Shown one piece after another: positions 1-64,000 of a DNA stretch of 64,000 nt. The notes beneath the pieces were generated by a model. The model was not told the DNA's origin, did no database searches, and saw only the letters and a program-made list of their open reading frames with translations. This DNA comes from Spirochaetia bacterium (GTDB taxonomy: Bacteria > Spirochaetota > Spirochaetia > UBA9216), in contig CAXXYH010000004.1 of assembly GCA_963677925.2 (NCBI GenBank), forward strand, positions 832,001 through 896,000. The letters are read 5' to 3'. The position numbers were made by a program, and so were the translations under genes. Within the stretch, counting starts at the first letter, position 1; each line of letters starts with the position of its first letter.

Positions 1-501
1 ACTGAGGATTGCAAACTCTGTTGCCGAAAGATTCACATCTTCTTCGCTGCTGAGTACTTCGTGCTTTTTTATGTCGATCTGTATTTCATGAACGCGAATC
101 AGCTGGTTTCCGTCATCTTCCCCGTCGGTGTTCCGCCGGAGCACTGTTCTTATGCGGGCAAGAAGCACCCGCGGGCTGAATGGTTTTGTTATGTAGTCGT
201 CAGCCCCAAGTTCTAGGCCGGATATGATATCCGAATCCTCAGATTTTGCAGTCAGCATGATAACGGGAATATCAGAAGTTGTCTCATCGCGTTTGAGTTT
301 TTTGCAGATTTCAAGACCGTCCACGTCAGGCAGCATTATATCAAGCAGTACGAGATCGGGCGCATGCTTTCTTGCATTCTCAAGCCCTTCGATTCCGGTT
401 GCTGCTTTAAGAATTTTATAACCTTCATTTTCAAGGTTGAAGGCTATCAGCTCTCTAATGTCCTGTTCATCTTCGACTACAAGTATTTTTTCACCGGGCA
501 T
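1..501 (-). CDS. phoB: PhoB-type OmpR-family response regulator (3' part runs off the window)
   Basis: Read manually on the - strand from ATG at 501 (RBS GGAGG): MPGEKILVVEDEQDIRELIAFNLENEGY...PDLVLLDIMLPDVDGLEICKKLK...IPVIMLTAKSEDSDIISGLELGADDYITKPFSPRVLLARIR. This is a complete receiver domain, directly downstream of phoU. Confidence 0.9.
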   Translation of the reverse strand, partial: MPGEKILVVEDEQDIRELIAFNLENEGYKILKAATGIEGLENARKHAPDLVLLDIMLPDVDGLEICKKLKRDETTSDIPVIMLTAKSEDSDIISGLELGADDYITKPFSPRVLLARIRTVLRRNTDGEDDGNQLIRVHEIQIDIKKHEVLSSEEDVNLSATEFAILS

Positions 502-513
502 TTCAACCTCCTG

Positions 514-1173
514 CTATAATTCCACATGCTGGCCGGTTTTTGTATAAACCACCCATTCGCAGATATTGGTAACATGATCACCAAGCCGTTCAAGGAATCT
601 GGCCAGGAAGATGAGGTTTGTGGCCTGTTCAATGTTGGCTTCATCTTCTTTATTCATATATTTAAGCATCTTTTTCAGAAGCTTCTTGTGGTTTTTATCA
701 AGGGCATCATCCCGTGCTGCAACATCTCTTGCAAGCTCCTCATCCATATTTACAAAGGCGGTAAGCGCATCCCTGAGCATTCCGCGTGCAGTTTCTCCTG
801 CCTCGGGAATCTGCTGGATGGGGGCAATATAGTCTTCTTTTGAGAGCCGCTTTGCGCCCTTTGCTATATGAACTGCATAGTCGCCTGCCCGTTCAAGATC
901 GGTAATTATTTTTATGGCGCCGGTGAGATGTCTCAGGTCGGTTGCTACTGGCTGTTCGGTTGCAAGTATTATTGACACCCTGTCGAAGAGGGCTGTTTCC
1001 ATGATGTTGATTTTATCGTCTTCGTTTATCACCTGTTCGGCCAGGGCTTCATCCTGGTTTTTCAGAGCCTCTATAGATTTCTTCAATGCTTCTTCAACAT
1101 ATGTACCCATCAGAAGAATCTGATCGTTTAGGTTTGTCATTTCATTTGAAAAATGTAATCTCGGTTTACTCAT
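514..1173 (-). CDS. phoU: Phosphate signalling protein PhoU
   Basis: Two PhoU repeats (EQPVATDLR...DLERAGDYAVHIA; LERLGDHVTNICEWV); lies in the pst operon. Confidence 0.97.
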   Translation of the reverse strand: MSKPRLHFSNEMTNLNDQILLMGTYVEEALKKSIEALKNQDEALAEQVINEDDKINIMETALFDRVSIILATEQPVATDLRHLTGAIKIITDLERAGDYAVHIAKGAKRLSKEDYIAPIQQIPEAGETARGMLRDALTAFVNMDEELARDVAARDDALDKNHKKLLKKMLKYMNKEDEANIEQATNLIFLARFLERLGDHVTNICEWVVYTKTGQHVEL

Positions 1174-1188
1174 TTTTTACTCCGGATA

Positions 1189-1959
1189 TCAGCCGAATCG
1201 GCCTGATATATAGTCTTCTGTTTTTTTGCTTTCAGGATTGAAGAAGATTCGCTCTGTCGGTCCCATTTCTTCAAGGTATCCATGCAGGAAGAATGCTGTG
1301 TAGTCTGAAATTCTTCCCGCCTGCTGCATGTTGTGAGTGACTATAACGATGGTATAGTCCTGCTTGAGTTCATCTACAAGGTCTTCAATTCTCGATGTTG
1401 ATATCGGATCGAGTGCACTTGTAGGCTCATCCATCAGAATAACATCAGGTTCAACAGCAAGAACCCTTGCTATACAGAGCCTCTGCTGCTGGCCGCCGGA
1501 AAGTCCAAGTGCCGGCTTGTTCAGCCTGTCTTTAACCTCATCCCATATTGCAGCCTGTGTAAGGCTTTTCTCAACTATTTCATCAAGAACCTTGCGGTTT
1601 TTTATTCCGTGAATCCTGGGCCCGTAGGCTATGTTGTCAAATATCGACATCGCAAAGGGGTTGGGGCTCTGAAACACCATTCCAATCTTCTTTCTAAGCT
1701 GAATTATATCATACTTTCCATAGATATCTTCGCCGTCATAAAGAATAGTGCCGTCAACCTTTGACCCGACAACAAGGTCGTTCATCCTGTTCAAGGTTTT
1801 TAAAAAGGTTGACTTTCCGCATCCCGAAGGGCCTATCAGGGCCGTCACCTTATTCTGCTCTATCTCCATTGAAATGCCGTGCAGCGCCTTGAAGTCTCCG
1901 TAAAAGAAGTCGAGGTCCATAACGGACAGTTTATTATTATCAGTCATTGTGTTCTCCAT
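1189..1959 (-). CDS. pstB: Phosphate ABC transporter ATPase PstB
   Basis: Walker [10 protein letters not shown], signature [23 protein letters not shown]-terminal YISGRFG. Confidence 0.98.
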
Positions 1960-1962
1960 AAA

Positions 1963-3612
1963 TCAGTATTTCCTTCTGACAAGTCTCGTAGAAAGAACGT
2001 TAACAATAAGAATTATCACTATAAGTATTGTGGCTGTTGCGAATGCCCGGTCAAAGGAAATACCTTCCTTAACTAGCTGGTATAAGTGGGTCGAGAGGAC
2101 ACGTGCTGATGTTGAAAGGTTCTCGGCCCTCCGGTAGTCAAAGCCCATTGTGAAAAGCAGCGCCGCTGTCTCTCCGACCGCACGTCCTATTGCAAGGATT
2201 ACGCCGGTGAGTATGCCGGGAGCTGCCGCGGGTATTACAACCTTGTATATTGTCTGCCACTTGCCGGCACCAAGCGCAAGGCTTCCGGCCCTGAACGACT
2301 GCGGAACACCCTTTATTGCCTCTTCCGCTGTTCTGATGATTGTCGGCAGAATCATAAGAGTCAGAGTCAGCGTTCCTGAAAGCAGCCCTATTCCCAAGTG
2401 CATGTATCCTACAAAGACTATGAAGCCGAAAAGACCGAAGATAATTGACGGAATACCTGCCAGAGTCTCTGTTCCGAGTCTCAGTATTTTTATCAGTATT
2501 CCCTGCTTTGCATACTCGGTAAGGTAAACCGCTGCTCCTATGCCTATCGGCGTTGAGAAAAGAACTGTAAGGAGAACCATGTAAATTGTGTTAACTACAA
2601 TCGAGGAAATACCGCCGACACGGCCTGCTCTCTTGGGTTCTTCAAAGAGAAACCACCACTGCAGGTTCATACCGGTTTTCCGGTACTGGTAATTCAGAAT
2701 ATCCAGTTTGAGCTCATCCGCTGTTTCGGTGAAAACCAGTCCGACTGCACCGCTTGTGCTGTTGAGTTTTTCAATATAGTCGGCATCCGAAGTGCTTTTT
2801 ACTGCATTTGCAGGAAGTGACTCCGCCGTAAGGCCTGTAAGCCTTAGATATTCATCGTATTCCTTACTGCCGGCCGGAGGGATTATTGGTGTCACCGCCA
2901 GGTCTATGCCGCCTGCGTCCTGCCAGTTTGTGATCTTGCCGCTGAAAAGAGCCTTGAGTCCGTCTTCATCGGTGAACCTTATCTTTATATTATTCTGAAT
3001 CTCAAGGACCGAGCTGTTAACAGCAATTGAGAAGGGAATAACCGGAAGGATTCTCACATCAGATAAATCCGCTTTATCGGCTTCGTCCGCGGAAATTATT
3101 CCAAATCCTCCCCGCTGGGATGCTACTGCACTGATTATGTCGGAAGCTGATCGCATGAAGGTCGCATTTTTTCCGGTTTTGCCTTCAGCACCATCAGGAA
3201 TATAGGGAAAAACATCAAGGTCCTGTTCATTTATATTTCCCCAGTTTGACGGCTTTCCGCCGATAAGTCCGCTTAAATCAGAGAAGCTTATCTCTTTTAT
3301 CCTGACATCCCTGTTGACTATTACAACCGAATCGCCTTCAAGCCAGGGGAGTGGTGTTTCTGTTGTCTTGATATATACATGGTCCTGTTCGAGGATGTTG
3401 TCTGAACGGAACCCGCGGTAGAGAATGAAACCGAGAATATAGACCAGTATTCCGAAGGTTGCTATTGCGGCTGCCCAGAGAAGTCCTGTTGCCAGGTTGT
3501 TCATTCGGTTGGTTTTTATATAGTTAGTTTCCGCCTTCTTTTTCTCGCGTTTCAGAAGATCGTTTAAGACATTTCCGGAATCTACCGGTTCCGCCTGAAA
3601 AGTTACATTCAT
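1963..3612 (-). CDS. pstA: Phosphate ABC permease PstA with a large inserted extracytoplasmic PstS-like region
   Basis: C-terminal PstA core (GIGAAVYLTEYA, LAGIPSIIFGLFG, RAVGETAALLFT). About 250 aa after TM1 contain two PstS-like segments (LIGGKPSNWGNINEQD and LFSGKITNWQDAGGID). Confidence 0.92.
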   Translation of the reverse strand: MNVTFQAEPVDSGNVLNDLLKREKKKAETNYIKTNRMNNLATGLLWAAAIATFGILVYILGFILYRGFRSDNILEQDHVYIKTTETPLPWLEGDSVVIVNRDVRIKEISFSDLSGLIGGKPSNWGNINEQDLDVFPYIPDGAEGKTGKNATFMRSASDIISAVASQRGGFGIISADEADKADLSDVRILPVIPFSIAVNSSVLEIQNNIKIRFTDEDGLKALFSGKITNWQDAGGIDLAVTPIIPPAGSKEYDEYLRLTGLTAESLPANAVKSTSDADYIEKLNSTSGAVGLVFTETADELKLDILNYQYRKTGMNLQWWFLFEEPKRAGRVGGISSIVVNTIYMVLLTVLFSTPIGIGAAVYLTEYAKQGILIKILRLGTETLAGIPSIIFGLFGFIVFVGYMHLGIGLLSGTLTLTLMILPTIIRTAEEAIKGVPQSFRAGSLALGAGKWQTIYKVVIPAAAPGILTGVILAIGRAVGETAALLFTMGFDYRRAENLSTSARVLSTHLYQLVKEGISFDRAFATATILIVIILIVNVLSTRLVRRKY

Positions 3613-4523
3613 TATACAGCCTCCGCCTTGCCCTTCAGGAGGTTGACCAGAAGGTTCAGTATCAGGATGAAGAGGAAAAGTACGATACTCGTTGTGAAAA
3701 GTGCGGTCATATGATCTCCGGATGCGTATCCCATGTCGGTTACAATGTTCATTGTGAGTGTTCGAACCTTTGACAGCGGTCCCTGAGGCATAATCGGAGC
3801 GTTACCTGCTACCATCAGAACCGCCATTGTCTCTCCAAGAGCACGTCCCATACCCAGTACAATACCGGCAATTATTCCTGATTTAGCGGCTGGAATCTGG
3901 ACTCTCAGAATAGTCTGCCATCTCGTTCCTCCCAGAGCCAGTGAACCTTCCTTGATGTTCCGGGGCAGGGAAGTTATCGAAACCTCGGTGATGTTGATGA
4001 TTGTGGGAAGCACCATGATTGCAAGGATGATGGATCCCGAAAGCATGCTGTAGCCGGTACCCCCGAAGGTTTCACGTATAAACTTTGAAATCACTATAAC
4101 GCCGAAAAATCCATAGATAACCGACGGTATGCCTGCCAGCAGCTGAACAACGCTTCTCATGAAGTCTGCTACCCTTGTGCCTGCAATCTCGGCCATAAAT
4201 ACGGCAGTAAGTATCCCGATAGGCACTGCCAGAACCAGTGAACCCAGGGTTACGTATATCGATCCGACAATAAAAGGAAGTATTCCGTACGAAGGATTTG
4301 TATCGTTCGAAGGCGACCAGTCGGTTCCGAGCAGAAACTCAAAGACGCCGACAGACTTGAACAGCGGAAGACCTCTCTGAAAGATGAAAAACGATATGAA
4401 CAATACGCTTACAACCGAAACAAGCGCACATACAAGAAGAATCATCTCAACACTTCTTTCCTGTGCGGCTCTGCGGCTGATATCTTTAAGCATCTTTCTC
4501 TGGTTATCAGAGTTTTGTTTCAA
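3612..4523 (-). CDS. pstC: Phosphate ABC permease PstC
   Basis: LLAGIPSVIYG and GMGRALGETMAVLMVAGN motifs; TTG start with AGGAG RBS. Confidence 0.96.
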   Translation of the reverse strand: MKQNSDNQRKMLKDISRRAAQERSVEMILLVCALVSVVSVLFISFFIFQRGLPLFKSVGVFEFLLGTDWSPSNDTNPSYGILPFIVGSIYVTLGSLVLAVPIGILTAVFMAEIAGTRVADFMRSVVQLLAGIPSVIYGFFGVIVISKFIRETFGGTGYSMLSGSIILAIMVLPTIINITEVSITSLPRNIKEGSLALGGTRWQTILRVQIPAAKSGIIAGIVLGMGRALGETMAVLMVAGNAPIMPQGPLSKVRTLTMNIVTDMGYASGDHMTALFTTSIVLFLFILILNLLVNLLKGKAEAV

Positions 4524-4576
4524 AATATATCTCCTAATTGTTTGCAGGTATAAACTATTAGCAGAGCGTTCTTGAA

Positions 4577-4605
4577 TTGTTAGAAGTTTGTTAGGATTGT
4601 GTTAA
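4577..4605 (-). promoter_or_regulatory. Pho-box-like direct repeats upstream of pstC
   Basis: Three 7-mers at exact 11-bp spacing (+ strand TTGTTAG 4577, TTGTTAG 4588, GTGTTAA 4599; - strand TTAACAC/CTAACAA/CTAACAA). This matches the 11-bp periodicity of PhoB/PhoP sites. Confidence 0.75.
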
Positions 4606-4637
4606 AAAGCAAAGCTCGGTTAGCTTTGCTTTTTAAC
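4601..4637. terminator. Perfect 16-bp inverted repeat (bidirectional terminator-like hairpin)
   Basis: GTTAAAAAGCAAAGCT-cggtt-AGCTTTGCTTTTTAAC. Confidence 0.65.
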
Positions 4638-4783
4638 TTGAAGTATTTTTTGTTAAATCAGACAGATGAAGTGAGATAAAACCATAAAAATACTTCATAT
4701 AAATCTACGGTGTAAAAACAAAAGGCTGAAGCTTTTGTTTTAAGTTCGTTGGCATTTTGTGACATACGAAAACATATTAACTC

Positions 4784-4812
4784 TTGACGTTAATAATGTT
4801 AGGCGTTATTAT
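4784..4812 (+). promoter_or_regulatory. sigma70 promoter of higBA with an overlapping imperfect palindrome (probable HigA operator)
   Basis: TTGACG(4784)-17 nt-TATTAT(4807). TAATAA-tgttaggcg-TTATTA (4791-4811) spans the spacer and -10. Confidence 0.65.
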
Positions 4813-4819
4813 TCTATTA

Positions 4820-5101
4820 GTGATTGAATCATTTAAAAACAAAGAAACCAGAAAAATCTGGGAAGAAATTTACTCAAAACGATTTCCTAAAGATATTCAG
4901 AGAATAGGTTTGAGAAAGCTTATCATGATTCATCGAGCGAAAGATGTAATTGATTTAAGAGTTCCTCCGGGAAATCATTTAGAACAATTAACTGGAAATA
5001 GGAAGGGCCAATATAGCATAAGAATAAATAATCAATGGAGAATATGCTTTCATTGGAGTAGCGGTTCTGCAAGTGATGTAGAAATAACAGATTATCATTA
5101 G
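4820..5101 (+). CDS. higB: HigB-like (RelE/ParE superfamily) toxin
   Basis: From GTG 4820: MIESFKNKETRKIWE...DLRVPPGNHLEQLTGNRKGQYSIRINNQWRICFHW...VEITDYH, typical HigB_toxin motifs. Confidence 0.93.
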   Translation: MIESFKNKETRKIWEEIYSKRFPKDIQRIGLRKLIMIHRAKDVIDLRVPPGNHLEQLTGNRKGQYSIRINNQWRICFHWSSGSASDVEITDYH

Positions 5102-5102
5102 T

Positions 5103-5408
5103 ATGGGTGAAGATATGGAAAGAATACCTGCAATAACGCCTGGAGAGATTTTATTAGAAGAATTTCTCATTCCCTTGAATATTTCAGCTTATCGATTGGC
5201 TAAAGACACCAATGTACCAGCCACAAGGGTTTCCCAGATAATAAAGGGAAATAGAAAGATAACAGCAGATACAGCTTTGAGATTTTCGAAATATTTTGGA
5301 AATTCTGCAGATTTTTGGTTAGGGATTCAAGATGAATATGATTTAAGAAAAGAAAGAGAAAAAATCGCTTACGAATTAGAAAGAATACCTCAAATAAAAG
5401 CCTCTTAG
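5103..5408 (+). CDS. higA: HigA antitoxin (HTH-XRE)
   Basis: TPGEILLEEFLIPLNISAYRLAK...ITADTALRFSKYFGNSADFWLGIQ; follows higB. Confidence 0.95.
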   Translation: MGEDMERIPAITPGEILLEEFLIPLNISAYRLAKDTNVPATRVSQIIKGNRKITADTALRFSKYFGNSADFWLGIQDEYDLRKEREKIAYELERIPQIKAS

Positions 5409-5476
5409 TTATCCTTTAATTGTCACAGGCATCAGTAAATTGTCAGGGATTCGTTAAGGAATCAGCTGTTTTCCCT

Positions 5477-5505
5477 TTGACACAGAGGCCCGCGAACTGG
5501 ATAAT
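5477..5505 (+). promoter_or_regulatory. sigma70 promoter of pyrG
   Basis: TTGACA(5477)-17 nt-GATAAT(5500) with a TG extension; ATG lies 8 nt downstream. Confidence 0.65.
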
Positions 5506-5513
5506 ATATCTAC

Positions 5514-7124
5514 ATGAAGAAGTATGTTTTTGTAACGGGCGGAGTCTGTTCCAGCCTGGGAAAAGGGGTCGCTGCGGCCTCTATCGGGACCCTTTTGGAA
5601 TGTCATGGACTGAGGGTCTGCATGGTCAAGATTGATCCATATCTGAATGTTGATGCCGGAACTATGAGCCCCTTCCAGCATGGAGAAGTTTACGTAACAG
5701 ATGACGGGGCTGAAACCGATCTGGACCTTGGAAACTATTTCCGGTTCACATCATCACCGGTCACAAAGAATCAGACAATAACCACCGGCCAGATTTATCA
5801 GGAAGTTATAAGAAAGGAACGTGAGGGACGCTACCTGGGACGTACTGTTCAGGTTATTCCCCATATAACTGACGAGATCAAACGCAGGATTTCTCTTGCG
5901 GGTAACGACAATGACTCTGAAGTTACAATAGTCGAAGTAGGAGGAACCGTCGGCGATATCGAATCGGTTCCCTATCTGGAAGCTGCAAGGCAGTTCAGTT
6001 CCGATGTCGGACGCGAGAATGTAGTTTTTGTACACCTCACACTCGTACCGATGGTAGCAGGCGAGGAATTCAAGACCAAGCCTACCCAGCATTCGGCCAA
6101 GGAACTGCGTGAGATAGGTATTCAGCCTGATGTTCTCCTCTGCCGTTCAACAAAGCCTCTTGATGACGAAATGAAGCGTAAAATTTCGCTTTTCACCAAT
6201 GTTGACAAGGACTGTGTAATCTCTGCATATGATGTAGACGGAACCATTTATGAAATTCCTCTTGTTTATGCCAATCAGGGATTCGATCGCATAGTTCTCA
6301 AAAGACTCGGTCTGGAATATGTTGAGCCGGATAAGTCAAAGTGGGAGAATGTCTCTGAAGTTTACAATAATCCGGCAGATACTATCAAAATTGGTATGGT
6401 CGGGAAGTATGTTGAACTCAACGATGCCTATAAGTCGATCAATGAAGCACTCTGTCACGGCGGAATAGCCAATGGAGTGAAGGTTGAAATTGTAAGGGTT
6501 GATTCCGAAAATCTTGAAAAAGATACTAAACAGCTCAAGCAGCTTGATAATCTCGACGGAATTCTCATTCCCGGCGGCTTCGGAAAGCGCGGTATTGAGG
6601 GGATGATTCTTGCGGCCAACTATGCAAGAACCAAAAATATTCCGATTCTCGGCATCTGTCTTGGAATGCAGATAATGGTAATCGAGTACGCCCGCTTTGT
6701 AGCCGGTCTTGCCGATGCAAACAGTACCGAGTTCCAGCCTGAATGCGAGGCTCCGGTAATCAGCCTGCTTGAAGAGCAGCTTGATGTAAAGGATTACGGC
6801 GGGACAATGCGTCTGGGCCGAAGCGAATCGCATCTGAAGGACGGAAGTCTTATCCGCGAATGCTACGGTACTCCGCTTATTCATGAGCGCCATCGCCACC
6901 GCTACGAGGTTTCGGTCAAATATCGTGAAATCCTTGAAGAGTCAGGCCTGATCATCGGCGGAACAACTCCCGGCAACCAGCTTGTAGAAGCTGTGCAGTG
7001 GCCCAACCACTGCTGGAGCACCGGTGTACAGTTCCACCCTGAGTTCACCTCAAAGCCCACAGACCCGCATCCGCTTTTCGCCGGATTTATCAAGGGCGCA
7101 ATGGAAAAAAAGAGCAGCAAATAG
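5514..7124 (+). CDS. pyrG: CTP synthase
   Basis: KYVFVTGGVCSSLGKG, KIDPYLNVDAGTMSPFQHGEV, GATase motifs GICLGMQ, ERHRHRYEV, QFHPE. Confidence 0.99.
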   Translation: MKKYVFVTGGVCSSLGKGVAAASIGTLLECHGLRVCMVKIDPYLNVDAGTMSPFQHGEVYVTDDGAETDLDLGNYFRFTSSPVTKNQTITTGQIYQEVIRKEREGRYLGRTVQVIPHITDEIKRRISLAGNDNDSEVTIVEVGGTVGDIESVPYLEAARQFSSDVGRENVVFVHLTLVPMVAGEEFKTKPTQHSAKELREIGIQPDVLLCRSTKPLDDEMKRKISLFTNVDKDCVISAYDVDGTIYEIPLVYANQGFDRIVLKRLGLEYVEPDKSKWENVSEVYNNPADTIKIGMVGKYVELNDAYKSINEALCHGGIANGVKVEIVRVDSENLEKDTKQLKQLDNLDGILIPGGFGKRGIEGMILAANYARTKNIPILGICLGMQIMVIEYARFVAGLADANSTEFQPECEAPVISLLEEQLDVKDYGGTMRLGRSESHLKDGSLIRECYGTPLIHERHRHRYEVSVKYREILEESGLIIGGTTPGNQLVEAVQWPNHCWSTGVQFHPEFTSKPTDPHPLFAGFIKGAMEKKSSK

Positions 7125-7149
7125 TTTTGCGTTTAAGTTGATAATTCAG

Positions 7150-7178
7150 AACCCGGGCAGTAGTCCGGGTTTTTATTT
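7150..7178 (+). terminator. Intrinsic terminator after pyrG
   Basis: AACCCGG-gcagtagt-CCGGGTT followed by a T-rich tract. Confidence 0.75.
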
Positions 7179-7179
7179 G

Positions 7180-7296
7180 ATAAAAAGAGTTGCTGAACTT
7201 CTTGCATTATACGAGAATCGTGAAGATCTTAAACAGGCTCTTGAGTATGCCGCAGCCAGTCTTGAAGATAAGATAATTGATTTAAAAACTGCATGA
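7180..7296 (+). pseudogene. Remnant of a DUF433-family (antitoxin-like) gene
   Basis: Reads ...RVAELLALYENREDLKQALEYAAASLEDKIIDLKTA*, resembling the C-terminal half of DUF433 proteins. No start codon or N-terminal half is present. Confidence 0.5.
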
Positions 7297-7312
7297 AATT
7301 TTAATGTGATAT

Positions 7313-9190
7313 TTACCATTCATCATCTTTAGTCGACTCACGCAGGGTCTCAATTCCTGCATTAATAATATCTTTGTCATTTTCTGATTTCCCCATCTGG
7401 CGCAGCTGGGTGTGGTAGAGTCCTGCATAGTAGCCATTTTGCCTGATCAGCTCATCATGACTGCCTGTTTCGATAACCCGTCCGTCACGCATTACGTAGA
7501 TTCTGTCCGCCTGCCTTACAGATGCTATCTTGTGGCTGATCATGATTAGACACCGTCCTTCAGCAAGTCCGGGGAGGCTGTCGATAAACTCTGTCTCGGC
7601 TATCGGATCGAGGTTGGCCGTAGGTTCATCGAGGATGACGATGGGTGCTTCGCGAAAAAGTGCTCGGGCCAGGGCAAGTTTCTTCCACTGGCCGCCGCTC
7701 AGCTGGCTGCCGTCCTCTATGTAGCGTCCGAGCATTGTGTCGTATCCCTGCGGCAGGCTCTCAAGTGTTTTATCAATTCCTGCCTTCCGGGCTGCTTCAG
7801 CAATGTTCTCCGTATTCTTATCTTTTGTTATATCACCAAGCCAGATATTCTCTGCGGCGGAGTAGTGATAGTCGGTAAAATCCTGCTGCAGGACGGCCAT
7901 ATATGAACGTATTGAATCCTCATTCAGGGTACGCATATCCGTACCGTTTAACATTACTATTCCTTCAGAGGGATCATAGAACCTTGAAAGCAGTTTGGTG
8001 AGCGTCGATTTTCCGGCACCGTTGTCGCCGACAATCGCGATAAACTCCTGCGATCCGGCTTCTATGTTAATATTCTGCAGCACCTTTCTGTCGATTCCAG
8101 GGTAGGAGAAGCTGACATTTTTTATAATTATGCCGCTTCTGTTGCCTCCCTGGCTGCTTGTTTCCGCGGAGACTTCGCTTTCATTCTTTTTGATTGCTGG
8201 TTCAAGGTCCATAAAGTCGTAGACATTCTGGAGATAGAGGGTCGATTCATACAATACCGCTCCGCCCTGAAGCAGATCGCCTAAAACCTGCTGTCCCTTC
8301 TGTATAGCCTGAAAAAACAGGACCAGATCTCCAAGCGACCCGTCTGAATAGATGCTGTTGTACGCGAAATACCCGATAAGCCCTGCAGTTACCGCAGCCT
8401 GAATTCCTGTTGTAATAAACTCACCTCTTGTCCGTTTTGCAGAAAGCTCCAGCCTGCCGCTTCGCAGGTCATCCCTGCCTTTTTGAGATCGTTCTTTCAG
8501 CAGCTTTCCGAGTCCTAACAGGCGTAATTCTCGGGCATGGCCCTGTCCTGTAAGCAGCCAGTTGAGGTAATCGACGCGTCTTGCCGCTGTAGTGTTCTTC
8601 ATATACCAGGCGTAGGAGCGCTTTGAATTGACGATCCTGACGGCAACCATGGGAAGGGCTGTTATAACGAGAATGATTACGATATACCATGGCAGTGTGA
8701 CTATCAGCAGTCCGGCTATTCCGGCGGTAGAAATTCCTGAACGGATTATACCCATCAGGTTATTTATAATCTGGGCCGGCAGGGTAGGCGCTTCCTGCTG
8801 GGCACGGTGCATTTTATCAAAAAAATCGGGATTATCATAAAATGACAGATCCAGTTCAAGTGACTTATCCTGAATCAGTTCCTGCATGTAGTCGACCAGT
8901 ATAAGAGACTGCTTGTTGCTGATGTAGCCGCCCACAGATTTTAAAAGGGCATTCAGGATTATAGCTCCGCCGATTGCGATAACATAAGGCAGGATCCGAC
9001 CAAAAGGCTGCTGCGTTGCAACTGCGTCGACTATCAGTTTTATAATGTACACAGGAACAATGGGCAGGGCGCCCTGAAGAAACATAATCAGAAAAGATGC
9101 CGCAGTCAGGCTCCTGCAGCAGTTCCATACAAGCTTTACCGTGCGTGTGATAAGACGAAGATCGCTGATTCGCTTTTTCAGAATTCCCAA
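7313..9190 (-). CDS. ABC exporter, fused permease/ATPase (peptide/RiPP-export type)
   Basis: N-terminal TM domain; GDNGAGKST, LSGGQWKKLALARA, ILDEPT; no C39 peptidase domain. Directly downstream of a small precursor-like gene. Confidence 0.9.
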   Translation of the reverse strand: MGILKKRISDLRLITRTVKLVWNCCRSLTAASFLIMFLQGALPIVPVYIIKLIVDAVATQQPFGRILPYVIAIGGAIILNALLKSVGGYISNKQSLILVDYMQELIQDKSLELDLSFYDNPDFFDKMHRAQQEAPTLPAQIINNLMGIIRSGISTAGIAGLLIVTLPWYIVIILVITALPMVAVRIVNSKRSYAWYMKNTTAARRVDYLNWLLTGQGHARELRLLGLGKLLKERSQKGRDDLRSGRLELSAKRTRGEFITTGIQAAVTAGLIGYFAYNSIYSDGSLGDLVLFFQAIQKGQQVLGDLLQGGAVLYESTLYLQNVYDFMDLEPAIKKNESEVSAETSSQGGNRSGIIIKNVSFSYPGIDRKVLQNINIEAGSQEFIAIVGDNGAGKSTLTKLLSRFYDPSEGIVMLNGTDMRTLNEDSIRSYMAVLQQDFTDYHYSAAENIWLGDITKDKNTENIAEAARKAGIDKTLESLPQGYDTMLGRYIEDGSQLSGGQWKKLALARALFREAPIVILDEPTANLDPIAETEFIDSLPGLAEGRCLIMISHKIASVRQADRIYVMRDGRVIETGSHDELIRQNGYYAGLYHTQLRQMGKSENDKDIINAGIETLRESTKDDEW

Positions 9191-9259
9191 TTTCTAATCC
9201 TTGTTCCAGATAAAATAAAGTATTGCATTAAAAGAGTGAAAAAAGAAGGGCCTGAAAAT

Positions 9260-9290
9260 AAAAAAAAGGAAGCCGTCTGTACCGGCTTCC
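9260..9290 (-). terminator. Intrinsic terminator between the small peptide gene and the ABC exporter
   Basis: GGAAGCCG-tctgtac-CGGCTTCC with an A8 tract at 9260-9267 (U-tract on the - strand). Confidence 0.8.
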
Positions 9291-9313
9291 CTGAATATGC
9301 ATACTAAAATGAT

Positions 9314-9523
9314 TTATGGATTCTTGTGCCTGCCGAAAGGCCAGTGAAAATCATGGTCCTTTCCGTTGTTGCCGAATTTATAGGGATTATTACCCTTGAA
9401 GCCAAAGGCATTTCCAATACCATTGTTGCCCGGATTTCCGTTTGATACAACGTGATAGCGTCCGAAAACACCGAACTCCAGTTTTTCACTATGAACAACC
9501 GGTTTTGTATATGTTTTTTTCAT
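9314..9523 (-). CDS. 69-aa putative RiPP precursor peptide (YxKP-type leader, Asn/Gly-rich core)
   Basis: GGAGG RBS 6 nt before ATG 9523; own terminator; sequence MKKTYTKPVVHSEKLEFGVFGRYHVVSNGNPGNNGIGNAFGFKGNNPYKFGNNGKDHDFHWPFGRHKNP. Confidence 0.7.
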   Translation of the reverse strand: MKKTYTKPVVHSEKLEFGVFGRYHVVSNGNPGNNGIGNAFGFKGNNPYKFGNNGKDHDFHWPFGRHKNP

Positions 9524-9743
9524 AAAATTCCTCCAAAAGATATAAAAAGCCAAAATATTTTTATATCAATACTGTTTAATTATACCACTGATTCATATAT
9601 AAACAAGATTTCCGGCAGGCTGAAAAGTATGATTTTAACATAATGATTTATTACTAGTAGTTTAACGCAAAGTATAAAAATGATACCGCTATGTTTTATA
9701 CAGTGCGTTGTTTATATAATTTCCGGCCTGTATAATTGCTTAC

Positions 9744-10934
9744 ATGAATATGACTAACCACCCGTCCGAAAAGCTGTGGACGCGCCAATACAACCTGATA
9801 ATGCTGCTTAACCTCTCATCCTTTATTGTGCATTTTATCCTTCTGGTAGCCATGCCGCTTTACATAAAATCCATCGGCGGCAATAATACAGCTGCCGGGC
9901 TTGCAACGGGTATTTACTCCTTCTCTGCGATGTTAATGCGCCCGGTAATCGGCTATTTTCTTGATAACCACGGCAGAAAGATGATAACTCTACTTGGATT
10001 TATTCCGATGATAGCCGGTGTTATCATGCTCAATTTCACAGATTCGGTTACTCTTAACCTTGTAATAAGATTGATACAGGGTATCGGTTTTTCAATAATC
10101 TCAACCGCTTTTGCTACAATTGTTACCGACCTTGTTCCCAAGTCAAGAATGTCTGAGGGGATCGGCTACTATGCAGTTGTTGTAACTGTATGCAATGCAG
10201 TCGGCCCGCTGATCGGTCTGACAATTCTCGGCGCCTTCGGCTACGACTTTCTTTTTATGATAATTGTACCGTTGAGTTTTGTTTCAGTGATTCTCGCCTT
10301 TTTTCTGAGTAAGGATAAAAGAGAGCTTCATCACGATGATACACCGGTAAAGGGGCTTGCACTTCTTAAAAAAGTATACTCAATCGAACCCAAGGCAATT
10401 CCGGCGTCAATCATGATGGTTCTGGCATCACTTTCCTATGGCGCTCTGATAACCTTTGTTGCCTCTTACGGTTATTCCCTTGGAATTGAAAACATGCAGT
10501 TCTTTTTTGTCATATATCCTGTCATGGTAATTCTATCAAGGCTCTTTGCCGGTAAGGCCGGAGACCGATTTGGTTATCAGGTGGTAATTATTCCGGGGAT
10601 GGTTCTTGCCGTAATTGCCCTGCTGATGATTGCAGGGGCGAAATCAATGTTGGCTTTTTCAATAGCAGCCGCCTTATACGGTGTAGGCTACGGAACTCTT
10701 CAGCCGACGTTCAATGCAATAGCGGTAAAGGATGTTGATCAGAAAAGAAGGGGCGCGGCTAATGCCACCTTCTACATTGCCCTTGATCTGGGAATTGGCG
10801 GAGGTTCGATACTGCTTGGATACATATCAAACTACCTTGGATATTCGGCAATTTATATCATATCCGCAGTATCAGTAGCGCTCAGCCTTGTGATATACCT
10901 GTTCAGCAGATATTTGCGTAATTCTCAAAGTTAA
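9744..10934 (+). CDS. MFS transporter
   Basis: About 12 hydrophobic segments; motif A-like GYFLDNHGRK and GKAGDRFGYQ. Confidence 0.93.
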   Translation: MNMTNHPSEKLWTRQYNLIMLLNLSSFIVHFILLVAMPLYIKSIGGNNTAAGLATGIYSFSAMLMRPVIGYFLDNHGRKMITLLGFIPMIAGVIMLNFTDSVTLNLVIRLIQGIGFSIISTAFATIVTDLVPKSRMSEGIGYYAVVVTVCNAVGPLIGLTILGAFGYDFLFMIIVPLSFVSVILAFFLSKDKRELHHDDTPVKGLALLKKVYSIEPKAIPASIMMVLASLSYGALITFVASYGYSLGIENMQFFFVIYPVMVILSRLFAGKAGDRFGYQVVIIPGMVLAVIALLMIAGAKSMLAFSIAAALYGVGYGTLQPTFNAIAVKDVDQKRRGAANATFYIALDLGIGGGSILLGYISNYLGYSAIYIISAVSVALSLVIYLFSRYLRNSQS

Positions 10935-12261
10935 TCCAGATGTCTCCGAATATTGACTCGGGGACTTCGCCCTTCCTGTAGAACATCAGTTTTCCCTTGT
11001 CCAGTGCCTCCGCTATTTTCTGCCACGCCATTTCAGTCTCGCGTGAACTTACAAATATTGTATGATCGCCGCGCAGTGCGTCCATCAGCAGTTTCTGATA
11101 GGCCTCAGGGATGTCCTCGTCAAAGCTGTCATTGTAGCAGAAAGCCATGTCGGTACGGCTTAACTGGAGTTCCATTCCCGGGTTTTTTCCTGTAAGCTGG
11201 AGGATGATGCCCTCTGAGGGCTGAACCTTGAAGATGATCTCGTTGGCTTCGGTTCCCTCGGGAGGGTTGTAGAGTGCGTGGGGCCGCTTTCTGAACCTCA
11301 GTCCGATTTCAGTCCCCTTTCTGTCCAGGGCCTTGCCTGTCCTGATGTAAACAGGGGTTCCCGCCCAGCGGTGATTGTTTATCTTGAGCTTCATTTCTGC
11401 CCAGGTTTCAGTATTTGACTCCGGATCTACATCCTTCTCTTCAGTGTAGCCGATATACTGGCCCCGTTTGAACTCTTCAATCTCAAGGGATTTAAGGATG
11501 CTGAACTTCTGAATACGGATATCCTCCGGATCGAGGCTGACCGGCGGATCCATGGTGATTAGGCATAACATCTGCAGCAGATGATTCTGAATCATGTCGC
11601 GGATTGAGCCTGATGTATCAAAATACTGACCGCGCTCTTCAACTCCGATCGACTCAAATGCGCTTATCTGGATTGATTCGATGTAATTGCTGTTCCACGA
11701 TGCTTCAAATATTGAGTTTGCAAAACGGAAAATCAGAATGTTCTGGACTGCTTCTTTTGCAAGGTAGTGATCACTACGGAATATCTGGTCTTCAGGATAG
11801 TAGCGGTGAATAGCCTCGTTGAGGGCTCTGGCACTGTCGTAATCGCGTCCGAAGGGTTTTTCTATAACTATACTCACTTCGTCCCGGAAGCCCTCGTTAT
11901 AGAGCTCCTCGATGGTCCCTGCATAACTTTCGGGGGGAAGCGACAGGAATATGATGATGCGTTTAAACTCGCCCTTTGCAAGGGTGTATTCGCGGAGCCC
12001 TTTCAGTCCCTGGTAGTAGAACATCTGTGCTGCAAATTCGTCTGTAACTTCGAAGCGATTGCGAAAGCTTTCATCGGTAAACGCGCTTCTTCCTTCTCCT
12101 ATGATTATCGAATCGCCGCTTATCATGTTCTGTTCACGCAGTGTGGAAAGTGCGGGTATCAGCTTGCGCTTTGCAAGGTCTCCGGATGCCCCGAGGATTA
12201 TTATGGCTGATTTTTCAGCCGGGTTTACTGTTTTTTTTGTGCCTACTTTAGGAAACTTCAT
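10903..12261 (-). CDS. zwf: Glucose-6-phosphate 1-dehydrogenase
   Basis: GASGDLAKRKL, IEKPFG, RSDHYLAKE, RDMIQNHLLQ, EAYQKLLMD. Confidence 0.96.
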   Translation of the reverse strand: MKFPKVGTKKTVNPAEKSAIIILGASGDLAKRKLIPALSTLREQNMISGDSIIIGEGRSAFTDESFRNRFEVTDEFAAQMFYYQGLKGLREYTLAKGEFKRIIIFLSLPPESYAGTIEELYNEGFRDEVSIVIEKPFGRDYDSARALNEAIHRYYPEDQIFRSDHYLAKEAVQNILIFRFANSIFEASWNSNYIESIQISAFESIGVEERGQYFDTSGSIRDMIQNHLLQMLCLITMDPPVSLDPEDIRIQKFSILKSLEIEEFKRGQYIGYTEEKDVDPESNTETWAEMKLKINNHRWAGTPVYIRTGKALDRKGTEIGLRFRKRPHALYNPPEGTEANEIIFKVQPSEGIILQLTGKNPGMELQLSRTDMAFCYNDSFDEDIPEAYQKLLMDALRGDHTIFVSSRETEMAWQKIAEALDKGKLMFYRKGEVPESIFGDIWINFENYANIC

Positions 12262-12989
12262 TTCAGGTAATTCTCCATAAGCTGGTGGTTTATCTTTGAA
12301 GCACAGGCTTCATCTATCAGAAAGCTTGTTTTCATGCCAAGCTCTCCCCGTCTTTTTATTATTCGCACCGGCGGCAGCATGTGATCGAGGTTAAGGATAT
12401 CAGATGCGACTCCCGATTTCTTGTCTCCGGTTATGATGATGACAAGGTCTCCGGCTGATGCTATAACTTCAGGTCCCAATGTAAGCCTTTCAGGCGGATT
12501 GAAGGGAGCCGTTGTCTCGAGAACGAGGGCTTTCCATTCCGGATCCTCGGATTCCGGACATGAGCCGGGGAAGAGGCTTGCCGTATGACCGTCGGGTCCG
12601 ATTCCAAGGAATACGAGGTCAAACATCGGCTTATTCTTCTTAAACCAGTTTGAGACTGTCTTTTCATATTTGACCTTGTCCGATGCAAAGCGTTTCAGAT
12701 CCGCTTCGGTGCCGAACTCCGACATGAAGATCTTCCAGATGGTTCCCCAGTTGCTTGCCGCGTTGTCAAAATCAACAAGTCTTTCATCTGCTGCAAAAAA
12801 GGAGGGCAGATCAAGCTGTTCACCCGCGGCAGCTTTCTGTCTGAAAATTTCTTCCCAGAAAGCGTAGATCTCAGTGTATGTAGAACCGCATGAGAGCGCT
12901 GCTGATTTATCCTGTCCTTTTCCGATAAGCATTCCTGCGGTCTGCTCCGCAATTGAATGCGGATTGTCAAAAACTTTTAATTCTATCAT
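12258..12989 (-). CDS. pgl: 6-phosphogluconolactonase
   Basis: ADERLV...SN and DLVFLGIGPDGHTASLFP; located between gnd and zwf. Confidence 0.92.
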   Translation of the reverse strand: MIELKVFDNPHSIAEQTAGMLIGKGQDKSAALSCGSTYTEIYAFWEEIFRQKAAAGEQLDLPSFFAADERLVDFDNAASNWGTIWKIFMSEFGTEADLKRFASDKVKYEKTVSNWFKKNKPMFDLVFLGIGPDGHTASLFPGSCPESEDPEWKALVLETTAPFNPPERLTLGPEVIASAGDLVIIITGDKKSGVASDILNLDHMLPPVRIIKRRGELGMKTSFLIDEACASKINHQLMENYLK

Positions 12990-13006
12990 TGCAGAATCCT
13001 CCGGAA

Positions 13007-14506
13007 TTAAACGTTGTACGCGGTTGATGAAGCGGTTCCGCCGTGACCGGTCCAGTCTGTATGAAAGAACTCGCCCCTCGGTTTGTCGGTTCTCTCGTAC
13101 ATGTGTCCGCCGAAGTAGTCCCGCTGTGCCTGAATCAGGTTGGCAGGCATCTTTTCGGTCCTGAATCCGTCAAAGTAGGCAAGGGCTGATGAAATTCCGG
13201 GTACCGGGATGCCCCATAAAGCTGCACGGGCTATGGTTCGCCTCCATCCGGGAAGGATTTCCTTCATGGTTTTTACAAACCAGTCATCGAAAAGCAGATG
13301 CTTAAGATTAGTATCCTTTTCAAAGGCTTTCTTGATAGGATTAAGCAGATAGCTTCGGATGATGCATCCTCCCTGCCATATTTCGGCAATTCCTGCCATA
13401 TCGAGTTTCCAGTCATATTCAGCTGATGCTGCCCTGAGCATCGCAAAACCCTGGGCATAAGAGATAATCCGTGAAGCGAGCATCGCATCCTTTATGTCGT
13501 CAAGCATCTGCTGCTGAGTATCACCGCCGGGAACCAACGCTCCTGCGTCAAGCGGGGCTCCCTCGATAATTTTGGAGGCTTCAACACGTGTATCCTTCAC
13601 AGAGGATAGCGCTCTGGCAAAGACTGCCTCGCTTATAACGGTGACAGGCTGACCAAGGTTGAAGCTTTCCTCAACTGTCCATTTGCCCGTACCCTTCTGG
13701 CCGGCTGCGTCGACTATCTTGTCAACAAGCGGTTTGCCGTCTGTGTCTTTGTATGTAAGGATCTTGGCAGTTATTTCATTAAGGAAGCCTGAGAGTTCAG
13801 TATTATTCCATCCCTTAAATACTTCGGCAGCTTCATCTCGGCTTAAGCCGACATCTTCTGCAGGGCACATCAGGTGGAAGGCTTCGGAGATGATCTGCAT
13901 ATCGCCGTATTCAATTCCGTTGTGGACCATCTTTACAAAATGTCCGGATCCGCCGCCGCCTGTCCATCGGCAGCATCTGAAATCCTTTCCGCTGGCATCA
14001 GATGCTTCGGCGCTGATTGAAACAAGAACCTTCTCAAGCAGTTCTTTTGCCTCGGTTCCTCCGCCGGGCATAATGGATGGTCCTCGTCTTGCGCCTTCCT
14101 CTCCGCCTGAAACGCCAACACCGGCATACAGAATGCCCTTTTCGGCCATTTCTGTGATACGGCGTTCGCTGTCTTTGAAGTAGGAATTACCTAGATCTGC
14201 AATAAGATCGCCTTTCTCAAGGTAGGGAAGTATTGATTTAATAACAGCATCGACACTTGCCCCGGCTTTTACCATCAGAAGTATTCGTCTAGGACGGCTG
14301 ATTGATGCGACAAAATCCTTAAGCTCATGAAAGGGAATAATCTTATCAGGTGATTTGCTTGTTTCAAGCCCGTTTTTGACAAAATCATCAGTCTTTTCTA
14401 ATGAGCGGTTGTAAACAGCAACACTGTAGCCATGGTCAGCAAGGTTAAGAACAAGGTTCTGGCCCATTACAGCAAGGCCTATTAATCCGATATCTGCATT
14501 TTTCAT
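13007..14506 (-). CDS. gnd: NADP-dependent 6-phosphogluconate dehydrogenase
   Basis: IGLIGLAVMGQNL, VSGGEEGARRGPS, HFVKMVHNGIEYGDMQ, GQKGTGKW, QAQRDYFGGH. Confidence 0.98.
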   Translation of the reverse strand: MKNADIGLIGLAVMGQNLVLNLADHGYSVAVYNRSLEKTDDFVKNGLETSKSPDKIIPFHELKDFVASISRPRRILLMVKAGASVDAVIKSILPYLEKGDLIADLGNSYFKDSERRITEMAEKGILYAGVGVSGGEEGARRGPSIMPGGGTEAKELLEKVLVSISAEASDASGKDFRCCRWTGGGGSGHFVKMVHNGIEYGDMQIISEAFHLMCPAEDVGLSRDEAAEVFKGWNNTELSGFLNEITAKILTYKDTDGKPLVDKIVDAAGQKGTGKWTVEESFNLGQPVTVISEAVFARALSSVKDTRVEASKIIEGAPLDAGALVPGGDTQQQMLDDIKDAMLASRIISYAQGFAMLRAASAEYDWKLDMAGIAEIWQGGCIIRSYLLNPIKKAFEKDTNLKHLLFDDWFVKTMKEILPGWRRTIARAALWGIPVPGISSALAYFDGFRTEKMPANLIQAQRDYFGGHMYERTDKPRGEFFHTDWTGHGGTASSTAYNV

Positions 14507-14747
14507 GATTTAATTATAGTAAAAATAACCTGAAGAGGAAATCTTTATTTTTACCTCCGTTTTATATGCGCCGCTCATCACATAAATGTATAATTGTTGC
14601 GCCAATAAGTTTATTAAAATATATGGAGGTTTTTAGGGTTTGTCAATATTAGTTGAAATTTAGTATTGGGGACAATCCGGGAAGAAGGTCTCCGGGTTGG
14701 CCGTGTAAGCGGGAAACTGAATAAAAAACTAAAAATTTATACCAAAG

Positions 14748-15068
14748 CTAATCAAGCTTTTGTATGGATATTTCGACATTTGCCGGGAGTGCCAGTGCGC
14801 ATGCAGCTTCAGCTGCTTTAAGAACGGCCGTAGGTACCGGGCAAACAGGATGTGAAAGGGTAGTTTCTGCGGCTTTGAATACGTTTGAGGTTCCGAATGG
14901 GGAAAAGACTTCTTTCATCGCATCAACGGTTTTCACCTGCTCAGCGTATTTTAGCACAGCGGGGCAATCTGATTGTATTGTTACGGTTGCAGTCATCATA
15001 TCTGGTGATTCGGCTCTGATAACTGATTTCAGTCCGCATGCACCTGGGTTTACTTTGGCTTCTATCAT
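14748..15068 (-). CDS. Small conserved Cys-containing protein (DUF6951-like)
   Basis: From ATG 15068 (AGGAG RBS): MIEAKVNPGACG...IQSDCPAV...HPVCPVPTAVLKAAEAACALALP. Confidence 0.75.
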   Translation of the reverse strand: MIEAKVNPGACGLKSVIRAESPDMMTATVTIQSDCPAVLKYAEQVKTVDAMKEVFSPFGTSNVFKAAETTLSHPVCPVPTAVLKAAEAACALALPANVEISIQKLD

Positions 15069-15203
15069 AGTTAGTTGTCTCCTTTTATCCTTTCCTGATG
15101 AGCGGCAGAGCAATAAAATTACATAGATCTGATTTTAATATTTCTACTGTATATGGAAACGGCTATGTAGGATATTTTATCAGGATAGAGGAAATAGGGC
15201 AAT

Positions 15204-15228
15204 AAAAAACGCCTGAAAAATCAGGCGT
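15204..15228 (-). terminator. Intrinsic terminator after the wzz-wza-like operon
   Basis: ACGCCTGA-aaaa-TCAGGCGT preceded by an A tract. Confidence 0.75.
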
Positions 15229-15262
15229 CTGAAAAATCGCTTTAAAAATATTTTAAGTTAAA

Positions 15263-16810
15263 TTATTGTGATGTGTCATAAGTCTGGTTTAGGTACTGTG
15301 ATAATGTAATTATCGTAATAATGAAGCTCAAACCGGTGGTAATCGCTGGGAAATACTGATTAAAGTTATAAAGAAAATCATTTGAAAGAACATTAACTGT
15401 GTCGCCAGGAAGAATTGGATCGTTAATGTCTTTTCGGTTTCCATTTTTATCCATAAGTACAGCTATTCTATTTTTATTTCGAAGCGAGTCGAATCCTCCT
15501 GCAAGATTTACATAATAGGTATAGTCTTCCTCCGGGTTGTATGGGTAGACCCCGGGTATATTTGCCGCTCCTGTTACATATACTTCCGGTCTGTTTACCG
15601 GGATAATTATTCTGTCAAATGGTTTTAATGTAAGATCTCTTGCCATATTGAAATCGTAAATCAAATCCTGCATATCTACGCCGATTATTTCATCACCACG
15701 AATCACAAAGCCATGCTGAAGATCAGCAAATGGAAGAAGCCGATCTTTTATGCTATTTAAAATGTCATAAAGAGTTTCGCCTGATTTTAAAGGTGAAATA
15801 ACCCTATTATAGCCCTGCGTAGCAGTATTTAAATCCTGAATTGTATTCTGCTGCTCGATAATGGTCTGTTCACCGCTTATTCCCCCGTCAATATAAACAA
15901 CCGGCTGCCTGTCTATAACCGTAGGAACAGTAATTATATCTCCATTTTCAAAATTAAAATCTTCTGGCAGGCTACTGAAATTCAGCGTGAATGATTCAGG
16001 TCTTCCTGAGGTGTATCTGTCTATCTTTATTCTGGTTATATCTGCACGCGGTGTAAACCCTCCGGTGTAGTATGTGACTTGCTCTACGTCGTCGGTATCA
16101 AGCAACTGGTAGTTTCCCGGACGATATACTTCACCTGAGATGACTATTTCTCTATGAAGTCTTGATATAATTATCCTGTCACTTGGTTTTACATTAGGGT
16201 TTTCATCAAGTTCTCCATGGTTAAGAGCCTTAAGTATATCAAAAGTCTCAGCTGTTCCATCTCCATGGACTATTTTTATATCTCTGGTTGATGAATAGTC
16301 TGTTAAATTTCCATCAATAACTTCACTTAACCGTGAAAGGCCCCATGCTGTTACAAACCTTGATTCAGGTACTTCACCAAGAACCGGTACCTGAAAAACG
16401 CCTACTGAGGTTATTGTTACTGATGGCAGACTTCGCGGATATGCATCAGCGATTTTTTGCTCGATGATTGGTTTAAGTTGTGGAAAAGTCATTCCTTCTG
16501 CATTGATTTTTCCGAAGATCGTCATGTTAATTGTGTAATCGCTTTCAACTAATAGTGTGTTAGATACGGTATCTCCTGCAAGCAGAAATGTTAGAGTGTA
16601 CACGTCTCCGGGAGTAGCCGGATAACTCCTACTGGAAATAGCAATTTGAAGGTTACTTGCTTCCTCTGTAACAGCCTGTAAGGGAATTACTGCCTGCGGA
16701 AGGTATTGAACATTTGTATTATTTAGTTGATTTTGTCCTGATAGTCCAAAATCCTGAGCAAATGCTGAAAATCCAATTAAAATAAATAATACAAATAAAA
16801 TTTTTTTCAT
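15263..16810 (-). CDS. Polysaccharide export protein with SLBB domains (Wza-like)
   Basis: Signal peptide; YPATPGDVY; repeated SLBB motifs (ISGEVYRPGNY, YVTGAANIPGVY, YVNLAGG, PGDTV). Confidence 0.88.
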   Translation of the reverse strand: MKKILFVLFILIGFSAFAQDFGLSGQNQLNNTNVQYLPQAVIPLQAVTEEASNLQIAISSRSYPATPGDVYTLTFLLAGDTVSNTLLVESDYTINMTIFGKINAEGMTFPQLKPIIEQKIADAYPRSLPSVTITSVGVFQVPVLGEVPESRFVTAWGLSRLSEVIDGNLTDYSSTRDIKIVHGDGTAETFDILKALNHGELDENPNVKPSDRIIISRLHREIVISGEVYRPGNYQLLDTDDVEQVTYYTGGFTPRADITRIKIDRYTSGRPESFTLNFSSLPEDFNFENGDIITVPTVIDRQPVVYIDGGISGEQTIIEQQNTIQDLNTATQGYNRVISPLKSGETLYDILNSIKDRLLPFADLQHGFVIRGDEIIGVDMQDLIYDFNMARDLTLKPFDRIIIPVNRPEVYVTGAANIPGVYPYNPEEDYTYYVNLAGGFDSLRNKNRIAVLMDKNGNRKDINDPILPGDTVNVLSNDFLYNFNQYFPAITTGLSFIITIITLSQYLNQTYDTSQ

Positions 16811-18024
16811 TAAAAGTTAACCTTGTTCATTCGTTTCATCTTATCCGGGTCTTTAATAACACTTAAAAGCATATTTATCAGTAGCGCAAGAACTATACTT
16901 CCGAAAAAAGCACCGGCAGTAACCATCATGCAAAGCCTTCCCCTGGAGGGCCCTACTTTTTCAGTTGGAACTTCAGCAGGTTCAAGAATACTGAAAACCC
17001 CTTCTTCTGCGGCAGCTAGTTTTGTAACCTCATATCGTTCAGATAGCGTCTTATAAAGCTGCATCTGAAGTTCAAGATCTGTTGTCATGTGCGCAAATTG
17101 AAGTGATAGCTGTGGTAACTCTTCGGTTGAAGGCATTTTTCTTCCATCGCTGCTTATATAACCTCTTTCTATTCTTCTGATCTGATTGATAATATTGGAT
17201 TTCTGAGCATTTAACCTCACTAAAGCTGGATCTTCAATCGTTGAATATTCAGAATATTCACCTATTTCCAGCTCGATCTGGTTAAGTCTGGTTCTTAAAT
17301 CAAGTAAAAGTGCTGCCTGAGTTTGTGCTAACTGCTCTATGTCTAGAACGCCATGTTCAATTTGGAATGTTTCTATTTCACTCTCTATTTTTGATATTTC
17401 AATTGATAGTTCACTAAGTTTATCTTCCAGCATCTGGAGTTGGCTTGAACGCATTGAAATCCCTTCTTTCTGAAACCATTCACCCAGCAATTCGACTTCT
17501 GCAGTGACTACCTCTGTTGCAAATTCGGGATCTGTGCTGGTGAATGATATTGAAAAAGTTCCGGTGCTTTGATCATATATATATCTTGAGCCAGAGTATA
17601 TAATACTTCTAAGTAAAGATTTGTTGTTTTTCTCGATTCCAAATCTATTTGGCAGATTAAGGTGTTCTGATACACTGTCTAAAAACGGTCGGCTTTGAAG
17701 CACCTGAAGAGCCATTTGTGAAGGATCTTTAATACTGCCAGCCATAGATGCGTCTACTCCGAACATTGAGAGCATTGAAGACATTCCACCTGCATCGTTA
17801 TTGGATTGAAAAATCAATTTTGCATCAGATCTGTAAGTGTTCGGTAGGGGGCTTCGTTCTGGAGGTAATTTTATAGAAATGATTGAAAAAGTAACTACTG
17901 ATATAGCTGCAACTGTTGTGATTACCATTATAAAGATTTTATACCTTAAAATAATGGATAAATAATGCAGAAATAATTCAACTGCACCTCTTTCTTCAGT
18001 TAATGTACTTTGATTTTTTTCCAT
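16810..18024 (-). CDS. Polysaccharide chain-length determinant (Wzz/GumC-like)
   Basis: N-terminal TM, coiled-coil core, ILEPAEVPTEKVGPSRG followed by a C-terminal TM. Confidence 0.9.
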   Translation of the reverse strand: MEKNQSTLTEERGAVELFLHYLSIILRYKIFIMVITTVAAISVVTFSIISIKLPPERSPLPNTYRSDAKLIFQSNNDAGGMSSMLSMFGVDASMAGSIKDPSQMALQVLQSRPFLDSVSEHLNLPNRFGIEKNNKSLLRSIIYSGSRYIYDQSTGTFSISFTSTDPEFATEVVTAEVELLGEWFQKEGISMRSSQLQMLEDKLSELSIEISKIESEIETFQIEHGVLDIEQLAQTQAALLLDLRTRLNQIELEIGEYSEYSTIEDPALVRLNAQKSNIINQIRRIERGYISSDGRKMPSTEELPQLSLQFAHMTTDLELQMQLYKTLSERYEVTKLAAAEEGVFSILEPAEVPTEKVGPSRGRLCMMVTAGAFFGSIVLALLINMLLSVIKDPDKMKRMNKVNF

Positions 18025-18075
18025 AGGATGATAATATAGTTTATATTTTTTATTGTAAAGACTTATGCATTCAGT

Positions 18076-18747
18076 ATGGAAGAACAGATAACGGATTACA
18101 GCAAAGTAAATATTTTTATTATCAGCTCGCTTACTCTCCAGAGTGAATTCTTTTTATATGTTATTCAGAAAGAAATAGGTGCCAAGTGTACTATATATGA
18201 CAGAGATTTAAACGCTTTTTCTGAAAGTATAAAAAAGGAAGAGATAGATCAAAGCTCGAAGACTTTGATTCTTATTGATAGTGAAGAACAGAGTTTTGAG
18301 GAAATTTTAAAAAATATTGCAACTAACAATAATCTTTCTAAATCTTTAATTGCTCTTTTTAATCTCCATGAAAATGCAAAGGTTGAGAAAAAGGCATTGT
18401 CCAGGCAGATTCGAGGTTTCTTCTATAAGGACGATCAGTTTGAGATCTTTCTGAAAGGGATTAAAGCGATAATTGATGGTGAAATCTGGATATCAAGAAA
18501 AATTCTTCTTGAATATGTCTTTGAGAGTTTTGATGAAAAGAAAGCAATTATTGAGGAAAAGACTTCTTTAACCCCAAGAGAGATTGAGATTTTATCTTTG
18601 ATTAGCATGGGGTCTACAAATGATGAAATTGCAGAAAAGATGTTTATAAGTCCGAATACAGTTAAAACTCATCTTTATAATATATTTAAAAAAATTAATG
18701 TACCGAACAGACTGCAGGCAGCACTCTGGGCTGCCCAAAATTTATAA
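18076..18747 (+). CDS. CsgD/VpsT-like LuxR-family regulator
   Basis: Atypical receiver domain; GEIWISRK; C-terminal LTPREIEIL...IAEKMFISPNTVKTHLYNIFKKINVPNRLQAALWA. Confidence 0.9.
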   Translation: MEEQITDYSKVNIFIISSLTLQSEFFLYVIQKEIGAKCTIYDRDLNAFSESIKKEEIDQSSKTLILIDSEEQSFEEILKNIATNNNLSKSLIALFNLHENAKVEKKALSRQIRGFFYKDDQFEIFLKGIKAIIDGEIWISRKILLEYVFESFDEKKAIIEEKTSLTPREIEILSLISMGSTNDEIAEKMFISPNTVKTHLYNIFKKINVPNRLQAALWAAQNL

Positions 18748-18879
18748 TTCATAAGATAGTATTAGAATAGTACTAGATAATCATTAGATTTTATGGATAT
18801 CTGAAAAATTACGTCTTCAAATATCATACTCTCAGCGTATTTTGTAAAAATCATATTGGGATATAATGACACTTGCGGT

Positions 18880-19218
18880 ATGAATAATAGAGAGAACAGA
18901 AGGGTAGAGCGATATTTATTGCGAGTCCCGGTAAAAATAACTTCAGAAGAATCAGGCTCAAGTATGGATGTTGCTCAAACAAGAGATTTGTCTTCCGGTG
19001 GGGTCTTTATTGAAACCTCTGAACAGATGATATCTCCCGGCAGTAAGGTAAATGTGGAGCTTATTCTTACTGTTGATAAATTAAAAGAGCTTTTTGAGGT
19101 GTCAAATAAAGTGAAGCTTGTAGTTGATGGAATGGTGACAAGAGCTACGGAGCATGGCATGGCAGTAAAATTCTCCAGTAATTATAAAATTAGCCCTATT
19201 GAATTGCTGAATGATTAA
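18880..19218 (+). CDS. PilZ-domain protein
   Basis: RxxxR (RRVERY) and DxSxxG (DLSSGG) c-di-GMP motifs; ATG 18880 chosen over TTG 18856. Confidence 0.9.
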   Translation: MNNRENRRVERYLLRVPVKITSEESGSSMDVAQTRDLSSGGVFIETSEQMISPGSKVNVELILTVDKLKELFEVSNKVKLVVDGMVTRATEHGMAVKFSSNYKISPIELLND

Positions 19219-19244
19219 GTGCCCATGTAAATAAAGGTGGAAAA

Positions 19245-19880
19245 ATGCATACTCTAAAAAAGAGGCCAAGATGGAGCACATTTCAGTCGTTTTCTGAAGA
19301 AACCTGGAAAAGCAGTGATATTTATTCTTCGGTTGAATTTCGTGAGCTTATTAACTATGAAAGGATAAGGGCTGATCGAAACGGATCCGTTTTTTCAATT
19401 CTACTGTTTACATCTGATCTATTTTATTCAAGCAGAAAAAACGTTACTTCTTTTATCAAAGAAGTAAAGACCCTTGTCAGGGTAATTGATCACATAGGCT
19501 GGTATGATAAAAAGCATGTGGCCATTCTTCTGCCTGATACAGCTGAAGCAGGGGCTGTAATACTTGGACATAAAATTCTTAGCCAACTCCCTTTTATTAG
19601 AGTGGAATCGGGATGTTTTGATATCTATACCTACCCTGATAAATGGTTGAAAAGCAATGATATCAATGAAAAAGCAGAAAGTGATAGTATTTTAAATAAG
19701 CGAATTGATGTGAGTGCATGTACAGAAGATATGTTTAATATGAAGATTCCGGTTTGGAAAAAAATCCTCGATTTAAGTTTAACATCAATAATGCTTAGAT
19801 TTTTAGAGTCTTTTAAATCTAAAACTGAAAGAAATGCAGGATTTGTTGGATTTAATTTACAGCAACGAAAGATTCAGTAG
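19245..19880 (+). pseudogene. Degenerate GGDEF-like domain fused to the first residues of a bacterial sugar transferase (truncated)
   Basis: ERIRADRNGSVFS...VRVIDHIGWY...AILLPDTAEAGA (GGDEF-fold motifs without GGDEF), then IPVWKKILDLSLTSIML (start of Bac_transf). The ORF then ends without the catalytic domain. Confidence 0.65.
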
Positions 19881-20149
19881 TAGAAATCGATTTTAGTTAG
19901 ATTGATAAAGTAAAATTGTATATTAAATATAGTTTATCAGTTTGTTTCGGCAACGGTATTCTAATAATTTTGTGATAGTAAATATATAATTCTAAAGACT
20001 CTCGCAAATATAAGTATTGAAAATTGAGAATTTTGATGAATTCTGCCACAGGGAATTGGTTAAAGCTGAGAAGATATTGTAGTATAGTATGAAAATGATC
20101 TGAACGAAATATTTTATAATTAGATATAGATTTTTTATGGAGATTTGTA

Positions 20150-21493
20150 TTGCCTGCATTAGCTCCCGTTGTATTGATATCATGGATATTTGTTACAATT
20201 ATATTATTTTTAAAATATTCTCCCCAAAAAGCCATTGTTATAAGTGTGTTTGGTGGAATGTTATTTCTTCCAGTTTATGATATTGAATTGTTCAGTTTTT
20301 TAACTCTAAATAAATCATCAGTTATCGCTTTAGGGATAATACTAGGAGAACTTCTCTCAGGCAGTAGGAGGGAATTTTTACCAAGATATAGTATTTATGA
20401 TATACCGATCCTATTGTGGTGTTTCTTAAGTCCTGAATTGTCATCAATATCTAATGGTTATGGGGTAACAGGTGGAATATCTCCAATAATATCAAACTAT
20501 CTATCCTGGGGTGTTTTTTATTGGACGGGGAAAAGATATTTTATAAATAATGAGCATATACAAACTATTATAAAAGCCTTTATTTTTGGTGGTTTGGCTT
20601 ATCTTCCTCTTATTTTATATGAAGAGAGGTTCAGTCCAAGACTGAATATTAATATATATGGATATTTTGCCCATGTATGGAGACAGCATAAAAGATACGG
20701 AGGCTGGAGACCTATTGTTTTCATGGAACATGGAATAATGGTTGCCTTGTTTATGGTTTGTGTTTCTCTGGTGTTTTTCTGGCTCTGGAGAAGCGGTAAA
20801 ATATCAAAAATAAAAAATATTAGTATATCGTTTATTACTATAATTTTAATTATTGCAACGGTTTTATGCAGAGTTGCCGCAGGTTGGGCATATTTGCTTT
20901 TTGGTGTTTTATTATTTTCTGTGTACAAAAAGAAAAACTCTGTTTTCTTGCTTAAAACAATTCTTTTATTGATACCTGTTTATATGGCATTGCGAATAAA
21001 TCAGTTTATTTCATCCGAATCTATTGGTAATATTGCTGCTTCTATTTTTGATGATGAAAGAGCAGGCTCTTTAGGGCTTAGGTTGCTTCAGGAAGATTTA
21101 TTTACTGTAAAAGCAATGCAGCGGCCATTTTTGGGTTGGTTCGGGCTGTCCCGAGCCTGGCCTGTGAATATAGAAACTGGCAGAGTCTTGGTTAAAATGA
21201 TAGATTCATTTTGGATGATTATTTTCACAAGATATGGCCTCTTAGCTTTATTCTCGGTATATATAGGGATTGGGATCGGGCCGTTTTTGATTTTATTATC
21301 ACTTGAAAAACGAACCAATCATATATCTATTGAACTTGTATTATTGTGTTTGATTGTAATTCTGTTTATGGTTGATACGCTCCTAAATGGAATGATTAAC
21401 CAGATGTATATAATGGTTTCGGGTTCATTATTAGGGTATTATCTTGCGAATAAACAAAAATATGATTTTCAGGATAACCAGATAATTTTGTAA
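20150..21493 (+). CDS. O-antigen ligase/Wzy-like polysaccharide polymerase
   Basis: Polytopic membrane protein; RYGGWRPIVFMEHG, RAGSLGLRL...QRPFLGW, DSFW motifs. Confidence 0.82.
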   Translation: MPALAPVVLISWIFVTIILFLKYSPQKAIVISVFGGMLFLPVYDIELFSFLTLNKSSVIALGIILGELLSGSRREFLPRYSIYDIPILLWCFLSPELSSISNGYGVTGGISPIISNYLSWGVFYWTGKRYFINNEHIQTIIKAFIFGGLAYLPLILYEERFSPRLNINIYGYFAHVWRQHKRYGGWRPIVFMEHGIMVALFMVCVSLVFFWLWRSGKISKIKNISISFITIILIIATVLCRVAAGWAYLLFGVLLFSVYKKKNSVFLLKTILLLIPVYMALRINQFISSESIGNIAASIFDDERAGSLGLRLLQEDLFTVKAMQRPFLGWFGLSRAWPVNIETGRVLVKMIDSFWMIIFTRYGLLALFSVYIGIGIGPFLILLSLEKRTNHISIELVLLCLIVILFMVDTLLNGMINQMYIMVSGSLLGYYLANKQKYDFQDNQIIL

Positions 21494-21508
21494 ATAAATG
21501 GAGTTTTC

Positions 21509-22285
21509 ATGCAGAGGCTTGTTTTTGGTAATATTCATGCAGATTATATTGGATTCGACGAGGCAATCCGTGTTATCACTGATAAAGCGTTAAAGCGAAG
21601 CGGCGGTTATATTGTAACTCCAAATGTAGATCATGTCGTTGTCGCAGAGAATGACAAACGATTAACCGATGCATATAGAAATGCCGCGTTGTCTTTATGT
21701 GATGGTAAGCCTTTACTTTGGATAAGTCATATGATAAGATTGCCGCTTCCTGAAAAAATATCTGGATCTGATCTCGTTAAACCACTATTATACAGTTCGG
21801 CAACAAAAGGTTTAAAAGTTTATCTACTAGGAGCAGCCCCCGGTGTTGGTGAGGCGGCTGCAGAGAATCTGAAGAGAGAAATACCAAATTTGATAATTTG
21901 TGGGACCGATTCTCCCCCGATTGGTTTTGATAAGGATTATGTGGCTGAACAACTCGTTTTAGATAAAATGCTTGCAGCAGACCCTGATATTGTTCTGGTT
22001 GCATTAGGAGCACCAAAACAGGAAATATTAATGCATAGATGGTATAATGAAGGTGTTGAGCAGGTAATGCTTGGTATTGGAGCTAGTCTAGATTTTATTG
22101 CTGGCAGAGTACCCCGGGCTCCGAAGTGGGTTTCGGAAATCGGCTTTGAATGGATCTTCAGGATGTGTCAGGACCCCAAACGTTTAATTAAGCGTTATCT
22201 AGTAAGAGATCTAAGGATAATAAAGATTTTTATTGCTATGTTGTTAACACCAAAAGAGAAACTTGTTGTTTCAACCAGGGATTAA
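21509..22285 (+). CDS. WecB/TagA/CpsF family glycosyltransferase (GT26)
   Basis: VTPNVDH, DGKP, SGSDL, VALGAPKQE, IGASLDF, RAPKW...EW.FR...DPKRL..RY. Confidence 0.95.
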   Translation: MQRLVFGNIHADYIGFDEAIRVITDKALKRSGGYIVTPNVDHVVVAENDKRLTDAYRNAALSLCDGKPLLWISHMIRLPLPEKISGSDLVKPLLYSSATKGLKVYLLGAAPGVGEAAAENLKREIPNLIICGTDSPPIGFDKDYVAEQLVLDKMLAADPDIVLVALGAPKQEILMHRWYNEGVEQVMLGIGASLDFIAGRVPRAPKWVSEIGFEWIFRMCQDPKRLIKRYLVRDLRIIKIFIAMLLTPKEKLVVSTRD

Positions 22286-22332
22286 TTTTTATAATGGTTT
22301 TCAACATTCAAACTATACTATAAGGCAGGAGC

Positions 22333-23118
22333 ATGATCTCTATTCTCGATGAACTTGGACCACAGATAAAAACAATAGTTAATGGATATAATATTAGTAA
22401 ACATGTATTACATGTAAGAGGTGATGATAGGGGCGGGTTGTATAGATTTAAATTGAAATCGTCTAAGAGTGTTGTTGCCAAGTTATGGAAATTAAGAGAT
22501 GTAAAAGAAGACTTAAAATCTTTTCTGCATCTTAGTAACGGTTGGCGGGAATGGAAGGCCCATTCTTATCTTTATAGAAAAGGGTTAAAAGTTCCTGAGC
22601 CATTAGAGTTTTTTATAATCAAATCGGATTCTGGTGAAAAATGGGAATGCTTAATAGTAGAAGACCTCGGAAATACCCAAAAGAGTTTAGTTTATTTAAA
22701 AGACTTGGTTGAAAAGAAGGCAGAAATAGAAATTGAGAAATTTGAAAATGAATTGATTAAGTCAACTAAAAGGATCCTTGATCTTGGTCTTATAGACATT
22801 GATCATCAATTTAATAATTTTGTAGTAGATGAAGATGGGAATATTATAAGAATTGATTTTGAATGTGTTAGAAGATATCTCTTCTATTATAAAAAAGCTG
22901 AACGTGACTATACTCAAATGCTTGCTCGCTTTGTTATTGGACATATCTATGCTGTTCAGCCTGAGATTTTCAGGACTGAAGAGTTTGTTAAAAAACTTTA
23001 TAAAAAAGTGAAGTTGAATACGAAACAAAAAGAGATAATACAGCGTAAGGTTAATTTTATGTTGGAACAGCAATATAAAAGCTCTGGAATTAGATCCGAT
23101 ATTTTATTACCAGACTGA
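22333..23118 (+). CDS. Kdo/WaaP-like kinase-fold protein
   Basis: VAK...REW...GLKVPEPL, D.DHQFNN and IDFE kinase-like motifs. Confidence 0.65.
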   Translation: MISILDELGPQIKTIVNGYNISKHVLHVRGDDRGGLYRFKLKSSKSVVAKLWKLRDVKEDLKSFLHLSNGWREWKAHSYLYRKGLKVPEPLEFFIIKSDSGEKWECLIVEDLGNTQKSLVYLKDLVEKKAEIEIEKFENELIKSTKRILDLGLIDIDHQFNNFVVDEDGNIIRIDFECVRRYLFYYKKAERDYTQMLARFVIGHIYAVQPEIFRTEEFVKKLYKKVKLNTKQKEIIQRKVNFMLEQQYKSSGIRSDILLPD

Positions 23119-23157
23119 TTTTGTTTTTGATTCATATTTTAAAATATAGGAAAATTC

Positions 23158-24219
23158 ATGTTTAAAACTGTATTGATTGGCAGCGGGAAAATATCTGAAC
23201 AGCATTTAAAAGCGTTGAAAGGGATAAATCAAGTCGAAGTTGAAGGAATATGTGATCTTTCGCCTTCGTTGTCAAAATTTACATCGGAACGTTTTGGAAT
23301 AAGTAATTGGTATACAGATTATAATAAAATGTTGTCTGAACTGAGACCTGATTTTGTTCATGTTCTTACCCCCCCTGTGACCCATAATAAAATAGTTAGA
23401 GATTCTGTCGATTCGGGTGCTAATGTAATAGTAGAAAAACCAATTGCATTATCAAATAATGAATTTAGAGAATTATTTCAATATGCTTCATCAAAAGGTG
23501 TGACGATTGTAGAAAATCATAATTATCGGTTTAATTCACCGATTTTAAAAATGACAGAAGCTTTAAAATCAGGCAAGATTGGGAACGTTACAGAAGTTGA
23601 TGTGAGAATGGTTTTAAACATTAAGGGGGGTGGGCGATATTCTGATCCGAATTTACCTCATCCGAGCCATAAACTTCCAGCAGGTGTTCTTCATGAGTAT
23701 ATAACCCATCTTGTTTATCTGATGTTGGAATTTATGCCTGATGGAACCGTAGATAAATTGGATATGGTCAAGGCTGCCTGGAGAAATCATGGAGGCGGAG
23801 ATTTTTTTAAATATGATAATCTTGATGCATTGATAATATCAAATGGTATACATGGACGAATAAGATTTTCCTGTAATCAGTGGCCTGATTGTTTTAGTGT
23901 AGATGTTCGGGGTACGGAAGGGGCTCTTTCGGCAGAACTTTATAACCCTGTTTTTCTTGAAACAATTATGCGGGCTGGCGGTAAACATTTGACACCATTG
24001 ATAAACGCTGTTAAATCCGGACGTGTACTATGTAAATCAGGATACAGCGGTCTTTGGAATAAAATTAAGGATATTAGCGCCTATGACGGATTGTACCGTC
24101 ATCTGGAATTAATATATGAATCATTCTTAAATAAGAGTGATATGCCGGTTGGATATAAGCAGATGGATGACACAAGCAGAATTATTGATGAACTCCTTCG
24201 AGAGGAGAATCAAATATGA
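23158..24219 (+). CDS. Gfo/Idh/MocA family oxidoreductase
   Basis: IGSGKIS..H, VHVLTPPVTH, VEKP, NHNYRF. Confidence 0.93.
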   Translation: MFKTVLIGSGKISEQHLKALKGINQVEVEGICDLSPSLSKFTSERFGISNWYTDYNKMLSELRPDFVHVLTPPVTHNKIVRDSVDSGANVIVEKPIALSNNEFRELFQYASSKGVTIVENHNYRFNSPILKMTEALKSGKIGNVTEVDVRMVLNIKGGGRYSDPNLPHPSHKLPAGVLHEYITHLVYLMLEFMPDGTVDKLDMVKAAWRNHGGGDFFKYDNLDALIISNGIHGRIRFSCNQWPDCFSVDVRGTEGALSAELYNPVFLETIMRAGGKHLTPLINAVKSGRVLCKSGYSGLWNKIKDISAYDGLYRHLELIYESFLNKSDMPVGYKQMDDTSRIIDELLREENQI

Positions 24220-25253
24220 AATTGTTAATTACTGGAGCAAATGGTTTTTTAGGCAGATATGTAGTAGCAGAAGCGGTAAAACAGGGAATTAATGTTCGGG
24301 CGCTTTTAAGACCTGCTTCAAAGAACATTCCTGAAAGCTGGAAAAATCACTGTTTAATTGAGATTGTCTATGGAGACCTTCGCAAAAAAGATAAAATTAC
24401 TGAATTATTTTCAGATTGTGATGTAGTTGTACATCTGGCGGCTACAAAAACGGGTGATATATACGAACAATTATCCGGAACAGTAATCGCTACTGAAAAT
24501 TTATTAAATGCAATGAAAGAAGCAAATCTTTCAAAAATTGTATTAATAAGCAGTTTTGCTGTATATGAATATAAAAAGCGTTTAAGTTTCAGCGTTCTTG
24601 ATGAAAGCTCTCCGCTTGCTGTTGATACGTTTAAACGAGATCAGTATTGTCAAACCAAAACATTACAGGAAAAACTTGTTTTACAAATTGCTAAAGAAAA
24701 TAGCTGGCAGTGTGTAGTGTTGAGACCGGGAGTCATTTTTGGACGGGATAATCTTTGGACAGCTAGACTCGGTATGCAATTGAACCCAAAAAAATGGTTA
24801 ACAATTGGGAATCTTGCAGCTCTCCCTTTAACTTATGTTGAAAATTGTGCATCAGCTATAGTGCTTGCATCAGAATTTAAAGGAGCTGATAAAACTAAAA
24901 TTTTAAATATAGTAGATGGAAAACCTCCATCACAGGCTAAATATATAAGATTTCTTAAAAAACACACGCCCGGAAAAGTCAAAATTGTTTTTATTCCCTG
25001 GCTCATTATGAGGTTTATAGCATTCTGTGCTTCGAGCTTCAATCGTCTTTTTCTGCATGGAAACGGGAAAATCCCTGGGTTGTTTGTTCCTGAAAGTCAA
25101 CATGCAAGATTTAAACCGTTGAAATATTCGAATAAACTGATTATTGACTCCCTTGATTGGTATCCACGTTTTACATGGAAAGAGGGTATAGAGCGTTCTT
25201 TAAGCGTTATGGATTTAACCTCGGTTAGTCCAATAGAAGTGGAGACCGTATAG
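24216..25253 (+). CDS. NAD-dependent epimerase/dehydratase
   Basis: ITGANGFLG, VHLAA, SSFAVY, YCQTK (YxxxK), LRPGVIFG. Confidence 0.93.
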   Translation: MKLLITGANGFLGRYVVAEAVKQGINVRALLRPASKNIPESWKNHCLIEIVYGDLRKKDKITELFSDCDVVVHLAATKTGDIYEQLSGTVIATENLLNAMKEANLSKIVLISSFAVYEYKKRLSFSVLDESSPLAVDTFKRDQYCQTKTLQEKLVLQIAKENSWQCVVLRPGVIFGRDNLWTARLGMQLNPKKWLTIGNLAALPLTYVENCASAIVLASEFKGADKTKILNIVDGKPPSQAKYIRFLKKHTPGKVKIVFIPWLIMRFIAFCASSFNRLFLHGNGKIPGLFVPESQHARFKPLKYSNKLIIDSLDWYPRFTWKEGIERSLSVMDLTSVSPIEVETV

Positions 25254-26461
25254 TGAAAAAAGTTGCATATCTGTGCGGGGAATATCCCAGAGCAACAGAT
25301 ACATTCATAAGACGTGAGGTTTTTGCTTTACGCAATAAGGGGTTTGACGTTTCAACTATCTCTATACGACGACCGTCGGTCAGAGAGCAGGGAACGCATG
25401 AGCTGGAATCAGAAAGGCGAACTACACATTACCTGCTGCCTTGTAAACCTGTTACATTGGTAATCATTCATTTTGCTTTGTTATTTAAACTGCCGTCAAG
25501 ATATTTTAAAGCTTTAAAATTGGCATTAACTGTAAGATCGCCGGGCTTAAGGGCATTTTTATACCAGTTGTTCTATTTTGCTGAAGCGGGTCTTTTAGTG
25601 CAGCATTTAAAGAAAAACGGTGTTTCACATATTCATAATCATGCTCCTGATGCCTGCGGATATGTTGCTATGATAGCTTCAGAACTTGGAGGATTTACCT
25701 ATAGTATGACATTGCATGGCTTCGGAATTTTTTCTGAACCGCAGAAGTGGAGATTGCGTGAAAAGATTGAACGCGCATTGTTTGTTATCTGTATTAGTAA
25801 GCATGGTGTTAGCCAGGCAATGTTATGGTCGGAGCGTAAAAACTGGTCCAAGATTCATGTTGTTCATTGCGGGGTTGAAAATAAAGCTGAATTATTGATG
25901 CCAAACTCTAATGGACAGGGTGTGAATGTTCTCTTTGTCGGTAGATTAGATCATGTAAAAGGTCTTCCTAATTTAATAGAAGCGATAGAAATTTTATCTT
26001 TATCAGGTCAGGAGATACATCTTCATATAGCTGGAGATGGTCCTGAAAAGAACGATCTTGAGATTTTAATCAGTGAGAAAGGGCTTGAGGATCAAGTTAC
26101 TATGCATGGTTATAAAGCGCAGTCAGAGTTGAAATCTTTATATTCAGAAGCAGATATTTTTGTAATTACTAGCTTTTACGAAGGTATACCTGTCGTTCTT
26201 ATGGAGGCTATGTCTTATGGTGTGCCTGTAATAGCCCCCAGAATTACCGGAATACCTGAGTTGGTGCAGGATGGGGTGAGTGGGATGCTTACTACTCCTG
26301 GAGATGCTTTAGAACTTGCTGAATCTATTAGAATATTGCTTAAAGATCCAAAATACCGTGAAAATTTAGCCGTAGAAGGAATAAAGAAGGTTCAAAAAGA
26401 TTTCGATCTGAATACTGAAACAGAACGGCTGATGGGCATTATGCAAAGATATCTTGGATGA
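25253..26461 (+). CDS. GT4 glycosyltransferase (WcaL-like)
   Basis: YPRATDTFIRRE, VGRLDHVKG, EGIPVVLMEAM (Ex7E). Confidence 0.94.
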   Translation: MKKVAYLCGEYPRATDTFIRREVFALRNKGFDVSTISIRRPSVREQGTHELESERRTTHYLLPCKPVTLVIIHFALLFKLPSRYFKALKLALTVRSPGLRAFLYQLFYFAEAGLLVQHLKKNGVSHIHNHAPDACGYVAMIASELGGFTYSMTLHGFGIFSEPQKWRLREKIERALFVICISKHGVSQAMLWSERKNWSKIHVVHCGVENKAELLMPNSNGQGVNVLFVGRLDHVKGLPNLIEAIEILSLSGQEIHLHIAGDGPEKNDLEILISEKGLEDQVTMHGYKAQSELKSLYSEADIFVITSFYEGIPVVLMEAMSYGVPVIAPRITGIPELVQDGVSGMLTTPGDALELAESIRILLKDPKYRENLAVEGIKKVQKDFDLNTETERLMGIMQRYLG

Positions 26462-26483
26462 TATATAAGGAATAAAATCATAT

Positions 26484-27518
26484 ATGTCTATCAAGAGTAT
26501 AATAAGAAAAAAGGTAGGTCCTCTTCTACAAAAGGCTGGGTATAGAACCGGGCTCATGTGGCTTTTGTCTAAAATTTATAAAAAAGAGGGTGCTATTATT
26601 TTAATGTATCACAGTGTTGCTGATAATAGCTTTTCTGAGTGGATAGACCCTGCTAACCATGTACCTGCAGATGTTTTTAAACAGCAGATGGAATTTCTGT
26701 CAAAGTATCGTAATGTTATATCATTATCAGAATTGGTTTTGTTGCTACAGGAGGGGAAGAATCCGCCTGCTAATACTGTTGTAATTACTTTTGATGATGG
26801 ATATCTTGACAATCTCACTATAGCAGCGCCAGTACTTGACCAATTTAAGTTAACGGCTACTCTTTTTCTGCCGACCGGTTATATTGAACGGGGAGAAACC
26901 CAATGGGTTGATCAGGTTTATTCTATATTTAAATATCGTTCAGTTAATAAAATATTATGGGGTATAAAGACTCCGGAATTATTTAATCTGAATGAGCCCG
27001 AACAGTTAAAAAAGCTATACAGAAGTGTTTGTAGTGAATTGATAACTTCAGATGTTGTTAATCGTAAAGATTTTTTACAAAAACTGTCAGAAGTACTGAT
27101 GCCTATTTCAGCTCCGCCTCGTCTTACAATGAACTGGGATGAGGTTAATCATCTGATTTCAGATTATAATTGTTTTGAGATAGGCGCGCACACTCGTGAA
27201 CATACTGATTTAACAAGTATTCCGATTCAGGAAGCTGAAGTGGAGCTGTCAGAATGCAGAAACATTATAAAAAATAAAATTAATTGCGAACCGTATCTTT
27301 TCTCATTCTGCTATGGTCGAACATCTGAAGAATTAAGGAAAGTTGCAAGGCTGGAAGGCTTTTATGCGGCTTGTGGCGGTGAAGGTTTGGATCCTGTTAT
27401 TCAAATGGGTGCAGATCTTTTTCGTCTACCGCGGATTGCAGGTCCTTCAAGAATGGAATATTTTGATATGAAGATTAATTATCAAAATACCGGGGTATGG
27501 AGAAAACTGGAGAGGTAA
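26484..27518 (+). CDS. Polysaccharide deacetylase (CE4)
   Basis: ILMYHSV, ITFDDGY, IGAHTREH. Confidence 0.93.
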   Translation: MSIKSIIRKKVGPLLQKAGYRTGLMWLLSKIYKKEGAIILMYHSVADNSFSEWIDPANHVPADVFKQQMEFLSKYRNVISLSELVLLLQEGKNPPANTVVITFDDGYLDNLTIAAPVLDQFKLTATLFLPTGYIERGETQWVDQVYSIFKYRSVNKILWGIKTPELFNLNEPEQLKKLYRSVCSELITSDVVNRKDFLQKLSEVLMPISAPPRLTMNWDEVNHLISDYNCFEIGAHTREHTDLTSIPIQEAEVELSECRNIIKNKINCEPYLFSFCYGRTSEELRKVARLEGFYAACGGEGLDPVIQMGADLFRLPRIAGPSRMEYFDMKINYQNTGVWRKLER

Positions 27519-27525
27519 ATGTTAT

Positions 27526-28104
27526 ATGTTTAGAAAAGCTATTTTAGTCTTGAAAAGAATATATAAAAGGTTTCGAGATGCTTATAGGAAAAGGTTTAGA
27601 CAGCAGAATTTTATTTTTCAACATAAGGGCCCTTTTTCTTCTGAAAGAAGAACTGATTGCGTAATAAAAAGTTTCCGCTCAAAAGCAGATGTTCCTGAAT
27701 CAGTTAAGGCGGATCTTCTTCGTAATGGAGGTAAAAAGACGTGGGAAATAAATGAAATGGAAATTGATGAAAATGCTGTTTTCTGGGTAGCTTTTAAAGA
27801 TAAGCATGTTGTCTCTACAGTTTTTACACGAAGAGGAATGTGCTATAAAAATTGGTTTTTACCATTAAACCCGGAAGATGTTGTTGTTTTCAGATTAGGT
27901 ACTTTCCCTGAATTTAGGGGAAGGGGGTTTGCTCCATCTTTAATCAGGCAAGCGATTTATGAAACATTAAAAGATTCTTCTGGTCATGCATATATCGATT
28001 GTCGAACATATAATAAATCATCAATAAATTGTATAAAGAAAGTAGGGTTTAATTGTATTGCCAAAATGAAGACTATTAGTCGTGACTGGGCATTATATGG
28101 TTGA
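27526..28104 (+). CDS. GNAT acetyltransferase
   Basis: TFPEFRGRGFA (acetyl-CoA loop) and N..S....KKVGF. Confidence 0.85.
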   Translation: MFRKAILVLKRIYKRFRDAYRKRFRQQNFIFQHKGPFSSERRTDCVIKSFRSKADVPESVKADLLRNGGKKTWEINEMEIDENAVFWVAFKDKHVVSTVFTRRGMCYKNWFLPLNPEDVVVFRLGTFPEFRGRGFAPSLIRQAIYETLKDSSGHAYIDCRTYNKSSINCIKKVGFNCIAKMKTISRDWALYG

Positions 28105-29053
28105 TATGTATAAAGGTGACCATGCAGTTTCTGCAAAAATTACTATTATTATAGTATCTTTTCAATCTGTTGATTTCATTGGTGATAATTTAGCAAAGCT
28201 TGAAAAACCAATATTAGAAAAATTAGTTAAAGTAATTGTCGTTGATAATAGTAGCACAGATGGTACCGCAGACTTTGTGGAAAAAAGATATCCCCATGTG
28301 AAATTGATACGAAATCAGATTAATATTGGTTTTGGACGAGGGTGCAATTGTGGTTTTTCTTATGCCGATACACCTTATGTTTTATTGATAAATCCTGATG
28401 CCGTTATAGATGAGGTTTCGTTAAAGAAGTTACTTTCTTTTATGGACTCCAAGCCTGAGACGGGAATATGCGGACCTGCAGTCATAGATGAATCCGGTGC
28501 TATTCAGCCTTCAGGTGCATCAGCAAAACCATGGAAAGTAATATTAAAACCCCTTTTCCCGGGATTGGCTGTAAAGGGCATGCGTAATATAATGCCGGGA
28601 GAACCACCGCGGCAAACAGACTGGATTTGTGGTTCAATTATGATGTTGAGAAGCAGAATGATCGAAGAGATTGGTGGTTTTGATCCGAGGTTCTTTTTGT
28701 ATTTTGAAGAAACCGATTTGCATCTGAGAGCAAAGAAGGCTGGATGGCAGATATGGACTGTTGGTGAAGCTGTGGGTGGTCATATTAATGCCGCATCGGC
28801 AAAAGCTACATCTGAAGACATGATTTGGGGTACTATATCTGAACATTATTTTAAAAGTCGATTTTACTTTTTCAGGAAACATTATGGTCTGATTCCAGCT
28901 GTTTTAGCCGATGTCGGTGAATTATTTGCTATGTTTATACGTTATCTTTTATCTACTGTCAGAGGAAAAAAATATAAAATTATTAGACAAAGATTACGAT
29001 CCCCTATCATGAAATCTCCGGATATTCCTGAGTCAAATAATGGGGGCTGTTAA
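28082..29053 (+). CDS. GT2 glycosyltransferase (start may be a downstream ATG)
   Basis: VVDNSSTDGT, NIGFGRGCN, LINPDA, FDPRFFLYFEETD. Confidence 0.93.
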   Translation: MTGHYMVDMYKGDHAVSAKITIIIVSFQSVDFIGDNLAKLEKPILEKLVKVIVVDNSSTDGTADFVEKRYPHVKLIRNQINIGFGRGCNCGFSYADTPYVLLINPDAVIDEVSLKKLLSFMDSKPETGICGPAVIDESGAIQPSGASAKPWKVILKPLFPGLAVKGMRNIMPGEPPRQTDWICGSIMMLRSRMIEEIGGFDPRFFLYFEETDLHLRAKKAGWQIWTVGEAVGGHINAASAKATSEDMIWGTISEHYFKSRFYFFRKHYGLIPAVLADVGELFAMFIRYLLSTVRGKKYKIIRQRLRSPIMKSPDIPESNNGGC

Positions 29054-30170
29054 TTTGGCTGAAAAAAATAAAGTCATTGGATACGGTGCTGAATTATTTA
29101 TGCGGCGCTCTGAGGATTTGATTGAATTTAAATCTGATAGAAAGCTGCCCGATAATTCTTTGCCCCCCTATAAATTTGCATATTCAAGAACCGCATTGAA
29201 ATTTGGATTAATAGCAGCTGGTGTCGTTTATGGTGATAGTATCCTGGTTCCCGGCTTTATCTGTGAATCTGCATTAGAGCCCTTCGAGGAACTAAATATT
29301 AAACCTATATTTTATCCGGTTAATGAAAAGCTTGAACCGGTTTGGTCAAAACTTAAAGGGTTATTAAGAAGTAATACAAAAGCTTTTATGATTGTTCACT
29401 ATTTTGGACAACCACAGAGCCTCGATGATTGTTTAACTTTCTGTGAAGAAAATTCTGTTTTGCTAATAGAAGATAATGCACATGGATACGGCAGTATGAT
29501 TCATGGAAAGCTACTCGGAACCTTTGGGGCTATAGGATTCTGTTCCCCTAGAAAAAGTTTTCCGATAAAAAATGGTGCTTATTTATATTTATCCGATAAT
29601 CTTAAGATTAATCCGGAGTTGTTAACACTTATGCCCGGACGTGAAATCTCAAAAAAGGATGTTTTAAAAAAATTACCTGTATTAAAAACGATATTAAAAC
29701 ATAGAGTCAATATTAGAAAATATATGAATCGTAAGAATTCTTCTACGTCATACGGCTCTCAGGAATTATTCAGAGATGCTCCCATAAATAATAATTATGG
29801 AATGGATTATAGTTATGACATTTTAATTCAACACCAGGATCTGGAATTGATAAAACATCAACGTCGTTCTATTTATAACTTGTGGTTAAATTGGGCTGTT
29901 AATGCAGGGCTACAACCAGTATTCCATGAATTAAATGAAGGTGCTGTACCTCTGGTCTTTCCTGCATTCACTGAATCAGCAGCTGAAAGTATCAAATGGT
30001 TTGAGCGTGGTCATCGTATGGGGGTGGATATACATTCCTGGCCGACGTTACCAATCGAAATTGTAGAGAAAAACGGAGAGGAAATGCGTCTTTGGGAGCG
30101 TTTGCTCTGTTTTCCGATTCATCAGAATATGAATCCTGATTCTTTAAAAAAACGAATTCATTTACTATAG
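29040..30170 (+). CDS. DegT/DnrJ/EryC1/StrS-like PLP protein
   Basis: VHYFG, IEDNAH, GTFG..G..SPRK. Confidence 0.82.
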   Translation: MGAVNLAEKNKVIGYGAELFMRRSEDLIEFKSDRKLPDNSLPPYKFAYSRTALKFGLIAAGVVYGDSILVPGFICESALEPFEELNIKPIFYPVNEKLEPVWSKLKGLLRSNTKAFMIVHYFGQPQSLDDCLTFCEENSVLLIEDNAHGYGSMIHGKLLGTFGAIGFCSPRKSFPIKNGAYLYLSDNLKINPELLTLMPGREISKKDVLKKLPVLKTILKHRVNIRKYMNRKNSSTSYGSQELFRDAPINNNYGMDYSYDILIQHQDLELIKHQRRSIYNLWLNWAVNAGLQPVFHELNEGAVPLVFPAFTESAAESIKWFERGHRMGVDIHSWPTLPIEIVEKNGEEMRLWERLLCFPIHQNMNPDSLKKRIHLL

Positions 30171-30177
30171 GAAAAGA

Positions 30178-31251
30178 ATGAAGTATTATGTGATTAAAGC
30201 TGATAATATGACTTCCGAACATTACAAACAGTGGTTGCTGATTCAGGAAAAATATGAGTATCTGGCCAACCCCTATTTTCATCCGGAGTTTACACGTGCT
30301 GTAGCACATGTTAGAACTGACGTGTATGTTGGAATAATTGAAGATAATGGAGTAATAGTTGGTTTTTTTCCTTTTCATAGAAGCCGTAGTGGAAGAGCAA
30401 GACCTCTTGGACTTGCATTATCGGATTATCATGGGGTTGTTGCTCCGCCAGATTTAAAATTTTCTGTTGCTGATTTAATGTCAAGCTGTAAGCTTACTAG
30501 ATGGGATTTCGACCATCTTATATCGGCACAAGAACCCTTTTTAGATTATCATGAAGAATTATTTAATTCTCCGATAATTCAGGTTTCCGAAGGATTTGAA
30601 AGTTTTAAAGCTCAGCTGAACGCCTCCGGAAGAAAACAGCTTAAGGAAGCTGAGAGAAAGAATCAAAAGCTTGAAGAAGAAATCGGTCCCGTAAGATTTA
30701 CAAAACACTCTTCAGAAAAAGCAATATTAAATACTCTCATGCAATGGAAATCTGAGCAATGTCAAAGAACAGGGACTGTTGATTATTTTTCTATTGAATG
30801 GTGTGTAAGGCTGATTGAATATCTACATTCTAATAGAAGTGATAATTTCGGAGGAATGTTATCTTGCCTGTATGCAGGAAAAACCCTAGCAGCCGTACAT
30901 TTTTCACTGTACTCAAGTTCTGTTTGGCATTCCTGGTTTCCTTCATATAATCATGAATTAGAATCATATTCTCCGGGGTCCATTCTATTATATAAAATGA
31001 TTGAAGAAGCTGCTAAGAATAGGGTTCAATATATCGATCTGGGAAAAGGAATGTCTTTATATAAAAAAAGAGTAATGACAGGAAGTATTTCTATAGCAGA
31101 TGGCTGTGTCATTATGCCTTCGTTTAGTAACAAATTGGCAGGAATTAAGAATTCTATTGAATTCTGGGCAAAAGGATCTTTATTTAAACCGGTTCTTAGA
31201 ATCCCCGGTAAAATCATTAAAAATATTGAAAGAGAAAAAAGATACAAATGA
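30178..31251 (+). CDS. GNAT of CelD/BcsL (Acetyltransf_6) type
   Basis: NPYFHPEF, LSDYHG, YSPGSILL..MIE, IDLGKG...YK. Confidence 0.87.
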   Translation: MKYYVIKADNMTSEHYKQWLLIQEKYEYLANPYFHPEFTRAVAHVRTDVYVGIIEDNGVIVGFFPFHRSRSGRARPLGLALSDYHGVVAPPDLKFSVADLMSSCKLTRWDFDHLISAQEPFLDYHEELFNSPIIQVSEGFESFKAQLNASGRKQLKEAERKNQKLEEEIGPVRFTKHSSEKAILNTLMQWKSEQCQRTGTVDYFSIEWCVRLIEYLHSNRSDNFGGMLSCLYAGKTLAAVHFSLYSSSVWHSWFPSYNHELESYSPGSILLYKMIEEAAKNRVQYIDLGKGMSLYKKRVMTGSISIADGCVIMPSFSNKLAGIKNSIEFWAKGSLFKPVLRIPGKIIKNIEREKRYK

Positions 31252-32219
31252 TAAAAATAAAAATAAGATCTATTTTTGATAATTTCGCCAGATTCTCTGG
31301 CTTGCTTCAATGTTATGAGAAAAGAATGAAAGGTCGGTTAACTATTTTAATGTATCATAGAGTTCTTCCAGGTGAATTATGCAAAAACTACCCTCTGCAA
31401 TCACTTGTTATTCCCTCAGAAGTCTTTAATGCTCAAATGGAATATTTAGCTGAGAATTATACTGTTTTGCCAATCAGCGAGGCATTGATGCTCTTAAATA
31501 ATAAAGAGTCGACGAAAAAGCCGATTGTATCAGTAACTTTTGACGACGGATATGAAGATAATTATACAATTGCAGCACCTATTCTTGAAAAAATCGGAGT
31601 TAAAGGCACATTTTTTATAACAAGCGGATTTGTCATTGAGCGTTCTCCTCAATGGTTTGACAGAGCAGCATTACTTAATCTGGTTAGGAATGATTCCGTA
31701 GATATATCAGTATGGATGGAGAATTTAAAAAGAATGCCTTCGAGACAACGAATGGATTTCATTGAGAAATTAGAAAATTCTCTAAGTTATTCTTTGGATT
31801 ATTCTAATTTCTTGCCGATGACAAAGAAGCAGATAAAGGAGCTGGATGACCGGGGGCATGAGATTGCTTCGCATACTGTATCACATCAGATAGTTACTCA
31901 ATTGGATAATGAAACGTTAGTAAGAGAATTGGATGACTCTGCTGCTGCAATACAGTCATGGATTGGTCATGAGATCACTGGGTTTTGTTATCCTAATGGA
32001 AATCATGATTTACGTGTTGAAGAAGCTGTGGCCAGGGCTGGTTATAAATATGCATGTACAACCGAAGAAGGGGTAAATGATAACGGAACTAAACGCTTTC
32101 GACTGCTTCGTCTTCCTGTAACTATGCATAGAACAATGTTAGAGAATCACTTTGATATTCTAGGTTTTAGAGCTGAGATTTGTCGTGTTAGATCGTTTCT
32201 GCGACTGGGGGTAAAGTAG
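31248..32219 (+). CDS. Polysaccharide deacetylase (CE4)
   Basis: ILMYHRV, VTFDDGY, IASHTVSH, FCYPNG. Confidence 0.94.
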   Translation: MIKIKIRSIFDNFARFSGLLQCYEKRMKGRLTILMYHRVLPGELCKNYPLQSLVIPSEVFNAQMEYLAENYTVLPISEALMLLNNKESTKKPIVSVTFDDGYEDNYTIAAPILEKIGVKGTFFITSGFVIERSPQWFDRAALLNLVRNDSVDISVWMENLKRMPSRQRMDFIEKLENSLSYSLDYSNFLPMTKKQIKELDDRGHEIASHTVSHQIVTQLDNETLVRELDDSAAAIQSWIGHEITGFCYPNGNHDLRVEEAVARAGYKYACTTEEGVNDNGTKRFRLLRLPVTMHRTMLENHFDILGFRAEICRVRSFLRLGVK

Positions 32220-32226
32220 GCATATT

Positions 32227-33678
32227 ATGGGTGATAATAACACAGAAAAGAACAAAGAATTATCATTAAAGGAACGCGTCCTGAGAGGCTCTGCATTGAC
32301 CTTGTTTGGGTTTGGGTTTAGCAGAGCTCTACGATTAGGTAATCATCTCATTTTAGCCTGGCTTCTTGCACCTGAAATCTTTGGTCTGATGGCATTAGTC
32401 AAGGTTTTTATGCAGGGACTGGGAATGTTTACGGATATAGGCATTGGTCCAAGTATAATACAAAGCAAACGAGGTCACGATATAACTTTTCTAAATACAG
32501 CCTGGAGTATCCAGGTTTTACGTGGAGCAGGATTGTGGTTAATTACATGTATTTTAGCTTGGCCATTTTCATTGTTCTATGGGAAGAATGATCCTGCGGC
32601 TTCTCAGCTTGTTTATTTACTTCCAGTTTCTGGCCTTTCGGTACTTATCGGCGGATTCAAACATCCTGTTATGTACACTTTAGAAAAAGAATTAAAAATC
32701 GGTAAGATAACAATAATTCAAATTGTGTCTCAACTGGTTTCACTGGCAACTATAATAATTTGGGCTTTGATAAAACCGTCAATATGGGCTTTGATCGCGG
32801 GAAGTATAGTTTCGGCATTTTTTAATGTTATTATCAGTCATACAATAATTGCAAAACATAGAGTTCGCTTTCAAATTGAAAAAGAGTTCCTCGGTGAAAT
32901 TATTTCATTTGGAAGATGGATTATGCTAAGCACAGCATTTACATTTTTATCAAATAATATGGATAAACTGATTTTAGGAAAAGTCTTAAGTTTAAAAGAA
33001 TTGGGTATTTATGGTATTGCAACTACATTAACAAAAATGGCACTTGATATAGCTACTCGTCTTGGTTCTTCAATTATGTATCCAGTATATTCAAAATTTC
33101 AGGATGATACTAAAAAGTTAATGTCAATTGCATTAAAATCTAGAGATATTGTGTTGTGGATAGGTTTTACTGTCAGTGTAGCTATGGCTGTTGGTTCTCC
33201 CTTATTTTTTCAAACTCTTTGGGATGTCAGATATCAATATGCAGGAGTATTGGCTCAGTGGATGATTATACTTATGTGGACCCGAATTTTGCTTTATACT
33301 ATGAGTCGTATACCCTTATCCTTAGGTAATTCAAAGTCGTTGTTCATTTCAAATGTAATTCAGACTATGGGAATTTTTATTGCTGCAGGCATATATCAGT
33401 TTGCTGGATTGCCGGGATTTATAGTTGGTTTAGCAATTGGTCCCATTGCAGCACACGTCTATCTCACTATGATTTTACCTGTTATGAGAAAGGAGATGTT
33501 AATACAAAGCTCTGTTTTTTCTGTTCTGACTTTAATTGCCGGTGGTGCTATGGTATTTTTTAATTCCTGGTTAGAGACAAATAGTTCAGAGCCTGTTTGG
33601 TTTGTTGTAGTTATTTCCATGGTAATACTAATCTGTTTAATCTCGTTATTAACAGTTTATCGAAAAATTAAACGTTAA
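32227..33678 (+). CDS. wzx: Wzx oligosaccharide flippase
   Basis: LAWLLAPEIFGLMA, FTDIGIGPSIIQ, DKLILGKVL...LGIY; multiple TM segments. Confidence 0.9.
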   Translation: MGDNNTEKNKELSLKERVLRGSALTLFGFGFSRALRLGNHLILAWLLAPEIFGLMALVKVFMQGLGMFTDIGIGPSIIQSKRGHDITFLNTAWSIQVLRGAGLWLITCILAWPFSLFYGKNDPAASQLVYLLPVSGLSVLIGGFKHPVMYTLEKELKIGKITIIQIVSQLVSLATIIIWALIKPSIWALIAGSIVSAFFNVIISHTIIAKHRVRFQIEKEFLGEIISFGRWIMLSTAFTFLSNNMDKLILGKVLSLKELGIYGIATTLTKMALDIATRLGSSIMYPVYSKFQDDTKKLMSIALKSRDIVLWIGFTVSVAMAVGSPLFFQTLWDVRYQYAGVLAQWMIILMWTRILLYTMSRIPLSLGNSKSLFISNVIQTMGIFIAAGIYQFAGLPGFIVGLAIGPIAAHVYLTMILPVMRKEMLIQSSVFSVLTLIAGGAMVFFNSWLETNSSEPVWFVVVISMVILICLISLLTVYRKIKR

Positions 33679-33785
33679 AGTGTTTTTAAATCTGTAGCAG
33701 AGGATTAGATTAATAAAGTTTTTCTTCTTTCAACTAATAATTAGATATAAAATGTTAACTAATCGAAAAATTAATAGGAACTTGT

Positions 33786-35072
33786 ATGAAGGCAAATGAA
33801 AAAAAGATATTAAAACTTCCTTACAGAAAGGAAACTACTGAGTTGTTGATTCCTGCAGAAGTAGATTTATATATTTGCGAACCTAATGATATTGAATTTG
33901 TATTGGATGATAAAGTAATTATTGATAAAGCTCTTGAAATGCAATCAGGCTCATTATCATTTCTTAATTTTGTTAGAAACAAAACTGATAAAGATGAGTC
34001 AATACTCGTTATCGTTAATGATCAGACACGACCAACGCCTACTCGTGTTGTTTTAAATTCCATAGCTGGCAGTTTGACAGATAGGAAAAATGTAACTTTT
34101 ATTATTGCGACAGGGGCTCACCGCAGACCAACAAAAGATGAGCTTGAAGACATTTTTGGAGATACATATGAATTCTTTTCAAATAATATTATTGTGCATG
34201 ACGCAAAGAGAAGTGAGCTGATGGCATATATTGGAACATCAGCATCAGGTACCGAATTGTATATAAATAAGCTGGCTTTGGATGCTGATAAAATAGTAGT
34301 GATAGGGTCTGTTGAACCTCACTATTTTGCTGGATATACTGGTGGTAGAAAAGGGATACTTCCAGGAATTGCCTCCTATAGAACTATTGAGCAAAATCAT
34401 AAACACGCACTATCAATAAATGCCAGAAGTCTGATTTTGGAAGGGAACCCGGTTCATGAAGATATGATTGATGCAATTCAACATTTAAATAAACCAATTT
34501 ATGCAATTATGACAGTTCTTGATAAAGATCAACATATCTATGCTGTCACAGCTGGCGATATTCATGATTCCTTCTATGCGGCAAAAAATGCTGCTGATGA
34601 AATTTTTGTAGTTGATATTAATGAAAAAGCGGATATTGTAATTACTGTAGCAAAAGATCCAATGGATATTGATCTTTATCAATCGCAAAAAGCGATAGAT
34701 AATGGAAAACTTGCATTGAAAAATGGAGGAATCCTGATATTGGTTTCATCTTGCCGTGATGGAATTGGTGACAATGCCTTTCTGGATCTTCTGTCATCAT
34801 GTAGCTCTCCTTTAGAGGTTATTGAAAAGATTAAAAATGAATATAAATTGGGATGGCATAAGGCTGGGAAGATGGCAGAGGCTAACCTAATAGGAGAAGT
34901 GTGGGCAGTAACTGAATTGCCGGATGATATTTTAGAAAGTATTTTTATAAAACCTTTTCCTAGTCTTCAAAATGCTTTATCTGAAGCATTAAAGATAAAA
35001 GGAGAAAATGCAAGTATTATCATATTGCCTGATGGATGTGTTACTATTCCTAGAGTAAAAGAATTGAGGTGA
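33786..35072 (+). CDS. larA: Nickel-pincer-dependent lactate racemase family protein (LarA homologue)
   Basis: NDQTRPTP, ATGAHR, EPHYFAGYTGGRKGILPG, QNH, YQSQKA motifs. Confidence 0.9.
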   Translation: MKANEKKILKLPYRKETTELLIPAEVDLYICEPNDIEFVLDDKVIIDKALEMQSGSLSFLNFVRNKTDKDESILVIVNDQTRPTPTRVVLNSIAGSLTDRKNVTFIIATGAHRRPTKDELEDIFGDTYEFFSNNIIVHDAKRSELMAYIGTSASGTELYINKLALDADKIVVIGSVEPHYFAGYTGGRKGILPGIASYRTIEQNHKHALSINARSLILEGNPVHEDMIDAIQHLNKPIYAIMTVLDKDQHIYAVTAGDIHDSFYAAKNAADEIFVVDINEKADIVITVAKDPMDIDLYQSQKAIDNGKLALKNGGILILVSSCRDGIGDNAFLDLLSSCSSPLEVIEKIKNEYKLGWHKAGKMAEANLIGEVWAVTELPDDILESIFIKPFPSLQNALSEALKIKGENASIIILPDGCVTIPRVKELR

Positions 35073-36289
35073 CGATAAAAATGAATCTTAAAGTAAGGAA
35101 AATTTTAGAAGAATCAATAGAAACACCGGCAGTTATATTGCCGCTTAGCTATAATGGTATCTTATTTACGAGAGCACTAAAATCAAAACATATACCAGTT
35201 ATAGGCATAATTAAATCAAAAAAGGATTGTTTCTATCACACTAACAGTTGTGCCAAGATTATAAGTTCGGATCTTTATGGCGAACATGCGTTAGCTAATC
35301 TAATTGAGGCAGGTAAACTTGCAAGGAAAAATCCCGCCTTGATTCCTACATCAGATGAAGGTGTTAAATTTATTCTTTCTAATCTCAAAGTACTTAAAAA
35401 ATATTACTTAATTAATATTCCTCAAGAATCAACTGCAAACCTGCTATTGGATAAGCAGAGTCTATATGCGTGGGGAAATGATAGATATCCATTCCCGAAA
35501 ACTTTGATTATTAAAACTGAACAAGAATTGAATGAATCTCTGGAAGACCTATTTTTCCCTGTAATAATAAAACCAAACTATAGGGACGCAAATTGGCCTG
35601 CAACTTTGGATAAGGCTGTGCTGGCTGATGATGCTCAGATAATGATTAAGGCTTTTCACAAGTTTATTCCTCATGCAGATGCTTGCCTTGTTTCAGAGTA
35701 TATACCAGGTGGTGATGAGAATATTGAAACCTGTCATGTTTTCTATGATGAAGGAAAACTCGTAAATTCATATACTGATCAAAAAATTAGACAGTATCCA
35801 CCTCTAACAGGAACAGGTTCATATATTTCTTCCTGCTATAATCCCGAAATCAAAAAAATTACTATTAATTTTTTTGATGATCATGATAATTATACCGGGG
35901 TAGGGGGAATAGAATTTAAGAAACATGATATTACTGGTGAATATAAAATAATAGAACCTTTTGTAGGTCGGCCAAGTAGTCATTTCTATACAGGTTTAGG
36001 GGAGGGTTTTAATTTCCCCTTTATTGTTTATTGTCAGATAGTCGGTAAAGAAATACCTAAATATGAACAATCATATAAAATTGTCAGCCAGTTAGATGAA
36101 GAATTTGAGCTTCAGGCTTGTAGAGAATATTTAAAATCAGGAAAAATGAGTATTGGTAAATATTTAAAAACAATTGTTACAACAGAATTATTTGTCAGGT
36201 TTTCAATAAAAGACCCATCTGTAGGTTTTGTATATTTTTTTCAGGTGATAAGTAGGTTATTAAGAAAACCATTTACAGGTATGAATTGA
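35069..36289 (+). CDS. ATP-grasp carboxylate-amine ligase (D-aspartate-ligase-like)
   Basis: LIPTSD, LDK, FPVIIKP, EYIPGGD, KIRQYP..G.G, IEFK. Confidence 0.82.
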   Translation: MTIKMNLKVRKILEESIETPAVILPLSYNGILFTRALKSKHIPVIGIIKSKKDCFYHTNSCAKIISSDLYGEHALANLIEAGKLARKNPALIPTSDEGVKFILSNLKVLKKYYLINIPQESTANLLLDKQSLYAWGNDRYPFPKTLIIKTEQELNESLEDLFFPVIIKPNYRDANWPATLDKAVLADDAQIMIKAFHKFIPHADACLVSEYIPGGDENIETCHVFYDEGKLVNSYTDQKIRQYPPLTGTGSYISSCYNPEIKKITINFFDDHDNYTGVGGIEFKKHDITGEYKIIEPFVGRPSSHFYTGLGEGFNFPFIVYCQIVGKEIPKYEQSYKIVSQLDEEFELQACREYLKSGKMSIGKYLKTIVTTELFVRFSIKDPSVGFVYFFQVISRLLRKPFTGMN

Positions 36290-36306
36290 TTTTAGGGGTA
36301 TATTAA

Positions 36307-37335
36307 TTGAATGCTGCATTGAACAAATTAGGTATAATCTTTATTGGAAGAAATGAAGGTGAAAGAATATTAAAAGCTGTAGAATCTTTCCCCGCGAGTT
36401 CTGCTTCTGTCATTTATGTAGATTCTGGTTCCACTGATGGAAGTGTTGATTTGATTATATCAAAAGGTATAAATGTTCATTCTTTAAGTCCTGAGAAACC
36501 CTTTACGGCTGCAAGAGGGCGAAAAGAGGGGGCTGAAATAATGTTAAAAGAATATCCAGATGTCAGATGGATCCAATTTATAGATGGCGATTGTGCATTA
36601 GATCCTTTATGGTGTGACATTGGAGTAGAATATCTGCAGAGTCATGATGAAGTTGGTATTGTCTGCGGTATCCTTGTAGAAGAAAAACCGGAATTGTCAC
36701 ATTTTAACAGAATGAATGCTTTGAGATGGAGTTCTGCTCCGATAGGCGAAATTGAGGCTTGCGGAGGTATCTTTCTGGCAAGACGAGAAGCCTATGAACA
36801 ATCCGGTGGTTTTAATGAAATTCTTCTGACCGGAGAGGAGGCTGAATTTTGTTTGAGGGTAAGAAGTTCTGGATATTTAATTATGCGTTTAAATAAGCGA
36901 ATGGCTATTCACGATTCAGATTTAATATCATTGAAGTCATGGTGGAAAAGAGCTATATGGGGTGGATATGGGGATGCCTTGCGGCATGTAACAATAAAGC
37001 ATAGTAATAATAATCCAGAGAAAAGAAAGATTAGAAGTAGTTTTATATGGGGATTATTTATGCCTTTTATCTTTTCGGTAGGTATACTGGGTAGTTTTTT
37101 TAATGAATTGTTAATTGTTTTACCTGCAATTGTTCTGATTTTATATATTCAGCTTTTATTAAGATTGATTATCAGAAACCTTAAGAACGGAAATGGCTAT
37201 AGAGACTCTTATATATATTCTTATTTGACGATAGTTAGGAAAGTACCTCATTCATTAGGTTATATCAAATTTTTTTTATATCCGAAAAATTTTAATAAAA
37301 GGCCTGACCCGCATAATAATAACAGATCTATTTAA
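36307..37335 (+). CDS. GT2 glycosyltransferase
   Basis: IGRNEGER, YVDSGSTDGS, PFTAARGR, QFIDGDC, GEEAEFC. Confidence 0.92.
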   Translation: MNAALNKLGIIFIGRNEGERILKAVESFPASSASVIYVDSGSTDGSVDLIISKGINVHSLSPEKPFTAARGRKEGAEIMLKEYPDVRWIQFIDGDCALDPLWCDIGVEYLQSHDEVGIVCGILVEEKPELSHFNRMNALRWSSAPIGEIEACGGIFLARREAYEQSGGFNEILLTGEEAEFCLRVRSSGYLIMRLNKRMAIHDSDLISLKSWWKRAIWGGYGDALRHVTIKHSNNNPEKRKIRSSFIWGLFMPFIFSVGILGSFFNELLIVLPAIVLILYIQLLLRLIIRNLKNGNGYRDSYIYSYLTIVRKVPHSLGYIKFFLYPKNFNKRPDPHNNNRSI

Positions 37336-37481
37336 AATTTTACTTACTGATACAAGAAAAATGAAATTGTGTCTAAATGTAGATAGACTTTTATTAAAGA
37401 TGAATATTTATCTTTGAATATTGATATATTTAGTGTGAATTAGTTAACGATGTATATAAAAAAAAAGATTGAGGTGTTGTT

Positions 37482-38375
37482 GTGGAAATTATAAAAGAAA
37501 TTAAAGTAAAAATAGGTTATTGTTATCATATAGTTTTAGGTAAAATATCACCTACTATAGCAAGTTATTCTCTCTATAAGAAGTATACAAATCGCCGTTT
37601 GAATTTAAGGAAACCTAAATATCTTGATGATTATTTAATGGGTATTAAGTTACATAATTATTCTACTAATGATTTAGTTGTGTTATGTTCAGATAAATAT
37701 CTTGTAAGAGAGTATATTTGTTCAAATGGATTAGAATATATTTTGAATGAATTGTATGCCGTGTATAATAATGTTGATTCTATCAATTGGGGGGAGTTGC
37801 CAATAGAATTTGTGATTAAATTAAATCATGGAAGTGGATTTAATTTAATTTGTAAAGATAGAGCGACTTTGGATATAGACAGTACAAAAAGAATATTAAA
37901 AAGGTGGTATAAAACAAAATTTGGTTTATATACTGTGGAACCTCATTATTTGAAGATTAAGAAAAAAATAATTGTTGAAAAATATCTGAAAGGTTCTGAA
38001 TACTGCTCCTCTCCAGATGACTATAAAATATTTTGTTTTTATGGAATACCAAAAATTATTCAAGTTTGTACTGAAAGAGATGCCGATGTTAAATATAAAT
38101 TATATGATACCTCATGGAAAGAAGTAGGTTATTTATTAGATGATTATAGGAGTAATAAAGATTTTTCTAAGCCTAAAGTCTTAACAGATATGTTAGATAT
38201 TGCGTGTAAATTATCTAATCCATTCCCATTTGTAAGAGTGGATCTGTTTCTGATGGAGGAAAAAATTATTTTTAGTGAATTAACATTTACACCATTTGCA
38301 TGTAGTTGTAGAATATTAAATTCTACTGGGCAGATTGAATTGGCTCGTGAATTTCAGAGTGAAAATTTAATTTAA
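37482..38375 (+). CDS. TupA-like ATP-grasp protein
   Basis: DKYLVREY, FVIKLNHGSG, DYKIFCF.G, FVRVDL, FSELTFTP. Confidence 0.9.
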   Translation: MEIIKEIKVKIGYCYHIVLGKISPTIASYSLYKKYTNRRLNLRKPKYLDDYLMGIKLHNYSTNDLVVLCSDKYLVREYICSNGLEYILNELYAVYNNVDSINWGELPIEFVIKLNHGSGFNLICKDRATLDIDSTKRILKRWYKTKFGLYTVEPHYLKIKKKIIVEKYLKGSEYCSSPDDYKIFCFYGIPKIIQVCTERDADVKYKLYDTSWKEVGYLLDDYRSNKDFSKPKVLTDMLDIACKLSNPFPFVRVDLFLMEEKIIFSELTFTPFACSCRILNSTGQIELAREFQSENLI

Positions 38376-38504
38376 AATGAGATTTTAATATATCTATAGA
38401 TTAATTAAAAATAAGGGGAAATAATATTAAGGAAAATACAAAAATTTTATAATAAATTAATTCTCTAAAACAATCCTATCAATAATATATTTCATTATCT
38501 GAAC

Positions 38505-39698
38505 AGTGATCGTATTAACCTGGCAATTGCAAAGAATAGGTGGTCAAATTACCTCCGAAAGATATAATGATTTTACCACAAAACATTTATCAGGAAGATA
38601 AAATGGCCACCAACAAGAATGTAACACAGAAAGCAGCAAGAAGAAAGATGAGCATGTTAGAGCTCGCAGAAGATTTAGGAAATGTAAGCAAGGTATGTAA
38701 AATTATGGGTTATTCCCGCCAGCAGTTCTATGAGATTCGGAAGAAATATTAAACTTACGAATCTCAGGGATTAATCAACAGCTGACCAGGACAACGTAAT
38801 CCACATCCAAATCGAGTAGCACCTGAAATTGAAGTAGAAATTCTGGTTTATAGTTTGGAGTACACAACCCATGATTGTCTTAGAGTTTCTCAGCAGCTTG
38901 CCTTGAAAGGTGTGAACGCAAGTTAAGGCGGAGGCCGAGGAGTATGGATTAGGCATAAAATAGAAACTCGCCACCAGCGTTTTTTACGCTTGAAAGGAAA
39001 TTGATATATTAAAAATTCAAGCTTAATGATGACCAAATAAAACTACTTGAAAGAGTTAATCCTGAGATCAGAGAAAGATAAATCGAAACAAAACATACAG
39101 GTTATCTCGTTTTGATAGATACCTTTATGGATCGGACATCTGAAAGGAATCGGTAAAATATACTTACAGACAGTAATTGATTGTTATAGTCGACATGCAT
39201 TAGGAAGGCTGTATACAAATAAGCTTCCTGTGACAGCATTTCAGGTGATAAACAATGATGTTCTGCCTTTTTTCGAAGAACATAATGTGAAGGTTAAGAA
39301 TGTGCTGACCGACAATAGACATGAGTATTACGGAAGAGCGGGCTGTCATTCGTTCGAATTAGTTATTCAGTTTAAGGATATCGAGCACAGGATAACAAAG
39401 GTTCGCAGGCCACAGAGTAATGGATTTTTAAGTGGCTACATCGAACTTTACTGGATAAGTTTTTTTAGAATTAAAGGTCGTGAAAAATACTACGAATATT
39501 ATCTGAGATGCATTAAGATCTGGATAAGTTTTTGAAGTACTACAACAATGAGCGAGCACATCAAAGGTGCAATATGAAGAATAGAACACCCTCTCCGGTC
39601 ATCCTTGAGGAAATAGAAAAAGACGAGGATAATGATGGCACTGCCGCATAATGAAATTATATATTTTTCGAAGTGAGTGTCAAGGAAATACGCTAACT
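38505..39698 (+). mobile_element. Degenerate IS481-family element (transposase with stops/frameshifts)
   Basis: Fragments RRKMSMLELAEDLGNVSKVCKIMGYSRQQFYEIR, GHLKGIGKIYLQTVIDCYSR, VLTDN...RPQSNGF, YNNERAHQ. Imperfect terminal IRs at 38505-38525 and 39678-39698 (15/21 match). Confidence 0.9.
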
Positions 39699-39962
39699 AA
39701 ACGAATTATCATAGGTGTACACTGTTTGGCTATATTGTTTTGATAAAATAAAAAACAGTCTCAAAATTTTGTGCTGTGATTAACCTATAAAAATATAGGT
39801 GAGTTTCAGCTTGCTGAAATAAATATTTTTAATTACAAACTGGATTACAATATTGAAATTAAACAAGTATATAGACACTTTCGAATAATAAAATGCTAAT
39901 TTGTACCTTGGTAATTCTTTTGTCAATAACAATTTAAATTAAAAATTTAGAACGTAGTAGTT

Positions 39963-39978
39963 TGGCATACAGATTGCA
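39963..39978 (+). promoter_or_regulatory. sigma54 (-24/-12) promoter
   Basis: TGGCAT-acaga-TTGCA, 43 nt upstream of ATG 40022. Confidence 0.75.
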
Positions 39979-40021
39979 TTATATTTATATATAATTTATT
40001 TGGATAGCAAGGAGTTTTTCG

Positions 40022-41773
40022 ATGAAGAAGCTTTTTATTTTGTTTATATGTATTATTTCTATTTTCCCGGTATATAGTGATAATACGTTACATGGGTTAA
40101 GATTGATTTTTACCGATACTGAGGATACTGAGGATACTGAGGATACTGAGGATACTGGTGAAGCCGTGGAATCAACAATTGATTTCTTTAATTTACCAAA
40201 AAATTCTGATGGGTGGACAGATTATGAAGCTCTATTACAGTATGGCTATACTGATTCAAGAGTTGTATTTGTTTCATCACTTTATGGTGATGACTCAACT
40301 GGTGAAATTTATAGTAAATCAGATCTTACTTTTGATGAATATGGTATGTTTCAACCTGCTGTATCGGTTGATATTAAACCGTTTTTGACTATAAAAGCAG
40401 CATATTCATTTATAAGAAATGGTTATCCCGATATCATGCTTCTTAGTAGGGGGGAGCAGTGGGAGGAACAATTTAATACCTTAAGCATAGGTAGGATGAA
40501 GTCAGGGCGGAGTAATGTTGAAAGGCATATAGTCAGTTCCTATGGAAGTGGTGATAGACCATCATTACATAGCACAACTGAAAAACAACTAGATATTTAT
40601 CAAGCATCATATTTTATTTTATCTGGAATACATTTTTTTGCTGATGACTGGAATGAATCGGGGCGAGGTCTTGATTTATATGGTGCATCTGTAGATACGT
40701 TATTTGAAGATTTGAGATTTGATAAACATTATAAAAATAAAATTAGTGATCCTGGATTGATGAATGTTGTAATTCGGCGTTGTATTTTTACAGATTATGC
40801 TGCTCATGACGGAGTTTTTTATGTTAACAAAGTTGAAAATATTTTTTTTGAAGAAAATATTTTTTATAAACCGAGGGATGAGAGAGATAGCACGATTTAT
40901 GGTAGAATATTTTACTTAAATCCAGGTGATGGAATTAACTTAAATCAACTTAAGAATCTAACTGCTAAAGGAAATATTCTTTTTCTTGCAGAACGCGGCG
41001 GTGCTGATGCAAGAGCTGGAGGAACTTTCAATAACAATTTGTTCATACAAGCTGGTTGTAGTATGGCTGCTAATGGCGGCAGTGGTGGTTCTGTGGTTTC
41101 AGGTGTTGTAAAAAATAATGTTTTTACTCAAGGTACTGATAACCTTGGAGTTGGAGCAGGCCTTTCGATAAAAAATGGTGTTGGTGTTGTGGTCGAAAAT
41201 AATATCTGGACAGATCCAGAAGGTATCCTGTCAGAGGCTAATGCAATAACGGTCTCAGGTGATAGTTCATATGATCTTTATGTAGCAAAAAATATTGAGA
41301 TAACTGGAAATGTTATATATGGGTATAAAGGTGAAAATGTGTATAACAGAGGAATATTTATTCCTTCAGGCCTTAGGGACATCGAGAACTTTTCAATACA
41401 TAATAATGAAATTCAAATGGTAACTGGAGCTTCATCTGTTCTCGCCGTACCCACTGATGTTTTGCCAGATATTTCATTCATGAATAATAAGTATTTTAGT
41501 ACTACGCCGGAGATTGAATGGTTTTATCAAGGCGATTTGCTGGATTGGGAAATATCCTCTGGTGAGACTGGTGCTTCTAAAGAACAGGTTGGTTATTATG
41601 GTGCATATAGAAATTTAAAAACTTATAATAACTCTCTTGGGGGGAGTGCAGATACTGAGGATTTTATGCTTGAAACATTGAAACAGTCAAGAAACCATTG
41701 GGATGAAGTGTATACTGCAGGAGCTGTTAATGATTATATCCGTGCTGGGTTTAACTTAGAATTGATTCAATAG
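40022..41773 (+). CDS. Secreted right-handed beta-helix (pectin-lyase-like) protein
   Basis: Signal peptide; AAGGAG RBS; repeated (V/I)xxN(I/V)(F/W) beta-helix rungs; N-terminal DTE repeat. Confidence 0.7.
   Translation: MKKLFILFICIISIFPVYSDNTLHGLRLIFTDTEDTEDTEDTEDTGEAVESTIDFFNLPKNSDGWTDYEALLQYGYTDSRVVFVSSLYGDDSTGEIYSKSDLTFDEYGMFQPAVSVDIKPFLTIKAAYSFIRNGYPDIMLLSRGEQWEEQFNTLSIGRMKSGRSNVERHIVSSYGSGDRPSLHSTTEKQLDIYQASYFILSGIHFFADDWNESGRGLDLYGASVDTLFEDLRFDKHYKNKISDPGLMNVVIRRCIFTDYAAHDGVFYVNKVENIFFEENIFYKPRDERDSTIYGRIFYLNPGDGINLNQLKNLTAKGNILFLAERGGADARAGGTFNNNLFIQAGCSMAANGGSGGSVVSGVVKNNVFTQGTDNLGVGAGLSIKNGVGVVVENNIWTDPEGILSEANAITVSGDSSYDLYVAKNIEITGNVIYGYKGENVYNRGIFIPSGLRDIENFSIHNNEIQMVTGASSVLAVPTDVLPDISFMNNKYFSTTPEIEWFYQGDLLDWEISSGETGASKEQVGYYGAYRNLKTYNNSLGGSADTEDFMLETLKQSRNHWDEVYTAGAVNDYIRAGFNLELIQ
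40115..40157 (+). repeat. In-frame 9-bp tandem repeat (GATACTGAG x4 plus a partial copy)
   Basis: Encodes DTEDTEDTEDTEDT. Confidence 0.95.
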
Positions 41774-41859
41774 AAGTTAAAATAGGTAACTATTTGCTTT
41801 GATTAGTATTTATGTGACGAATTATAATTGAATATAAACTTTCTGTAAATAAATTTAGA

Positions 41860-41893
41860 CACAAAACTCAGACGTTAGAGTTTGGGTTTTGTG
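41860..41893 (+). terminator. Hairpin downstream of the beta-helix gene
   Basis: CACAAAAC-TCAGAC-gttaga-GTTTGG-GTTTTGTG (with G-U pairs). Confidence 0.5.
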
Positions 41894-42141
41894 AAATAAA
41901 TAAGTTCTGATTAGGACTAATTATTGGAACTCAAATTTTTCAGATAGGGCGTGTTAATTATTTAGTATAAAAATCTCTGTATATGGTGCAAGAAAAATAG
42001 CAAAAACATCAAAAATCTATTGTAAATTATGGATGTGAATGCGCACTATCTTAGTTTAAAAGAGTATATTTTTTTCTATCTGCTTCCTTTTTAAAGATGT
42101 TCGCTTGATAATTCTTTGCAAAAAGAATACCAAGATTGAGT

Positions 42142-42330
42142 GTGTATGCAGACAAGATTAAGAGATAAGCGCAAGCCTCTTCGAATTACCTGTAAATAGT
42201 TAGGACGCTCGCCATGAAAAATTTATTAAGATTCAGGAAGAAATTTACTTTAGATAAAGAATTTCATGATAATATCGTATAAAAAGCGGTTGAAAGACGC
42301 TTTGGGCTATCTAAAAGAAAATATAGACTA
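42142..42330 (+). mobile_element. Highly decayed IS5-like transposase remnant
   Basis: Fragments VYADKI and KAVERRFGLSKRKYRL resemble the IS5-family ADxIY and RxxVExxFGxxKRxYxL motifs. Confidence 0.5.
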
Positions 42331-42928
42331 TGATTAAAAATTGAATTTGATGTAAGCGAGTGTGAGTAGTATACACTTTTTAATGCTATATTTGAAAAAA
42401 TTATTTAAGGAAATGACTGAAGTCATGAATACGTATAAGATAGAATCAAATAATATTGCTTAAAATACTTTTTGGGCAAGATATAGAGATTATTGGTATG
42501 GCTTTAAGCTATAAATGATTTTTTAATTATATATTTAAAAATCAAGATAATATTCATTATATTTATGTTAATATTGTTAGATAATATTAATAAAGATTTT
42601 TATATATTTGAAAATATTGTTTCTGTATTATATGTTCTTTCAAAATAACTTTCTTATGCTAAGAATAAGGGGGTGGTATTTTTTATTCCCTTAAAATATA
42701 AAGTTACAATTTTGATAATGATGCACAAGATAATTATTATAATTAAAATGATGCAAAAAAAGGGTATTAGAGACAAAGACTGAATCGGAATACTATAAAA
42801 ACATATTTATTGGATGATAAGAAGCGGTCTTGTGATGATATAGATAGTTGTTGATATTTAGATGGGAAGTTTTCTGTATGAGTATAACATTATAATCCAT
42901 GTTTTATGTAAATTAGAAAGGAATTAAA

Positions 42929-43789
42929 ATGAGTAATTTGATGAAAAGGTTAGATATGCCTAAATCAGAATTTTTAGTTTTCTCTTCAATGGGAGATAGA
43001 GCAAATATAAAATATTGGCTAAAAGGTAATAGGAATTTTGATTTATGGGTTTGTTATTATGGTGATGATGGAAATAAATATATTGACTCTTCTGATTATT
43101 ATTTTAAAAGAAAGGGTGGAAAGTTTCCTAATTTGCATTATGTATATAATAACTGGAAGAATGAAATTGATTTTTATAAAGCCGTTTTTGTTATAGATGA
43201 TGATGTTATTCTTAATGGAACTAAGATTACCAATTTATTTAATATTTTATTTGACTACAAATTGTGGTTGATTCAACCAGCTTTCAATCCTCTTGGTAAA
43301 GTTAGTCATTATCTAACAATGGTTAAACCTTATACTAAGTTTAGGTATACCAATTTTGTTGAAGTTACTTGTCCTCTATTTTTAAAAAGTAAACTTGATG
43401 AATTTATGAATGTATATGATCCAGTGCTAGTTGGATGGGGCGTTGACCATTGGTTTATAAACAATTTAGGATCTGAAATAGCCAATAAAGTAGCAGTTAT
43501 TGATGAGATAACATGTATCAATCCTTTTGATTTCACAAAAAATAGTATTAATTTTCGTGGGAAAAGAGAAATCGATACATTGCAGAGTAAAAGCAAAAGA
43601 GTTGAGGTTTGGAAGGGTGTTAAAGCTAAATATAATATTAATGATATAAAAATAAAAGAAATAGGATATGAGCGTTTGTCTTTAAATTTGTATAATTTAA
43701 TAAATATTTTTTATTATTCTCTTCTTATTCTTTGTAAGTTAATCGCACGGAGAATTAGATCGACTTTTATCTATAAAAAAAGAAGATAA
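42929..43789 (+). CDS. DUF707-like / glycosyltransferase-associated protein
   Basis: FDLWVCYY, GGKFPNL, IDDDV, QPA..P.GKVSH, TNFVEVTCPLF, GWGVD. Confidence 0.65.
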   Translation: MSNLMKRLDMPKSEFLVFSSMGDRANIKYWLKGNRNFDLWVCYYGDDGNKYIDSSDYYFKRKGGKFPNLHYVYNNWKNEIDFYKAVFVIDDDVILNGTKITNLFNILFDYKLWLIQPAFNPLGKVSHYLTMVKPYTKFRYTNFVEVTCPLFLKSKLDEFMNVYDPVLVGWGVDHWFINNLGSEIANKVAVIDEITCINPFDFTKNSINFRGKREIDTLQSKSKRVEVWKGVKAKYNINDIKIKEIGYERLSLNLYNLINIFYYSLLILCKLIARRIRSTFIYKKRR

Positions 43790-43858
43790 ATATTATATAT
43801 TTATAAACAATTTTTTAATTTCAGATAAAACTATTATAGGGCTCGCAATCCCTAAAAC

Positions 43859-44289
43859 TGTACCATGAGATAGATTAGTTTTCTGTCACAATATACAATA
43901 GAGACTGAAATGAAGAGATGGTTTGCAGATGAACAGATTATTAAAAACCTGAATGAATACCAATCTACTCAAAGAGTAGATTTACATCGAAAAGGATGTA
44001 CAAGCGTAGTCACTTCCCGAGGCTTAAAATAAAAAGTGCGAAATATTTTAGGCACTACCCAAAATCTGGGAATCCGACTACGAATTGTCATATCGAGAGT
44101 ATTAATGGGATTTTCAGAAATAAATTGTCTGAATACAATTTATTTTAATAGCATTAAAAAATGGGGTGTTGAATAAAATGAAGAACGCCCACAAGAACGA
44201 TTAAAATGGGTGGCACCTTACCAGTATGAAGCAATAATAGATAGGCTGAAAACTATCCTTGGTAGTGGTCAGAAAATGGAGTGAGGTCA
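43859..44289 (+). mobile_element. Internally deleted IS3-family remnant
   Basis: OrfA start MKRWFADEQIIKNLNEY at 43910; OrfB tail NEERPQERLKWVAP; TG...GGTCA ends. Confidence 0.6.
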
Positions 44290-44445
44290 CAATAATAAAC
44301 GTGCATATCAAGGTCGTAATTTGAAAAGTTGAACACCATTAAAAGTGTTTATATAAGAAATAAAAATACAAGATGGTGAAGGCGTTTTTTACGAATAATA
44401 TAACATTATAACTTTCTATGAAAGTGTCAAGGAAGTACTAAATCA
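44290..44445 (+). mobile_element. 3' end remnant of a second IS481-family copy
   Basis: NNKRAYQGRNLKS*TP, plus GTGTCAAGGAAGTAC (44424) matching the right end GTGTCAAGGAAATAC (39677) at 14/15 positions. Confidence 0.6.
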
Positions 44446-44727
44446 TTGCAGCATAATAAATTGATAGTCATCAGTTGGGTTAAAAAGACTCAAATGGAAA
44501 GTTAAGAATGCCTAAAAATCTTTGAGAACTACAGTGGATTTAAAAAAATATAAAATCTGTTTTGAATAAATGACAGAAATCATGAATAGGTATAAAATAA
44601 ATCAGACAGGGGAGTAAGAAATTAGCAAACCCTATATAGTTAGATTAACCAGAAAATCTTTAAGGAATATTTTTTATTCAAAAATTATAGAAGTGAAATC
44701 TGTAAAATAGTGGAGATTTAATAACAA

Positions 44728-45708
44728 ATGAAAGAATTAATTTCTATAGTCGTGCCAATTTTTAATGTCGAGTTGTATTTACCAAGATGTATTGATTCCT
44801 TGATTAATCAAACATATAAAAATATTGATTTAATCCTCGTTGATGATGGGTCTCCTGATCGTTGTGGTGAAATTTGTGAAAATTATCAATTTATAGACCA
44901 TAGAATACAAGTTATTCATAAAAAAAATGGGGGTCTTTCTGATGCTAGGAATGTAGGGATAAAAGCTGCAAGAGGTAATTATATCACATTTGTAGATAGT
45001 GATGACTGGGTCGTTCCGGATTTTATTGAATATCTCTATATGAATCTCAAGAAATTTGAAACGGATATCTCCATTTGTAATTTCTGTAAAACATCAACAT
45101 ATCCTTTTGAACCAGAATCCAATAAAAAAGAAATTGTTGAAGTTTTAGATAGTATTAGTGCTCTACGCCAACTAAACGGGAGGAATGGTGTAAATTTAGT
45201 AAGTGCTTGGGCTAAAATTTACAAGAAAGAGCTTTTTAATGACATACTATTTCCTATTGGGAAAATACATGAAGATGATTTTATATCATATAGAATCATT
45301 AGTAAAGCCAATACCATCTGTATAAGCAATAAGATAGGCTTATTGTATTGGCAACGAGAAGGCAGTATTACAGCTTCTAATGATATAGTAAGTAGAATAC
45401 ATAAATTGGAAGCATCAATTGAGAGACTCGATTTTTATTGTAGCTTGATGGATATAGGATTAATCTCACAAGGAGCAAGAAGTGTTTTTCATAATTTTAT
45501 TAAATATGAAAAATATCGGCAGGAAATGAAAATTAAAGATAAAACTTTCTCTAAAAAGTTGATACGCTTAAGAGTTAGGCAATCAAAGCAATCTATCTTT
45601 TTTAAGCTTTTTTATGAGTTTTATTTTATTACACCACACATAGGATACTTGATATATGAAATAATTATAAATCCGATCTTTTTAAAACCAAAATATAGAG
45701 GTAAATGA
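44728..45708 (+). CDS. GT2 glycosyltransferase
   Basis: ISIVVPIFNVE, VDDGSPD, NGGLSDARN, FVDSDD, HEDD. Confidence 0.95.
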   Translation: MKELISIVVPIFNVELYLPRCIDSLINQTYKNIDLILVDDGSPDRCGEICENYQFIDHRIQVIHKKNGGLSDARNVGIKAARGNYITFVDSDDWVVPDFIEYLYMNLKKFETDISICNFCKTSTYPFEPESNKKEIVEVLDSISALRQLNGRNGVNLVSAWAKIYKKELFNDILFPIGKIHEDDFISYRIISKANTICISNKIGLLYWQREGSITASNDIVSRIHKLEASIERLDFYCSLMDIGLISQGARSVFHNFIKYEKYRQEMKIKDKTFSKKLIRLRVRQSKQSIFFKLFYEFYFITPHIGYLIYEIIINPIFLKPKYRGK

Positions 45709-45845
45709 ACCCTCTTCTATTATTAGGGATTAAATTTAACTAATAAGATAGATGTTTAACGAAGTTATAGTCGAACTGAAAAAGAATAGGAATTGGCATT
45801 AAAAAAATAATATCAGAGGATATAAATCCTAATGGTGAGGTAAAT

Positions 45846-46853
45846 ATGAATATTATCAACATTGGAGTCTTTGCATATAATGAACAGGAAAACATTGCAA
45901 ATATAATTAACGATTTAGATCTTCAATCTGTAATGACAAACGGATTGTTCCAATTGAGTGTACAAGTTTTATGTAATGGTTGTACAGATAAAACTGTACC
46001 GATTGCGATAACTTCCGTAGAAAGATGTAAGAATATAAACAAGTTTACTGAGGTTAAAGATTATAAAGTTGGAAGTAAATCAATAACATGGAACAAATTT
46101 ATAAATTCTAATATTGAAGGTTCTGATTTTATAATCTGTATTGATGGAGATATTCGTATTCATGATCAAGATGCAATAATTAATTTGATCCATGATTTGG
46201 ATAATAGTAATTCTTATGCTTTGACTAGTAGACCTATGAAAAAATTAGATAAATTAAATAGAAAACCTTTATTGAAAGTTGCTACAAAAATAGCCGGAGC
46301 AGAACATGTTGATGGAAAAATCTGTGGGCAGTTTTATGCAGTAAAAACTGATAATATAAACAATATTCAATTACCAAATCCTTGCCTTGTTGAAGATGGT
46401 TTTTTAGCTGCTTGCTTGATAACAAGCTTATTTACACATGAAGGGGATCCTAAACTAATAAAAGCTAGTCAAAGTGTTTGTCATGAATTTGAAGTGCCTG
46501 GATCATTAAAAGAATTTTTTTATCATGATGTACGTATATTATTAGGGTGTGAGCTTAACGCAGCTTACTATTCTTTTTTATGGGAAGCCACAGATGTTAA
46601 AGAGAGAATTGAAATTTTAAATAGTTTTTCAAAATCGGATAAGATTAATGATTGTATAGAAGAACATTTAAAACATCCTGAAAGAAGTGCTTTGAAGAAA
46701 CAAAAATATTTCGATTTTCTTTTTAGAATAAGAAGCGAAAATATGCTGATTAAAATAGCAAAACTGCCAATCAGATTTTTGTATGTTGTCTATATAAATG
46801 CTGTTAAGGGAAGAGCGAAAAGGCTATTCATAGAACGTACCTTTTTTTGGTAG
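45846..46853 (+). CDS. GT2-like glycosyltransferase
   Basis: VFAYNEQENI, NGCTDKT, IDGDI, GQFYA, VEDGFL. Confidence 0.85.
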   Translation: MNIINIGVFAYNEQENIANIINDLDLQSVMTNGLFQLSVQVLCNGCTDKTVPIAITSVERCKNINKFTEVKDYKVGSKSITWNKFINSNIEGSDFIICIDGDIRIHDQDAIINLIHDLDNSNSYALTSRPMKKLDKLNRKPLLKVATKIAGAEHVDGKICGQFYAVKTDNINNIQLPNPCLVEDGFLAACLITSLFTHEGDPKLIKASQSVCHEFEVPGSLKEFFYHDVRILLGCELNAAYYSFLWEATDVKERIEILNSFSKSDKINDCIEEHLKHPERSALKKQKYFDFLFRIRSENMLIKIAKLPIRFLYVVYINAVKGRAKRLFIERTFFW

Positions 46854-47482
46854 TGAGAATGGCTTGGTTTTCCTTAAATACTTAATGAGCTTATAAATTA
46901 AGGTAAATGTAAAATCATTCAAACATTTTAAAATAATAGAAATAGTCATTGTTGTATTATTTTTTCCAAAAAATATTTTATAATTGGAGGCTCTTATTCT
47001 AAAATATGAATGTGAATTATACAAATAGAAGAGCACTTATTGATTGTATCAATTTAATTAAGTTGTTAGATGTGCTATAAAGAGATCTTATATTCATTAC
47101 CTTATGAAGAAGATCGGTTCTGATGGGGTGAATGTTATAAAAGATCTGAGGATACAAAGATAAACAAGCAGATTAATTCAGTTGGAATATAGATTCCACA
47201 GCAAACCAAATTGAACTTAAAAAAACAAAACTAAGAAGTTTACTGTTTGAAAATAATTTTTATAGTATTTATTTCTTATGTTTATCTTGACGAAATGAAT
47301 TGTAGAATTTGTTCGAAAATGCTGTTAATCTTAGCTATTGTATAGTTTCAGTTTAATGTATTGAGCTTATCGGATTAGTTCATTATATTCAGAGGGATTC
47401 AAGCTATCAATAATCCGTGTTTTAGATATCTATGACAAATTGTAATACGTCAAATTATTAAACAAATTAGCTGAGGTCGCAA

Positions 47483-48388
47483 ATGGGAAAGATTGATGTA
47501 TCAATAATAATACCTTCATACAATTCTGAAGATGTACTAATAAACACATTAAAATCAATAGAAGAGCAAAAGACAAACAATGTTTTTGAAATAATTATTA
47601 TTGACTCATCACCGTCAGATAATGTTCAAAATGTATGTAAGAATAACAAAAGGATTCAGTTTATAAAGCTGAAGGAGAAAACCCTGCCTGGAATCGCCAG
47701 AAATATCGGTGCAGAACATGCAAAAGGAGAGGTTCTGATATTCTGTGATGCCGATGTATTACTACAGGAGGATGTAGTAACAAAAGTCTGGGAATTCTAC
47801 TCAAAAGGTCATAAGGCTTTTGGAGGAGCACTTATCCTTGCAGAAGGTTCTTCACTGCCAGTAGGATTGCTTGAACATTATTTCTATAATCATGAATCTC
47901 AAAAAGAGCGGCCTGTATCAAAGAGAAGTAATCTTAGTTCAGCCCTAATGATAGTGGATCGAACCTTATTTATTGAACAAGGCGGCTTTAAAAATATACC
48001 AAGAATGCAGGATACTGAATTTACTGAAAGAATATCTCGTAATGGAGCAGTTCTTATGTTTACTCCTGAAGTTGTCGGGTGTCAGCGACAAATCACTACC
48101 TGGAAAGGATTAAATCGAAAAGTATTTCTTTGTGGACACAATCTGTATTTTATTAGGTATAAGCAGAATATATCAACTAAGAAAAAAATCTTGTTGATAC
48201 TCGGGTTGCCGTTTCTATCCATTTTAAAAATGAGTAGAATAAACTTGCGGAATATAGTTTATACAACACCTTTTGGTCGTATTAAAGCCCTTTTTTGGAC
48301 ACCAGTTATGTATTATTTAGGTTTTATTTGGATGTCTGGATTTTACAAAGGTATTATCAGAAATAGAGGAATTAGTTTAAATAGATAA
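47483..48388 (+). CDS. GT2 glycosyltransferase
   Basis: VSIIIPSYN, IIDSS, PGIARNIG, FCDADV, MQDTEF. Confidence 0.92.
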   Translation: MGKIDVSIIIPSYNSEDVLINTLKSIEEQKTNNVFEIIIIDSSPSDNVQNVCKNNKRIQFIKLKEKTLPGIARNIGAEHAKGEVLIFCDADVLLQEDVVTKVWEFYSKGHKAFGGALILAEGSSLPVGLLEHYFYNHESQKERPVSKRSNLSSALMIVDRTLFIEQGGFKNIPRMQDTEFTERISRNGAVLMFTPEVVGCQRQITTWKGLNRKVFLCGHNLYFIRYKQNISTKKKILLILGLPFLSILKMSRINLRNIVYTTPFGRIKALFWTPVMYYLGFIWMSGFYKGIIRNRGISLNR

Positions 48389-48507
48389 AAATATACAGAA
48401 ATAAAAATGTGATTAAACTTAATACGTGTGATAATATACTATGTTTAATAATGCATAATATTGTAAAATATAAATCTGTTAGAGGATATCATTAATAGAA
48501 CAATAAT

Positions 48508-51500
48508 ATGAATAGAGAAACTTCAGTCTGGTATGGGAAAAACACCAGTTTATCAAATTATAAATGCTGGTTAGATTTATTCTATAAAAACGTTGAATTA
48601 ACTCCTGATAAAATTGCAGTAATTTTTGAAAACCGTTATATTTCATATAGAGAACTTGATCTGCTTTCTAATTGGTTTTGTAATCAGATTTTAAAAAATT
48701 CAAATAATGATAATGATTTTATAGGAATTCATCTGAAAAGATCTCATATCATGCTTGCTGCGATGATTGGTGTGGCAAAAGCCGGTAAAGCTTACCTGCC
48801 ATTAGATCCTTCATTTCCGAAAGCCAGACTATTGTATATGCTCGAAGATTCTGGCACAAAATTGATAATTGCAGATGAAAATACTGGTCTTGAAGACGTA
48901 ATTGGCAATAAAGAGATTCAACTTGTGGATTCCGGGAATTGCGTGCAGGAAGAGCAAATTGATTTCATAGAATACAATTTAGAAAAACAACCAGCCTATA
49001 TATTATATACGTCAGGATCCACAGGTAAGCCGAAAGGTGTTGTTGTTGGCCATAAGGCCTTCCTGAACTTTTTATTATCAATGAAAGAAGAGCCTGGTTG
49101 TAATAGTTCAGATGTTTTACTTGCTCTTACTACTATTTCATTTGATATTTCAGGGTTGGAATTATTTCTTCCTTTAATCTGTGGCGGTACCATATATGTG
49201 GTGTCGCGTGAAGTTGTGTTAAATCCTAAAAAGATGCTGAATATCATAGAGACAAATGAAATATCAATCATTCAGGGAACTCCTGCATTATGGAAACTAC
49301 TTATAGATTATGGTTTTAAGGGAAAAGATGGGTTGAAGATCCTATGCGGTGGAGATATTTTCCCCTTGGATTTGGCAATTAATTTATATAATACAGGCTG
49401 TCCAATATGGAATATGTATGGCCCTACAGAAACAACAATCTGGTCATCAGTCTATAAGCTGGAAAAAGAACCTGATGTTGCACCCTACATAGGGTTTCCA
49501 ATTGCAAATACTGGATTTCATATATTAGATGAAGATTTGGATCCTGTTGAAAAGGGTGAGGCTGGTCTCCTTTGGATAAGCGGGGATGGTCTGTCTGATG
49601 GATACTGGAAAAAACAGGCACAAACGAATGAAGTTTTTAAAAAAATCAATAATAATTCCGGTCAATTTTTTTATAATACCGGGGACTGGGTATACGAAAC
49701 TATTGATGGCAATATTGCATTTTCAGGAAGGAAAGATAATCAGGTCAAAATTCGGGGATATCGTATAGAAATTAGTGAAATAGAGAAAAGTCTCATAAAT
49801 ATTCCTGCAATAAAAGATGCTGTAGTATTATCCAGGAAAGATAGTAAAGAAAATACAATATTAGTAGCTTTTTATATATTAGATCAAATTGATGAAGAAA
49901 TTTCATCATCTTTCATCAGAAATGAGTTGGCTAATACTTTACCTGAATACATGATTCCCGCTTATTATTTTAAGTTGGATAAGTTTCCAATGACACTGAA
50001 TAATAAGATTGATAGAACTGCTTTTCCTGATATTGGTACAATTGAAAAACAATCAGAATCCAAAGTTCAAAAGACCTTAACCTTATTGGAGTACATTCAA
50101 AAATGCTGGAATGAGTCTTTGGGCCACAAAAACTTTTCAGAACATGATAATTTTTTTGATGTTGGAGGGTATTCTGTTCTAATTGTTGATATTTTACATA
50201 AAATTGGAACTTTTCTTAATAAAGATATAGATCCCTTAATATTTTTTGAAAATCCTACGATTTATTCATTAAACAAAGCCTTAACAACAAATAAAGAAGA
50301 TATTATAATTGATTCTGCAAGTATGGATAAAGATACTCTTCTTGAAGATTCTGATGATCTTACCCTCGCTATAATTGGAATGTCCTGTGCTGTGCCGGGA
50401 GCTGAAAATGTAGAGGAATTCTGGGAGTTGTTATCTCAGGGTAAAAGCGGAATTTTGGAACATTCAGTAGATGATTTAATAAACGCCGGCATGCCTTTGG
50501 AGGTTATAGAACAGCCGAATTATATTAGGAAATCCGGAATTTTACCTTCTACTGAGTATTTTGATCATGAATTCTTTGGTTATTCACCTAAAGAAGCTAA
50601 ATTTATGGATCCGCAGCATCGATTGTTTATGCAGCATTGTTATAAAGCTTTAGAATCCGCAGGTATAAAGTCTACCGATGACAATAAAACTGCTGTTTTT
50701 GCCGGTTCCGGACAGAATAAATATCTATTAAAAAATATTATTTTTAGCAGCGAGAAAGAGGAATTTTCGGATTTTCAGATAATGGTAGGAAATGAAAATG
50801 ACTTTTTAGCATCCCGTGTTTCATATAAGCTTAATCTTAGAGGTCCTGCTGTTACTGTTCAATCCGGGTGTTCTACATCTCTCGTTGCTGTTCAGCTTGG
50901 ATATCAAAGTCTTCTTAATTATCAGTGTGATATGGCTTTATGTGGCGGTGTAAGCCTCAATGTTCCGGTAACAGAAGGGTATCTTTATGAGGAGGGCTCA
51001 ATTCTGAGTCCTACAGGAGAGTGTCGAGCGTTTGATGTTGATGCAGATGGAACAGTATTCGGTTCCGGGGTAGGTGTTATTTTATTAAAAAGATTGTCTG
51101 ATGCAGTCCGCGATAATGATCCAATAATAGCTCTCTTAAGATCTGTTGCAATTAATAATGATGGGGCTGACAAAATTGGTTATACTGCACCAAGTATTAG
51201 GGGCCAGGCTGAAGTAATATCTGAGGCATTAGCACTGGCCGATGTGAGCCCGGAACTTATAAGTTATGTCGAAACCCATGGCACGGGAACAATACTTGGA
51301 GATCCCATAGAGATCTCCGGATTGAAAAAAGCATTGAATGCTCAAAGCAGTGATAATCACAAATGTTATATTGGATCAGTTAAAACTAATATTGGTCATC
51401 TTGATACGGCTGCTGGAATTGTAAGCTTGATAAAAACAGCTCTATCTATAAAAAATAAGAAAATACCGGCTTCTTTAAACTATTTAGCCCCAAATCCTGT

Positions 51501-54075
51501 TATGAAGCTCGAAGAAACAAATTTAATTGTTAATTCTAAGCTTCGAGATTGGGAACCTGTCAAGGATAGAATTATAGCTGGCGTAAGTTCTTTTGGTATA
51601 GGTGGTACCAATGCACATGCGGTACTTGAAAAGTATAATTATGATGACATTTATGCTTCGTCCTCATCCTCGGAAAGGTTAATTTTCCCAGTTTCCGCTA
51701 AGAATGAAGATGTTCTTAAAGAGTATTTAAATCTATTATATTCCAGTATCAATGAATTCAAAAAAGAGGACATGATTAATGCTGCTTTTACCCTGAATAA
51801 TTATAGAAATAATTATATTTATCGAGGGTATTTCATTCTTTCATTAAAGAATTTGAATTCTCCTGATGATTTATCTGAAAATATATATTATTCAGTGAAA
51901 AAGGCATATAGTTCTCCAAAAGTTGTAATGCTTTTCTCAGGTCAGGGAACTCAATATACTGGAATGATTTCTGAACTCTACAATGAAAACCATGATTTTA
52001 GAAAAAACTTGCAATTTTGTTCTGACATTATAAAAAATAATACTGGTTGGAATGTAACTGAATTACTTTTTGATGAAAGATCAGAAATTTATCAGACTGA
52101 GTATACTCAACCATTATTGTTTGCTGTTGAATGGTCTATTGCTAAGACTTTAATTGATTATGGTCTGGATATCGATTATTTAATTGGACATAGTCTTGGT
52201 GAATATACAGCAGCGTGTATAGCCGGAGCATTTTCTATTGAGGAGGGTCTTCAGCTTGTTATAGATCGGGGAAGAATAATGGCTTCTGCAGGTGAAGGGC
52301 ATATGCTAGCCGTTTTTTGTTCATTTGACTCCATTGAAAGTATACTTGAAGATTATAAAGTATCTGTTGCTGGAAAAAATTCACCAAAACAAGTAGTTCT
52401 ATCAGGATCGAAATCATCAATTTCAGAAATACAAAAAATATTTGATGATAAAGGAATTATATCAAAACAACTTGGAATAAATTCAGCTTTTCATAGTGAG
52501 TTGATGGAGCCTATTCTCGATGAATTCAGAATCGCTGCCGCTCGGATTTCCTATAAACCTCTAAATAAAATTGTTGTATCAAATTGTACAGGTAACAAAC
52601 TTGAGAAGGGATTTATTTATAATGCTGATTATTGGGTTAAACATCTTCGGGGAACGATTTTATTTGAAGATGGTATAAAAAATCTGGCAGACATAGAGGA
52701 AGCTGTATATATTGAAGCGGGTCCGGGGGCTGTATTAATTAATTTTATAAGAGTAACTCTAAAAGATAATATTAAAACTACTATTCAAACTATTCCCGTA
52801 TCTGGAAACAACACTAATGGAGCCTTATTTTTTACAAAAGCCATTGGAGATATTTGGAAAGCTGGATGTAATATTAATTTAGATTATGTAAATTCTATTG
52901 AATCATCTAAAAGAATTAATCTACCTACTTATCCATTTTTAAAAAAGAAGTTGTGGATTTCTCCGGACAGAAGTTTTTCTGGATCAACCAACAATAAAAA
53001 ATTACAGAAAGTCATAGCAAACGAAATGAAAACTGAAGATGTTTCTGTTAAAAATAAATTAAAAAGAATTTGGTCTATAGTTTTAGGTTATGAAGATGTT
53101 TCAATAGATGAAAATTTCTTCGATTTAGGTGGAGATTCTTTACTTTCTGCAAAATTAATCAAGGAAATTAATGAACAGTTTCTAACAAAGATTACACTAA
53201 AAGAGGTTATGACGAATCCTACTATTAGTGGTATGGAATCGATAATTAATAAAAAAAATATTTCCAGGAATACCTTTACTGAAAGCTCAAATATGAATTA
53301 TGTAATTAAGCTGAATGATTCGGATTCTGATGAATTGTTCTATTGTGTCGTCGGGGTTCAAATATACAAAGAATTAGCTGAAAATCTCTCAGACATTGGT
53401 CGTTGTTATGGTACTTATTTACCTGAAGAAGAAGAGCTTATGAAAGGAAATTTGAAAGAAGATCAGTGGGATGTCAAAGATTTAGCAAGAAGTTATAAGA
53501 AAATAATTATCGAGCACAGTAAAGGTGTATCTGTTAATCTTATCGGAATTTCATTTGGTGGATTGGTAGCATATGAGATTGCAAAACAATTAAAAGAGAA
53601 TGGTATTGATGTAAAATTGCTTGTTATGTTGGATTCATTATTGCCGTTTGGTATCAAAAGGATTCCATATAAGTGGGTGAAATCTCATATTATTGATATT
53701 TTGAAAAATGGATTTCAAAAAGAAAATAAGAAAAAAATAAAAAATCTGATCAATAAAAAAAGAGATTTGGAAAATGATCTTATTATTAATAAACGTCAAG
53801 ATATCTATAAAGCCGCCCTTGAATTATTTGTAAATCAGCCTCAAACTATTTATTACGGTGAAAGCTTATTGGTTAAGGCGCAGGATGAAAATAATTATCC
53901 TGGATATAAAGTAGATCCGGTTTATGGTTGGGAAAAGTATATAAATAAAGATAAGATTCATACGTCTATCTCCCCTGGAGGGCATTTGGATATTCTAAAA
54001 AGTCCGAATGTAAGAATCACTGCAAAATCAATTAGAGATAATTATCTCAGAATTTTAAATGATAAAATAAAATAA
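48508..54075 (+). CDS. Hybrid NRPS-PKS: A(Gly)-PCP-KS-AT(malonyl)-ACP-TE
   Basis: A domain: YTSGSTGKPKG, FDIS, YGPTETTIW. PCP: FFDVGGYS. KS: QSGCSTSLVA, ETHGTGT, NIGHLD. AT: GQG.Q, GHSLGE, SAFHS. ACP: FFDLGGDSLL. TE: GISFGG...GGH. Confidence 0.95.
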   Translation: MNRETSVWYGKNTSLSNYKCWLDLFYKNVELTPDKIAVIFENRYISYRELDLLSNWFCNQILKNSNNDNDFIGIHLKRSHIMLAAMIGVAKAGKAYLPLDPSFPKARLLYMLEDSGTKLIIADENTGLEDVIGNKEIQLVDSGNCVQEEQIDFIEYNLEKQPAYILYTSGSTGKPKGVVVGHKAFLNFLLSMKEEPGCNSSDVLLALTTISFDISGLELFLPLICGGTIYVVSREVVLNPKKMLNIIETNEISIIQGTPALWKLLIDYGFKGKDGLKILCGGDIFPLDLAINLYNTGCPIWNMYGPTETTIWSSVYKLEKEPDVAPYIGFPIANTGFHILDEDLDPVEKGEAGLLWISGDGLSDGYWKKQAQTNEVFKKINNNSGQFFYNTGDWVYETIDGNIAFSGRKDNQVKIRGYRIEISEIEKSLINIPAIKDAVVLSRKDSKENTILVAFYILDQIDEEISSSFIRNELANTLPEYMIPAYYFKLDKFPMTLNNKIDRTAFPDIGTIEKQSESKVQKTLTLLEYIQKCWNESLGHKNFSEHDNFFDVGGYSVLIVDILHKIGTFLNKDIDPLIFFENPTIYSLNKALTTNKEDIIIDSASMDKDTLLEDSDDLTLAIIGMSCAVPGAENVEEFWELLSQGKSGILEHSVDDLINAGMPLEVIEQPNYIRKSGILPSTEYFDHEFFGYSPKEAKFMDPQHRLFMQHCYKALESAGIKSTDDNKTAVFAGSGQNKYLLKNIIFSSEKEEFSDFQIMVGNENDFLASRVSYKLNLRGPAVTVQSGCSTSLVAVQLGYQSLLNYQCDMALCGGVSLNVPVTEGYLYEEGSILSPTGECRAFDVDADGTVFGSGVGVILLKRLSDAVRDNDPIIALLRSVAINNDGADKIGYTAPSIRGQAEVISEALALADVSPELISYVETHGTGTILGDPIEISGLKKALNAQSSDNHKCYIGSVKTNIGHLDTAAGIVSLIKTALSIKNKKIPASLNYLAPNPVMKLEETNLIVNSKLRDWEPVKDRIIAGVSSFGIGGTNAHAVLEKYNYDDIYASSSSSERLIFPVSAKNEDVLKEYLNLLYSSINEFKKEDMINAAFTLNNYRNNYIYRGYFILSLKNLNSPDDLSENIYYSVKKAYSSPKVVMLFSGQGTQYTGMISELYNENHDFRKNLQFCSDIIKNNTGWNVTELLFDERSEIYQTEYTQPLLFAVEWSIAKTLIDYGLDIDYLIGHSLGEYTAACIAGAFSIEEGLQLVIDRGRIMASAGEGHMLAVFCSFDSIESILEDYKVSVAGKNSPKQVVLSGSKSSISEIQKIFDDKGIISKQLGINSAFHSELMEPILDEFRIAAARISYKPLNKIVVSNCTGNKLEKGFIYNADYWVKHLRGTILFEDGIKNLADIEEAVYIEAGPGAVLINFIRVTLKDNIKTTIQTIPVSGNNTNGALFFTKAIGDIWKAGCNINLDYVNSIESSKRINLPTYPFLKKKLWISPDRSFSGSTNNKKLQKVIANEMKTEDVSVKNKLKRIWSIVLGYEDVSIDENFFDLGGDSLLSAKLIKEINEQFLTKITLKEVMTNPTISGMESIINKKNISRNTFTESSNMNYVIKLNDSDSDELFYCVVGVQIYKELAENLSDIGRCYGTYLPEEEELMKGNLKEDQWDVKDLARSYKKIIIEHSKGVSVNLIGISFGGLVAYEIAKQLKENGIDVKLLVMLDSLLPFGIKRIPYKWVKSHIIDILKNGFQKENKKKIKNLINKKRDLENDLIINKRQDIYKAALELFVNQPQTIYYGESLLVKAQDENNYPGYKVDPVYGWEKYINKDKIHTSISPGGHLDILKSPNVRITAKSIRDNYLRILNDKIK

Positions 54076-54194
54076 ATTGGAAAAATTTAGACAGGATTAC
54101 CACCTGCTATTTTAAATTATTTGAATCTTTCTTAAAAACTTTGAATTTAGTGTATAATTATAAACAGTAAAAAAATTCAGGTGAAGGTAAAAAT

Positions 54195-57100
54195 ATGAGT
54201 GTTATGATAACTTCTATCAAGCGTTATTTTCAAACAGTTAACGCAATTTTAAAAGTTAATACTGCATATAATATTGTTCTTTGTTGTAAGCTTTCCGGGA
54301 AGATAGATATTCCTAAATTGCATAAGTGTTGGCTTGATTGTTCAGCTCTCATCCCTGAACTATATGGAGTTTGTGATGTTGAGAAGATCCAAATCGTATC
54401 CGAAGAAAAAGCATATAGTTTTGTTAAAAAAGAATCTGAAAATAATTTTGATTTAAGCGATTCTGGTGTCCCATTAAGGGCTTTTATCCTCGAGTTAAAT
54501 ACTTCTGATTGCTTGTTCTGTGTAATACAGCATCATTCGCTTATAGATCTCCATTCAAAAAACCTTCTATCAAGGACGATATCAGAACTATATAATAAAG
54601 GAAAGAGTTCTTTTAAGTTTCTTAAATACAAAGAAACAGAGCCAGCTATACTAAATATGGAGTTCTGGAAAAATCAGCTGGAAAATGAACCATCGCCTCT
54701 GTTGCTCCCTTCAGCCTTACCCGAAAGGGGTAATTTTACAGGTGATGGACATACAATTTTTGCAGATATGCCGGATTGGGTTGGTGCTGGACTTCAAAAT
54801 ATTGAAATTGAATATCAGCTTCAGGATTTCCTGATATTCCTGACTGTATATGCTGTTATGCTCTTAAGATTAAGCGGACAGGATGATTTCTTTATTGGAA
54901 TCCCGTTTTCAAATAGAAAGAACCCTGAGCGTGAGTTTATGTATGGTCCCTTTGTAAATGTTCTTCCACTTCGTGTGCAGATTGATAATTCTGATACATT
55001 CATCACTCTTTACTCAAAAATCAGAAAGCAAATGCTACTGCTGAACAGGAATCAGGATGCCCCTTTTCTTGAAATTTCCAGGCTTTATCTTGGTCAGCGT
55101 GATTCCAGGATTCCTTTTTTTATCCAGGCGGGTTTTACACGTGAAGATCCTTTTAATCTTGATCTGGATGGTCTTAAGTGTTCGACTGTTGATATTCGAC
55201 CTGATGGCGCCCAGATGGATCTTTTTCTGACATATTGGCAGGAAAATGATAGATTCCGGTATCGTTGGGAATATAACACTAATGCTTTTACTGAATCACA
55301 GGCTTTAGGTTGGAAAAAATCTTATGAGAATATACTTAAACAGGTATTAACACTCCCTGACATAAAAATTTCTGACATTTCAATGCTTCAGGATAGGTCC
55401 GGAGTTTCTGTCTTTAAGGAAACAATAAGGAAATATCCGGTTGAAATTCCTTTGCGAGCGCTTCTGGAAAAGGTAAGAAAACAAAATTCTGATATCACTG
55501 CAATCAGGGATAAAACCAGGAGCCTAAACTATAATCAGTTTGATAAGCTGGTAAATCAGTATTCATCTGTTTTATACGCAAAGGCAGGATCTGGAAAGTA
55601 CATCGCTGTGAGTATTGATAATTCCATTGAGCGGACCATTCTGATTCATTCAATAGTGAATTCCGGTAATGTCTATATCCCTGTTGATCCGAACTGGCCG
55701 TCTTCAAGGGTTGATTATATCCTTGGAAATTCAGGGGCAAGTCTTGCAGTTATTGAAAAACGCAATTCAGGAAAATACCAAAGCGATGTTGAAACAGTAT
55801 TTATAGATTATTTCCAGGTCTCTGATATAAGTACTGATATCAGAATGGATAAAAAACCTCACGATCCTTTTGCTGTGCTTTATACAAGTGGATCAACAGG
55901 TAACCCCAAGGGCGTTTTTATTAATGGGGACGGACTGATTAACAGACTCTACTGGATGCAGGAAGCCTATCCGTTAAAGCCGGGAGATTCTCTGCTGCAT
56001 AAGGTCCCATTTACGTTTGATGTTTCCATGTGGGAAATATTCTGGCCGTTTCTGTTCGGAGCTTCTCTTTATATTCCTGAACCGGCAAAACATCTTGATG
56101 ATAATTATCTTGCCAATACTATTCGTGAACAGAAAATTAAGTATGTTCACTTTGTTCCCTCACTACTTAAGAAATTTCTTGATTATGCAAAAAATACAGA
56201 TCTGCCGGAACTTAAAGCAGTTATTTGTTCCGGTGAGGCGCTTGAGGTTTCGCTTCTTGAGCAGTATTTTGCAAAAATAGGAAATAAACCGCTTCATAAC
56301 CTTTACGGCCCTACAGAGGCTTCTATTGATGTTACAGCGTGGACATGTTCAAAAGGTGATCTAGATAAGAAGCGAATACCTATAGGGTATCCCATAGCTA
56401 ATACAAGAATTTATATACTTGATAAATATGGAAAGCTCTGCCTGCCTTATGTTAAAGGTGATATTGTTATTGCAGGTATTAATGTTTCAGACGGATATGT
56501 CAATAATCCAGAACTTACTTCAAAGGTTTTTATTGAAGGTGACTGGGGATTTGGTCGTGAACGAGTGTATTTTACTGGTGATCTGGGGTTTTATTCCGAA
56601 CAGGGTATTATCTATTACGACGGTAGAAAAGATTCTCAAGTGAAGATAAACGGTATCAGGATTGAGTTGTCGGAAATCGAACGTCAGCTTGAAAAACTTA
56701 GATCAGTGAAAGCTGCTGCAGTTATAATCCCCGGTAAAAATCAAGGCGATATGACAATATTTGCGTATCTGAAAACTGAATCAAATATTGATATTACAAG
56801 TATTAAGAAGGACCTCTCTCATGTACTGCCAGGCTATATGATTCCTGGAACGTTTGTTGTTCTGGAAGATTTTCCTATGCTGACAAGCGGAAAGATAGAC
56901 AGGAAAGCTCTTACTGCCATTACCCCGGATGTGAAAACTGATTCAGCTTCTAAACCTGTAAAAGCTGCGGGGCATTCAGGAGAAATATCATCGTTGTGGA
57001 GTGAACTCCTTAATCTTGCAGAAATTCCTCTGGATATCAGTTTTTTTGATATTGGTGGTCATTCCCAGCTGCTTCCAGAACTTAAGAGCAGGCTTGAGAA

Positions 57101-57275
57101 ACTATCAGGTGTAGAGATAGAGCTGATTGATCTGTTCAATTATCCTACGGTACAATCACAGTGTGAGCTGCTCTTTAATTCCGGTTCTGAGGTTAAAATT
57201 GAGGTGTCCGGAAATGAGAGACGGCAGATAATGCGGCGTGCGGCTCAAAGAGGCAGGCAGCGGAGAAACGGGTAA
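54195..57275 (+). CDS. NRPS module: C-A(Ser)-PCP
   Basis: C domain: HHSLIDL. A domain: YTSGSTGNPKG, FDVSMWE, HFVPS, NLYGPTEASIDV. PCP: FFDIGGHS. Confidence 0.93.
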   Translation: MSVMITSIKRYFQTVNAILKVNTAYNIVLCCKLSGKIDIPKLHKCWLDCSALIPELYGVCDVEKIQIVSEEKAYSFVKKESENNFDLSDSGVPLRAFILELNTSDCLFCVIQHHSLIDLHSKNLLSRTISELYNKGKSSFKFLKYKETEPAILNMEFWKNQLENEPSPLLLPSALPERGNFTGDGHTIFADMPDWVGAGLQNIEIEYQLQDFLIFLTVYAVMLLRLSGQDDFFIGIPFSNRKNPEREFMYGPFVNVLPLRVQIDNSDTFITLYSKIRKQMLLLNRNQDAPFLEISRLYLGQRDSRIPFFIQAGFTREDPFNLDLDGLKCSTVDIRPDGAQMDLFLTYWQENDRFRYRWEYNTNAFTESQALGWKKSYENILKQVLTLPDIKISDISMLQDRSGVSVFKETIRKYPVEIPLRALLEKVRKQNSDITAIRDKTRSLNYNQFDKLVNQYSSVLYAKAGSGKYIAVSIDNSIERTILIHSIVNSGNVYIPVDPNWPSSRVDYILGNSGASLAVIEKRNSGKYQSDVETVFIDYFQVSDISTDIRMDKKPHDPFAVLYTSGSTGNPKGVFINGDGLINRLYWMQEAYPLKPGDSLLHKVPFTFDVSMWEIFWPFLFGASLYIPEPAKHLDDNYLANTIREQKIKYVHFVPSLLKKFLDYAKNTDLPELKAVICSGEALEVSLLEQYFAKIGNKPLHNLYGPTEASIDVTAWTCSKGDLDKKRIPIGYPIANTRIYILDKYGKLCLPYVKGDIVIAGINVSDGYVNNPELTSKVFIEGDWGFGRERVYFTGDLGFYSEQGIIYYDGRKDSQVKINGIRIELSEIERQLEKLRSVKAAAVIIPGKNQGDMTIFAYLKTESNIDITSIKKDLSHVLPGYMIPGTFVVLEDFPMLTSGKIDRKALTAITPDVKTDSASKPVKAAGHSGEISSLWSELLNLAEIPLDISFFDIGGHSQLLPELKSRLEKLSGVEIELIDLFNYPTVQSQCELLFNSGSEVKIEVSGNERRQIMRRAAQRGRQRRNG

Positions 57276-57287
57276 AGGAGCAGTCGT

Positions 57288-59264
57288 TTGTGCGGGATTA
57301 CAGGAATACTCAAGCCGGGACCGGCAAAAGAACTTAAAGCGGAAATCGAAAAATTAATTCCCTATATTGAGCATCGCGGACCTGACGGATGGGGCAGTTA
57401 CGGGGCTCCTGGGATTGCACTCGGGCACCGCCGTCTCTCTATTATTGATCTGAGTCTTGGAAGTCAGCCTATGGTGTCCGGAAATTCAGTAATAACCTTT
57501 AATGGTGAAATTTATAATTATCTGGAACTCAAAAAAGAGCTTGAATCACTTGGTGTGCTTTTTGAAACTAACAGTGATACTGAAGTTCTTCAGAAAGCAA
57601 TAGATTTCTGGGGAGATTCCGCTTATAGCAGGCTAAACGGACAGTTTGCTCTACTTCACTGGGATAAGAAAAGAAGAATATTAACTGCAGTACGGGACAG
57701 GTACGGAATTAGACCTTTATATTTTATGAAAACTGAAGGCGGCTGGTATTTTTCTTCAGAGATGAAGATTTTTGATCATATAGGCAGTCGAAAACGGTTC
57801 TGGAATCCTGAGAATCTGCTTGAGCATGGGCTTATCTGGAATACTTTGGGCGATTCCACAGTATACAGTAACATCTGCTCGCTTGAAGGCGGCTGTTTCC
57901 AGAAGTTCAGTGATGAAGGAACTTCCGGTCCGAAAAGATACTATGTTCTGGGGCAGGATGCTGGTGCAATGCTTACGGAAGCTCCAGATGTTTTGGCCGA
58001 AATCTTTCGCGAAAAGCTTTCAGAATCTGTCAAACTTAGGCTTCGAAGTGATGTTCCTGTTGGCTGTTACCTCAGCGGCGGGATTGATTCATCGGTAACC
58101 TCTTATCTTGCAAAGAAAATCAATAACAAATCATTTAAGAGTTTTTCAGTAACTTTCAGCGATCCATCCTTTGATGAGTCTGAATTCCAGAAGATAATGG
58201 TAAATTCGCTGGGGTTCGATCATTATTCTGTGAATATCGATGGCAAAGCTGTAGAAAATAATTTTTATAATGCGGCGAAACACTTTGAGAGGCCTGTTTT
58301 CAGGACAGCTCCGGTGCCGCTTTTTCTTCTTTCAGAGAAGGTTCGTGAAACTGATGTAAGGGTAGTGCTCACTGGTGAGGCTTCAGATGAAATTCTGTTT
58401 GGTTATGACACCAACAAGGAGCTTAAACTTCTTTCACTCTGGAAAAAAGGTTTGAGTGAGGAGGAGATTACAAAGATTCTCCTGCAGCTTAATCCGCATC
58501 TTGACCATTACAAAGATAAAGAGCAGGTTGGTTTTTTAAAAATGTACTACGAGGGTTTCCTGGATCGCTTTCAAAGTCCTCTTGGTGGACTGGTTATGCG
58601 AATCAGTAATAATCAGGTGTTAACCAATATATTTAATAAAGAATGGGGTCTTTCTTTCAATTTCAACAACCTTGCGGATAAAGTGGATTCATTGACTCCG
58701 CCACACGTTAAGCAGTGGGGCATATATCAGAAAAATCAATTCTGGGAGATGAAGACTTTGCTTTCCGGGTATCTTCTCTCTGCACAGGGAGACAGGATGG
58801 CGATGTCTCATGGTATTGAGGGCCGTTTTCCCTTTCTTGATCATAACCTCATTGAATGGCTGATGACTGTTCCTACAGATGTAAAAATAAATGATTTCTC
58901 AACAAAACATCTGCTTAAGGATGCTTTCAGGGATGTTATTCCGGAACCAATAATAAATAGGCCTAAAAGACCTTATACAGCACCCGACATAGCGTCATTT
59001 TTTCCTGGCGGCAGACGTGGAGAACTTGTGAAAAATTATTTAAATAGTGATATAGTGAGAGAGTACGGGATTTTTGAACCTAAAATGGTAGAAAGATTGA
59101 TTTTTAAAATAGAACGTCGAGGTCTTGAATCTGCGGGATACCGTGATAACATGATGACAACTTATCTGCTTTCCTCTCAAATTGTTGAAAGTCAAATCAG
59201 AAATCCTGAAATAAAAATTGTTGATTACTCGAATCAGACAGTGAGTGTGCTAGAGGAGTATTAA
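57288..59264 (+). CDS. asnB: Asparagine synthase (glutamine-hydrolysing)-like amidotransferase
   Basis: N-terminal MCGI, HRGPDG, LGHRRLSIID, FNGEIYNY, LSGGIDSS, LTGEASDE, DRMAM..GIEGRFPFLD. Confidence 0.93.
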   Translation: MCGITGILKPGPAKELKAEIEKLIPYIEHRGPDGWGSYGAPGIALGHRRLSIIDLSLGSQPMVSGNSVITFNGEIYNYLELKKELESLGVLFETNSDTEVLQKAIDFWGDSAYSRLNGQFALLHWDKKRRILTAVRDRYGIRPLYFMKTEGGWYFSSEMKIFDHIGSRKRFWNPENLLEHGLIWNTLGDSTVYSNICSLEGGCFQKFSDEGTSGPKRYYVLGQDAGAMLTEAPDVLAEIFREKLSESVKLRLRSDVPVGCYLSGGIDSSVTSYLAKKINNKSFKSFSVTFSDPSFDESEFQKIMVNSLGFDHYSVNIDGKAVENNFYNAAKHFERPVFRTAPVPLFLLSEKVRETDVRVVLTGEASDEILFGYDTNKELKLLSLWKKGLSEEEITKILLQLNPHLDHYKDKEQVGFLKMYYEGFLDRFQSPLGGLVMRISNNQVLTNIFNKEWGLSFNFNNLADKVDSLTPPHVKQWGIYQKNQFWEMKTLLSGYLLSAQGDRMAMSHGIEGRFPFLDHNLIEWLMTVPTDVKINDFSTKHLLKDAFRDVIPEPIINRPKRPYTAPDIASFFPGGRRGELVKNYLNSDIVREYGIFEPKMVERLIFKIERRGLESAGYRDNMMTTYLLSSQIVESQIRNPEIKIVDYSNQTVSVLEEY

Positions 59265-59266
59265 TT

Positions 59267-59509
59267 ATGTCATTGAAACAAATGTTGATAGATTTTATTT
59301 GTCAGAATTTTATGGTTGAAGAACATGAGATAGATCTTGATGAATCTCTCATTGACCAGGGAATTATTGATTCATTTGGTCTTGTGGAGATTTCCGGGTT
59401 TCTTAAAAAGGAATTTGGAATTGAAACTGATCAGTCTGACATGAACAGGGCAAATTTCGGATCAATAGAAAAAATAGTAATATATGCAGAATCAAAGCGT
59501 TTGAAATAA
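59267..59509 (+). CDS. Stand-alone acyl/aminoacyl carrier protein (DltC-like)
   Basis: SLIDQGIIDSFGLVEI...EFGI...NFGSI. Confidence 0.92.
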   Translation: MSLKQMLIDFICQNFMVEEHEIDLDESLIDQGIIDSFGLVEISGFLKKEFGIETDQSDMNRANFGSIEKIVIYAESKRLK

Positions 59510-59575
59510 GCGAAGTGCATGGAAAAATTATTCTTTACCTGACTAAGCAGTGTTAGTTTTAAAAAAGATGACGGC

Positions 59576-59818
59576 TGCTGGCTTGATTTATATTATAAGA
59601 ATATCAATTTGGTTTCGCGGAAAATAGCTGTAATATTCGAAGATAGGAGAATTTCATATAGGAAACTTGATTATCTTGTAAACTGGTTTTTCGACAAAAT
59701 ACGCAGTTTATATTCATCCGGGACTCTGTTTGCAGGCATTTTTACAAAATATTCCAATTTGATGCTTGCAGCTAATTTTCTAAGGAATTATGTATGGAAT
59801 CAACATTTTATAAGATAA
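59576..59818 (+). pseudogene. Decayed fragment of an adenylation-domain gene, paralogous to the 5' end of the NRPS-PKS
   Basis: CWLDLYYKNINLVSRKIAVIFEDRRISYRKLDYLVNWF...MLAA aligns without gaps to CWLDLFYKNVELTPDKIAVIFENRYISYRELDLLSNWF...MLAA (48565-48762). Confidence 0.8.
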
Positions 59819-59950
59819 CGGGCTTTCTATCAATTAATCAAAAAACTTAATGTGAAAAGTAATAAAAAGGCTCTCTCTATCAAAATCTCTATAAAAAGAC
59901 TTTGTCTCTAAATATAACGTTGTTTTTTCAGAGTGACTATTGTAAAAAAG

Positions 59951-60850
59951 TTATTTAACTGCTTCCATATAAATTGCGACATCTGTCCATAATCTATCAA
60001 AAACTGGGTTTTTCCTCATCACAGGTGAGAGACTTTGGCCTGCGGATAAGGAAATTACTTTTTCAAATCCAGCTTCAAAAAGGAAATTTTCTAGTTTGCA
60101 ATAATCCCACCAATTAACATGGTTTTTTCTATATTTCCGCTGTTTTTCTATCGAACATCGGCTTGTACATAGATTCATTGCATTTTGAAAATTATTATCT
60201 CTTATTATTGAATCAAATTCTTCATCGCTTATAGGATTATCTGCTCCATCTGAATGTATCATTGAAGCATTCGCAGCAAAATGGGATAGCATTACCTGTG
60301 GAAGCGTTGCTTTATTAAGTGGAGTAGAGAACTTCATTATGTCCATTATCTCCGGATAGCTAAACCCATCTAACCACCAAAAATATTGTCTATCGTTTCT
60401 TAAATATGCTTCATAATCTAATCTAATATTCGGGGTGACAATTTTAAATATGCCATCCTTTTTTAGTGTTCTATGGATTTCTTTGAAAAGGTAGATTGCT
60501 GAATCATCATCTATGTGTTCAATTGCAAAACGACTATGGAATAATTCTGCAGAATTGGATTCTATTGGAAGTTCATTTCTATCTAACGGATCATGTGCAA
60601 TATCGATTTCAGGATTAAATCTTGGATAAATCTCTTCACCGAGATCAACATCTATATTTGTCCAATAGGGATGGTAGAATTTACCACCGAAACCAAAATG
60701 ACCTCCTGCTGAAATATTATAAAATGCTTTCTCTTTAACACTTTTAATCCCATAAATTTCGGAATACTCTGAGAGTCTTTCTATTTTATTATCTGATTTT
60801 ATAACATCATATCCAAAAGATTTTAAAAACTTTTTAATTCGCTTTTTCAT
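59951..60850 (-). CDS. Class I SAM-dependent methyltransferase-like protein
   Basis: YNISAGG, WTNIDV, SRFAIEHI, EIHRTLKKDGIFKIVTPN. Confidence 0.8.
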   Translation of the reverse strand: MKKRIKKFLKSFGYDVIKSDNKIERLSEYSEIYGIKSVKEKAFYNISAGGHFGFGGKFYHPYWTNIDVDLGEEIYPRFNPEIDIAHDPLDRNELPIESNSAELFHSRFAIEHIDDDSAIYLFKEIHRTLKKDGIFKIVTPNIRLDYEAYLRNDRQYFWWLDGFSYPEIMDIMKFSTPLNKATLPQVMLSHFAANASMIHSDGADNPISDEEFDSIIRDNNFQNAMNLCTSRCSIEKQRKYRKNHVNWWDYCKLENFLFEAGFEKVISLSAGQSLSPVMRKNPVFDRLWTDVAIYMEAVK

Positions 60851-61253
60851 CTGTTATCCTTTATTTTCAATAATCAATATATTTTAGAATTTAATTTATT
60901 CTGTCAAGAAGTCTCGACAGAAATATATGTTAGCATGAGTGAGATCAACATAAACGATTAGTATTGGGTAACAGTTTGCATGACTCTTTAAAAATAGTGG
61001 TCTACCTGTGTAATTCTAAATAGCTTTTAAAAGGGTAAAGATATAGAATAAACATTAGCAGAACACCTTAATTACATGGTTTTTAAGGGTAACTAGAATA
61101 AAAGAATTATTAAAAAGCCTTATAGCTTGACTTAGGTGTATTTCAGGAAGATTTAAAGATTTTCTTAGTTTTTGGATATCACAAAATGCAAGTGTAAAAT
61201 TCTGAATAGGAGTTATAACGGAATTTCCTGCACAATTCAGGTTAAATGTTAAA

Positions 61254-61877
61254 TTAGAAAATAGAAGCAATGTCATTTATATAAATTGTAATCCCGATAC
61301 TAGTATTATTTCCAATTCCTGTATCAATGACAGTCTGATATTCCGGATCTGAAATAGTTGACTCGCCGTCAACTACTGTTTCGCTACTGGAATAAATAAA
61401 ACTAGCACTTAAACTGTATTCAGCGAAGGCTGATATAAAAGAATTAAAAAAGATTTCAATTCCAAACAAAGCCTCAGCACCGAACGGAATCTCGGAAAGT
61501 ATTACATAATTTATTTCATCAGTTATAGTGCTCTGTGTTATATAACCTCCGTTTATTGAAAAGCCCCAATAAGGGGAAAGCCGGCTGACATTTAAAAAAT
61601 GATTTTCATATGTGATTCCTGCAATTGAGGAAAAGGTATTAAAGTTATTTGAATAGTAGATATCTATAAGTGTGCGAAGCGATGACACCTCATTAAATCG
61701 ATATTTCATGCCTACCCCTCCTTGGTAGCTTTCAATATCAAGAAGAAGGTTTTCTGCATTAAAGATAAATCCTAATGTACCCTTATCTGGAATTGACTTC
61801 TCTTCATTTGCGAAACATAAATTTATTACAAATAAAAGAATAAATGTTGATATAAATATTACTTTTTTAAACATCAT
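61254..61877 (-). CDS. Exported protein, possibly a small outer-membrane beta-barrel
   Basis: AAGGAG RBS before ATG 61877; signal peptide; alternating amphipathic strands (GGVGMKYRF, LSPYWG, FGIEIFF, AFAEY). Confidence 0.6.
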   Translation of the reverse strand: MMFKKVIFISTFILLFVINLCFANEEKSIPDKGTLGFIFNAENLLLDIESYQGGVGMKYRFNEVSSLRTLIDIYYSNNFNTFSSIAGITYENHFLNVSRLSPYWGFSINGGYITQSTITDEINYVILSEIPFGAEALFGIEIFFNSFISAFAEYSLSASFIYSSSETVVDGESTISDPEYQTVIDTGIGNNTSIGITIYINDIASIF

Positions 61878-61888
61878 AAACTCCTTGT

Positions 61889-62293
61889 TTATTGTGAACC
61901 AATCCAATTAAGATACCATCCAGTTATAGGGTCAGCCGATTTGTCTAGAGAGGAATGAAGTTCTGAAATGGAATCATCATTATATTGAGCTGCTACTCCA
62001 AAATCATATATTCCATAATCAAGGATGTCTTTAGAAATCGAAATTTCAACTGTTTTTCCATCTGGTGTATTCTTTAAAAAAGTCCAGGTAGTAGCATTAT
62101 GAAATTTATAATATATTTTATAGCATTTAATGGATGAGGATTCATTGGGTATAGTTATCTCATTATTATCCCAGGCTAATGTGAATCTCTCTGAACGTAT
62201 GATAATTTCTGTTGCACTATCATTATATTCGAAAAATTGACAGGCTGTTGTGAAAGTTAATATTAAGATTATTATGAAAACTTTTTTGTCCAT
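61889..62293 (-). CDS. Lipoprotein with a fibronectin-III-like domain
   Basis: Lipobox LTFTTA-C; TLAWD...YKIYY...YDFGVAA.Y...SE. Confidence 0.7.
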   Translation of the reverse strand: MDKKVFIIILILTFTTACQFFEYNDSATEIIIRSERFTLAWDNNEITIPNESSSIKCYKIYYKFHNATTWTFLKNTPDGKTVEISISKDILDYGIYDFGVAAQYNDDSISELHSSLDKSADPITGWYLNWIGSQ

Positions 62294-62459
62294 TGCAATT
62301 AAACTTAACACTTTAAGAGTAAAACATCAATTTAGTGTGTCAATATTTGAATTACAATATTGAAATATAAATATTTTTCAGATATTGAATTTAAATGTAC
62401 TTATAAGTTAAATAGTTATCCTATAGTAAATTAAATGTAACATGCAATATACTTTAGCA

Positions 62460-62475
62460 TGGCACGCTTCCTGCT
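62460..62475 (+). promoter_or_regulatory. sigma54 (-24/-12) promoter
   Basis: TGGCAC-gcttc-CTGCT, 32 nt upstream of ATG 62508. Confidence 0.72.
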
Positions 62476-62507
62476 TATATAAATGATATCCATTTAAGGA
62501 GCAGGTT

Positions 62508-63503
62508 ATGAAACCATTATTTAAAAATAAAAAAAGTTTGAAATTAGCAATTCTGGTTTTATTATTCTCATCATTGGCTCTTACAAGCTGTAACCTTTCA
62601 TATTTTGGTATAAGCAGCAATGATGAAGGAGCGATGAGGCTTGAGATTTCAATAAACAGTTCAAGAACCGTATTACCGGGCTCGGATACTGAAATATCCT
62701 ACTATGAAATTACCGGAACCGGTCCCAATGAAAATGAATTCACCCAGACATCAACCGGAACTGAAATTTATATATATGATCTTGCTGTTGGTGAGTGGAA
62801 TGTCTCGATCACCGCTATGAGCAGCGATGACTATGAATTAGGTTTCGGTGAAACAACTGTTATTGTACAGGCCTCTGAGCAGTCGGATGCCTCGGTGACA
62901 GTTTTGCCTTTTGAGGGTACAGGCGCTCTGGCTCTTTCTGTTCTATGGGATGAAGAAGATGTCAGCAGTCCTGAAATTACTGCGGTTCTCAGGAATTCTG
63001 CAGGCGTAGAACAGGACCTGACATTTTCAGTAGGTGCATCATCAGCTACCTTTCAGGATGATGAGATTAATTCAGGTTATTATACCTTAAGTATTCAGAT
63101 GAAAAAGAATGGAACGGTCGTTTCAGGCATCGTTGAAGCGGTAAGGATCATGCAGAACTACATGACTACCGGAAATTTCAGTTTCGAGGATATCAATAAC
63201 CCAACCGGAGATATTGCGTTAACAGTAATAGTTGAAATGGATGAACCTCTGGAGCCTGTTATTTCTGGTGCTGAAGAAACTATAGCTTACGGCTCAATTA
63301 TGACTGTGACAGCATCTGTAATTGATGATGGCGGTGATACCATTGTTTTTTCATGGTTTGTAAATGGAAGCCTTGAAGGGGAAGGTGAGTCAATTACATT
63401 CGGTTCCGATTTAAGATGGGGTACATACAGGCTTGATCTGGTTGCCAGTACAAGCGATGGAAGCCGTTCCGGTTCTGTATCACATACTTTTACGGTGGAG
63501 TGA
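62508..63503 (+). CDS. Acidic surface lipoprotein with Ig-like beta-sandwich domains
   Basis: AAGGAG RBS; lipobox LALTS-C; beta-strand-rich, Ser/Thr/Glu-rich. Confidence 0.75.
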   Translation: MKPLFKNKKSLKLAILVLLFSSLALTSCNLSYFGISSNDEGAMRLEISINSSRTVLPGSDTEISYYEITGTGPNENEFTQTSTGTEIYIYDLAVGEWNVSITAMSSDDYELGFGETTVIVQASEQSDASVTVLPFEGTGALALSVLWDEEDVSSPEITAVLRNSAGVEQDLTFSVGASSATFQDDEINSGYYTLSIQMKKNGTVVSGIVEAVRIMQNYMTTGNFSFEDINNPTGDIALTVIVEMDEPLEPVISGAEETIAYGSIMTVTASVIDDGGDTIVFSWFVNGSLEGEGESITFGSDLRWGTYRLDLVASTSDGSRSGSVSHTFTVE

Positions 63504-63578
63504 GCGAGCGTCGCATGACAGCTTGCTGACGCATGGCTGAGCGAACGAACACCGCCGCGAAGCGACAGTGGAGTAGAC
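63502..63578. repeat. GC-rich palindromic intergenic element (REP-like)
   Basis: GAGCGAGCG...CATG-A-CAGC-TT-GCTG-ACG-CATG...GAGCGAACG...CGCCGCGAAGCG between convergent genes. Confidence 0.35.
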
Positions 63579-63630
63579 ATATTATATAGTGTTGCAAAAG
63601 GGGCTTACTTATAAAAAGTTAGCTCCTTTT

Positions 63631-64000
63631 CTATTTGTTCTGTCTCCAGCTTTCATGAGTTATTCCAAAACGTTTGACTTTATAATTCAGAACTCTGCTT
63701 GATACATTCAGTAGTTCTGCCGCATCTTTCTGAACCCAGCTTGAACGTTCAAGTGCCTGAAGTATTAAGTTTTCTTCCACTTCCTCAAGACAGACGCCCT
63801 GTTCAGGGAGAATAATCCCTGATTCTGAAGAAGTATTTTTAGGTTCTGCGGAAGGTGTTTTACTTATGATTTTATGACGTCTATTGAAATGCAGTTCAAG
63901 TTCTTCGGGTGTAATGATATCACCTTCAGTCATAAGAACTACCCGTTCAATTGTATTTTCAAGCTCTCTTATATTTCCCGGCCAGCTGTAATCCATCAGC
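63631..64000 (-). CDS. NtrC-family sigma54-dependent activator (3' part only)
   Basis: YSWPGNIRELEN (end of AAA+ domain) and Fis-type HTH LEEVEENLILQALERSSWVQKDAAELLNVS. Confidence 0.92.
   Translation of the reverse strand, partial: LMDYSWPGNIRELENTIERVVLMTEGDIITPEELELHFNRRHKIISKTPSAEPKNTSSESGIILPEQGVCLEEVEENLILQALERSSWVQKDAAELLNVSSRVLNYKVKRFGITHESWRQNK

Follow-up and report, generated by a model that had tools for sequence, protein, structure and literature searches.

In the amidated-starter polyketide systems, an AT, a dedicated ACP and an asparagine-synthetase homolog together yield malonamyl- or succinamyl-ACP (bioRxiv 10.64898/2026.04.24.720606); MgsC/MgsD act in this way for iso-migrastatin and the glutarimides, and GbnA/GbnB/GbnC for gladiolin. 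Methoxypyrrolinone units, which their source assigns to module 6 of AlmB plus a methyltransferase in althiomycin and to ChmP/ChmQ in chalkophomycin, arise by a route that is itself proposed (PMC11085572). In D-alanylation of teichoic acids by the Dlt system (DltA/DltC), a cell-surface polymer is served by a small carrier together with an adenylation domain. Adenylating enzymes, carriers and AsnB-type proteins are also found in EPS loci, as in the XrtA/PEP-CTERM accessory genes (TIGR03108 amidotransferase and TIGR03098 acyl-CoA ligase), which to our knowledge have no known function. PDB entry 5u89 we take to be the A-PCP-C fragment of a DhbF-type dimodular NRPS, A(Gly)-PCP-C-A(Thr)-PCP.

The window, by which we mean the whole stretch of 64,000 nucleotides analysed, codes at 47483-59509 for a GT2 glycosyltransferase, an A-PCP-KS-AT-ACP-TE protein, a C-A-PCP protein, an amidotransferase of the AsnB type and a carrier protein of 80 aa (CP), as identified with Pfam. 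The GT2 gene (47483..48388, + strand; Glycos_transf_2, 7e-27) is followed after a gap of 120 nt by the cassette, which begins with a hybrid NRPS-PKS of 1855 aa (48508..54075, +) read as A(Gly-type)-PCP-KS-AT(malonyl-type)-ACP-TE from Pfam, catalytic residues and specificity code. Next come an NRPS module C-A(Ser-type)-PCP of 1026 aa (54195..57275, +; Pfam, motifs and code), a glutamine-dependent AsnB-type amidotransferase of 658 aa with a TTG start and Cys2 present (57288..59264, +; Pfam and TIGR01536) and the free-standing CP with its attachment site at D35-S36 (59267..59509, +; Pfam PP-binding). All the genes and domains listed in a preliminary description of this DNA were recovered by Pfam at the same coordinates; two further features, a hybrid relic (59519-59773) and a methyltransferase gene (59951-60850, -), are absent from it.

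In the hybrid, Pfam placed AMP-binding at residues 26-367 (3e-74), KS at 621-992 (9e-71 and 4e-38), Acyl_transf_1 at 1142-1445 (7e-51) and Thioesterase at 1616-1842 (3e-12), together with two PP-binding stretches, and found no KR, DH or ER in the 1855 aa, the AT-to-ACP spacing being only ~70 aa. The KS residues (Cys788, His924 and His964), the AT motifs (GHSLG at 1227 and AFHS at 1327), the carrier serines (S556 and S1544) and the TE motif (GISFG) can all be read. The second protein contains Condensation (7e-46), AMP-binding (6e-71) and PP-binding, with HHSLIDL at residue 113 in the C domain and GGHS at 954. Specificity codes were taken in two ways, from alignment columns and from motif anchors at the positions we presume for them, giving DILQLGMIWK (Gly-type) for the hybrid and DVWHISLIDK (Ser-type) for the C-A-PCP protein, so that Pfam, motif reading and alignment columns reproduce the domain order, codes, malonyl-type AT and lack of reductive domains given in the preliminary description. 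The pocket segment of the hybrid A domain is nearest, in the same columns, to PDB 5u89 (DILQLGLIW) and 4zxh (DILQLGVVW). As the best single-domain PDB match both of this A domain (7e-104; pocket segment 2e-27) and of the C domain (2e-17, no better there than several others), 5u89 gives a hint that A(Gly)-PCP and C-A(Ser)-PCP may descend from one Gly-then-Ser/Thr dimodule. Unlike in the DhbF type, the two halves lie here on different proteins, with A(Gly)-PCP fused to a PKS module.

The AsnB protein combines GATase_7 with Asn_synthase (9e-79) and scores 420.8 bits against TIGR01536 (cut-off 267.1); C2, R49-D54, N72-E74 and the SGGxDSS loop are invariant in nine homologs. The CP, whose start lies 3 nt past the AsnB stop, scores 30.1 bits against Pfam PP-binding (cut-off 20.8), and I34, D35 and S36 are invariant in an alignment of nine homologs. 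AsnB homologs of the same clade stand directly beside a CP gene in 9/9 cases, and in eight of these both genes share a strand with AsnB coming first. The predicted AsnB-CP complex scored 0.78 and the best of three controls 0.00; among solved complexes 58 of 80 attained the mark of 0.78, among mismatched pairs 2 of 110. At least 90% of contacts are common to the runs, the partner pLDDT is at least 88, and CP residues 35-41 lie in the interface, the Ser36 region resting on the AsnB synthetase domain; we know of no solved AsnB-carrier complex. Since Cys2 and the glutaminase motifs are kept in all nine AsnB homologs, ammonia is the expected nucleophile and a carrier-bound acid the most likely substrate, and both the constant neighbourhood of the two genes and the placing of CP in the model fit such an amidation. 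AsnB probably acts on a CP-bound acyl group and amidates its acid; that this group is malonyl is a more tentative suggestion.

The amidated-starter systems (bioRxiv 10.64898/2026.04.24.720606) resemble this cassette in having a glutamine-dependent AsnB homolog beside a small discrete carrier, with a malonyl-type AT and a KS in the cluster, the likeness to the MgsD/GbnC systems being drawn from gene set and described chemistry. They differ in that only the cis AT of the hybrid is available here, with no separate loading AT and no dedicated trans-AT for CP, and in that the neighbours are C-A-PCP and an A-PCP-KS hybrid in a polysaccharide cluster instead of a trans-AT PKS. The methoxypyrrolinone units (PMC11085572) share an amino-acid carrier feeding a non-reducing KS-AT(malonyl)-ACP with release at that point and an adjoining separate methyltransferase gene; here, however, the methyltransferase is of a divergent Methyltransf_11 type and belongs to only 4/7 cassettes, and the upstream chain is of one or two residues at most. 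With the XrtA/PEP-CTERM genes the resemblance is clearest in genome G237, where a second AsnB-CP pair adjoins an acyl-CoA-ligase-type A protein in place of the NRPS and scores best on those models (ligase 402.7 bits, AsnB 472.4 bits), yet all scores fall below the curated cut-offs (338.9 vs 816.9 for the window AsnB, 402.7 vs 592.35 for the G237 ligase). The earlier label of CP as DltC-like holds in so far as DltC is its best NCBIfam match, but the match is weak (NF003464, 36.3 bits against a cut-off of 68), and the KS, AT, C and AsnB present here are extra to the Dlt system.

Behind the CP gene lies a degenerate remnant of a hybrid NRPS-PKS gene, corresponding to its 5' end and ~85 codons long with an in-frame stop (59519..59773, +; tblastn), which is 42% identical to residues 1-85 of the G001 hybrid (1e-13) and 56% identical to residues 20-85 of the hybrid in the window (6e-23). 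A hybrid 5' relic in this position indicates that the gene order in the window has been rearranged. The gene for a class I SAM-dependent methyltransferase-like protein of 299 aa (59951..60850, -) scores 28.5 bits against Pfam Methyltransf_11 (cut-off 21.2), and 25 of its 30 nearest clusters in the Atlas are methyltransferase clusters (score 0.97). Orthologs with 54-60% identity adjoin the cassette in G001, G018 and G529, making the gene part of the cassette in four of seven genomes; it is inverted relative to G001 and G018.

Across three overlapping samples of 61, 401 and 401 genomes, the cassette was found in seven genomes (G000, G001, G018, G237, G613, G529 and G543) from four families of the same phylum, which bears out the earlier remark that such megasynthases are uncommon in spirochaetes; in this genome, nothing beyond the genes described here matches the hybrid at E<=1e-30. 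The codes are conserved in 5/5 fused hybrids and 7/7 C-A-PCP modules, the Ser-type code as DVWHxSLxDK in every ortholog; A-PCP is missing from the PKS part in G529 and G543, which have a separate A(Gly-type)-PCP-TE. This conservation of codes and motifs over seven genomes at 33-78% identity points to selection. It is very likely that 48508-60850 constitutes one functional cassette.

The rest of the low-GC polysaccharide locus (15263..47036) is of mixed contents: a Wza-like gene (15263-16810, -), a Wzc/chain-length-like gene (16810-18024, -), a LuxR/VpsT-type regulator (18076-18747), a Wzy-like protein with 10 TM (20150-21493), WecG (21509-22285), Wzx (32227-33678), a LarA-like gene (33786-35072), a TupA-like ATP-grasp (37482-38375), GT4, two deacetylases, GNAT, DegT, a FemAB-like gene and GT2 genes. 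Pfam detected no transporter or resistance gene among the neighbours of the cassette in the window; the reported absence of an adjacent exporter, resistance gene or regulator stands for these neighbours, but the wider locus does hold the LuxR/VpsT-type regulator and a sigma-54 activator fragment (63631-63996), neither specific to the block. No glycan acyltransferase of the MBOAT, Acyl_transf_3 or hexapeptide type was found in the 35 ORFs of the window that Pfam covered, or by tblastn with the relatives' copies (G018 and G613 carry Acyl_transf_3 and hexapeptide genes beside the cassette), nor was a DltB/DltD-type transferase seen in the window. A search for a PPTase, as proposed earlier, located one of the Sfp type ~15 kb downstream.

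The embedding in a polysaccharide locus proved to be real: homologs of Wzx, Wzy-like, GT, WecG, Wza or Wzc genes of the window are present in the stretches retrieved with the cassette from 5/6 other genomes. In G018 it lies between Wza/Wzc and GT4/Wzx, in both G018 and G613 same-strand sugar genes are interspersed with it, and on the 23-kb G237 contig carrying it no sugar genes were found. Among 80 generic metagenome A-PCP-KS-AT loci used as a control (median 16 kb, the relatives' stretches being longer), none had an AsnB, CP or methyltransferase homolog; four contained a homolog of at least one of nine EPS genes, which in no case was Wzx, Wzy-like, Wza or Wzc. Flank genes are common to the G000, G001, G613, G529 and G543 loci, which indicates one inherited site and placements that are not independent. 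A comparison of G000 with G001 gives identities of 81-98% for the flanks and 57-78% for the cassette proteins, with most glycosyltransferases unshared, so that the cassette persists during turnover of the sugar genes; this speaks against its being bound to any single repeat unit.

The explanation we lean towards, with a confidence slightly below even, is that of a conserved cassette in a hypervariable Wzx/Wzy-type locus which makes a small amide-bearing unit derived from Gly, Ser and malonate and serving the polysaccharide pathway; attachment of the product to the glycan is likewise put at just under an even chance. The Sfp-type PPTase would prime the four carriers, and the cis AT of the hybrid would load malonyl both on the ACP and on the free CP. 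AsnB would dock on CP, activate the acid bound there by adenylating its free carboxylate, and amidate it with glutamine-derived ammonia, giving malonamyl-CP as in the MgsC/MgsD and GbnA/GbnC starters. The amidated acyl group could then either be handed to the C domain and N-cap Ser-PCP or serve as the starter on the KS; Gly and Ser would be incorporated, and one malonyl extension without reduction would leave the ACP with a beta-keto thioester, whose enol the methyltransferase may O-methylate. The TE may release the chain by closing a ring of the tetramate or pyrrolinone type or by passing it to a sugar precursor at a hydroxyl or amine, the final product being a substituent on the polysaccharide. 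The order of these steps is tentative: no C domain precedes Gly, the TE comes after the ACP, and A(Gly-type)-PCP is separate from the PKS part in G529 and G543.

A somewhat unlikely alternative is an ordinary small-metabolite cluster (for a free tetramate, a methoxypyrrolinone or a short peptide-ketide amide) that shares only its location or its regulation with the polysaccharide island, and whose product, not covalently attached, diffuses or is retained in the matrix. The assembly line is complete, having a TE of its own and a methyltransferase for tailoring, the chemistry resembles that of the diffusible althiomycin-type pyrrolinones (PMC11085572), and the missing glycan acyltransferase in the window, the G237 contig without sugar genes and the retention of the cassette as glycosyltransferases change all agree with it. 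Such a cluster accords poorly with a cassette that, in the window, neither contains nor adjoins an exporter, a resistance gene or a regulator dedicated to it, with the same-strand interleaving in G018 and G613, and with polysaccharide genes around five of six other loci as against four of 80 controls. Persistence despite varying glycosyltransferases would also suit an NRPS-PKS product that acts as an acceptor, to which an oligosaccharide is joined, or on which one is built, by the Wzx/Wzy machinery, resulting in a glycosylated small molecule, as the preliminary description also raised, or in a special reducing-end unit. A Collimonas study offers a precedent, one diffusible antifungal needing an NRPS/PKS locus and a separate Wzx/Wzy-type locus (PMC8313283). 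We nevertheless regard this as improbable because the Wza/Wzc export genes and Wzy-like polymerase point to a high-molecular-weight polymer, the WecG-type transferase indicates ordinary lipid-linked assembly, and the cassette has no glycosyltransferase of its own beyond the neighbouring GT2.

The scheme originally put forward has 4-amino-3-oxobutanoyl as the product of the hybrid, Ser as the addition made by the second protein and AsnB as the ligase that joins the amine to uronic acid carboxylates. Some AsnB-family enzymes do couple amines besides ammonia (the best PDB match, 7ylz, is a 'hydroxyamidotransferase'), AsnB homologs that ligate amino acids exist in aromatic polyketide pathways, and the locus holds other amide-forming enzymes in the TupA-like ATP-grasp and the FemAB-like gene. 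The intact glutaminase Cys2 and motifs in 9/9 homologs, the invariable CP neighbour and the model placing AsnB on the carrier nonetheless make ligation to uronic acids unlikely, and the order Gly plus C2, then Ser, is doubtful: the TE follows the PKS ACP, C-A-PCP precedes the PKS gene, both on one strand, in 4/6 others (G001, G018, G613 and G237; the two genes are convergent in G529 and G543), and the order in the window is a rearrangement. As a whole, this scheme is given little credence. Hardly any weight is given to a cassette in decay that no longer makes a product in this strain, even with a second-copy hybrid pseudogene after the CP gene, the inverted methyltransferase, a C-A-PCP gene split into ORFs of 218 and 837 aa in G001, and a WbuX-like gene present in G018, G237 and G613 and absent from the window, since all five genes in the window are open with every checked catalytic residue in place and codes and motifs are kept among the seven genomes.

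In the literature searched, no precedent was found for an NRPS-PKS product on a Wzx/Wzy glycan. If the tentatively preferred explanation of an amide-bearing unit serving the polysaccharide pathway is correct, this peptide-polyketide amide unit would represent an unusual way of decorating a polysaccharide.

The cassette begins directly after a GT2 gene (47483–48388), on the forward strand, with the genes for an A-PCP-KS-AT-ACP-TE hybrid protein of 1855 aa (48508–54075), a C-A-PCP protein of 1026 aa (54195–57275), an AsnB-type amidotransferase of 658 aa with a TTG start (57288–59264) and a free-standing carrier protein (CP) of 80 aa (59267–59509), the five genes forming a co-directional run with intergenic gaps of 120, 120, 13 and 3 nt. 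This run and its domain order, proposed in the preliminary description, are borne out by ORF listing and Pfam, the A, PCP, KS, AT, ACP, TE and C domains all scoring far over their cut-offs. The translation, read directly, shows an intact KS triad (Cys788/His924/His964) in the hybrid and carrier serines in the PCP and ACP domains of both megasynthase proteins; the TE has GISFG plus a conserved Asp and His, and the C domain HHSLIDL. All seven domain types of a modular hybrid NRPS/type I PKS are thus present with their catalytic residues. The AT carries GHSLG and AFHS, and KR, DH and ER are absent from the hybrid both by Pfam and in the translation, the AT-ACP interval being too short for any of them, in agreement with the malonyl-type AT and lack of reductive domains described earlier; the N-terminal Cys of AsnB is likewise in place, as Cys2 after the initiator.

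A search of the window's genome (G000) with the hybrid gave matches at E<=1e-30 only to the two window genes. A PPTase, still to be located at the time of the preliminary description, is encoded outside the window, approximately 14.9 kb past the CP gene, as an Sfp-type PF01648 match (G000:C4:906415–906657, 70.3 bits, in a 221-aa frame), and a second PF01648 match in the same genome lies in a 128-aa frame (C3:680875–681201). Downstream of the run, on the opposite strand, is a gene for a class I methyltransferase-like protein of 299 aa (59951–60850, Methyltransf_11-type), whose AF2 model, built from a 4-row alignment, was too poor for use (mean pLDDT 45.6).

The specificity codes that had been read by eye, DILQLGMIWK in the hybrid (Gly-type) and DVWHISLIDK in the C-A-PCP protein (Ser-type), were obtained identically by motif anchors and by alignment columns. 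The pocket segment of the hybrid's A domain is nearest to PDB entries 5u89 and 4zxh, which read DILQLGLIW and DILQLGVVW, respectively, in the same columns and which we take to be glycine-activating entries. DILQLGMIWK is kept in 5/5 fused hybrids, and DVWHxSLxDK and HHxxxDL in 7/7 C-A-PCP modules and 7/7 C domains, respectively; the code of one ortholog (in genome G237) is exactly DVWHFSLVDK, which differs from that of the window at two positions and is given as a serine code in PMC8313283. Two candidate lines of evidence were dropped: LgrA, the top PDB match of the first A domain (1e-155), as evidence for Gly, because its score sums two A domains, the second of which has a different pocket; and P0003, a 2902-aa protein (A-PCP-KS-AT-ACP-C-A-PCP-TE), as a fused form of both window genes that would fix module order, because its second A domain is again Gly-type. 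Related polysaccharide loci (L117:11992–14499 in G613, L122:5210–7639 in G543 and L017:1153–3957 in G001) also encode stand-alone A-PCP-TE proteins, 809 and 835 aa long, and an A-type protein of 934 aa, with codes that are Gly-like or related (DILQLGMVWK, DLPQLGMVWK and DMPQVGFVWK). In these candidates a TE may transfer the aminoacyl group directly.

About a dozen relatives with the architecture of the hybrid were found in the protein database, at 42–57% identity; a scan of genome contigs with the hybrid returned only relatives of 23–37% identity, from other phyla. The whole genomes of 61 relatives, of 401 members of the phylum and of 401 members of the class, in overlapping samples, were searched, and the cassette was recovered in six other genomes (G001, G018, G237, G613, G529 and G543), with one truncated match in G677. 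All six (6/6) carry the C-A-PCP, AsnB and CP genes and the PKS part. The order in G001, G018 and G613 is C-A-PCP, AsnB, CP, a WbuX-like gene where present, and hybrid, with the methyltransferase gene next in G001 and G018, and that in G237 is AsnB, CP, WbuX-like, C-A-PCP, hybrid. In G529 and G543 a KS-AT-ACP-TE protein without A-PCP is encoded convergently to the remaining cassette genes, and G543 has a separate A(Gly-type)-PCP-TE gene directly upstream of C-A-PCP; the notion that G529 is devoid of any Gly-type A domain was abandoned when a 910-aa A-type ORF similar to that protein was found on another of its contigs. The methyltransferase gene adjoins the cassette in four of the seven genomes and is inverted in the window relative to G001 and G018. 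In G001, a relative of the same genus, the C-A-PCP gene (L016:7977–11119) is split into overlapping ORFs of 218 and 837 aa, with HHxxxDL on the short one, reflecting either a frameshift or a sequencing error.

Directly after the CP gene of the window, at 59519–59773 on the forward strand, lies a relic of a hybrid 5' end, of about 85 codons with an in-frame stop, which is 56% identical to the window hybrid and 49% to that of G001. The position of this relic shows that C-A-PCP, AsnB, CP, hybrid is the ancestral order and that the window's order is secondary, the intact upstream hybrid having been relocated or replaced.

The WbuX-like PP-loop protein is encoded after the carrier gene in G018 (L019:5297–6298), in G613 (L118:433–1479) and, twice, in G237 (L028:2553–3602 and 17266–18261), and has no copy in the window or in G001, G529 and G543. 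The G018 protein and both G237 copies score 146–161 bits on TIGR03573 (N-acetyl sugar amidotransferase) against a cut-off of 203.2, and that of G613 was assigned by BLAST only, from 70% identity to the G018 protein. It could convert the amide to an amidine.

The cassette block forms the end of a low-GC island, with a GC content of 0.26–0.41 (approximately 18–60 kb) as against 0.40–0.49 in the first 16 kb of the window. The island holds the components of a Wzx/Wzy-dependent locus: a flippase (Wzx; Polysacc_synt_3, 3e-49), a polymerase-like membrane protein (Wzy-like, 10-TM, 20150–21493), a Poly_export/SLBB (Wza-like) export protein with a chain-length-type protein, and glycosyltransferases (WecG, GT4 and GT2). 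Genes for two deacetylases and DegT, GNAT, FemAB-like and TupA-like ATP-grasp genes are also found there, and a LuxR/VpsT-type regulator (18076–18747, forward strand) stands at the head of the locus. Between the window's genome and G001 this regulator is 98% identical and the adjoining export genes 81–84%, with replacement of most of the sugar genes. Repeats of at least 25 nt flanking the block were not found, and neither promoter-like sites (74 vs 78.6 in shuffles) nor terminator-like sites (10 vs 8.3) were enriched.

Several other features of the island were recorded. A LarA-type nickel-pincer racemase homolog (33786–35072, forward strand), which on the malate-racemase model scores 379 bits, under the cut-off of 500, suggests a hydroxy-acid substituent of inverted configuration. 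A secreted 583-aa protein (40022–41773, forward strand) starts with a signal-peptide-like segment and contains an acidic (TED)n repeat and an Asn/Gly-repeat-rich sequence suggestive of a beta-helix; it has no Pfam or NCBIfam match and could act on polysaccharide as a lyase, epimerase or depolymerase. Three stretches of 0.9–1.6 kb each (38376–40021, 41774–42928 and 43790–44727) contain no ORF of 102 aa or more, fall where the island is richest in AT (GC 0.26–0.32) and are matched by none of the related-locus genes in tblastn.

The question of whether the cassette recurs together with polysaccharide genes, raised in the preliminary description, was addressed in the related stretches, all of which contain sugar genes with the exception of the 23-kb contig of G237, where none of the sugar-gene homologs was found. 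The window's genome and G001 share the chromosomal site, with flank genes 81–98% and cassette proteins 57–78% identical, and most of the glycosyltransferases are not common to the two. G018, which belongs to another family, has the cassette flanked by Wza/Wzc on one side and GT4/Wzx on the other, and a PPTase gene and an Acyl_transf_3 gene adjoin it; the stretches of G613, G529 and G543 contain Wzx, Wzy-like, WecG, GT4 or GT2 homologs. Several spirochaete loci share flank genes, and therefore represent one inherited site. As a rough control we used 80 generic A-PCP-KS-AT metagenome loci (median 16 kb, 29–41% identity), obtained from a metagenome scan with an 11-ortholog alignment in which generic motifs were chosen (YGPTETTI, SFGIGGTN). 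Homologs of AsnB, CP or the methyltransferase were found in 0/80 of these; any homolog of nine EPS genes occurred in 4/80, none being Wzx, Wzy-like, Wza or Wzc, a comparison of EPS-gene content that is uneven in that the relatives' stretches are longer than the control loci.

The AsnB enzyme had been proposed to ligate the product to uronic acids, a role that was not borne out. In the stretches compared, AsnB homologs of this clade are found directly beside a small CP gene in 9/9 cases, including second pairs in G237 and G613, in the order AsnB then CP in 8/9; a distant tenth AsnB-like ORF, in G543 (22–25% identity), has no CP neighbour. C2, R49-D54, N72-E74 and the SGGxDSS loop are invariant in the nine homologs, the glutaminase and PP-loop synthetase domains are both intact (the window's AsnB scores 420.8 bits on TIGR01536), and I-D-S is kept in the nine carriers. 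Complex prediction with both alignments gave AsnB-CP a score of 0.78; the best of three controls reached 0.00, and the mark of 0.78 was attained by 58/80 solved complexes and 2/110 mismatched pairs. In the model, for which at least 90% of contacts agree between runs and the partner pLDDT is at least 88, CP residues 35–41, Ser36 included, are placed against AsnB residues 407–448 and 600–623, and it supports binding of AsnB to CP, short of proof. The best PDB relative of AsnB is 7ylz, a hydroxyamidotransferase (6e-49), and the second AsnB-CP pair of G237 adjoins an acyl-CoA-ligase-type enzyme and a methyltransferase, which is consistent with an acid being loaded on the carrier and then amidated.

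A precedent exists in systems where, according to bioRxiv 10.64898/2026.04.24.720606, an AT, a dedicated ACP and an asparagine-synthetase homolog generate malonamyl- or succinamyl-ACP starters with glutamine as nitrogen donor. Like MgsC/MgsD and GbnA/GbnC, the cassette has an AsnB homolog, here with intact glutaminase, and the discrete CP beside it is the candidate counterpart of their dedicated carrier; in contrast with them, it has no separate loading AT, the cis AT within the PKS module being the sole one, and a free-standing AT was found neither in the window nor in the six related stretches. Taken together, the adjacency of CP, the invariant glutaminase, the complex model, this precedent and the second G237 pair lead us to read AsnB as a probable amide synthetase whose substrate is an acid bound to the carrier, malonyl supplied by the hybrid's cis AT being the simplest candidate, and the cassette would operate like an amidated-starter system coupled to a minimal NRPS-PKS. 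By their cut-offs it belongs to none of the TIGR03108, TIGR03098 and DltC families: AsnB scores 338.9 bits against the cut-off of 816.9 for the XrtA/PEP-CTERM amidotransferase (TIGR03108), and a match to TIGR03098 is below cut-off too. The 'DltC-like carrier' of the preliminary description stands as an 80-aa PP-binding carrier, but not as DltC, for which the scores are below cut-off (36.3 vs 68 on NF003464 and 24.2 vs 52.35 on TIGR01688), and a Pfam scan of 35 window ORFs revealed no MBOAT-type (DltB-like) gene.

The xAFH motif is a mark of malonyl-type ATs, and the cassette matches the althiomycin-type terminal unit in passing from an amino-acid carrier to a KS-AT-ACP module with this motif and without KR, DH and ER. 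The counterpart of the stand-alone O-methyltransferase of that type would be the putative Methyltransf_11-type gene found in four of the seven genomes; for a non-reducing malonyl module with a stand-alone methyltransferase, methoxypyrrolinone formation is proposed in PMC11085572.

Since the TE follows the ACP of the PKS module, ketide extension would be the last step. The donor for the C domain would be either the cargo of the free CP or the Gly-PCP, and the KS would accept either Gly from the hybrid's own PCP or a chain from elsewhere; these routes are inseparable from sequence alone. Both the Gly-type A domain and the C domain have their best single-domain PDB match in 5u89, an A-PCP-C fragment. 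This hints at descent from a Gly-then-Ser dimodule, and the order A(Gly)-PCP-TE then C-A(Ser)-PCP in G543 points in the same direction. Within the hybrid, conservation is lowest in the TE (approximately 53350–54040). The nucleophile of KS-linked TEs is Ser (GxSFGG) in 6/16 and Cys (GECxGG) in 10/16, counting relatives in loci L007, L110, L112 and L114, and the two types differ even within one genus (Ser in G529, Cys in G543). This variability weakly suggests that the acceptor encountered by the TE varies.

Each part of the cassette comes from a known family, and the combination and setting are new to the literature searched, in the main texts of which no NRPS-PKS cassette with an AsnB-carrier pair inside a Wzx/Wzy locus was found, though supplements might hold some. 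The boldest reading, which we put forward tentatively and consider less likely than not, is that the cassette serves as an assembly line devoted to a non-sugar substituent of a Wzx/Wzy polysaccharide, with the TE as glycan acyltransferase. A carrier-bound malonamyl, or related amidated, unit would be joined with Ser and Gly and extended by one ketide, and the TE would then transfer the product to the glycan; its Ser or Cys nucleophile and poor conservation would mirror acceptor sugars that differ from one locus variant to the next.

Bacterial polysaccharides owe their charge, antigenicity and matrix behaviour largely to non-sugar decorations and, to our knowledge, the enzymes for the more exotic acyl and amide groups are mostly unknown. 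If true, the reading would make this the first thiotemplate (NRPS-PKS) tailoring of an exopolysaccharide, and would supply a biosynthetic origin for acyl groups of the pyrrolidone or amide type found on some bacterial glycans. A stably inherited thiotemplate cassette in a hypervariable polysaccharide locus would bridge natural-product assembly lines and glycan tailoring, which are usually annotated apart, and would supply a concrete, testable gene set. Whether or not that reading holds, the constancy of the AsnB-CP pair would carry the logic of an amidated carrier-bound acid from trans-AT polyketide antibiotics to NRPS modules and polysaccharide loci, and it suggests a hypothesis to work from for the ligase, carrier and AsnB genes that are uncharacterised in other EPS loci.
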